From contig JALVEM010000263.1 in assembly GCA_027030825.1 (NCBI GenBank), positions 1 through 27,323 of the forward strand: 27,323 nucleotides of DNA. Reading direction: 5' to 3'. This stretch comes from Thiohalobacter sp. Lineage in GTDB: Bacteria > Pseudomonadota > Gammaproteobacteria > Thiohalobacterales > Thiohalobacteraceae. The position numbers were made by a program, and so were the translations under genes. The notes below the pieces were generated by a model that ran no database searches, was not told the DNA's origin, and saw nothing but the letters and a program-made list of their open reading frames with translations. Numbering within the stretch: position 1 is the stretch's first letter; every line of letters begins with the position of its first letter. Positions 1 to 27,323 of this stretch are shown here, piece by piece.

Positions 1-1
1 T

Positions 2-1255
2 CGCCAAGGCAGCTACAGTGAATTCACATACTGGGATCTTCCTGCACTACTGAACGAGAGTCCCACACGAGCGGACGTCGATGCACTGAGCAGTGAACTC
101 GTCGATTCGGTTTCAGGCATTGCAGAACGATACGATGATCCCCTGTTCGATCTCACGGGAGGCTTCGACTCGAGAGCCATTGTGGGCGCCGCCATGCGCA
201 GCGGCATGAAATGCATCCATACCGATGTCACAGGCCCTCCGACCAGCAGGGATGTCTCGATCGCCAATCTCGTCGCGAAAACCTTCGGCTTCGATCATCG
301 AACACTGCCTGGCGGCTTCGATGACTTCGATGCCTGGTTCACCACTGCATCCGATGCCCTGACATTCACAGACGGTGAATACGACATCATGGAATATGCA
401 AACGTCATGCGGGTGCATCGCCAGATGGCACCGCTCTTCTCGTGCAGCGTGAACGGCTCTGCAGGGGAAGCATATCGTGGGTACTGGTGGGAACTGCTCC
501 TCCCCTTGCCGACCCGCCGGGGCGGATTCGACGCCAGAAGGCTGGCCAGCGCCCGCTTCATTACCACGGATATCGCATGCGACCTCGTACCCGACCGCGA
601 TCATGCAGCGATGGTCGATCACTTCGCGAACGTCATCGAGCGCACCATCGCCCCCCTGGGTGAAGCGAGACAGACCGCCTGCATGGACTACATCTACCTG
701 GTCATGCGAATGCAGCGATGGCAGGGCAGAATAGCCAGCTCGACCATGAGAATCTGGAACTGTTTCTCCCCCCTGGCATTCAGGCCGTTGCTGGAGCTCG
801 GCATCACGGTCCGTTTCATGGACAAGGTGAACAATCGTCTCATGCGTCGGTTGATCCTCAACCTGGACCGGGATCTGGCCCGCCTGCCGCTTTCCGGCGG
901 CTATCCGGCCACCCCGCTCGATTTCAGGACGTTGCCGCTCTACCTGCCCATGATCACCGAGTTCTCCAAACGGCTCGGCAGGCGCATGGCAAGAAAACTC
1001 TCTGCCTCCCCCTACGAGCCGCCTGCACACCTGAGCACCGACGTCAAGGATGTATTCGTGAATGAAAGAAGCAAAAGCCTTCTGACGCCGGAATCCATGG
1101 CCAGCAGCCGCCTGCTCGACGAACACGGGCTCGTCAGGTTCCTTGAGCATGCACGCAACGAACCGGCACGCTACAGAAGGCATATTGGACGGCTCATCAC
1201 CCTGGAACTGTTGGTCAGAAAGATCGATACCATCCGCCCAGTCCTCTCCGCCTGA
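2..1255 (+). CDS. Asparagine synthetase-like (AsnB C-terminal, ATP pyrophosphatase) protein, 5'-truncated by the window edge
   Basis: The frame is open from base 2 (RQGSYSEFTYWDLP...), upstream of the tracked start at 182. It has a PP-loop-like motif DLTGGFDSR at 149-175 (cf. SGGLDS), the SGSAGE-like stretch NGSAGEAYRGYWW and a C-terminal SPLAFRPLLE. Stop TGA at 1253-1255. Confidence 0.8.
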   Translation, partial: RQGSYSEFTYWDLPALLNESPTRADVDALSSELVDSVSGIAERYDDPLFDLTGGFDSRAIVGAAMRSGMKCIHTDVTGPPTSRDVSIANLVAKTFGFDHRTLPGGFDDFDAWFTTASDALTFTDGEYDIMEYANVMRVHRQMAPLFSCSVNGSAGEAYRGYWWELLLPLPTRRGGFDARRLASARFITTDIACDLVPDRDHAAMVDHFANVIERTIAPLGEARQTACMDYIYLVMRMQRWQGRIASSTMRIWNCFSPLAFRPLLELGITVRFMDKVNNRLMRRLILNLDRDLARLPLSGGYPATPLDFRTLPLYLPMITEFSKRLGRRMARKLSASPYEPPAHLSTDVKDVFVNERSKSLLTPESMASSRLLDEHGLVRFLEHARNEPARYRRHIGRLITLELLVRKIDTIRPVLSA

Positions 1256-1258
1256 CCA

Positions 1259-1435
1259 TCAGCCGGCTCGCTTGCCCAGTCTGCCGATCAGAAGAACGCC
1301 CACGATGACGAACAACGTCGCCGGCAGGATGAGATAGGCAATCGGCGCGTGCACGACCCGCCATGAGTAATCGAACACGAACAGACACAGGGTAAGAAAC
1401 AATACCAGCAGAACAATTCGCCAGGATCTCGTCAT
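1259..1435 (-). CDS. Small two-TM membrane protein, 58 aa (MTRSWRIVLLVLFLTLCLFVFDYSWRVVHAPIAYLILPATLFVIVGVLLIGRLGKRAG)
   Basis: Translated by hand; it is below the ORF-track cut-off. Its ATG (1435-1433) overlaps the psd-like TGA (ATGA coupling), and it fills the gap to the convergent gene almost exactly (3 bp left). Two hydrophobic helices with basic ends. Confidence 0.75.
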   Translation of the reverse strand: MTRSWRIVLLVLFLTLCLFVFDYSWRVVHAPIAYLILPATLFVIVGVLLIGRLGKRAG

Positions 1436-2166
1436 TGCACGTTCACCGCCTGTCCACCCTGCTCTTCCCGATCAGGCGCTTCCGCCATGATGGTCTCTCC
1501 CGCAATGACACGTTCACCGACTCGCGCAGTCATCGGGATTCGCTCGTTCACTTCCAGAACCACCGTACTCCCCAAAAGAATTCTCCCCAGCCTTTGTCCC
1601 TTGACGACATGATCACCCACCTTGCTCCATACCTCGATCCTTCTCGCAAGATAACTCGTGATCAGGCGCACGCACACATCGTCCCAGACGTCCGTTTCAT
1701 AACAGATGCGCTTCTGGACCGGCGCATGCTTTTCTCTCAGAAATACGAGATTCCTTCCCTCGCCATCCATCAGCTTGTCACCAAGTGAGCTGATCTCGGT
1801 CACCACACCACTGACAGGATGGCGTTGAACATGGACATCCCAGAAGGTCAGTGCAATGACGACGTAACGAACGCCGTCCTTGACCGTGATATCGATCACC
1901 CTTCCGTCGGCGGGCGAAACCATGTTTTCGCCTTCGGGAATGCTGCGCTCCGGATCCCGATAGAAAAACGACAGAAACTCGGGATCGATGTTCCCCGACA
2001 TCACCCATTCACGCACCTGCTCGGTGGGCCAACGATGAAATGGATCGAGGAACGGCTTGATCAGCGCCGAGGGATAGGGAAAGTTTCTCGCCCAATCGAT
2101 CATGGCGAACATACAGGCAGCAACGATCACAGCCTGCAGAAGGCGCTCTATCGATTTTCTATTCAT
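1432..2166 (-). CDS. psd: Phosphatidylserine decarboxylase family (pyruvoyl-dependent) proenzyme, short type
   Basis: N-terminal TM helix, FFYRDPER, SPADG (Asp 1906-1908), DVHVQRHP (His 1831-1833) and self-cleavage motif LLG|STVV (Ser 1567-1569), which would give a 45-aa alpha chain. Confidence 0.88.
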   Translation of the reverse strand: MNRKSIERLLQAVIVAACMFAMIDWARNFPYPSALIKPFLDPFHRWPTEQVREWVMSGNIDPEFLSFFYRDPERSIPEGENMVSPADGRVIDITVKDGVRYVVIALTFWDVHVQRHPVSGVVTEISSLGDKLMDGEGRNLVFLREKHAPVQKRICYETDVWDDVCVRLITSYLARRIEVWSKVGDHVVKGQRLGRILLGSTVVLEVNERIPMTARVGERVIAGETIMAEAPDREEQGGQAVNVQ

Positions 2167-2205
2167 CCCTGTATATGCCTCTTGATGTGCATGAGTTGCA
2201 CAATA

Positions 2206-3543
2206 TCATCGATAGTAGCCACCACCACCGGACCCCTTCCCGTAGGGCGATTCGTGCGCCTGCACCATACCGGAACCGGCAGCTGCCCTCGCCTCACTGT
2301 CCTCGGTCACTTCCTGGTGCTGAATCATCCATTCAAGAATGACCACGATCGCAATGAGATGATAGAGAAGATCGAAATAGGCCAGGCCGATGAATGCGCC
2401 GCCCACAAGGTATCCTACCATGGATGCCTGGACCATTGCCGCAAGATCCCTCGCCCAGTACATGTGTTCGTGTTCCCTGGTGGCCCTCACCACCCTGGAT
2501 GCCGTCCTGAACGACAGGAAGATCAATGCGAGGAACAGCGCCAGACCGACGAAACCATGCTCGCCGAGCACCTCGAAATAGATGCTGTGCGAGTCGTGAT
2601 AATTCTCGGGCTCGGGTGCATATATCTGGAACACCTCCGGCTGGAACACTTCGAACCCGCCCCCGACGATCGGACGATCCAGAGCGAGATTGAAGGCAAA
2701 ACGCCAGGCGTTGATCCTTCCCATCGCCGAGCCATCCTGCTCGTAGGTCTTGATGGTCCCCATGCGCTGCATCCATGCATCTGGCATGAAATTGATGATG
2801 AGCGGTATTGCGATCGAGAATGCCAACAGAAGCGGCAATCGATTCCTGGACTTCAGGATGGTGAACAGAAGCATGGCCGAACCGGCGAGGAAGGCGCCAC
2901 GTGAATAGGTGCTCACGATTGCGATCAGGCAAAGTATCATGATGGCGCCCATGCCCCAGCGGAGCAGTCGCCGGTTCAATGACAGCTGAAGATAGCGTAG
3001 CAGGGGAAATATCACACAAAGCGCAAATGCGATCTCGTTGTTTCCGGAGATGAAGCTGCCAGATGGCCCAAGAACCCTGTGGGCGCCTCCTGTACGCAGG
3101 GCGAACAGCCCTCCCTTGATGCCATAGAACGCGATCGACATCGCAATCACCCAGACCAGGAGCTCCAGGCGCCGCCTGTCCTTCATCAGCATCAGTGTCA
3201 CGAAAATCATGACCTGGATCTTCAGCACCTTCTCCATCTGCCTGAGCGCCGCATCAGGGTAGATGGCGAAAAGTGTCGTGAAACAGGTCCACAGAATGAA
3301 CAGAACCAGCACGACAGTGACCGGCGTCCATGGAATGTCCTTCCGTTCCTTCGAGAAGAACATGGAGACGAGCGTGATGCCGGCGACGAGCTGTACGAAG
3401 GGGAAACTGTAGGCGAATCCGTATGCCAGCCGGTGCGGATTCATGTAGCCGATCCACGACCAGACGAGCAGCCCCACATGAGGCCGCATGATCATGTAGG
3501 GAATCAGGCCGAATATGACCAGCGATACCGCTATGTCACGCAT
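2206..3543 (-). CDS. Putative O-glycosylation ligase, exosortase A-associated (TIGR03097-like, O-antigen ligase/Wzy_C family)
   Basis: Characteristic N-terminus MRD...RPHVGLLVWSWIGYMNPHRL; multi-TM; TYSRGAFL, RPIVGGGF and HSIYFEVLGEHGFVGL motifs. Confidence 0.88.
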   Translation of the reverse strand: MRDIAVSLVIFGLIPYMIMRPHVGLLVWSWIGYMNPHRLAYGFAYSFPFVQLVAGITLVSMFFSKERKDIPWTPVTVVLVLFILWTCFTTLFAIYPDAALRQMEKVLKIQVMIFVTLMLMKDRRRLELLVWVIAMSIAFYGIKGGLFALRTGGAHRVLGPSGSFISGNNEIAFALCVIFPLLRYLQLSLNRRLLRWGMGAIMILCLIAIVSTYSRGAFLAGSAMLLFTILKSRNRLPLLLAFSIAIPLIINFMPDAWMQRMGTIKTYEQDGSAMGRINAWRFAFNLALDRPIVGGGFEVFQPEVFQIYAPEPENYHDSHSIYFEVLGEHGFVGLALFLALIFLSFRTASRVVRATREHEHMYWARDLAAMVQASMVGYLVGGAFIGLAYFDLLYHLIAIVVILEWMIQHQEVTEDSEARAAAGSGMVQAHESPYGKGSGGGGYYR

Positions 3544-3549
3544 GACGTT

Positions 3550-4704
3550 TCAACCCGTCCTGGAATCTGCCGTTCGATCGACCGGAAAGCCGTTTTCCAG
3601 CATGAGCGAATCCATGAAGAACTTGGCCGCCCAGTTCGGCACCCGCCAGCGCATGTACTCGCCATAGACGGGGTAAGACCCCTGGATGCCGCCACGCAAT
3701 CCATCGTCGGCGTCATCGAGGGATTGCACGCTCATGTTGTAGGCATTTGCCTCCCTGGCCGCTTTCGCCAGCCTTGCATTGCCGGCCACCTCGTCGATTC
3801 TCTGCCAGTTGAGCGCCATCTGCGAATTTCCAGTCAGGCAGCTCCACCTGGCTGCCGGCTGCCACTCCGAATCCAGGCGGCCCGGCAGGGCGCCATCCCG
3901 GCGCTGCGCAGCCGCCACATTCTCCGCAGCAAGAACAGCGAGATCGATGAAATCGTCCCTGTCGGCGGCGACGCCGACTTCGAGAATGCCCCTGACCGCA
4001 TAGGCGATGGTGTGCGTCAGCGGCCTTGAATTGTCCGTCAGGCAGTTGTCCGGCATCCAGCCGTTCCCGTGAGCACGGCGCGCGACCCAGTCGACATTCT
4101 TCACGGCAGCATCCAGCCATTCCTGTCTTCCGAGCACCTCCCATGCCCTGACCAGCCCGAAAGCGACACGCGTGTTGTAGGTATTCACTTCGTGGCTTGC
4201 GAAGGGCGAGGCATGCCTTCGCCAGGCCCCGTCGTCATCCTGTACTTTCACCAGCCAGTCGGATGCCTTCGTCAGGGAATCCGCAAATACCGGATCCCGG
4301 GTTTCCTCATAGGCCCTGGCCCAGCCGAAAAGCACCTGTCCCGTATTGAATATGGTCGGCGCCTTGATATCGGCATCCATCGTGCCTGCAAGCACGCCAC
4401 CCTCATCGAGCTGAATTTCGGATTCCCACCGGGCCATGCGTTCGGCACGTTCGGCGAACTCCCGGTTTCCAGAATAGGCGGCGTAGTCGTACAGGGTCGT
4501 GATGATGTACCCCGTGGTCTCTGGATAGGAAGCCGACCACTCGCCGGCCTTGATGTCATAGCTCGCGGACACGCCATCGTCTGCCGTGGCATCCTGCGCC
4601 CGAGCCAGCCATTCCGCAGCAGCCGCCAGATGCGTATCGGGATCACGCGGCTTTCGACGTCCGATATCCAGTCCTTCAGCCAATGCCTTGATGATTCTTC
4701 TCAT
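3550..4704 (-). CDS. Uncharacterised (alpha/alpha)-toroid protein (prenyltransferase/squalene-cyclase-like repeats) of polysaccharide loci
   Basis: Motifs SYPETTGYII, FNTGQVLFGW, WLVKVQDDDGAW (QW-repeat-like), LTHTIAY, CLTG and PNWAAKFFMD. No signal peptide. ATGA overlap with the upstream gene. Confidence 0.7.
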   Translation of the reverse strand: MRRIIKALAEGLDIGRRKPRDPDTHLAAAAEWLARAQDATADDGVSASYDIKAGEWSASYPETTGYIITTLYDYAAYSGNREFAERAERMARWESEIQLDEGGVLAGTMDADIKAPTIFNTGQVLFGWARAYEETRDPVFADSLTKASDWLVKVQDDDGAWRRHASPFASHEVNTYNTRVAFGLVRAWEVLGRQEWLDAAVKNVDWVARRAHGNGWMPDNCLTDNSRPLTHTIAYAVRGILEVGVAADRDDFIDLAVLAAENVAAAQRRDGALPGRLDSEWQPAARWSCLTGNSQMALNWQRIDEVAGNARLAKAAREANAYNMSVQSLDDADDGLRGGIQGSYPVYGEYMRWRVPNWAAKFFMDSLMLENGFPVDRTADSRTG

Positions 4705-5906
4705 GCCTGTCCCGCCACGTTTCCGATTCTGATTCTCCCCAGCCTTTTGGTCAGTCGCCTGTACCCTTCATACAGCCCAGGAAGCGGGTCGCTCCATCGC
4801 CATACGGAATCCACTCCGCTTCCGGGTGATACATGACACTGCCTGCCCTGCCTTTCTGCTGACCACCTGGGCATGTGCCTGTCGCGCCAGATTCTGACTC
4901 TTCGCGTCCTCTTCTGTTCGGGTATCTCGCCCTTGACCAGATCGGCGTACATCGCCCACGGAAGATTCACACCGTTGAGTGCTGCCACTTCTTCCTGATA
5001 ATCGGTTCTGCCGATGGTGGGCTCGATCATGTAGAATCTGCCATTGACTGCATGCCGCTTGAATTCCATGCTGCCCATGCCGACAAGGCCGATTGCAGCC
5101 ACGAATCTCTCCGTTTCGCTTCGAACGGCCTCGATCACATCGCCATCGAGCTCGGGCATGCAACTTGCCGTTCCACCGGTTCCGGGCGGCCATGAATACA
5201 GCTTCCTGCCGACGAACGCGGCGTCCATGTGCCCCGGCCGGCTGCAGTAGAACAGGCAGAAACGAATCTCCTCGTCCCCTCCAGGCACCCATTCCTGCAC
5301 AACCACTTCGTCGACATGAGGGAACACCTCTTCGAAGACCCTGGCGAGCTCTTCCCGATCGTGCACGAAATAGGCCTTTCTGCAATGCCTGGCATAGGCA
5401 TCGTTCTTCACCGACGGCTTGACGATGCAGGGGAATTCCACCGCAGACACGTCCTCGTATGTACTCCTGTCGACTGTCCAGGTTCCCGGCACCAGAAACC
5501 CGTGCTTCTTCGCCAGCGCGTCGAATCCGGATTTCGACGTGAGCCTCTCCAGCAACTGTCCGTCCGGCAGTTTGTATCGGCAGCAGGAGGCAAGATCCTT
5601 ATGGTGGCGCACCAGCGTTTCAACCGTGCGTTCCTCCGTCGGAAACAGTACCGGCCTTTCCCTCGCCCTGTCGGACAACTGCTGGATCTGCTTCACGAGA
5701 CTCCGACCTGAAAGCGATTCCACCCGACGGAAACGGGCATGCCGGGTCAGACGATAGGGCGAATCCGACCGGTCGTGCAGCGCCAGCACCGGCACGCGCC
5801 TGCGGGACAGGCTCCTGGCCACACCCAGACCATTGATGTCGAGACCAATGACGATGGCTACGGGCTGCCTGCTCTTTTCGAGTAACGATTCGGTAACCAT
5901 CTGCAC
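4701..5906 (-). CDS. ATP-grasp carboxylate-amine ligase (D-aspartate ligase-like)
   Basis: N-terminal GLDINGLGVARSL; ATP-grasp motifs CIVKPS, VVQEWVPG and MEFKR...FYMIEPTIGR. Start is GTG 5906 or ATG 5900, with an in-frame stop shortly upstream. Confidence 0.85.
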   Translation of the reverse strand: MQMVTESLLEKSRQPVAIVIGLDINGLGVARSLSRRRVPVLALHDRSDSPYRLTRHARFRRVESLSGRSLVKQIQQLSDRARERPVLFPTEERTVETLVRHHKDLASCCRYKLPDGQLLERLTSKSGFDALAKKHGFLVPGTWTVDRSTYEDVSAVEFPCIVKPSVKNDAYARHCRKAYFVHDREELARVFEEVFPHVDEVVVQEWVPGGDEEIRFCLFYCSRPGHMDAAFVGRKLYSWPPGTGGTASCMPELDGDVIEAVRSETERFVAAIGLVGMGSMEFKRHAVNGRFYMIEPTIGRTDYQEEVAALNGVNLPWAMYADLVKGEIPEQKRTRRVRIWRDRHMPRWSAERQGRQCHVSPGSGVDSVWRWSDPLPGLYEGYRRLTKRLGRIRIGNVAGQA

Positions 5907-5982
5907 GAGGATGCGAATGATCCATACGCCCCATCATCCACCATCGGATGAGGCTCTAGTTATCAGCTCGACCAGTCCATGT

Positions 5983-7476
5983 TCAGAATGCAACTACGGC
6001 GCTCACGAACACCATGTTCATGCTGTAATCGGTGGTGGCGGCACCGCTTCTCTTCTCGTAGATGTAACCCAGAGAAGAATCGACGTTCTTCATGAATCGA
6101 TGCCGGGCCATGAGGGAGGCCCGTCTGAACCGACTGTCCAGACCAGTGCTCGCACTCCTGCTGGCGACATCCAATCTCAGCTCGGCATTCGTATAGGGAC
6201 GAATCCTTCTCGTCGCCTTCAATACATAACCAGTGAACTCGTCCTTCGATGCATCCTTCTGGAACTCGCGACGGGCGTCGTAGAGGCGCAGTGAGAGGCT
6301 GGTCCTGGCCCCTTCGTAGAAAAGCGTGCCTTCCAGCCGCTTGCCGAGATAGGTCGTCACCGAGAATGACGGCAGGACATAGTCCGAGAGAGAGAGGACA
6401 TCACCTGTTTCCTCGCCCCCGAGCGCCTGCAGGCTGCCTTGAACCCTCTCGGTATCCAGGCGGGTGAGCAATTGCGTTACCGTGGTCAATTCCTCCGCGT
6501 ATTTTGCGCTGAAACCGAAATGTGCTCCACGATGAAAAATCTCGAAGCGTCTGCTGTTGCCAAAGTACCTTCTTCCAAAGGCCACATCCACCATGGTAAA
6601 GGCCCCGGGTCGCCAGACCGCGCCCAGGAACCACAGACTTCCTTCCGGTGCCTTCACGCCGGGCGCCACCTCGAACCGGTTCTTCTCCCGCCCACCCTGG
6701 GCGTAGAACTGATATTTGATGGTTGGCGCATAGCGGAGATCCAGCAATGCCCGCTCGAATGTCGAGTCGGACAGGATCTCGCGCTTGACCTCGTTTCTTC
6801 GATAGGTGACTTTCCATGTCAAATCCTGCCCAGCCGATGGATTGTTGCCGACATCGAGAAACCACTGTTCCTGTGTGCGGTCCTGAAGCCCTCCCTTCTT
6901 GAACGCAACCTTTCTGAAATTTGCACCGGCGCGTACCGCGAGATCTCTTCCGAACTCGTGACGCATATAGGGCGACAGGGCCAGTGACCAGACATCCGAG
7001 CGGTTGTCGGTCACCGGAATGTTGTCATATCCGACCCTGCCGTCGGGTGTGATGGAATGCTGCGTATAGAACGCATCCCCGTCCAGATACAGCCATTGCT
7101 CGACGAGCTCCGACTGCGCCGCGGCCTCCAGCTTGTGGTAAAGCTCGTTGCGCGAGCTGTCCCTGGCATAGAAGAGCCCTTCCATCCTGTAATCGGCAAC
7201 AGCCGAGAATCTCCTGGTGCGATCGGTCAGGCTGACTCCAGGTATGATCGCCGTCACGAATTCGGATTCCGGATTCACCTCGGTCAGCGTGATGTTGTCG
7301 GTCCAGGTTCCGGAGAGGGCGACGGTGGGCAGGATCGTCATTCCGGCACGCTGGCTTGCACCGGTATCGTCGGCGGTTTCGGCCGCAAGATTGCCGGACA
7401 TGAGCAGGAATATCAGGGACCAGCGCAGATCGAGTCCATTTCGGGCAGACATGCGGTTCTTCCGGATCAGCAGCAT
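5983..7476 (-). CDS. PEP-CTERM system-associated outer-membrane beta-barrel protein (TIGR03016-like)
   Basis: Signal peptide; PTVALSGTWTDNI...SEFVTAIIPG N-terminus; alternating beta-strands; C-terminal Phe (VSAVVAF); GGAGG RBS upstream of 7476. Confidence 0.82.
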   Translation of the reverse strand: MLLIRKNRMSARNGLDLRWSLIFLLMSGNLAAETADDTGASQRAGMTILPTVALSGTWTDNITLTEVNPESEFVTAIIPGVSLTDRTRRFSAVADYRMEGLFYARDSSRNELYHKLEAAAQSELVEQWLYLDGDAFYTQHSITPDGRVGYDNIPVTDNRSDVWSLALSPYMRHEFGRDLAVRAGANFRKVAFKKGGLQDRTQEQWFLDVGNNPSAGQDLTWKVTYRRNEVKREILSDSTFERALLDLRYAPTIKYQFYAQGGREKNRFEVAPGVKAPEGSLWFLGAVWRPGAFTMVDVAFGRRYFGNSRRFEIFHRGAHFGFSAKYAEELTTVTQLLTRLDTERVQGSLQALGGEETGDVLSLSDYVLPSFSVTTYLGKRLEGTLFYEGARTSLSLRLYDARREFQKDASKDEFTGYVLKATRRIRPYTNAELRLDVASRSASTGLDSRFRRASLMARHRFMKNVDSSLGYIYEKRSGAATTDYSMNMVFVSAVVAF

Positions 7477-7492
7477 CAGTTTCCCTCCCTCG

Positions 7493-8959
7493 TCAACGGC
7501 TGCGCAGTTTCCTTCCCTGAACGGGGTACACGAGTGACAGCAGCTCGATCGATGCCTGACGATTCACCATCAGACTGACCAAAGGATAAGCCAGCATACC
7601 GGACAACACCAACAGCAGGAACCGTGCCATCACCTCCACTTGCTGCCCGAAAAGCATCCTCTCCGCGACAATCGCAACATACATGACAATTCCTGACATT
7701 AACGAGGGGGCCACCGCAGCAGCGAACTCGCCGATACCTATGCCGATCAGGGGGATCGAACGCATCAACATGACTGCAAACGCCAGCGGGTATGCAATGC
7801 ACCAGGCGACGACCACGCCCGTCAGCCCCCATCTCGTTCCGACAAGCACGGCCGACGGCACGATGATGCAGGCCAGCGAAAGATTGACGACATTGACATC
7901 CGGCCTGCCGACCGCCTTCACGGCCGTGGGGACATTGGCGCCCAGCATCTTCAGTGGCATGACCAGTGCCAGCAGCTGAATCGGCAGAACCACCTCTTGC
8001 CACTTGGCACCGAGCAACACGCTCACAGCCTCCGGTGCAACGGCCGATATGCCAAAGAACACGGGAACGGCAAAAACGGATATCAGACGCGTTGCCTTGA
8101 GAAAGGCGCTTCTGAAGCGTTCGCGATCATCCTGCAATGCGGAGAATGCCGGCAGACTCACCTGCGTCATGATCGCATTGAGCTTCTGCGAGGGGAGTGC
8201 TGCAAGCTGTCTGGCCACGGAATACAGTCCAAGTATCTCGTTGCCCAGTATGCGTCCTATGATGAAGATGTCCGATTCGGTATAGAGGTACCACAAGAGG
8301 CGTTCCAGCGTCACCCAGCCCCCGAACTTCGCGATTCCGAGGACACGCCCAAGTCGCGGGGTCGGGACCCTCAAATAGGGATACAGCAGATTGAGACCGA
8401 GCATGCGAACGAACATGCGCAGCAGATTTCCGTAGACGAGCGACCAGACCCCCTTCCCTACGAGCGCCAGATAGAGCGTGAACAGGCTGCCGACAATCGT
8501 CGATACCAGCTCGACAATCGCTCTGCGATTGAATTCCATACGCTTCTCGAGCATGGACTGGGGCACGATGGAAAGCGCCAGGAGAAAGAACTGCAACCCT
8601 ATCACGCGAACCACATCGATCAACCGTGGTTCACCGAAAAAGGACGCCAGCGGGATCGCAGCATGGTAGAGAACCACATAAAGCAGACCGTTGACGACGA
8701 GCGCCAGCGTATAGGCCTCTCGAACCAGCCCCTGATCGAGATCGCGTTTCTGGATCAGGGCGGCCCCCATGCCCATCTCGGCAAGCAGGTTGAGGAAGGT
8801 GATCACGGCCATCGCCATGGCCATCAATCCGTAATCCTCCGGCGCCAGCAGGCGTATGACGACGATCGTGATCACCCAGCTCGCGAGCTGGGACAACAGG
8901 CGGGCAGCCGCCATCCACTTCAGGGCGCTGACCACGCGCTGTCCCAGGCGATCATGCAT
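7493..8959 (-). CDS. wzx: Wzx/PST-family polysaccharide flippase
   Basis: VIRLLAPEDYGLMAMA, EMGMGAALIQ and GNEILGLYSVA motifs; about 12-14 hydrophobic segments. Start moved to ATG 8959 (MHDRLGQ...), which overlaps the upstream stop by 8 bp. Confidence 0.9.
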   Translation of the reverse strand: MHDRLGQRVVSALKWMAAARLLSQLASWVITIVVIRLLAPEDYGLMAMAMAVITFLNLLAEMGMGAALIQKRDLDQGLVREAYTLALVVNGLLYVVLYHAAIPLASFFGEPRLIDVVRVIGLQFFLLALSIVPQSMLEKRMEFNRRAIVELVSTIVGSLFTLYLALVGKGVWSLVYGNLLRMFVRMLGLNLLYPYLRVPTPRLGRVLGIAKFGGWVTLERLLWYLYTESDIFIIGRILGNEILGLYSVARQLAALPSQKLNAIMTQVSLPAFSALQDDRERFRSAFLKATRLISVFAVPVFFGISAVAPEAVSVLLGAKWQEVVLPIQLLALVMPLKMLGANVPTAVKAVGRPDVNVVNLSLACIIVPSAVLVGTRWGLTGVVVAWCIAYPLAFAVMLMRSIPLIGIGIGEFAAAVAPSLMSGIVMYVAIVAERMLFGQQVEVMARFLLLVLSGMLAYPLVSLMVNRQASIELLSLVYPVQGRKLRSR

Positions 8960-10112
8960 GGCCCGCCTCCAGGCAGCGGCCTGCAATTTCCGTCACCCGT
9001 CTTGCATTCTCGACCCAGTCGAAGCCCGCATCCGCCAGACGCGCCCTGGCACCTCTGCCGAGCCTTTCGCGAAGGGCGTCATCCTCGCAGAGTCTGGCCA
9101 GCCCCTTGCCGAAGTCCTCGGACGAATCCGCATCGAAAAGAAGCGCCTCGGACTCGTGCCTCACGATCTCGCGTATGTTTCTCCTGTCAGGCGCAAGGAT
9201 CGCGCAGCCAGCGGCCATGTATTCGAAGATCTTGAGTGGCGAAGCATACTCGACGACGTCCGGCTGCAATGCAACATCGAAGGCACACACATAGCGCCTC
9301 ACATCTTCATGATCGACATAACCCGTGATGGTGAACCTCTCGCTCAGACCCAGACGCTTCGCACGCTGCTCGAGGCTCGACCTGACGGGGCCGTCACCCA
9401 CCAGAAGCAGATGCACGTCCCGTCTCGTCTCCTCCCGTGCCATGTAATCCAGCACTCTTTCCATCCCGTGCCACTCGCGGACAAAACCCGAGAAGCCGAG
9501 CACAAGAGCATTCTCCAGACCCAGCGCTCGCTTGGCCTCGATGCGGGATGGCGCCTGCTCCCAGTCGGATCGGCATATGCCATTGTGGATGACCGTCATC
9601 CGCTCTTGCGGCACACCAGTATCGGCAATGATTTCGGAAAGGACCCGTGTCACTGGAAAGAGATGCGTCGCATTCTTCCAGGAGAATCGTTCCGTCCATC
9701 TCGCAAGCGGCCTGCATGCCAGGCCGTCATAGCGACTGCGCTCCATGAACAGTGGCGCATTGACTTCGAGCAACAGGGGCAGCCTGGTCAGCCTCGCCGC
9801 CAGAACCCCGGCGATGAAGTTCAGGTTGTAGCGCTCATAGACGACATCGGGAGAATGTCTCCGAATAGCCCCCAATATCCGGAACAGGGCCGGAAGGTTG
9901 TAGCCGAACTCGAGCAGTTCATAGATGAACGAAGGCACGTGCCGTTTCAGCCAGTCGACAGCACCTGCCACCCCGCCATATTCCTCTTCCATGATCTCCG
10001 GCCCCACGATCACGACCTCGTGTCCCAGGGAACGGAGCGCCCGGATGAGCTCGCTCATGTGAACGTACTGCCCGTCCTTGGATGCGATCCTGTGATGAAA
10101 AAGAATCTTCAT
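8952..10112 (-). CDS. Glycosyltransferase family 4 (GT-B)
   Basis: GFSGFVREWHG, LLLVGDGP and YASPLKIFEYMAAGCAI (E-x7-E-like region); ATGA overlap with the upstream GT4. Confidence 0.92.
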   Translation of the reverse strand: MKILFHHRIASKDGQYVHMSELIRALRSLGHEVVIVGPEIMEEEYGGVAGAVDWLKRHVPSFIYELLEFGYNLPALFRILGAIRRHSPDVVYERYNLNFIAGVLAARLTRLPLLLEVNAPLFMERSRYDGLACRPLARWTERFSWKNATHLFPVTRVLSEIIADTGVPQERMTVIHNGICRSDWEQAPSRIEAKRALGLENALVLGFSGFVREWHGMERVLDYMAREETRRDVHLLLVGDGPVRSSLEQRAKRLGLSERFTITGYVDHEDVRRYVCAFDVALQPDVVEYASPLKIFEYMAAGCAILAPDRRNIREIVRHESEALLFDADSSEDFGKGLARLCEDDALRERLGRGARARLADAGFDWVENARRVTEIAGRCLEAGHA

Positions 10113-11314
10113 CTGCCCGCCAGCTCCGAAAATATCGTCAGCATCCCGCTGGTGGTTTCATCCCAGGAAAACCTTTCTGCATACCTGCGCGTCGCATCGC
10201 TCGATGGCATGTTTGCAAGAAGCCTCCTGATACCGCCGGCAAGTGCCTCCGGTGTCCGATCATCCACCAGCACACCGGCCTCGGGCGAGGCCACCACTTC
10301 CGGAACACCCCAGATGCTCGTGGCGACCACGGGAACGCCACAGGCCATGGATTCGAGCAGAACGTTCGGCCACCCCTCCCTGTCGGAGGCGAGAACCAGA
10401 ACATCCGCAGCCGAGTAATATTCGGCAAGCTCCCGATGAGGCACCTCTCCAGCAAAGACCACCCTGTCGGCAACCTGCAGATCGGCTGCATGCGCCTCGA
10501 GGCGCCTTCGCTCCGGTCCGTCGCCCACGATCAGAAGCTGCACATCGGGCTCGAGCCGTGCAAGTGCACCGATGACCAGATCATGCCCCTTTCTCCGGAT
10601 CAGATGCCCCACACTGATCAGTACCCTGCCATCCAGACCGAACCTCTCCCTGATCCGGCGTCCGTCGACCGGGCGAAACATTTCCAGATCGACACCGTTT
10701 CTCAGAACGTGGATTTTCTCGTCATCGATCCCGAGGCCGATCATTTCGTCCTTCAGCGCCCTGCAGACCGTGATCATCGCCGATGCCCTTCGGGCCGCCC
10801 ATCGTATCCAGGCCCTCGGTACCCTGTATCGCGGAATCAGATTGATGTCCGTTCCCCGGGCCGTGATCACGAGCGGTATCGACAGCCAGCCCGAGAGCAG
10901 GGCGGCCGCCACGCCGTCCGGGTAGAAGTAATGTGCATCGAGTACATCGACACCTCCCATCTCGTCGATGGCGCTTCTGACGGGTCCCAGGGTGGCCATC
11001 GCCATGAGCAACGGTGTCATGCTCATGCCAACCTTCGGAATCACCGGATACCGTGGATGGAGAATGCGTATCCCATGACGGGACTCCTCGTGGCAGACAC
11101 CGGCAAACTCGGCATAGCTCCCGAACCAGTCCGATCTGAACGGAAACCATGGAACCGGCGCGACCACCTGGATCCGGACCCGCCCTGTCCGGAGTGCATG
11201 CCTGAGCCGGTTCTCGACGAATACCCCATGCCGTGTCTGAATATCATTGGGATACAGAGTCGTGTACGTGAGCACTCGCAGCGGCCTGTCGCCACCTTTC
11301 TCCACGTTCACCAT
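10109..11314 (-). CDS. Glycosyltransferase family 4 (TuaC-like)
   Basis: LDAHYFYPDGVAA, VITARGTDIN, LISVGHLIRRKG and SDREGWPNVLLESMACGVPVV motifs. Confidence 0.92.
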   Translation of the reverse strand: MVNVEKGGDRPLRVLTYTTLYPNDIQTRHGVFVENRLRHALRTGRVRIQVVAPVPWFPFRSDWFGSYAEFAGVCHEESRHGIRILHPRYPVIPKVGMSMTPLLMAMATLGPVRSAIDEMGGVDVLDAHYFYPDGVAAALLSGWLSIPLVITARGTDINLIPRYRVPRAWIRWAARRASAMITVCRALKDEMIGLGIDDEKIHVLRNGVDLEMFRPVDGRRIRERFGLDGRVLISVGHLIRRKGHDLVIGALARLEPDVQLLIVGDGPERRRLEAHAADLQVADRVVFAGEVPHRELAEYYSAADVLVLASDREGWPNVLLESMACGVPVVATSIWGVPEVVASPEAGVLVDDRTPEALAGGIRRLLANMPSSDATRRYAERFSWDETTSGMLTIFSELAGR

Positions 11315-12333
11315 CTGTCTCCGTATATCCTGCCCATGTGACTCCGCATCACCACATCATGAATCTGCCGTATCGTGTCCTCGTCCAGCTCGGTGCGCCA
11401 CTTGTTGGCGGATTCGCGAGGATTCTTGTAGATGCTGTAATACTTGTCGTTCTTCCTGCGCCCCGTCTGCAGGATGAATTCCTCGGTCTGGGAATGCCAT
11501 TCCAGATCACAGAATTCGAACAGCTCCCTCATCCGGTCCACCGGCTCGTCACAGATGTCCTCGTATCTGACCAGTCGATAGCCTGCCCTCTCCCGACAGC
11601 CCCTGAAGGCCTGCTCGTTGTAGAGCAACCACTTCCACGCCAGCCTCTGGACCGGCGTGGATTCCCTGAGCGTTTCCATGTCGACACCCAGACCCCTGGC
11701 CGTCTCCGAATCGACTATCTTCTCGAACAGTCCGTAATCCTCGCTGGACGGGGTCCGATCCCGGAAACGCCCCCGGGACTCCCCTCTGAGAACGGATGCG
11801 ATGAAACCACAGGGATGCCTGACGATGTGCACGCCGCGCGCACTTCCGACCGCATCGAGAAACAGAGGCAGTCTGCCCAGAGACTCGATCGACTTCCACA
11901 CCAGCCGCGCTCCGCTTCCGACAGGGTCACCCTCGGGAATGCGCGTGATATGCACGTTCGTCAGCTTCTCCGCAAGAAGCGCCGACATGATCGCCAGTCT
12001 GTACAGTCCCTGGCTCATGGGCGATCGCCACTGCTTGTTGAATATCGGCCTCTTGCCGCAGATCGAAGTGTTGCACGTGGCGGGAAGCCGTTCGATGTAT
12101 TCACGCGCCAGTCTGACCTGCTCCGTATCCCCGGCATCGGCGAAGGTCGGAATGCCCGTGATCCGATGCCAGCTGTCCGGCTCGTGTCGATACAGGACGC
12201 CGGGATGACTGTCGAACAGCTTGCCTATCCAGGTCGTGCCCGACCTGGGCAGCCCGAATGCCAGAATCGGCCTGTCGAGACCGTACCCGACAGAATCAGA
12301 CACCATGGTTACCGCCTCGACAGCCTCGTCCAT
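11308..12333 (-). CDS. PAPS-dependent sulfotransferase
   Basis: 5'-PSB loop GLPRSGTTW followed by SHP...YRHEPD; 3'-PB-like IVRHPCGFIAS; VRYEDICDEP. Confidence 0.9.
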   Translation of the reverse strand: MDEAVEAVTMVSDSVGYGLDRPILAFGLPRSGTTWIGKLFDSHPGVLYRHEPDSWHRITGIPTFADAGDTEQVRLAREYIERLPATCNTSICGKRPIFNKQWRSPMSQGLYRLAIMSALLAEKLTNVHITRIPEGDPVGSGARLVWKSIESLGRLPLFLDAVGSARGVHIVRHPCGFIASVLRGESRGRFRDRTPSSEDYGLFEKIVDSETARGLGVDMETLRESTPVQRLAWKWLLYNEQAFRGCRERAGYRLVRYEDICDEPVDRMRELFEFCDLEWHSQTEEFILQTGRRKNDKYYSIYKNPRESANKWRTELDEDTIRQIHDVVMRSHMGRIYGDRW

Positions 12334-12407
12334 CGGTCATCCCCATTCACTCATCCTCGTTTCGACAATCCCGGTGCGCCTTCCTGCATGCCACAGGACG
12401 CACGATA

Positions 12408-13400
12408 CTATGCGAACACCTCGATGACGGAACGGGATGCAACCAGCACCGCCAACGAAGTGAAAAGTGCCCACAGAACTTCATTACGTGATGCTCCGAT
12501 ACCCACCCTGAACGATGCATTATCCGCACCAAACCGTCCCCTGTCCGACCACCAGGCACCGGCAACGGCGAGCAGAAGGATGATGACGACATAGAGCTGC
12601 CATCCATAGAGCACGTGATCCGCATAGGCAGACGATGCCAGCCCCCTCTCCTGAGCAAGAAGCATGATGCCGGTCACCCTGACGATATTGACGACAAGTG
12701 CCATGACCATGGCGACCGCCACGAACAACAGCCTTTTCGTAACGGTCCCGTAATAGACCCAGGCCATCGCCAGCATGATCACGGCCATGGCGATGAGGAA
12801 CCTGTATCCAGAGCAGGCTTCGGCAACCTCGAAATCCGCCACGGGCAGGCTGAGCAGTGTCCCGTCCCTGAACACGGGCACATTCAGGAGCTGCAGCATG
12901 GCTTCCGCACCCTGTGCGGTGATTGTCTGCAGGAAGGGCACGAGCCACTTGCCGTCGACGGGCACCGCCAGAAACATGTAGCCGATCGGGAAGATCATGC
13001 GTCTCGACACATCCTGACCGAAGAGAGCCAGCACGGAAAACGGGATGATCGAGACGACGCCGGCGTGCATGAATATGTTGAGATCCCACAGCCGGCCGAG
13101 TGCCCATACGGTCACCGCCAGCAGCAGCCCCAAGATCCCCCAGGCACTGGGCTTGAGCACCGCCCCGTCCAGTTTTCCTCTGGACAGGAACGCCAGCCAA
13201 AGGGCGATGGGCATGACCAGAAATCCATGCCGGTATTCCCCGGTCCTGTTCCAGGTCTGAATGAGAGAGCGGAAGGCGTCGGCATAGACGACGAATGCAG
13301 TCACGAGCAGGATGGCCCATGATGCGATACAGAGCCCGGCGGTGAATCGACCGTCAGAGGAATGCCCTGCCTGTTCCAGGTTCTGTATTCCTCGCACCAT
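12408..13400 (-). CDS. xrtA: Exosortase A (EpsH family) with no fused EpsI domain
   Basis: W..TGEYRHGFLVMPI and FLAVPV motifs; catalytic-type residues VAEACSG (Cys 12813-12815), NIVR (Arg) and DHVLYGW (His); multi-TM; stops at TAG after 330 aa. Confidence 0.88.
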   Translation of the reverse strand: MVRGIQNLEQAGHSSDGRFTAGLCIASWAILLVTAFVVYADAFRSLIQTWNRTGEYRHGFLVMPIALWLAFLSRGKLDGAVLKPSAWGILGLLLAVTVWALGRLWDLNIFMHAGVVSIIPFSVLALFGQDVSRRMIFPIGYMFLAVPVDGKWLVPFLQTITAQGAEAMLQLLNVPVFRDGTLLSLPVADFEVAEACSGYRFLIAMAVIMLAMAWVYYGTVTKRLLFVAVAMVMALVVNIVRVTGIMLLAQERGLASSAYADHVLYGWQLYVVIILLLAVAGAWWSDRGRFGADNASFRVGIGASRNEVLWALFTSLAVLVASRSVIEVFA

Positions 13401-13490
13401 TCATCCCGGATCACATTGGCCGAACGGCCGTGGAAATGGCGATTCCACCATGCGGCCCCGTCGCCACCGCAGACTGCGTGGATCGATGAT

Positions 13491-14300
13491 TCAGTAGGTT
13501 CCCTTGGCCTGCCAGATATTCTTGTTGAGCACCATTCCGATGGCCTTGTCCCTTTCCAGATATCCCAGCGCCTCCTGAATATCCTGCCGTGTCGTCTTTC
13601 CGGCCTCGACGACGACCGTGATCTGTCCGGCATGCTGTGCCAGCACCTTCGCCTGGCTCGATGCCAGCAGCGAAGTGGCATCGATGACGACGATGCGATC
13701 GTGATAGCGCTGGGAGAGCTCCGCGATGAGCCTGCGCATCCTGCCGCTCGTCAGGAGCTCGGTGCTCCTCGGGTTCCTTGCCTGTCCGGCCGGCAGGATC
13801 CTCAGACCCTCGACATTCGTCTTGACGATCACGTCTCGCAGGTCCTTGTCCTCTTCGGAGAGCACATCGAGCAGCCCCTCGTGATTCTCCAGACCGAATA
13901 CCCGTGACAACCCACGGTTTCTGATGTTTCCGTCGATCAGGAGAACGGTCGTGTCCAGCTCCATCGCGATGCTCATTGCAAGATTCACGGCCACGAAGGT
14001 CTTGCCCTCTCCCTCGAGCGCACTGGTCACCAGAACCACATTGGCATTGGGCAGATCGAGGCGTTCGTTTCTGCCGAGCGCCAGCTTGAGAATCGGCAGC
14101 TTCAGCATCCGGAATTCTTCCATGAGCTGCGCCGAGGCATGCTCCGGTGTCAGAAATCCGCGCTTGTGCAGCTTGTCGAGGTCGATCTCGTGAAATTCCG
14201 AGCCTTGACTCACATTCCCTGCCTCGCCCCCCGTTTCGGAATGTGAATCCGGCAGATGCTCGAACAGTTCCACCGCCTTTTCTATCGTGTTATCCGTCAT
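13491..14300 (-). CDS. XrtA-associated tyrosine autokinase-like protein (TIGR03018-like, cytoplasmic half of a split Wzc)
   Basis: EEFRMLKLP, Walker A SALEGEGKT, VNLAMSIAMELDTTVLLID and VVEAGKTT motifs. GAGAGGA RBS favours ATG 14300 over 14315. Confidence 0.88.
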   Translation of the reverse strand: MTDNTIEKAVELFEHLPDSHSETGGEAGNVSQGSEFHEIDLDKLHKRGFLTPEHASAQLMEEFRMLKLPILKLALGRNERLDLPNANVVLVTSALEGEGKTFVAVNLAMSIAMELDTTVLLIDGNIRNRGLSRVFGLENHEGLLDVLSEEDKDLRDVIVKTNVEGLRILPAGQARNPRSTELLTSGRMRRLIAELSQRYHDRIVVIDATSLLASSQAKVLAQHAGQITVVVEAGKTTRQDIQEALGYLERDKAIGMVLNKNIWQAKGTY

Positions 14301-14334
14301 GGCATGTCCTCTCACGCGTACAGACGCCGATCCG

Positions 14335-15912
14335 TCACCCTGTGAGCATCATTCTTATCATCGTCACCAGCTCGAGAAACTTCTCCCGAGCACCACTGGT
14401 GAGCACCATGCTGTACATTGCCAGCAGCCCGCCCAGCGCCATGACCAGACCGGTCTTGTTCACGGACTGGATGTAGATGCTGCCGTCCTTCTCGATCGTG
14501 GAGATGCTGGCCAGTACAGGATGGCCCGATACCCGACCGAGCATGACCTTGTCATGGATGCGGGGGCGAATCTGGGTCAGCACGATGCCAACGAACATTC
14601 CCATGCCGATGGAGACGACCAGCACTGCCGTATTCAACAGTGTTCGCGGAGGCCATGTGGGAATCGAGGACACGATCGGCGGCTCGATGACCTTGAACTT
14701 GACCGTGTCACCGGACTTGTCGACGTTTTCGGAGATTCTCGCCGATTCCCGCCGCTCCACCAGCTCCTCGTAGTTTCTCTTGTTGATGTTGTAGTCGCGA
14801 TTGAGCCGCTTGTATTCCGTTTCGATCTGCGGCGAAAGCTTGGCGAGCTCCTCGAGCTTGCCGACACGCGCCCTGAATTCATCGACCCTCGCCCTCAAGG
14901 CGGCCACATTCGCATTGGCCTCGCTGAGCGATAACGCAAGCTCGGGCGGCAGATTGGCGCTCGTTTCCTCGGGTTCTCGCTCCATGAGCTCGGCCAGCTT
15001 CTCGAGTTCCTTCATGCGCTTGGCCTCGAGCTCGGCGATCATGTTTCTGAGCGTCTTGATTTCGGGATGCTCGTCCGTGTAGATGAGCGACAGATCGGCC
15101 AGCTGCTGTCGCAGCGCTTCCAGCCTGTCATCCACCGAGGTCCGGATCATGCCGGCCCCGCTGGCCACGGATGCCGCCGAGGAGGCTTTCTTGAAATCCC
15201 TCAACTGCTGCCTGATGGCGTTTCTGCGCAGCATGGCCTCCTTGAGCTCCAGTTCTGCCTGGCGCAGCTCCTTGCGCGTTTCCTCGAGCTTCTTGAAGAA
15301 GTCCCCGCCTTCCAGTATGTGAAGGTATTTCCTCCTGAACGCCGTCAGCCTGTCCTCGGCCTCCCTGAGCCGTCTCTCGTATTCCTCGATCTGGTTCTGC
15401 AGAAATTCCTTGGCGGAGTCCGTATCCTTGCGCGTATCACCGAGCATGGTCTCGATGAAGATGTCCAGCAGCACCTGCACCACGGCTCGCGCCTTCTCCG
15501 GATTTCCGTGCATGTAGGAAATCTCGTAGAGATTCTGCTGCTTGGAAAACTTGAGCTTGATGTCCTTGCCCAGTGCCCCGATCAGCCTGTCGAACTGTTC
15601 CGGCGCCAGGTCGCTGCTGTAGAGCCCCGACTTGATGGCGATCGCCTCCAGGTTGGGACGGCTCAGCAGCGCCTTGGTCATCAGCTGAATACGCTGATCG
15701 ATGTCCGTCTGGACCGCGAGCCCCTTGAGGAGAGGCCTCAACATGGATTCGGTGTCCACGTAGATCTTGGCGGTGGCCGTATACTTGTCCGGCAGCAACG
15801 CGACGCTGGCCCAGCCGATAACCGCCGTCAGCCAGGTCACCATCACGATCTGCCAGCGGTAGATCCACAGGGCACGCGCCTGGGAGTAGATCTGCTCGAA
15901 TATGTTCTGCAT
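14335..15912 (-). CDS. XrtA-system polysaccharide chain-length determinant (TIGR03007-like; Wzz / Wzc membrane half)
   Basis: N-terminal TM + LPDKYTATAKIYVDTESMLRPLLKGLAV; long coiled coil; YTDEHPEI; FKVIEPP...P followed by C-terminal TMs. Confidence 0.9.
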   Translation of the reverse strand: MQNIFEQIYSQARALWIYRWQIVMVTWLTAVIGWASVALLPDKYTATAKIYVDTESMLRPLLKGLAVQTDIDQRIQLMTKALLSRPNLEAIAIKSGLYSSDLAPEQFDRLIGALGKDIKLKFSKQQNLYEISYMHGNPEKARAVVQVLLDIFIETMLGDTRKDTDSAKEFLQNQIEEYERRLREAEDRLTAFRRKYLHILEGGDFFKKLEETRKELRQAELELKEAMLRRNAIRQQLRDFKKASSAASVASGAGMIRTSVDDRLEALRQQLADLSLIYTDEHPEIKTLRNMIAELEAKRMKELEKLAELMEREPEETSANLPPELALSLSEANANVAALRARVDEFRARVGKLEELAKLSPQIETEYKRLNRDYNINKRNYEELVERRESARISENVDKSGDTVKFKVIEPPIVSSIPTWPPRTLLNTAVLVVSIGMGMFVGIVLTQIRPRIHDKVMLGRVSGHPVLASISTIEKDGSIYIQSVNKTGLVMALGGLLAMYSMVLTSGAREKFLELVTMIRMMLTG

Positions 15913-15986
15913 GTCGTTATTCTCGAAATATATCCGTGATCCGTTTTTCCGCGCCCGGTCAACCGGACACGTTCAGCGGCACCCGG

Positions 15987-16631
15987 CTAGAACACGCTCT
16001 CGGGTATGACCACGATGTCGCCGGGCATCAGCTTGATGTTCTGCGAAACATCGCCCTCGTTGAGGAGATCGTCGAGTCTGACCCTGATCTCCACGTCCTT
16101 GCCGTCCACCTTCCTGATCACCTTGGTGCGATTGCCGGCGGCAAACTCGGACAGACCACCGGCCAGAATCACCGCATCCAGTATGGTGATGTTCTCGCGA
16201 TACGGAATGGCCTGCGGCTGGACCGCCTGGCCCACGATGCGTATCTGCTGGTCATATCGACCAACGAACCCGGTAACTGTAACAGTCACGATGGGATGCT
16301 TGACATACTTGGCGAGGCGCTGCTCCAGTTCCCGGGCGAGCTCGGTGGGTGTCTTGCCGCTCGCCTTGAGATCCTCGACCAGAGGCGTCGTGATGCGCCC
16401 GTCCGGACGAACCGGCACGGTGACATTCAGGTCCTTGTTGTTCCACACGAAAATCTGCAGGCTGTCGCCCGGACCGATCCGATACTCCGGCGCCTCCGTT
16501 TCCGAAACGGACGCTGTCGGCACCGACGGCGTCCTGCCGGCAGTGCTGCAGCCTGCAAGCCAGACCGCCGACAGAACCACTGTCATGAAATGACGGAAAC
16601 GGGCGACATGCGCTGATTTGCGGATTTTCAA
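15987..16631 (-). CDS. wza: Polysaccharide export lipoprotein, XrtA/PEP-CTERM system (TIGR03027-like, OPX/Wza family)
   Basis: Lipobox LAGC; EYRIGPGDSLQIFVW, VRPDGRITTPL, SLBB domain and PGDIVVIPES. Probable TTG start at 16631 behind a GAGGAG RBS (the track's 16673 has none). Confidence 0.92.
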   Translation of the reverse strand: MKIRKSAHVARFRHFMTVVLSAVWLAGCSTAGRTPSVPTASVSETEAPEYRIGPGDSLQIFVWNNKDLNVTVPVRPDGRITTPLVEDLKASGKTPTELARELEQRLAKYVKHPIVTVTVTGFVGRYDQQIRIVGQAVQPQAIPYRENITILDAVILAGGLSEFAAGNRTKVIRKVDGKDVEIRVRLDDLLNEGDVSQNIKLMPGDIVVIPESVF

Positions 16632-16700
16632 CTTGTTCTCTCCTCGGAAATGAAGTGGAAACGGCTTTTCCATGACCTCGGCGGAAAATGCATGACGGGG

Positions 16701-16717
16701 TGTCAGAAATTCTTACA
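16701..16717. promoter_or_regulatory. Enhancer-like box 1, TGTCAG-AAATT-CTTACA (TGTCA-N7-TTACA)
   Basis: Imperfect palindrome with the same half-sites and spacing as the box at 17023-17039; it fits the TGT-Nx-ACA style of sigma54 activator sites. Confidence 0.55.
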
Positions 16718-16776
16718 GCGTGATGTCTGGCTGGCGATCGTTCACGGGTATGCTCATTGCCATGGTCGGGTATCGA

Positions 16777-16792
16777 TGGCATCCAGCATGCG
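16777..16792 (+). promoter_or_regulatory. Putative sigma54 (-24/-12) promoter P1, TGGCATCCAGCATGCG
   Basis: Exact GG-N10-GC spacing with a TGGCA -24 element, 60 bp downstream of box 1. No obvious ORF follows directly. Confidence 0.4.
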
Positions 16793-16909
16793 CATACCGG
16801 TCGATCCTGCCCCCGTCTACAGAACCTCCCTTGAACCGACTGCAGTACCCGGCGCACTGCAGACTGGCATGGCGGACGGCAACTTGCGACAGTTGCGACC
16901 TTAATTACT

Positions 16910-16929
16910 GCATATTATCCATAATATGC
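16910..16929. repeat. Perfect AT-rich inverted repeat GCATATTAT-CC-ATAATATGC
   Basis: 9-bp arms with a 2-bp spacer, seen directly in the divergent intergenic region. Confidence 0.8.
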
Positions 16930-17022
16930 TCGTTACCCGTAAGTTTCCAGCCCCACATCCAAATCATGGAGATGCCCATACCGATCCTGGATTTCCGATC
17001 GGGCCGGAGCATCGACCGGTCA

Positions 17023-17039
17023 TGTCACTTTTTTTTACA
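17023..17039. promoter_or_regulatory. Enhancer-like box 2, TGTCAC-TTTTT-TTTACA (probable PrsR site / PEP-CTERM box)
   Basis: TGTCA-N7-TTACA lies 75 bp upstream of a good sigma54 promoter for a PEP-CTERM gene. Proteobacterial PEP-CTERM genes are known to carry an upstream sigma54-associated motif. Confidence 0.65.
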
Positions 17040-17113
17040 ATCACAGCAAACCGACCACTGCCCCCTTCCGAAACACAAAACATTTCTCTTTTCTTTCATA
17101 TGGTTGTAACACA

Positions 17114-17129
17114 TGGCATCATCCCTGCA
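17114..17129 (+). promoter_or_regulatory. sigma54 (-24/-12) promoter P2 of the PEP-CTERM gene, TGGCATCATCCCTGCA
   Basis: GG-N10-GC with TGGCA and TGCA elements; predicted +1 near 17140, about 73 nt before the ATG. Confidence 0.75.
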
Positions 17130-17212
17130 TATTATCAGGCACAGAATCCGGCATTTCATTGGCTGAAATCGATAACCAGAAGGCCCGGACCCGGGCCGAG
17201 GAGTGGATGAAG

Positions 17213-17983
17213 ATGAAAATTTCCAGAACGACCCTGGCAATCGCACTGTCCGGCACACTGGCGCTCGCCAGCAGTGCCATCCAGGCGACCCCCATCAGCG
17301 GGGGATCCCTCCAGAGCCTGCTGGACGGCATCACGCTGGGGGGTACCTCCTCCATCGATGTGAACGCCGACCAGTACGGTCCCGACGCGGTCTGGACCCA
17401 GACCGCATCCGGCATCTCGACGGCACGCATCCTCTTCGAGATCGCCGGCTACAAGGATGTCAACAGCTTCGGCATCTATGACGCCCGGGATCCATCCCGC
17501 CGGCTCGAGATCTTCTCCGGGCCCAACGGGCCGGGTTCAGTCTCCCTGGTTCTGGATCTCGGCAGCAACGACAAGGGGGCCATCACCTTCTCCAGCACGA
17601 TCCTGCCCATCGGCACGGATACCGCCTCCTTCACCACGGACATGTTCGGGTTCTATCTGGAGACGCCCAACAACATCTGGTATTCGGAAGATCATCGCAA
17701 TGCCGATGGCAAGGATCACATGGTGACCTTCGCCGGCAACAATTCCGACCAGATCAGCGTCCCCGGATTCTTCGGCCTGCCCACGGGCTACAATCCCTGG
17801 ACCGACAAGGAGTTCATCCTGGCCTGGGAAGATCTGCCGGCCTCGAGCTCCGATGACGACTATGACGACTTCGTGGTGCTGGTGAGCAATGTCATGAGCG
17901 TGCCTGAACCGGGTACCCTGGCAATCGCCGGCGCCGGTCTGCTTGCATTCGGGTTCGGCATGCGCCTGCGGCGGCGCAGCTGA
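17213..17983 (+). CDS. PEP-CTERM sorting-domain protein with a DUF4114-like acidic C-terminal domain
   Basis: GAGGAG RBS at 17198-17203; signal peptide MKISRTTLAIALSGTLALASSAIQA; WEDLP...DDDYDDFVV; VPEP at 17900-17911 + TM helix + RLRRRS. Confidence 0.93.
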   Translation: MKISRTTLAIALSGTLALASSAIQATPISGGSLQSLLDGITLGGTSSIDVNADQYGPDAVWTQTASGISTARILFEIAGYKDVNSFGIYDARDPSRRLEIFSGPNGPGSVSLVLDLGSNDKGAITFSSTILPIGTDTASFTTDMFGFYLETPNNIWYSEDHRNADGKDHMVTFAGNNSDQISVPGFFGLPTGYNPWTDKEFILAWEDLPASSSDDDYDDFVVLVSNVMSVPEPGTLAIAGAGLLAFGFGMRLRRRS

Positions 17984-18004
17984 TACCTGCAGCAACGCGC
18001 ATAC

Positions 18005-18044
18005 GAAACCGCCCGTTCGCCTTGCGAACGGGCGGTTTCTTTCT
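18005..18044. terminator. Rho-independent, probably bidirectional terminator
   Basis: Perfect 16-bp stem GAAACCGCCCGTTCGC / GCGAACGGGCGGTTTC with a CTT loop, followed by TTTCT; sits between the convergent PEP-CTERM gene and prsT. Confidence 0.88.
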
Positions 18045-18085
18045 GCATGTTCCGACAGAAGCAGGTACAGCGCCGGCCCAATGCT

Positions 18086-20842
18086 TCATGGCGCTTCTGC
18101 CAACCCCTGCTTCACGCCACCCTTCCGGGCGCGACTCAGCGCATCCAGCGCCTCGTTGTAATGTCTCAGGATTTCGGGATCCTTGCCGGACGAAAGGCGC
18201 ACCGCCCTCGCCAGTTCCTCCACCGCCTCCTCGAGGCGCCCCCGACGATACAGAATCCAGCCATAGGTGTCGGCCACGTCCGGCGCATCCGGAAGCAACC
18301 GATAGGCACGCCTCGCCAGCTCGAGACTTCCCGGCTGCGAAAGCTCTTCCCGTATCCAGGCAAGGTTGTTGAGCGCCCTCGGGTCATTCGGATGCCGCTT
18401 CAGGATACGCGCATATTCCGACTCGGCCAGCCTCAGCCTGCCCATGGCCAGTGCATCCTCGGCCAGCAGATGGCGCACGGCCACGTCGTCCGGGTGCAAT
18501 TTCAACCAACCCTGAAGAAGCTCCAACCGCGACCTGTCGCCCTGGGCCTTCATGACCTCGTGCAGGGCCAGCAACAGCCGTCTTTCCGGCTTTTTCCGCC
18601 AGGCGTTCTCGAGCACCCGACGCGCCTGCTGCCTTTCTCCCTGCCACTGCAGATAACTCGCCTCGAAAATCCTGGTCTCGACTGCATCAGGGTGGTGACG
18701 CTTGAGCCTGTCCAGCCACCGCCCGGCCGCGCCGGGATCGTTGCGCCGAAAGGCAAGCTGCAACATGCCGCCGAGCGCCTCCGGATGCGAGGGAGCCTTT
18801 TCCAGTATCCTTCCGAAGGCCTTTTCGGCCTCTTCGAGATGCCCGGAAATCATGTACGCCCGACCGAGCTCACTGAGCACATCGGCCTGATCCAGCCCCA
18901 GATGAATCGCTTCCTCCAGCGCAGCGGCCGCATCCTCTCCCTTGCCCGACTCGAGCAGCGCCCGCCCCTTCACGAACAGGGCGCCGGCCCGATCCCGGGC
19001 AAGCACAGCGAGTCTCTGGGCCCGGTCTGCCGCCTCCAGCGCGCAGCGAACATTCCGTACCGCAAGACACAGACGAGCCAGCACCAGCCTGGCCTGATAC
19101 GATCGGGGTGCGATGTCGACCGCCTGATTCGCCAGATCCAGGGCGCGAGCGACATCGCCCTGCTGCATTTCGAGACGGGCCAGGGAGATCACCACCTCCA
19201 CGTTTTCCGGATTCATGGACAGTATGTTCTGATAGATGCGCCTGGCCTCGGAGAATCTGCCCGCCATTTCCTCGAGACGTGCGAGATTGATCCTTGGAGA
19301 GACGTCTTCGGGATTCATCTCCGATGCCCGCGCAAAGGCCCCCCTCGCCTCGTCGAACCGACCCTGCAACGCATGAAGCATGCCTTCCAGATTGTGGTAG
19401 ATGGCAGGATTCCCGCCAGCGTCTCGAAACGCCTCCAGTCTTTTTCGAGCCTGCCCCAGTTTGCCCCCGGCCAGCAGATTCACGATCTCCATGGCCTGCC
19501 CGGCCAGCCGCCCTTCCCTGCTCTGCAGATTGCCCAGGATACGCGCGGCAGCCTCTGCATCCCCGGACAGCAGATAGGCCCGGGAGAGTTCGATCGTGCT
19601 TTTCGCGTCGGACGGTGTGCGGGTCTCGAGCTCGCGTATGTACTGCCTGGCTTCCGCATAAAGCCCCATCCCGAGACTGGCCTTGACCAGCAAGCGGTAG
19701 ACCCACGGATCGTCGACCCCCTTGTTCACCAGAGGATCGAGCACCTCGACAACGCCTTCGGGCTGATCCAGAAGCATGCGAACAGAGGCGATCAGACGTG
19801 TGGCAACCGGATTCCCGGGCTGTTTCCGGAGTACCAGCTCGAGATGCCGATTGGCCTGCTCGAGATTTCCCCTGGCCAGGGCAACCGCGCCGGCGAGGAG
19901 ATTGACGCGAGGATTCCCGGGCAGCTCGCTCAGCAGCGGGCGCAACGATTCTTCCGCTGCCTCGAGCCTGCCCTGTGAGTATTCCATCAGGGCATGGAGA
20001 TAGCGGGTGATGTGCTGTTTCGGGAAGTGCGCCTTCAGCCAGCGGACCTGCTCGCGGGCTTCCTCCTGCCTGCCGGTCTTCAGCAGAACCTGGATGAATC
20101 CGCTGCGTATCATCACCTGGAGGACGTCTCGGTCCCGGTCATGGAACCGTACCGCCTTCCGGTAGGCCTCGATGGCCGCCTCGTCCTCTCCCCTGAGAGC
20201 CAGCAATTCCGCCTTCTCGAACCACACGCGCGCATCGTCCGCCGCCGACTTCTCGAGTTCCCGTATCAGCTTCTCTGCCGCTTCGAGCCGCCCAGTGTTC
20301 CGATAGACACGTGCCAGTCCCAGACGGGGCTCGACGAGCCGGGGCGCTAGCCTGGCCGCCTCGCGATATTCCGAGAGCGCCCTGTCGAGATCGGACATGG
20401 CGAGCGCCGCATGTCCACGCAGGGTCAGAATCCTGCTCCTGGCCACCGGATCCCTGCCCCAGGCATCCGGCGACAGCGCCTCGAGGACTCTGGTATAGCG
20501 CCCCTGGGCGATCCACGCCTTGCCGAGCAGCAGTCTCGTCTCGACATCGTCGAGACCGAGGGAAATCGCCTTCCGAATCTCCTCTTCGGCGAGATTGGCA
20601 TTGCCGAGCGCCAGCTCGGCTCGTGCGAGCGACAGATGCGCGGCTGCATCCCGGGGACTTTGCGCGAGCAGATGCTTGACCTCGATCCTGACCAGACGCC
20701 AGTCACCGGCGGATTCGGCCTGCCTGATCCTGTCCCACCGCTCCTGCGGCGAGAGCGACTCCCGGCAACCGGAGACGAGCAGAACCAGTCCCAGCAGCGA
20801 GACGAACAGCCATTCCGCACTTCTCCCGGAAAGACTCACCAC
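18086..20842 (-). CDS. prsT: XrtA/PEP-CTERM system TPR-repeat lipoprotein PrsT (TIGR02917-like)
   Basis: Lipobox VSGC; about 918 aa of tandem TPRs; family-like motifs WRLVRIEVKHLL, ALNNLAWI and ADTYGWILYRRG; GGAG RBS + GTG start. Confidence 0.88.
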   Translation of the reverse strand: MVSLSGRSAEWLFVSLLGLVLLVSGCRESLSPQERWDRIRQAESAGDWRLVRIEVKHLLAQSPRDAAAHLSLARAELALGNANLAEEEIRKAISLGLDDVETRLLLGKAWIAQGRYTRVLEALSPDAWGRDPVARSRILTLRGHAALAMSDLDRALSEYREAARLAPRLVEPRLGLARVYRNTGRLEAAEKLIRELEKSAADDARVWFEKAELLALRGEDEAAIEAYRKAVRFHDRDRDVLQVMIRSGFIQVLLKTGRQEEAREQVRWLKAHFPKQHITRYLHALMEYSQGRLEAAEESLRPLLSELPGNPRVNLLAGAVALARGNLEQANRHLELVLRKQPGNPVATRLIASVRMLLDQPEGVVEVLDPLVNKGVDDPWVYRLLVKASLGMGLYAEARQYIRELETRTPSDAKSTIELSRAYLLSGDAEAAARILGNLQSREGRLAGQAMEIVNLLAGGKLGQARKRLEAFRDAGGNPAIYHNLEGMLHALQGRFDEARGAFARASEMNPEDVSPRINLARLEEMAGRFSEARRIYQNILSMNPENVEVVISLARLEMQQGDVARALDLANQAVDIAPRSYQARLVLARLCLAVRNVRCALEAADRAQRLAVLARDRAGALFVKGRALLESGKGEDAAAALEEAIHLGLDQADVLSELGRAYMISGHLEEAEKAFGRILEKAPSHPEALGGMLQLAFRRNDPGAAGRWLDRLKRHHPDAVETRIFEASYLQWQGERQQARRVLENAWRKKPERRLLLALHEVMKAQGDRSRLELLQGWLKLHPDDVAVRHLLAEDALAMGRLRLAESEYARILKRHPNDPRALNNLAWIREELSQPGSLELARRAYRLLPDAPDVADTYGWILYRRGRLEEAVEELARAVRLSSGKDPEILRHYNEALDALSRARKGGVKQGLAEAP

Positions 20843-20972
20843 TTCGCTCCAGTCGTCAGCGGAATCATCGATTCACCCGGGCAGAACGGTCAGCCTGGAG
20901 AGGCGTCCGGAGGAACGGGTATCGGGCACGAGACCGACGAACGATCCGCGAACATGCCGGGGCCGCCGATCG

Positions 20973-22001
20973 TCATGACGGTGCGCTCTTTTCGCACCCG
21001 AGATGATTCCTGAGCGCCACTACCGTATCCTCGCCAGGCTTGCACTCGATTTCGTCATCGCCCGTGATGATGCGATCGACCGTATATTCGCGCACGGAAC
21101 CCGCATGCGTGAATATGATGAGCTCGCCGATGAGGCCCAGGGCAAAGGACTGCACGCCCAGAACGAGGAACAGGGCACCGAGCAGCAGGGCCGGACGGTC
21201 CGCCAGCGGTACGCCGCCGAAGAGGCGCTCGCCGGCCAGATACACCAGAATCAGCAGGCCAAGCGCCATCATGCCCGACCCGATCAGGCCGAAGAAACGC
21301 AGCGGCTTGCGGGTGAACCGCGACAGAAAGAAGACCGTCAACAGATCGAGCAGGCGACGCAGATACACGCCGGGCGCATAGACGCGCAGGCGCTGCTCCC
21401 TGCGCGATTGGGGGAGATCCACCTGAACGACACGAAAACCGCGTTGTCTGGCCAGCAGCGGCAGGAAACGGTGCTGCTCGCCGTAGAGACTGATCTCCTT
21501 CATGATCGACTTGCGGAAGGCTCGCGCACCACATCCCAGATCGTCCAGGCGCTCCCCGGTGGTCCAGCGAACGAGCATCCGGAACAGCCGGGTCTGGATA
21601 CGGTTCCAGAGCGAGTCGTGTCGGGGCCAGCGCCGGCAGATCACCATGTCGGCCGAATCCAGGGCTTCCAGCAGGCGCGGCAGCCCTGCCGGATCGACCT
21701 GGTGATAGGCCGGCAGGGTCAGTATGCACTCATGACGCGCGATGCCCAGGCCCGCATCGAGCGCCGCGGCCTCGCCGAACCAGCGAGAAAGCTCCACGAT
21801 TCGCACCGGTTCCCCCTGTTCGATGAGCCTGCCCAGCCTGTCGGAGACTTCGGGGCGGGGGCCATCGAGCACATAGACGAATTCGATCTCGCCATCGAGT
21901 CCGGCCAGCGCCTGCCGATACGCCTGGTGCAATCCGACGATGTCCGGTTCGACCCTCTCGCCGATGACGATGATGACCGAACAGCCTGTTGAATCCTTCA
22001 T
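20973..22001 (-). CDS. GT2 polyprenyl-phosphate glycosyltransferase-like protein (GtrB/ArnC type) with a degenerate DxD
   Basis: The real start is ATG 22001 (MKDSTGCSVII...), with ATGA overlap and a GGAGAG RBS. VLDG, SRWFGEAAAL, DLGCGARAF and LYGEQHRFLP motifs plus two C-terminal TMs; LPAYHQ stands where DxD is expected. Confidence 0.85.
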   Translation of the reverse strand: MKDSTGCSVIIVIGERVEPDIVGLHQAYRQALAGLDGEIEFVYVLDGPRPEVSDRLGRLIEQGEPVRIVELSRWFGEAAALDAGLGIARHECILTLPAYHQVDPAGLPRLLEALDSADMVICRRWPRHDSLWNRIQTRLFRMLVRWTTGERLDDLGCGARAFRKSIMKEISLYGEQHRFLPLLARQRGFRVVQVDLPQSRREQRLRVYAPGVYLRRLLDLLTVFFLSRFTRKPLRFFGLIGSGMMALGLLILVYLAGERLFGGVPLADRPALLLGALFLVLGVQSFALGLIGELIIFTHAGSVREYTVDRIITGDDEIECKPGEDTVVALRNHLGCEKSAPS

Positions 22002-22948
22002 GCCTTGCTCTCCATACCGGTTTGCGGCGCCACCACCCGGAGTTTCCGTTCCATGTAGCGCGAGGGTCGGACATCGCCGCTTTGATACACCATTTCCGCC
22101 ACGGTGCCGGCGAAGATGAAGAAGAACCCCGAAGACATGCAGAGAAAGGACACCCCCATCCATATCGGGTCGGCCTCGCTGCCCGGCAGCAGGCTCGTGG
22201 CGAGCGCGGCCAACCCTGCCACGAACAGTGGCAGCGAAAGCAGACCGAACCACTGCAGCGGCCGTGACATGAAGGAAATCAGGGTCTTGACCATCAACAG
22301 ATCGAGCGCCACCTTGTAGATTCGCGAGAGTCCGTACTTGGACTGGCCGAAACGGCGCGGATGGTGGCGCACCTTGATCTCGGCCACCCGCGAACCGACC
22401 AGCGACAGCATCGCCGGGATGAAACGGTGCATCTCCGAATAGAGCGGAATGGACTTGATGACCTCCGAACGGTAGGCCTTGAGGGAACAGCCATTGTCCC
22501 GAATGGGGACCCCGGTGACCTTGCCGATCAACCAGTTGGCGACCCGTGAAGGAATCTTGCGCGTGATCAGCTTGTCCTGACGCTTGTGCCGCCATCCCAC
22601 CACAATGTCGTAACCCTCTTCGATCTTGTCGAGAAAATTCGGGATATCGGCAGGATCGTTCTGCAGATCACCGTCCATGGTGACCAGGATCCGGCCCGAG
22701 GCATGATCGATGCCCGCCATCATGGCGGGCGTCTGGCCATAATTGCGCCGGAAACGGATCACGCGCACATGGGGATCCTGGCGGGCGATCGCGCGGGCCC
22801 GTTCGAACGTGCTGTCCCGGCTGCCGTCATCGACGAAGAGGATTTCGTAGTCGAGCCCCAGAGGCGAGACGGCCTCGGTGATCGCCCGGTGCAATGGCCC
22901 GATGCTTTCTTCCTCGTTGTAGAGGGGAACGATGATCGACAAATCCAC
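21998..22948 (-). CDS. GT2 polyprenyl-phosphate glycosyltransferase (GtrB/ArnC/DPM synthase-like)
   Basis: SIIVPLYNEEE, VDDGSRD, FRRNYGQTPA, MDGDLQNDP, DNGCSLKAY and EMHRFIP motifs; two C-terminal TMs; GGAGG RBS + GTG start. Confidence 0.93.
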   Translation of the reverse strand: MDLSIIVPLYNEEESIGPLHRAITEAVSPLGLDYEILFVDDGSRDSTFERARAIARQDPHVRVIRFRRNYGQTPAMMAGIDHASGRILVTMDGDLQNDPADIPNFLDKIEEGYDIVVGWRHKRQDKLITRKIPSRVANWLIGKVTGVPIRDNGCSLKAYRSEVIKSIPLYSEMHRFIPAMLSLVGSRVAEIKVRHHPRRFGQSKYGLSRIYKVALDLLMVKTLISFMSRPLQWFGLLSLPLFVAGLAALATSLLPGSEADPIWMGVSFLCMSSGFFFIFAGTVAEMVYQSGDVRPSRYMERKLRVVAPQTGMESKA

Positions 22949-23229
22949 GTCTGCCTCCCTGGACCCCGGCCTGCCCCGGAGCCGTCACTCCGTGTATCGG
23001 AAGGGATCCGCGAATCTTGATCCGTGCCGGACCAGGCCGCCGAAGCAGCACCCACACCGCACGGACCCGGGTTTTTCTATTTGTATATCATATGGTTATG
23101 TTTTTGTCCGGAAAATGTGAACCCTGTCCTCAAGACCTCGCGCCAAACCCGCGATACTATCCACGACGCGCGAACGGGCCAATCCCGGCCAGATGACCCC
23201 CATTATCTCGATTGGTGAAAGGCATGGCA

Positions 23230-26982
<3,753 letters not shown>

Positions 26983-27001
26983 AGCCGTCGGGCGATTCAC
27001 G

Positions 27002-27023
27002 GGAGGGGCCGCAGGGCCCCTTC
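27002..27023 (+). terminator. Possible terminator hairpin after the GlyGly-CTERM gene
   Basis: GGAGGGGCC-GCAG-GGCCCCTTC stem (one G-U pair) with a weak U-tract. Confidence 0.4.
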
Positions 27024-27111
27024 TGCATGAGAGTGATGCGCTTTTCTGGTATCTTCCCACCGAAGCGGAGATAACGACACGAATCGGTTCCAGGGAGACC
27101 CGGGAAAGGAC

Positions 27112-27323
27112 ATGCAAAGACCGCTGGCCGCTCTGGCCGATGAAAGCTTCGACCTCATCATCGTCGGTGGCGGCATCTTTGGCGCCTGTGCTGCGTGGGA
27201 CGCCACGCTCCGCGGCATGAAGGTGGCCCTGCTCGAACGCCTCGACTTCGGTGCCGGCGCCTCGGCCAATTCCTTCAAGATGATCCATGGCGGCATCCGC
27301 TATCTTCAGCACCTGGACCTGCC
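27112..27323 (+). CDS. FAD-dependent oxidoreductase, glycerol-3-phosphate dehydrogenase/oxidase (GlpD-like) family, 3'-truncated
   Basis: Not in the ORF track. Reads MQRPLAALADESFDLIIVGGGIFGACAAWDATLRGMKVALLERLDFGAGASANSFKMIHGGIRYLQHLDL, with a GxGxxG Rossmann motif and the GlpD-type S..S.KMIHGG.RYL; AAAGGA RBS. Confidence 0.88.
   Translation, partial: MQRPLAALADESFDLIIVGGGIFGACAAWDATLRGMKVALLERLDFGAGASANSFKMIHGGIRYLQHLDL

Follow-up and report, generated by a model that had tools for sequence, protein, structure and literature searches.

A divergent phosphatidylserine decarboxylase-family protein and its small membrane partner as a putative tailoring module of exosortase A exopolysaccharide loci

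Many environmental and floc-forming bacteria possess exosortase systems, for which we are aware of no established polysaccharide chemistry and no established acceptor of the proteins they sort. A stretch of 27,323 nucleotides from Thiohalobacter sp. (contig JALVEM010000263.1; hereafter, the window) raises the question of what a gene of the phosphatidylserine decarboxylase (PSD) family does within an exosortase A (XrtA) exopolysaccharide cluster. The original prediction, made from the sequence of the window, was that this gene closes the operon and may supply an ethanolamine lipid to which the sorted proteins are anchored or, alternatively, that its product decarboxylates a serine unit on the glycan. 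We refer to the gene as psdL, and to the small open reading frame that follows it as psdS.

1432-2166, minus strand: psdL, a divergent PSD-family pyruvoyl-decarboxylase proenzyme of 244 aa, matching Pfam PF02666
1259-1435, minus strand: psdS, a two-helix membrane protein of 58 aa, read from the sequence and aligned with the ORFs found 3' of psdL elsewhere

The claim that an intact PSD-type proenzyme is encoded here held. The protein matched PF02666 (PS_Dcarbxylase) with 101.7 bits against a cut-off of 22 (E 5.6e-29; profile positions 3-197 of 198), and contained Asp87 within a PADG motif, Asp110 and His112 within FWDVH, and the cleavage site Leu-Gly-Ser-Thr at residues 198-201. When 120 psdL homologs were aligned, D87, D110, H112 and LGST were invariant in all 120; the corresponding set described for E. 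coli PSD is D90/D142-H144-S254 (PMC7952604). Judged from this conservation, the catalytic apparatus of psdL is intact and under purifying selection. The protein shares with E. coli Psd (PDB 7CNW-7CNZ) and with the small Psd/Asd types (NF003685, TIGR00164) the Pfam family, the LGST self-cleavage site, the Asp/His/Ser residues and the association with membranes.

We also found several differences from bacterial Psd. Scores were below the cut-off for 12 of the 12 NCBIfam PSD equivalog models, the best being NF003685 (127.8 bits vs 183), and the Rhodanobacter ortholog likewise fell below these cut-offs; the model of the PssD of archaeal sorting systems, NF038088, gave 84.1 bits with a cut-off of 240. 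Among the NCBIfam profiles, psdL was still closest to the small bacterial and archaeal decarboxylases of phosphatidylserine (PS) and archaetidylserine. The tree placed it in a small distinct clade (100% SH-aLRT) apart from the housekeeping Psd of the same genome, and only 18 clusters at 50% identity reached E<=1e-30 among 1.8 billion representatives. The AF2 model (pLDDT 84.9) had E. coli PSD and the tryptophan decarboxylase PsiD as its sole matches at probability 1.00 in a fold search of the PDB, with a TM score of only ~0.4. The kinship with E. coli PSD was recovered by the fold search only, as a profile built from the clade alignment retrieved nothing from the PDB sequences at E<=0.01, and counterparts of the phosphate-binding Y137 and S166 of E. 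coli PSD could not be confidently aligned in psdL at 15% identity. In public databases, the homologs are annotated plainly as 'phosphatidylserine decarboxylase'.

The N-terminus of psdL contained a single transmembrane helix, which serves as its one membrane anchor, and a subfamily-specific segment with the pattern FPYPS...RWP...W; the alignment of homologs showed that this segment, together with an insert, is conserved within the subfamily and particular to it. A periplasmic catalytic domain was considered because of the charged N-terminus of the window protein, and it was rejected in view of the positive charges after the helix in 101 of 107 homologs, along with the fusion proteins described below. 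By the positive-inside rule, these 101 homologs are predicted to have a cytoplasmic catalytic domain, suggesting that the domain of psdL most likely sits at the cytoplasmic face of the membrane.

In disagreement with the view that the decarboxylase gene closes the operon, the start of psdS overlapped the stop of psdL by ATGA, an arrangement of translational coupling. The loop between the two helices of psdS carried a conserved D..WR motif, and a two-helix ORF with this motif was found directly after psdL in 64/66 loci, with a length of 58-70 aa and usually with the ATGA overlap. Moreover, three proteins (P0128, P0298 and P0299) were natural psdL-psdS fusions. No Pfam family was matched by psdS, and its membrane topology was ambiguous among lineages. 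In sister clades, a psd-like gene was accompanied by an ORF of 63-65 aa, also in polysaccharide loci; the informative contexts were those of P0137, P0280 and P0288, and among the three nearer representatives P0148, P0133 and P0137, two came from contigs just 1.1 and 1.5 kb long. We regard psdL as a bacterial PSD-family enzyme that has probably been neofunctionalised and has a membrane subunit of its own.

The surroundings of psdL in the window were annotated as follows.

2-1255, plus strand: divergent asparagine-synthase-like gene, 5'-truncated and convergent to the psdL run, with a PP-loop (TGGFDS); Pfam Asn_synthase E 0.0011, NF033561 E 3.5e-4
2206-3543, minus strand: TIGR03097 putative O-glycosylation ligase, exosortase A system-associated (Wzy_C/DUF5935 in Pfam); NCBIfam 521.9 bits, cut-off 188
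3550-4704, minus strand: (alpha/alpha)6-toroid-like protein of 384 aa, with weak Pfam matches only (SQHop_cyclase_C, GH127, Pec_lyase)
4701-5906, minus strand: ATP-grasp carboxylate-amine ligase of 401 aa, assigned with an AF2 model (pLDDT 86.1) and Foldseek; candidate partner enzyme of psdL
12408-13400, minus strand: XrtA (exosortase A) of 330 aa, a short form without the EpsI extension; TIGR03109 241.9 bits, cut-off 208
17159-17983: PEP-CTERM protein, from profile matches

As had been noted, psdL lay directly after the O-glycosylation ligase, starting 39 nt downstream of the TIGR03097 gene, and it was on the same strand as XrtA with 10 kb between them. The top Foldseek matches of the ATP-grasp model were PurK, PurT, biotin carboxylase, RizA and Ddl (E 1e-17 to 1e-15, TM ~0.6). 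Between the ATP-grasp and TIGR03097 genes was the toroid-like gene, whose Rhodanobacter ortholog was 59% identical and placed in the same gene order. Beside psdL, we identified neither a phosphatase gene nor one for the synthesis of a uronic acid. A specific link between psdL and the asparagine-synthase-like gene was dropped because the window gene had no ortholog near psdL elsewhere (E<=1e-8, >=50% query coverage); in Rhodanobacter, divergent AsnB-like genes do adjoin psdL.

The gene is a paralog, as had been stated. The Thiohalobacter genome contained two PF02666 matches, and the second, on contig C13 (1127-1750), lay between ilvC and a pssA that scored 115.8 bits against TIGR00473. The absence of a pssA neighbor was also confirmed, since no CDP-alcohol-type pssA was found on the psdL contig and the three PF01066 matches of the genome were all on other contigs. 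A canonical Psd (145-212 bits) was present besides psdL in 49/50 psdL genomes. The exception, G447, is a complete alphaproteobacterial chromosome, a single case of metagenome-derived origin, where psdL was present and both another Psd and a PssA of either type were absent; hence, it has no recognised source of PS. In summary of the contrast with bacterial Psd, psdL has scores below the cut-offs, a single transmembrane anchor, a unique N-terminal segment and insert, and a small partner ORF, and it occurs as a second copy confined to XrtA loci, in no case with a pssA as its partner.

Next, we analyzed the distribution of the gene. An XrtA-type match was found in 63 of 66 psdL genomes (57 over the curated cut-off) vs 47 of 400 sampled genomes of the phylum, counts that overstate independence, as the carriers are mostly Rhodanobacteraceae, with ~6-7 family-level lineages represented. 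The carriers were found by a pattern search of species genomes; the random 400-genome sample contained no psdL ortholog and served as a control only. Whenever psdL and xrtA were on the same contig (30 genomes), the spacing was always 17-45 kb, and psdL was never seen adjacent to xrtA or pssA in the loci examined. Its setting was the interior of XrtA superclusters, with flippase, glycosyltransferase, ligase, sulfotransferase and PrsK/R/T genes as neighbors, and in most loci PrsK/R/T, a flippase or TIGR03097 lay within 10 kb. The recurrent linkage to exosortase and exopolysaccharide loci that the original prediction called for was observed, and psdL, a second copy, did not group with the housekeeping Psd of its genome; these checks left the prediction unrefuted. 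However, none of the 47 XrtA genomes in the phylum sample had an ortholog (0/47; the best other matches were 37% identical), indicating that psdL is no general requirement of exosortase. The psdL/psdS pair is an accessory of exosortase-type polysaccharide clusters, rare yet conserved.

Two further modules changed with the presence of psdL. Homologs of the ATP-grasp ligase were found in 51/53 psdL genomes vs 7/47 XrtA genomes that lacked psdL; of these 7, 5 had the PLP-decarboxylase module. This module, composed of the TIGR03098 ligase and the TIGR03099 PLP-decarboxylase, was in 0/54 psdL genomes vs 24/47 XrtA genomes, with a positive control of 5/5. Like psdL/psdS, it is a decarboxylase-containing accessory of XrtA exopolysaccharide loci, and the two are mutually exclusive; TIGR03099 differs from psdL in having an unrelated fold, in using PLP instead of a pyruvoyl group, and in being carrier-protein-based, while psdL is membrane-bound. 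The presence of psdL/psdS identifies a separate flavour of XrtA locus that excludes the classical module, and the pair of a PSD-like decarboxylase and a ~65 aa partner is a compact and easily recognised unit.

With moderate confidence, we propose that psdL, as a pyruvoyl decarboxylase bound to the membrane, acts with an amide-forming ligase in tailoring the exopolysaccharide, a proposal where we infer the substrate, the product, the topology and the connection with the ligase. The proenzyme is predicted to cleave itself between Gly199 and Ser200 to generate the pyruvoyl enzyme, which the N-terminal helix would hold in the membrane. The enzyme would then remove the alpha-carboxyl from a serine-type head group, linked via the side chain or a phosphate, to give an ethanolamine-type primary amine, and the ATP-grasp ligase would attach the amine unit to the polysaccharide repeat unit through an amide bond; either order of these steps is possible. 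The psdL module would in this way replace the carrier-protein/PLP-decarboxylase module (TIGR03098/TIGR03099) of classical XrtA loci, an equivalence that we infer. Most likely, psdL makes an amine decoration rather than an ordinary membrane lipid. In our estimation, there is about an even chance that psdL and psdS form a two-gene module with an accessory role in tailoring, specific to one flavour of the XrtA/PEP-CTERM exopolysaccharide locus. Counting against it are the closeness of psdL to the small PS and archaetidylserine decarboxylases, its membrane anchor, which a lipid enzyme would also have, the 7 XrtA genomes with the ATP-grasp gene but no psdL, and the failure to find a phosphatase or uronic-acid synthesis gene next to psdL.

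One alternative departs from this proposal only in the substrate and the order of steps. The ATP-grasp ligase would attach Asp, Glu or Ser via its side chain to the undecaprenyl-linked repeat unit, at an amino sugar, and psdL would decarboxylate the free alpha end after the ligation, so that a beta-alanyl-, GABA- or ethanolamine-like arm remains. In PS itself, a lipid carrier bears an amino acid linked through the side chain; only a small step in specificity would be needed for a lipid-linked glycan with such a residue, and the anchoring of psdL in the membrane with a membrane partner is consistent with this order of events. A polysaccharide deacetylase adjoining one sister-clade psd-like gene and the FemAB-like genes adjoining alphaproteobacterial psdL also argue for it; however, no deacetylase was found in the window or in the Rhodanobacter locus, and we regard decarboxylation after ligation as unlikely. 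The serine-unit decarboxylation on the glycan that the original prediction offered as its alternative is closer to the reading that, in our analysis, the evidence favors.

The main proposal of the original prediction, in which psdL is a true PS decarboxylase making a local pool of phosphatidylethanolamine (PE) whose amine accepts PEP-CTERM proteins from exosortase A, would be a bacterial counterpart of PssA/PssD with archaeosortase. It agrees with the PSD family and intact catalytic site of the protein, its placement in XrtA loci with the near-complete exosortase co-occurrence (63/66 vs 47/400), and the PEP-CTERM protein encoded at 17159-17983. The precedents that it cited were accurate, for both the rhombosortase of Vibrio, whose GlyGly-CTERM substrates receive a glycerophosphoethanolamine-containing moiety (PMC6219818), and Haloferax, where PssA and PssD are needed for the ArtA-dependent attachment of lipid, pssD being found beside artA in Methanosarcina (PMC7157517). 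In archaeal PssD/ArtA as in psdL/XrtA, a PSD-family gene is tied to sorting by a member of the exosortase/archaeosortase family; unlike archaeal PssD, psdL has no pssA partner, lies 10-45 kb from the sortase gene, is rare among XrtA systems and has its own small membrane partner. The recurrent linkage to XrtA apart, the lipid-supply mechanism gained nothing further, and five observations count against it: exosortase generally runs without psdL, as in 0/47 sampled XrtA genomes; psdL never adjoins xrtA or pssA; G447, the sole carrier that lacks the canonical Psd already present in all others, also lacks PssA; and neither the association with the ATP-grasp ligase nor the exclusion of the PLP-decarboxylase module is predicted by it. 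Considering also the 84 bits on NF038088 against a cut-off of 240, we do not favor this anchoring role and consider it unlikely. It is very improbable that psdL is a redundant or condition-specific Psd isozyme with no dedicated role in the product of the locus, maintaining PE during heavy exopolysaccharide output or feeding phosphoethanolamine transfer. Its PSD family, membrane anchor and public annotation would fit with an isozyme, but the conserved private partner in 64/66 loci with its natural fusions, the invariant subfamily-specific segment and insert, the strict limitation to XrtA genomes and loci across several classes, and the presence in a genome without PssA would not. Among the window genes, we saw no phosphoethanolamine transferase of the sulfatase type.

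The pairing of a decarboxylase with an amide ligase has a parallel in the HS:2 capsule of C. jejuni, where Cj1436 forms ethanolamine phosphate by decarboxylating serine phosphate, and Cj1438C, an ATP-dependent amidoligase, joins the product to glucuronic acid (PMC12409886). The resemblance between this glucuronamide pathway (Cj1436, Cj1438C and the Cj1435 phosphatase) and psdL with the ATP-grasp ligase is one of logic only, and the phosphatase of the former has no counterpart identified beside psdL. Cj1436 is a soluble, PLP-dependent enzyme. The use of a PSD fold on a substrate other than PS is exemplified by PsiD, one of the top structural matches of psdL. Neofunctionalised PSD enzymes of the PsiD type are soluble and are not known from polysaccharide loci. 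A fungal (Aspergillus) arginine decarboxylase, treated together with agmatine in a review (PMC12904898), may be a further PSD-family enzyme with a non-lipid substrate; both this enzyme and PsiD are eukaryotic, unlike the bacterial psdL. Our literature search found no paper tying a bacterial Psd paralog to exosortase, and the 2006 founding paper on PEP-CTERM/EpsH contained no mention of a decarboxylase or phosphatidylserine.

The PLP-type decarboxylase module was found in 24/29 sampled curated XrtA genomes, and nearly every XrtA locus may have some decarboxylase module, either the PLP type or, in the flavour without it, psdL. This suggests the testable idea that an amine derived from decarboxylation is a common need of XrtA systems. 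An extension that we consider quite improbable is that the amine made by the decarboxylase module, on the exopolysaccharide or on a lipid-linked precursor, is the nucleophile that resolves the exosortase acyl-enzyme, so that PEP-CTERM proteins would be transpeptidated onto the polymer, much as sortase does with the amine of lipid II; the acceptor amine would then be provided by psdL/psdS along a membrane-bound route. The two commonest large neighbors in other psdL loci were weak PcRGLX-like (lyase-like) proteins, which are silent on the chemistry of psdL. Culturable carriers of psdL exist in Rhodanobacter, Salinisphaera and Acidihalobacter, making the question accessible at the bench.

Pfam and NCBIfam scans indicated that the window is a single long minus-strand exopolysaccharide locus of the XrtA (exosortase A)/PEP-CTERM type. 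The assignments below come from these scans unless another basis is given.

18086-20842, minus strand, PrsT
17159-17983, divergent from the minus-strand run, PEP-CTERM protein
15987-16673, minus strand, XrtA-system exporter
14335-15912, minus strand, chain-length determinant
13491-14315, minus strand, tyrosine autokinase
12408-13400, minus strand, XrtA (TIGR03109, 242 bits versus a cut-off of 208)
11308-12333, minus strand, sulfotransferase
8952-11314, minus strand, two GT4 glycosyltransferases
7493-8986, minus strand, Wzx-type flippase
5983-7476, minus strand, TIGR03016 outer-membrane protein
4701-5906, minus strand, 401-aa protein, ATP-grasp ligase by model (AF2 model, fold matches)
3550-4704, minus strand, toroid-like protein
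2206-3543, minus strand, 'O-glycosylation ligase, exosortase A system-associated' (TIGR03097, 522 bits)
1432-2166, minus strand, psdL (PF02666, E 5.6e-29)

The 244-aa psdL product contains the motifs PADG (Asp87), FWDVH (Asp110, His112) and LGST (198-201), and these Asp/His/LGST catalytic residues were invariant in 120 of 120 homologues. This agrees with the original prediction of an intact Psd-type gene following the O-glycosylation ligase; the further claim that it closes the operon held for its position after the TIGR03097 gene but not at the end itself, as psdS, a 58-aa two-helix ORF (1259-1435, minus strand) whose start lies in an ATGA overlap with the psdL stop, is found further downstream. 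The copy count proposed with that prediction gave exactly two PF02666 matches in a whole-genome search of the Thiohalobacter assembly (2.5 Mb, 574 contigs, 93.6% complete). The second, on contig C13, is flanked by ilvC and a CDP-alcohol-type pssA, and this psd and pssA are the housekeeping pair. A genome search for pssA found none on the window's contig, in keeping with the lack of such a neighbour noted before.

Every NCBIfam PSD model scored psdL below its curated cut-off (best, 128 bits versus 183). When 1.8 billion cluster representatives were searched exhaustively, only 18 clusters reached E<=1e-30, and in a maximum-likelihood tree these formed one clade with 100% SH-aLRT support. Where a tree against housekeeping enzymes and archaeal PssD had been suggested, the psdL clade stood far from the housekeeping Psd of its own genome; on the archaeal sorting-system PssD model psdL reached only 84 bits versus 240. 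The clade has an invariant N-terminal segment, FPYPSPLI...RWP..Q.R.W, and an insert, GD.LMDGEG....FLREK..PVQK, both missing from ordinary small Psds. In 64 of 66 psdL loci drawn from species-representative genomes, an ORF of 41-88 aa with a D..WR motif directly followed psdL, the same 4-nt overlap being the most frequent junction, and in three database proteins (P0128, P0298 and P0299) the small protein is naturally fused to the psdL N-terminus. A Pfam scan found no family match for the psdS-type protein. Sister clades at 35-40% identity also have a 63-65 aa ORF and lie in polysaccharide loci, one near deacetylase, flippase and GT4 fragments, another near GT2 genes, sulfotransferases and a flippase, and a third 3 kb upstream of a PEP-CTERM-like protein. 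No curated family, paper or annotation in the searched sources separates the psdL clade or psdS, and public records label the homologues 'phosphatidylserine decarboxylase'. psdL/psdS represents a known kind of enzyme, here with a subunit and a genomic role that are both new.

How charges are distributed along the ~65-aa partner varies by lineage (e.g., L017:10678-10881 and L067:10687-10911): in gammaproteobacterial ORFs the inter-helix loop carries the positive charges, which in alphaproteobacterial ones and the window's psdS are found at the termini. Because of this, its topology is ambiguous and may differ between lineages.

Carriers of psdL were found in Rhodanobacteraceae, Salinisphaera, Acidihalobacter, Kordiimonadaceae/Emcibacteraceae, Rhizomicrobium, other alphaproteobacterial MAGs, one Planctomycetota MAG and the window's own lineage. 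Five loci were retrieved, from Rhodanobacter, Kordiimonadaceae, a TARA contig and two other metagenomic contigs; in these, the neighbours of psdL were PrsK/PrsR/PrsT, GT4, flippase, TIGR03097 ligase or AsnB-like genes. Up to 10 kb from psdL, the 66 loci contained PrsT in 30 cases, PrsR in 29, PrsK in 28, a flippase in 32 and TIGR03097 in 14. The recurrent linkage to xrtA that had been proposed for examination was found. In whole-genome searches, 63 of 66 psdL genomes had an XrtA-type exosortase, 57 over the curated cut-off. In two of the three remaining genomes, MAGs labelled Pseudomonas and Acidobacteriaceae, psdL lies on contigs of 1.7 and 3.9 kb; the third is a 2.4-Mb MAG. The psdL-xrtA spacing was 17-45 kb in all 30 genomes with both genes verifiably on one contig, and is 10 kb in the window. 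XrtA was present in 47 of 400 sampled genomes of the phylum, and none of these 47 had a psdL ortholog; psdL is therefore a rare accessory and does not belong to the core of exosortase systems.

Two possible psdL remnants were observed: a PSD fragment of 72 codons (G416:C2:45420-45635), which contains an in-frame TGA and lies 20 kb from xrtA in a genome with an intact psdL on another contig, and a psdL frame with an early stop and without a recognisable partner ORF (L076:10001-10480). Two paralogous large proteins of 939 and 766 aa (L006:943-3762 and L006:4250-6550), with a weak match to a PcRGLX-like N-terminal RIFT-barrel, are each found again in 34 of 66 loci from four lineages, no more than 10 kb from psdL, and may be EPS lyases or hydrolases.

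The 401-aa protein had only marginal Pfam matches and a below-cut-off NCBIfam match to a carbamoyl-phosphate-synthase-like family (E 1.1e-8). Its AF2 model (pLDDT 86) matched PurK, PurT, biotin carboxylase, RizA and Ddl (E 1e-17 to 1e-15), and by this predicted fold it is clearly an ATP-grasp ligase. Homologues were present in 51 of 53 psdL genomes versus 7 of 47 XrtA genomes without psdL, and on every contig that carries all three genes, the ATP-grasp gene sits between xrtA and psdL. The reverse was observed for the classical module: the TIGR03099 PLP-dependent decarboxylase exceeded its cut-off in 0 of 54 psdL genomes versus 24 of 47 XrtA genomes without psdL (24 of 29 where XrtA passed its curated cut-off), and the TIGR03098 ligase was in 0 of 54 psdL genomes and, adjoining TIGR03099, in 5 of 5 positive controls with XrtA but no psdL. 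Fisher tests gave p values of ~1e-10 to 1e-43, which overstate the evidence because the genomes are related; the pattern extends over two classes of proteobacteria and around six families. Thus, XrtA loci come in at least two flavours, one with a carrier-protein/PLP-decarboxylase module and a rarer one with psdL/psdS and an ATP-grasp ligase.

As for the substrate, a canonical Psd is encoded elsewhere in 49 of 50 carrier genomes (145-212 bits versus 77-106 for psdL). The sole exception, G447 (locus L058), is a complete 2.6-Mb alphaproteobacterial chromosome with psdL 28 kb from xrtA, where PssA was not recognisable, as TIGR00473 reached at most 30 bits (cut-off, 107) and the E. coli-type model had no match; this organism may lack the PS/PE pathway altogether. 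Moreover, pssA never adjoins psdL in the examined loci. Together, these data argue that PS is not the dedicated substrate of psdL. Recruitment of the PSD fold to other substrates is known, and in the PDB the psdL model had only two confident matches, E. coli PSD and PsiD, a tryptophan decarboxylase. Lys/Arg residues averaged 4.2 after the single helix versus 0.36 before it, with more after it in 101 of 107 homologues; the positive-inside rule thus predicts a cytoplasmic catalytic domain, and the topology of the fusion proteins is consistent with this.

Most likely, psdL/psdS is a membrane-bound decarboxylase that tailors the polysaccharide. It would convert a serine-type head group to an ethanolamine-type primary amine, and the amide bond to the polymer would be formed by the ATP-grasp ligase. 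Among characterised pathways, the nearest parallel in logic is that of the C. jejuni HS:2 capsule, where Cj1436 decarboxylates serine phosphate and the resulting ethanolamine phosphate is coupled to glucuronic acid by Cj1438C, an ATP-dependent amidoligase (PMC12409886). Free phosphoserine as the substrate would explain psdL in G447, the genome without PssA; equally compatible is an order in which an amino acid is first joined to a lipid-linked sugar and decarboxylated afterwards. We infer all of these substrate assignments.

The original prediction was that psdL may supply a dedicated ethanolamine lipid for exosortase protein anchoring. The precedents it drew on are real: PssA/PssD serve archaeosortase lipid attachment (PMC7157517), and rhombosortase substrates receive a glycerophosphoethanolamine modification (PMC6219818). 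The near-absolute tie to exosortase genomes also speaks for it, but because psdL is rare among XrtA systems, has no pssA partner, associates with the ATP-grasp gene and excludes TIGR03098/TIGR03099, we consider this role the less likely one. As had been stated, no paper in the searched literature establishes the exosortase acceptor. A possible broader version is that the amine from whichever decarboxylase module a locus carries would be this acceptor, on the polymer; if true, this would be important.

Other features of the window were observed. Its XrtA is a short 330-aa form, and the matching frame in most other searched genomes has ~480-660 aa, which fits the usual EpsI fusion. At 23212-26982 the real gene is on the plus strand, and its 1256-aa product has a 'choice-of-anchor U' domain (56.6 bits versus a cut-off of 32) and a GlyGly-CTERM-like tail in the C-terminal 28 residues; the 1123-aa minus-strand ORF at 23941-27312 had no match in family-profile scans and is probably only a shadow reading frame of this GC-rich DNA. 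A tandem pair of ArnC/GtrB-like GT2 genes occupies 20973-22948 (minus strand), and since the family match of the listed 540-aa ORF begins only at residue 222, translation probably starts further downstream, close to where the 316-aa gene ends.

Follow-up and report, generated by a model that had tools for sequence, protein, structure and literature searches.

Described systems

The ATP-grasp enzyme of peptidoglycan side-chain synthesis in E. faecium, D-aspartate ligase (Aslfm), joins the side-chain carboxyl of an amino acid to the amine of a sugar-nucleotide-linked envelope precursor, and the alpha-amino-acid head stays free. In butirosin biosynthesis, which involves an ATP-grasp enzyme (BtrJ) and a PLP decarboxylase (BtrK), Glu is attached via its gamma-carboxyl and is then decarboxylated to GABA. 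This pathway differs from the locus described here in that it belongs to the carrier-protein-bound secondary metabolism of Bacillus, uses PLP instead of a pyruvoyl group and has no membrane components. Phosphatidylserine decarboxylases (PSDs) are regarded as phospholipid enzymes. PSDs, PanD and other pyruvoyl decarboxylases form a Schiff base, for which a free alpha-amine is required; PanD and PsiD are the pyruvoyl enzymes which serve as precedents here. In the HS:2 capsule pathway of C. jejuni, ethanolamine-P is supplied by a decarboxylase. The C-terminal ATP-grasp domain of Cj1438 (Cj1438C) amidates GlcA of this capsule, so that an amino-acid-derived amine, made and trimmed by Cj1435-1437, is added to the repeat unit before chain extension (PMC11800379). 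This resembles the chemistry proposed below, but the ATP-grasp is TupA-like, the decarboxylase is a soluble PLP enzyme, and exosortase, barrel and mini-protein are missing.

Within loci of exosortase A (XrtA), a ligase and a decarboxylase are combined in the canonical cassette, which consists of TIGR03098 (acyl-CoA-ligase-like), TIGR03099 (a DAP-decarboxylase-like PLP decarboxylase), an ACP and two hydrolases. In the searched literature, we found no description of a combination of ATP-grasp enzyme, barrel, PSD-like enzyme and mini-protein, nor of a role of the PSD family in putting amino-acid-derived groups on polysaccharides. This agrees with an earlier note on the DNA studied here, in which the combination was not recognised as a described module.

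Organization of the locus

The window, i.e. the whole analyzed stretch of 27,323 nucleotides from Thiohalobacter sp., carries an XrtA/PEP-CTERM exopolysaccharide (EPS) locus of type 1, with TIGR03007, TIGR03018, TIGR03027, TIGR03016, XrtA and PrsT above cut-off and a PEP-CTERM protein encoded at 17159-17983. XrtA (12408..13400, minus strand) matches TIGR03109 with 241.9 bits (cut-off 208). Likewise, PrsT, the chain-length determinant, the tyrosine kinase, the exporter, Wzx, TIGR03016 and TIGR03097 exceed their curated cut-offs.

A run of five genes forms the end of this operon, with xrtA located upstream in the same gene run. As described before, the five ORFs are consecutive, tightly spaced and co-oriented; all of them are located on the minus strand. 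The first one encodes the ATP-grasp ligase (4701..5906, 401 aa; GTG start at 5906, with an ATG two codons in) and overlaps by ATGA at 4701-4704 with the gene of a six-hairpin (alpha/alpha)6 barrel protein (3550..4704, 384 aa). After 6 bp follows a multi-pass membrane protein of the TIGR03097 family (2206..3543), a "putative O-glycosylation ligase, exosortase A-associated", and after another 39 bp the membrane-anchored PSD-like pyruvoyl decarboxylase (1432..2166, 244 aa). The latter gene overlaps, again by an ATGA seen directly in the sequence, with an ORF for a two-helix membrane mini-protein of 58 aa containing an FDYSWR motif (1259..1435). Promoter-like and terminator-like sites within the five-gene run do not exceed chance level, which fits a putative single transcription unit continuing from xrtA.

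The TIGR03097 protein reaches 521.9 bits (cut-off 188.1) and matches Wzy_C and DUF5935 in Pfam. The earlier note had counted it as a part of the cassette. However, TIGR03097 was found in 65 of 77 XrtA genomes regardless of whether the PSD-like gene and its partners are present, and it is thus a generic part of XrtA loci, probably a Wzy-type polymerase. Compared with the ligation to surface proteins suggested in the note, a polymerase is the simpler role, since this is the sole Wzy-like protein in a window that encodes a Wzx/PCP/OPX locus.

Ligase and barrel

The family assignments made earlier hold for both folds as well as for the PF02666 and TIGR03097 proteins. The AlphaFold2 model of the ligase (pLDDT 93.3), together with the conserved residues, displays the three-domain ATP-grasp fold. 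It gave 500 PDB matches at E<=0.001, with PurK, PurT and biotin carboxylase on top, and the Lys and Glu ligands of nucleotide and Mg are conserved (K163, E281, E295 and R300 are invariant across 40 homologs). Among Swiss-Prot models of the AlphaFold database, the best fold match is D-aspartate ligase of E. faecium (H8L902, E 1.6e-26; TM 0.75/0.72 over residues 11-383), nine orders of magnitude ahead of PurT and PurK (about 1e-17). The former label "D-aspartate-ligase type" is thereby supported at the level of fold, but the substrate is not fixed by this likeness since the two proteins are only 18% identical. No Pfam family was matched at E<=0.01, including the TupA-like ATP-grasp family of Cj1438C, and the NCBIfam search yielded only weak matches and no family-model match to D-aspartate ligases. 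In contrast to Aslfm, the ligase is encoded in a Gram-negative EPS/exosortase locus, is coupled or even fused to a barrel and is linked to a decarboxylase.

The barrel protein was modelled with a pLDDT of 93.3 as well and shows twelve paired helices in an (alpha/alpha)6 arrangement. Its best folds are the unsaturated glucuronyl hydrolases of GH88 and the AGE/cellobiose-2-epimerase family (TM 0.72-0.74, 10-16% identity). Ligase and barrel are naturally fused in three proteins (P0264, P0370 and P0387). In another relative, the fusion partner is a polysaccharide deacetylase, an activity which would expose a sugar amine. Profile searches of the window revealed neither a polysaccharide deacetylase nor an aminotransferase to supply such an amine.

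The PSD-like decarboxylase and its mini-protein

The PSD-like protein matches PF02666 with 101.7 bits (cut-off 22) over profile positions 3-197 of 198. It shares the family, the self-processing at LGST and the N-terminal anchor with the short-type phosphatidylserine and archaetidylserine decarboxylases. In the subfamily alignment, the self-cleavage site (L198-G199-S200-T201), D87 and H112 are invariant, and two features are peculiar to this subfamily, the motif FPYPSxLI...RWP in the N-terminal part and the insert GDxLMDGEGR...REKxxPVQK. The protein stays below every NCBIfam cut-off for PSD equivalogs (best NF003685, 127.8 vs 183) and reaches 84.1 vs 240 for NF038088 (anchor_synt_D), the model of archaeal PssD. 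A housekeeping PSD, 31% identical to it, is encoded on another contig (C13) in an ilvC-psd-pssA arrangement, and a second, better-scoring PSD is present in four of five other genomes tested. No pssA was found near the PSD-like gene, neither in the window nor in the related loci examined. The protein is a dedicated paralog of a distinct, XrtA-linked subfamily. The short-type decarboxylases differ from it, as it lacks a PssA partner, has a mini-protein with two transmembrane helices and travels with an ATP-grasp ligase. One holder genome (G314) contains no further PF02666 gene, so that the PSD-like enzyme may still act on phosphatidylserine there.

The 58-aa mini-protein did not match any family in profile searches. 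However, 65 of 67 related loci contain, immediately downstream of the PSD-like gene, a homologous ORF which encodes 50-99 aa including a D-x-x-W-R motif, and an ATGA overlap is its commonest arrangement (27 of 48 scored starts). By this conservation pattern, the ORF is a genuine gene. By inspection, positive charges are found family-wide after the transmembrane helix of the PSD-like protein and in the loop of the mini-protein, and no signal peptide was seen in ligase and barrel. From both observations, all four proteins are predicted to be located on the cytoplasmic side.

Distribution in other genomes

The PSD subfamily is rare. It was found in 2 of 300 class-sampled genomes, and XrtA in 48 of 301, so that about 2 of 48 XrtA genomes carry it. 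The holders belong to about 8-10 family-level lineages of two classes; Rhodanobacter, Salinisphaera and Dyella are culturable representatives. An XrtA or XrtA-like exosortase is present in all 32 of 32 PSD-subfamily genomes, in 29 of them above cut-off. The co-occurrence check suggested in the earlier note came out positive at the level of genomes, as homologs of both ligase and barrel were detected in each of 31 PSD-subfamily genomes, compared to 2 and 10 of 46 other XrtA genomes, respectively. The Fisher p values of 1.6e-19 (ligase) and 3.7e-13 (barrel) are uncorrected and ignore the kinship of the genomes, as do the counts themselves, and many of the holders are Rhodanobacteraceae or Salinisphaera. 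The genes do not form a single cassette as previously thought. They represent two separable units, one consisting of ligase and barrel and the other of PSD-like protein and mini-protein, which in other genomes are separated by distances between 0.1 and about 36 kb.

This distance, together with the mosaic nature of EPS loci, might indicate that ordinary, functionally independent EPS genes became neighbours at the end of an operon by chance. In Kordiimonadaceae, the PSD-like gene and the mini-ORF even lie next to prsT, and the remaining triad of the cassette is absent within 10 kb. Nevertheless, we consider a chance neighbourhood highly improbable, given the co-occurrence in 31 of 31 genomes from two classes, compared to 2/46 and 10/46 as base rates, the natural fusions, the translational coupling at both junctions and the retention of the mini-ORF in 65 of 67 loci.

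The PSD subfamily and the canonical cassette are mutually exclusive. TIGR03098 and TIGR03099 were found above cut-off in none of 31 PSD-subfamily genomes, but in 21 and 18 of 46 other XrtA genomes, respectively. The source genome has no TIGR03098 match, and its best TIGR03099 match (199.5 bits vs 478) looks LysA-like by analogy with the score of a lysA. In Massilia niastensis, the same ligase (40% identity) and barrel (56%) adjoin TIGR03099 and TIGR03098. Both sets combine a ligase with a decarboxylase within XrtA loci, and their distribution is complementary. The PSD-like module appears to be a functional counterpart that replaces the TIGR03098/TIGR03099 cassette. The enzymes are not homologous, as an adenylating ligase and a PLP enzyme stand against an ATP-grasp and a pyruvoyl enzyme, and carrier-protein chemistry is a feature of the canonical cassette only. 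About half of the sampled XrtA genomes have neither of the two, which suggests that the PSD-like module is an optional decoration.

These data also bear on a role in lipid-anchor supply. The PSD-like protein could be a true phosphatidylserine decarboxylase which provides an ethanolamine lipid as XrtA acceptor for cleaved PEP-CTERM proteins, with ligase and barrel being unrelated EPS enzymes. The model for this is the ArtA sorting system of archaea, to which PssD is tied as the PSD-like protein is to exosortase, and in which PssA and PssD are needed for lipidation of the substrate (PMC7157517). A PE-type lipid was proposed for rhombosortase as well, in a statement quoted in Haft's 2023 preprint. 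Such a role would agree with the intact catalytic motifs, the membrane anchor, the restriction of the subfamily to XrtA genomes among those sampled and the lack of another PSD in G314. On the other hand, the loci examined contain no pssA partner, which the housekeeping copy has in its psd-pssA pair, and the protein is set apart by its insert, its N-terminal motif and its scores below all PSD equivalog cut-offs. The strict association with ligase and barrel (31/31) and the mutual exclusion with a cassette containing a soluble PLP decarboxylase are also difficult to explain in this way. Lipid-anchor supply is therefore unlikely, and a general XrtA acceptor pathway cannot depend on the PSD-like protein, since only about 2 of 48 XrtA genomes of the class sample carry it and about half of those tested carry neither module.

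Proposed function of the module

The earlier note had suggested a route in which an amino acid such as Ser forms an amide with a uronic acid and is subsequently decarboxylated to an ethanolamide. With Ser bound through its amine, this route is unlikely because the resulting N-acyl-serine has no free alpha-amine, which the pyruvoyl enzyme needs. Taken together with D-aspartate ligase as best fold, this leads us to propose a ligation via the side chain of Asp or Glu. We assume, with a probability of about 0.5, that the two units form an accessory EPS tailoring module of XrtA/PEP-CTERM loci which performs such a ligation followed by alpha-decarboxylation; we infer the substrates, the order of steps and the product.

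The module would act at the cytoplasmic face of the membrane, ahead of the Wzx flippase. In the first unit, the ATP-grasp enzyme may activate a carboxylate as acyl phosphate and couple it to an amine, and the barrel may bind or prepare the sugar partner. The side-chain carboxyl of Asp or Glu would thus be coupled to the amine of a sugar in the lipid-linked repeat unit, leaving the alpha-amino-acid head free, as is the case for D-aspartate ligase and its peptidoglycan precursor. It is also conceivable that the barrel acts as a hydrolase or epimerase and has no role in ligation. In the second unit, the PSD-like enzyme with its two-helix mini-subunit would strip the alpha-carboxyl from the attached amino acid, resulting in a beta-alanyl or GABA-type arm with a terminal primary amine. 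The completed unit would then be polymerised, or ligated, by the TIGR03097 protein.

A reverse order is conceivable. In this case, a free or phosphorylated amino acid would be decarboxylated first to give a free amine; serine, for example, would yield ethanolamine, and aspartate beta-alanine. With this amine, the ATP-grasp enzyme would then amidate a uronic acid within the repeat unit. PSD-family enzymes like PsiD can take free amino acids, the best folds of the barrel include GH88 enzymes acting on uronates, and the co-occurrence data are equally compatible with this order. This order would lead to a product similar to the ethanolamide suggested before, and the HS:2 amidoligase of C. jejuni, an ATP-grasp acting on the C6 carboxylate of GlcA with ethanolamine-P or serinol-P, provides an example (PMC11800379). 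However, a soluble substrate leaves the conserved N-terminal anchor and the obligatory two-helix partner unexplained. The closest fold, D-aspartate ligase, activates the carboxylate of an amino acid; the ligase does not match the TupA-like Pfam family of Cj1438C, and profile searches of the window detected no UDP-sugar dehydrogenase. We therefore regard the reverse order as unlikely.

Starting from ligation before decarboxylation, a further-reaching and decidedly speculative idea is that the module builds the nucleophile of exosortase. XrtA would transfer the cleaved PEP-CTERM protein to the primary-amine arm (beta-alanyl or GABA-type) on the lipid-linked EPS unit, and TIGR03098 and TIGR03099 would do the same job elsewhere. 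If true, a ligase and a decarboxylase would have been combined convergently in two different routes, and both would hint at the acceptor chemistry of exosortase A, which has long been sought.

What is described here is a distinct PSD subfamily and an overlooked mini-protein, which are tied to a pair of ATP-grasp and six-hairpin proteins in exosortase polysaccharide loci. If the proposed chemistry holds, it would add a route to the free-amine decoration of bacterial polysaccharides, by which charge, floc formation and biofilm cohesion would be affected. It would also broaden the range of substrates used by PSD-family enzymes and give a handle on the role of exosortase A accessory genes.

Genomic context of the module

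The window holds an XrtA/PEP-CTERM exopolysaccharide locus on the minus strand; the source is a metagenome-assembled genome (MAG) of 2.5 Mb in 574 contigs. PrsT (18086-20842, minus strand), exosortase A (XrtA; 12408-13400, minus strand), the exporter TIGR03027, the chain-length determinant TIGR03007, the tyrosine autokinase TIGR03018 and the outer-membrane protein TIGR03016 all score above their curated cut-offs, and a PEP-CTERM protein is encoded at 17159-17983. Also in the gene run are a sulfotransferase gene, two genes for GT4 glycosyltransferases and one for a Wzx flippase. The sulfotransferase (PF13469; 11308-12333, minus strand) is encoded between xrtA and the glycosyltransferase genes, so the polymer is probably sulfated. 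XrtA of the window is a stand-alone protein of 330 aa. Most other genomes have a longer open frame of about 510-650 aa at the XrtA match, with a fused EpsI-type domain; a few have a short frame of 298-312 aa.

The five genes picked out in the earlier note are present as described there, all on the minus strand. The ATP-grasp ligase gene (4701-5906) shares an ATGA overlap with the gene of a six-hairpin barrel protein (3550-4704). The latter lies 6 bp from the gene of the DUF5935+Wzy_C membrane protein TIGR03097 (2206-3543), which is separated by 39 bp from a gene similar to phosphatidylserine decarboxylase (PSD; 1432-2166). This PSD-like gene in turn has an ATGA overlap with a 58-aa ORF (1259-1435); a gap of 3 bp follows, and then the end of a convergent AsnB-like gene. 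In a sequence scan, promoter-like and terminator-like sites occur within the five-gene run at chance level. Ligase and barrel are treated here as unit 1 of the module, PSD-like enzyme and 58-aa mini-protein as unit 2. The AsnB-like gene (2-1255, plus strand) is 5'-truncated and gives weak matches to asparagine synthase and lasso-cyclase-type models. A different weak AsnB-like gene is located directly upstream of the PSD-like gene in Rhodanobacter; the two copies are barely similar (weak local match), and the gene was not counted as a module member.

The PSD-like gene and its mini-protein

The PSD-like gene of the window is a dedicated paralog. Its product matches PF02666 with 101.7 bits and retains LGST, D87 and H112, and it falls below all NCBIfam PSD equivalog cut-offs. 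The second PSD of the source genome is found on another contig (C13) in the classic ilvC-psd-pssA arrangement and is 31% identical to the window copy. Hundreds of homologs of the PSD-like protein were found, with 50-58% identity and a length of about 229 aa. The subfamily is characterized by an N-terminal helix, the motif FPYPSxLI...RWP and an insert GDxLMDGEGR...REKxxPVQK, all three of which are missing from the housekeeping copy. Four of five other genomes tested that hold the subfamily (holders) carry a better-scoring housekeeping PSD elsewhere. In an uncultured alphaproteobacterium with a 2.6-Mb chromosome (G314, locus L054), the XrtA-linked member is the sole PF02666 match; at E<=1e-20, this genome also gave no LysA-like hit with TIGR03099. 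Acidobacteriota loci with a 33% identical PSD (L074-L086) were set aside as housekeeping-looking. L077, the single locus inspected, has a 277-aa ORF after its PSD gene that is pssA-like by size and position alone.

The 58-aa mini-ORF is a real gene. A gene of 63-64 aa is called directly after the PSD-like gene in Rhodanobacter, Kordiimonadaceae and TARA contigs. An ORF with the motif D-x-x-W-R, with which FDYSWR of the window agrees, follows the PSD-like gene in 65 of 67 related loci, and for one of the two exceptions the sequence stops 57 bases past the PSD stop codon. A stricter first motif pattern had caught 48/67, and a tblastn query with the 58-aa ORF failed to detect its homologs. Within the 67-locus set, the commonest junction is an ATGA overlap of the mini-ORF start with the PSD stop.

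Distribution of the module

The subfamily was found in 2 of 300 class-sampled genomes and is thus rare; because of this low yield, holders were taken from genomes reached through related loci. They belong to Rhodanobacteraceae, Salinisphaera, Acidihalobacter (a MAG, locus L017), Kordiimonadaceae, Emcibacteraceae, Rhizomicrobium and uncultured alpha- and gammaproteobacteria. All 32 holders tested encode one XrtA or XrtA-like exosortase, 29 of them above cut-off; in the class sample, XrtA scores above cut-off in 48/301 genomes, and the other XrtA genomes of this sample served for comparison. The earlier note had named a lack of co-occurrence in other genomes as an outcome that would refute its reading; ligase and barrel do co-occur with the PSD subfamily. 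ATP-grasp homologs are present in 31/31 holders and 2/46 other XrtA genomes (Fisher p 1.6e-19), barrel homologs in 31/31 and 10/46 (3.7e-13); these p values, like those below, are uncorrected and inflated by the relatedness of the genomes. In the two non-holders with an ATP-grasp homolog, a stop interrupts one of the copies. TIGR03097, in contrast, had been counted as part of the same cassette and turned out to be generic (65/77 XrtA genomes). A relative from the same family (G200) has XrtA and none of the module, which is therefore accessory.

Loci with matchable coordinates have both units in one XrtA super-locus, with 0.1 to about 36 kb between them; the genes for ATP-grasp, barrel and TIGR03097 usually follow one another in this order without interruption. 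In the alphaproteobacterial loci L002/L003 (Kordiimonadaceae, TARA), the PSD and mini-ORF pair is located at locus positions of about 8000-10900 and adjoins prsK/prsR/prsT, two GT4 genes, an unannotated protein of about 480-497 aa and a DUF1491 gene. ATP-grasp and barrel genes of the Kordiimonadaceae genome adjoin xrtA on a different contig from the PSD pair. In two holders (G325:C7:171667-175206 and G314:C1:308175-322149), the ATP-grasp, barrel and/or TIGR03097 genes are split by stops or frameshifts and the PSD-like gene is still open, which suggests module decay or assembly errors.

This distribution bears on a rival role for the PSD-like enzyme, in which it would provide XrtA with a PE-type lipid acceptor. 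There is precedent in rhombosortase and in the PssA/PssD system of archaeal ArtA (PMC7157517), but this explanation is weakened because the PSD-like gene has no pssA partner in the loci examined and is strictly linked to ligase and barrel, and the module is rare among XrtA genomes.

Complementarity with the canonical XrtA cassette

The canonical XrtA cassette consists of the ligase TIGR03098 and the PLP decarboxylase TIGR03099. Above cut-off, TIGR03099 was found in 0/31 holders and in 18/46 other XrtA genomes plus one fragment (Fisher p 1.9e-5), TIGR03098 in 0/31 and 21/46 (2.6e-6). The PSD-like and TIGR03099 decarboxylases are thus mutually exclusive within the genomes sampled. Both the PSD-like module and TIGR03098/TIGR03099 are missing from about half of the XrtA genomes. 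Massilia niastensis has a ligase homolog (40%) and a barrel homolog (56%) next to TIGR03099 (629.7 bits) and TIGR03098 (773.2 bits), in a locus that also encodes a carrier protein and two hydrolases. Together with the lack of above-cut-off matches to the canonical pair in the holders, this arrangement indicates that two non-homologous decarboxylases partner the same ligase-barrel pair.

Ligase and barrel

Judged from sequence, ligase and barrel are predicted to work together. Among 1.84 billion representatives searched, 372 are ligase relatives at E<=1e-30, and three of these are natural fusions with the ligase N-terminal and the barrel C-terminal (P0264, P0370 and P0387; barrel identity 55, 42 and 37%). 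Other relatives (P0369, P0321, P0341, P0376) are fused to a polysaccharide deacetylase, GNAT acetyltransferase, Lys/Orn-type flavin monooxygenase or methyltransferase, partner domains that hint at which steps precede or follow ligation.

Modelling gives the ligase a classical ATP-grasp fold (pLDDT 93.3). Its top match among Swiss-Prot AFDB models is the D-aspartate ligase of E. faecium (E 1.6e-26, TM 0.75), and PurT and PurK follow at about 1e-17 and TM about 0.6. In a language-model atlas it falls among 'carboxylate-amine ligase' clusters. The barrel protein is modelled as an (alpha/alpha)6 six-hairpin fold (pLDDT 93.3). Its nearest structural matches are GH88 unsaturated glucuronyl hydrolases and sugar epimerases/isomerases of the AGE family (TM 0.72-0.74, 10-16% identity), and it is therefore probably carbohydrate-directed and not a terpene cyclase. 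Pfam matches of this toroid to squalene cyclase/prenyltransferase families stay below cut-off. Searching the PDB by sequence gave no usable match for the ligase, the barrel or the PSD-subfamily profile.

Proposed reaction order

The earlier note had proposed that Ser is amide-linked to a uronic acid through its amine and then decarboxylated to an ethanolamide. This substrate is rejected on mechanism. Pyruvoyl decarboxylases form a Schiff base with the free alpha-amine of the substrate, so the attachment point of the amino acid must be its side chain. D-aspartate ligase attaches Asp to the peptidoglycan precursor by the side chain; in butirosin biosynthesis (BtrJ/BtrK), Glu is joined via its gamma-carboxyl and decarboxylated afterwards; PanD is a pyruvoyl Asp alpha-decarboxylase. 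On these precedents and the side-chain linkage we propose that ligation comes before decarboxylation. The side chain of Asp or Glu would be joined to a sugar amine, and removal of the alpha-carboxyl would leave an amine-ended arm; substrates and step order are those we infer for the module. The reverse order, decarboxylation followed by ligation, is possible and would follow the logic of C. jejuni HS:2, where GlcA is amidated by an ATP-grasp enzyme with ethanolamine-P or serinol-P (PMC11800379).

The site of the reaction can also be proposed. By inspection, ligase and barrel have no signal peptides, and to judge from the distribution of charges, the catalytic domain of the PSD-like enzyme and the motif loop of the mini-protein are putatively on the cytoplasmic side. 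The module would therefore act on the lipid-linked repeat unit while it has yet to be flipped.

Full-text literature searches found no paper that ties PSD or ATP-grasp to exosortase loci, except the archaeal ArtA work. New here are the XrtA-specific PSD subfamily with its mini-protein, and the ligase-barrel fusions together with the complementarity of the module with TIGR03098/TIGR03099.

Follow-up and report, generated by a model that had tools for sequence, protein, structure and literature searches.

Most proteobacterial PEP-CTERM genes were described by Haft et al. (2006; PMC1569441) as single-gene units that follow long non-coding regions, and two motifs of 17 nt were recognized in those regions. 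Motif 1, which carries TTTACA at its 3' end and is sometimes repeated, was predicted to be the site of PrsR, an NtrC-like response regulator; motif 2 is a sigma-54 motif with GG at -24 and GC at -12. The spacer from the most 3' copy of motif 1 to motif 2 measured 62.8 +/- 10.6 nt (range 32-92), and motif 2 stood on average 71 nt from the start codon (range 23-221; PMC1569441). In Aquincola tertiaricarbonis RN12, the PEP-CTERM gene beside prsT is RpoN-dependent, with a mapped start behind TGGCAC/CTGCTT and a predicted enhancer upstream (PMC9850573). For pepA of Zoogloea resiniphila MMB, genetic dependence on PrsK-PrsR has been reported (Gao et al. 2018, as summarized in PMC9012009).

The window analysed here, a stretch of 27,323 nucleotides on contig C263, is an XrtA/PEP-CTERM exopolysaccharide (EPS) locus. 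The genome is fragmented (574 contigs, 2.5 Mb, 66% GC), and the public runs that contain it are labelled hydrothermal vent metagenome; a look for RNA runs of this DNA found none listed. An intergenic region of 575 bp separates the divergent starts of a wza-like gene, the first of a minus-strand EPS/exosortase operon, and of the PEP-CTERM gene under study (Table 1). For the wza-like gene, a start at TTG (16631) is backed by full-length alignment to a same-genus orthologue. For the PEP-CTERM gene, either ATG 17207 or ATG 17213 could serve as the start codon, the latter being better spaced from the ribosome site. Its product gave the best PF07589 match of the genome (E 9.8e-6), matched PF13448 as well, and ends in a tail of VPEP, a hydrophobic helix, and RLRRRS. 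The interval 16500-17300 was identical (zero differences) in an independent 9.8-kb contig from another run, so misassembly does not account for the arrangement. Among the DNA contigs covering the region only two SNPs were found, both outside the motifs; this is too little variation for footprinting. Elsewhere in the window, a consensus-grade sigma-54 site, TGGCACGGTTCCTGCT, was observed on the minus strand at 7614-7629, within the 3'-terminal part of the flippase gene. The gene for the PEP-CTERM-associated outer-membrane protein TIGR03016 starts 138 nt beyond this site, which has no motif-1 box beside it.

Table 1. Features of the intergenic region and its neighbouring genes (positions in the window)
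Feature	Position	Strand	Basis or remark
wza-like XrtA/PEP-CTERM polysaccharide export gene	15987..16631	-	TIGR03027 246 bits, cut-off 180
Genes in order: wza-like, chain-length determinant, tyrosine autokinase, exosortase A, sulfotransferase	from 16631 downwards	-	
Further genes: glycosyltransferases, flippase, TIGR03016 outer-membrane protein, O-glycosylation ligase		-	
Box 1, TGTCAGAAATTCTTACA, distal motif 1, predicted PrsR enhancer site	16701..16717	+	exact TGTCA-N7-TTACA match
P1, TGGCATCCAGCATGCG, weak sigma-54-like site	16777..16792	+	GG-N10-GC spacing; 59 nt after box 1
Box 2, TGTCACTTTTTTTTACA, proximal motif 1, predicted PrsR enhancer site	17023..17039	+	exact TGTCA-N7-TTACA match
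Spacer from box 2 to P2, 74 nt	17040..17113	+	promoter-proximal half AT-rich
P2, TGGCATCATCCCTGCA, predicted sigma-54 promoter (motif 2)	17114..17129	+	GG-N10-GC spacing; 74 nt after box 2
Predicted 5' leader	17141..17206	+	read from sequence, with a predicted start site
PEP-CTERM gene (secreted DUF4114 protein with PEP-CTERM sorting tail)	17207..17983	+	translation, Pfam
PrsT, TPR lipoprotein of the PEP-CTERM regulatory system	18086..20842	-	TIGR02917 503.8 bits, cut-off 312

Set against the motifs of Haft and colleagues, the promoter-proximal part of the region is conventional. The PEP-CTERM gene is a single-gene unit after a long non-coding region, motif 1 is repeated, and PrsK, PrsR, and PrsT are all encoded. 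Box 2 shows the 17-nt length and the terminal TTTACA of motif 1, P2 has the GG and GC elements, and the start codon follows P2 at 77 nt (ATG 17207) or 83 nt (ATG 17213). Judged by sequence, box 2 together with P2 is the published PEP-CTERM box. It adds one more unremarkable case to a described class of control site and is no new operator. The initial annotation had proposed a precise candidate PrsR operator; as a predicted site this holds, given the match to motif 1, but its novelty does not, the motif having been described by Haft et al. (2006; PMC1569441). The unlike part is the distal copy. Box 1 ends in CTTACA, five of the six bases of TTTACA, has its own weak sigma-54-like site behind it, and lies 70 bp from the divergent EPS export gene; from one motif-1 copy to the other there are 322 nt, a wider spacing than in the repeats seen in relatives (53-277 nt).

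The likeness to the Aquincola and Zoogloea pepA genes consists in a PEP-CTERM gene beside prsT with an RpoN-type -24/-12 promoter and a predicted enhancer upstream. Those promoters were experimentally tested, whereas the one here is predicted from the genome of an uncultured hydrothermal-vent bacterium, and prsT is convergent with the PEP-CTERM gene here but downstream of it in Aquincola and Zoogloea. NtrC-class activators, such as NtrC at glnAp2, use several dyad-like sites upstream of a sigma-54 promoter, which aid oligomer assembly, and can act by looping at a distance. Our locus likewise has dyad-like sites ahead of a sigma-54 promoter, here predicted to serve a response-regulator AAA+ activator; it differs from glnAp2 in the site (TGTCA-N7-TTACA), the regulator (PrsR), and the signal, and its two sites may be used cooperatively.

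The two boxes and the two GG-N10-GC sites lie where the initial annotation had placed them. Exact copies of TGTCA-N7-TTACA are rare: only three were found on both strands of the 2.5-Mb genome, two of them in this intergenic region, at -506 (box 1) and -184 (box 2) relative to the PEP-CTERM gene. At the local base composition, about 0.001 copies would be expected by chance in the 575-bp region, and two boxes arose in none of 200,000 shuffles. Scored with a matrix made from six sites of related genomes only, box 1 was the best site of the genome (26.1 bits), box 2 ranked fourth among all of its 17-mers, and four of the eight genome sites at 20 bits or more lay upstream of PEP-CTERM genes. The 3' variant seen in box 1, TCTTACA, was also present before PEP-CTERM genes on contigs C71 and C210 (there in the distal copy) and before a metagenome orthologue (L048). 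The third exact box lies on contig C469 (L043, 424-531), with a consensus sigma-54 site 75 nt downstream, then about 370 nt without a convincing ORF, then an ORF of 294+ aa without a Pfam match. It may denote a member of the PrsR regulon that is not a PEP-CTERM gene, or a long leader or RNA.

We searched 22 genomes of the family for a composite pattern (box, 55-85 nt, TGGCA-N8-GC), with the reversed pattern as control. Nine matches were obtained, and none to the control. All six matches in relatives had a PEP-CTERM gene, encoding a signal peptide and a PEP-CTERM-type tail, 41-165 nt downstream; one of these, in genome G007, is the closest orthologue of the target gene (51% identity). In relatives, a PEP-CTERM ORF on the same strand follows at least 13 exact boxes. 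Within the same genome, high-scoring modules of box and sigma-54 site stand before PEP-CTERM genes on C210 (two genes) and C71. The family consensus is TGTCA, four to five variable bases, a T-run, and TTACA, the last always towards the promoter. The six of six composite matches thus uphold the claim that the box is an enhancer-type site tied to PEP-CTERM genes and sigma-54. The motif is enriched at other PEP-CTERM promoters, as the initial annotation had suggested checking, both in this genome and in the family, because such modules precede PEP-CTERM genes in relatives and on C210 and C71. The regulators are also encoded: PrsR (TIGR02915) and PrsK (TIGR02916) each exceeded the cut-off twice in the genome, and RpoN (TIGR02395) once.

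Several features of the wider regulon were observed in passing. Two PrsK/PrsR pairs above curated cut-offs are distributed over contigs C25, C316, and C102. The PEP-CTERM tails of the genome come in two styles, one VPEP (that of this window) and several VPVP-x-A-x-WLF; these may represent two sorting and regulatory sets running in parallel, or result from contamination of the bin, which stands at 6%. On contig C78 (L095, 1283-1465), two boxes 87 nt apart and a sigma-54-like site, TGGTTC...TTGCA, precede a gene for a 340-aa secreted protein without a PEP-CTERM tail and without a Pfam match, which adjoins a gene whose product combines TPR and beta-barrel parts and gives a weak Slam-type TPR match. 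In relatives G006 and G009 (L081, L093, L099), the sigma-54 sites behind the boxes read TGGAAC-N5-(T/C)TGCA and not TGGCAC; TGGAAC is a lineage-specific variant of the -24 element.

The distal box has a counterpart in the G007 orthologue, where boxes lie at -442 and -165, the latter corresponding to box 2 in type and distance, and a sigma-54 site at -85. At the nucleotide level, nothing in the intergenic regions of the window and G007 aligns except the motifs, and no sigma-54 site follows the distal box of G007. Repeats of motif 1 are common in the family, with spacings of 53 nt (G001), 87 nt (C78), 99 nt (C210), 108 nt (G003 and G011), 131 nt (G006), 145 nt (G002), and 277 nt (G007). Of the metagenome orthologues of the PEP-CTERM protein (33-46% identity), most carry a consensus sigma-54 promoter between -67 and -170; the group is uninformative on the distal box, because motif 1 has drifted in it (GTC-N-...-TTACA variants). 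Box 1 was read as a real extra site because it is rare, has the top matrix score, and has a distal counterpart in G007, and because motif-1 repeats are common. By these comparisons it is very probably a true second copy of motif 1 and an additional predicted PrsR site.

What box 1 does is a separate matter. We regard as probable, with some reserve, an arrangement in which P2 is the one working sigma-54 promoter, in standard PEP-CTERM-box architecture, box 1 is an auxiliary distal enhancer of P2, and P1 is fortuitous. The initial annotation had instead described the whole module, enhancer and promoter, as present twice. On such a reading box 1 would serve P1 as a genuine sigma-54 promoter beside P2, and the product would be either an alternative leader of about 410 nt for the PEP-CTERM gene or a non-coding RNA in its own right, about 220 nt long. 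The box 1-P1 spacer is near the mean spacer of Haft and colleagues, the -24 element of P1 is a perfect TGGCAT, and its -12 element retains TGC; a site of this quality would fall in the 32-92 nt after a box by chance with a frequency of only about 0.6-1.6% (1.6% by the promoter matrix below). Folding of the 16803-17045 RNA is somewhat more stable than that of shuffled sequences (z = -2.3), and the module on C469 likewise precedes a leader of about 370 nt. As a promoter, though, P1 is poor. It reached 20/22 on the consensus score, a level shared by 488 sites of the genome, as against 22/22 for P2, reached by 23. On a promoter matrix derived from thirteen PEP-CTERM promoters of other genomes P1 scored 4.8 bits, equalled or exceeded by 1350 genome sites, while P2 scored 11.0, the other modules of the genome 8-18, and verified modules overall 8-23. 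The last 35 nt of its spacer are 46% AT, unlike all gene-linked modules (54-83% in relatives, and 71% at P2 in this 66% GC genome). Unlike motif 2 of Haft and colleagues, P1 lies 414 nt from the ATG, above their maximum of 221 nt, with no credible gene nearer. Downstream of it no plus-strand terminator was found; small ORFs there and on C469 yielded no convincing candidate and no Pfam match, and neither the region nor C469 had an Rfam match at E <=1. No counterpart of P1 follows the distal box of G007 or other distal boxes, and the sole similar case, a distal 'promoter' in G003 (18/22), was rejected as a parallel, being lost in the close relative G011. P1 thus departs from the modules in -24/-12 strength, spacer composition, proximity of a gene (within about 220 nt), and conservation, and we consider a second promoter unlikely; on sequence grounds, a function for P1 is doubtful and a fortuitous match most likely. 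Of the claimed duplication, the part concerning the box stands and the part concerning the promoter is doubtful. It is a good deal less probable still that box 1 itself is a non-functional relic or a chance match, left for instance by the loss or rearrangement of an earlier PEP-CTERM gene, with only box 2 of consequence. Its CTTACA end, its unusual distance from P2 (397 nt upstream), and the short imperfect repeats of the region, which hint at past rearrangement, would fit such a history. The chance expectation and the top rank on an independent matrix are against it, as is the retention of a distal box in G007 despite surrounding DNA that has diverged beyond alignment, and no PEP-CTERM coding remnant is present between the two modules. 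An origin of the first module by duplication was likewise considered and dismissed, the short imperfect repeats in question (D1, D3) being at the estimated chance level.

The remaining alternative concerns the other side of the intergenic region: box 1 might couple the EPS/exosortase operon to PrsR, by activating or by hindering minus-strand transcription, so that glycan and protein are controlled together. The initial annotation had raised such shared control of the wza-like operon, and the geometry lends it some appeal. Box 1 is much closer to the wza-like gene than to the PEP-CTERM gene (506 bp); it lies between the sole upstream sigma-70-like minus-strand site (16949-16921) and the wza start, where occlusion is geometrically possible; and it is partly dyad-symmetric, its reverse strand still scoring 16 bits. 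Against this, no usable minus-strand sigma-54 site was found in the region, the best GG-N10-GC sites there scoring 12/22 (16678-16663, 22 nt from the box) and 14/22 (16988-16973), and the asymmetric TTACA end of box 1 faces the plus-strand PEP-CTERM gene, as in all verified modules. None of nine wza orthologues of the family has a box (<=1 mismatch) within about 1.4 kb upstream, a weak comparison because wza is not the first gene there but is preceded by other co-oriented genes; a search for close relatives with the Wza protein returned only distant metagenome-assembled genomes, at <=60% identity. As summarized in PMC9012009, prsK and prsR mutants of Zoogloea resiniphila retained EPS synthesis and secretion, and RpoN of Aquincola was required for flocs and not for EPS synthesis, rpoN mutants still secreting it. 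Co-control is disfavoured because EPS synthesis in both organisms is, on that account, independent of the system. We therefore did not retain the claim of shared control, and coupling through box 1 seems to us very improbable. A variant, scarcely better placed, would place P1, as a further promoter, under PrsR; transcription from it would cross the leader of the wza-like operon in antisense and continue through the second module, PrsR thus switching on the sorted protein while tuning the EPS/exosortase operon through antisense transcription or occupancy of the leader DNA. If true, this would be a direct regulatory link between the glycan and its protein substrate, one absent from the published mutant work.

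Between the two modules the region holds other sequence elements. A perfect 20-bp palindrome, GCATATTAT-CC-ATAATATGC, was observed midway between them at 16908-16929, where it overlaps the -10 element of the sigma-70-like minus-strand site. A second, exact copy of the left arm, the 12-mer CTGCATATTATC, is found at 17125-17136, over the P2 -12 element and start region; among the repeats of the region, only this exact 12-mer was significant. All three genomic copies of the 9-mer GCATATTAT fall within this intergenic region. In form the palindrome resembles the operator of a dimeric regulator specific to this locus, which might repress P2 and the divergent operon. Just to its left, at 16882-16899, is a tandem direct repeat, ACTTGCGAC-AGTTGCGAC, of which the exact arrangement is unique in the genome.

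Returning to the arrangement with a single working promoter at P2, the order of events would be as follows: PrsK phosphorylates PrsR, the NtrC-class response regulator, and dimers of phosphorylated PrsR bind box 2 and probably also box 1. PrsR would then oligomerize and reach the closed sigma-54 polymerase complex at P2 across the AT-rich, probably bent, spacer (no IHF consensus was found in it at <=1 mismatch), and ATP hydrolysis by PrsR would open P2. Transcription from near 17140 would give a monocistronic mRNA for the DUF4114/PEP-CTERM protein. The predicted leader of about 66-72 nt contains a GC hairpin, GGCCCGG-AC-CCGGGCC (17182-17197), just before the ribosome site, with the Shine-Dalgarno sequence GAGGAG at 17198-17203. 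The protein would finally be sorted by exosortase A, a product of the divergent operon. Box 1, in the same orientation as box 2, would most likely serve as an auxiliary distal enhancer of P2, either raising the local concentration of the activator or aiding oligomer assembly by looping. Counted against this account are the position of box 1, 397 nt upstream of P2 and so beyond the repeat spacings of relatives, of which the 277 nt of G007 is the widest; the low chance expectation (about 1-2%) of a sigma-54-like site at the canonical distance behind box 1; and, in respect of which protein binds, the approximately 12 sigma-54 activators and two PrsR paralogues of the genome.

The general picture of PEP-CTERM gene control is unchanged by these findings. 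What they add to it is modest: a wide separation (322 nt) of the enhancer copies, retained in one orthologue, and a weak sigma-54-like site behind the distal copy. Because the literature that could be searched yielded no experiment on the binding of PrsR to DNA, the clean sites available at the family level (TGTCA-N4-5-T-rich-TTACA, facing the promoter) may be useful as substrates for a test of PrsR binding. For the organism itself, an uncultured bacterium of hydrothermal vents, the analysis places its DUF4114/PEP-CTERM protein in the predicted PrsK/PrsR/sigma-54 regulon.
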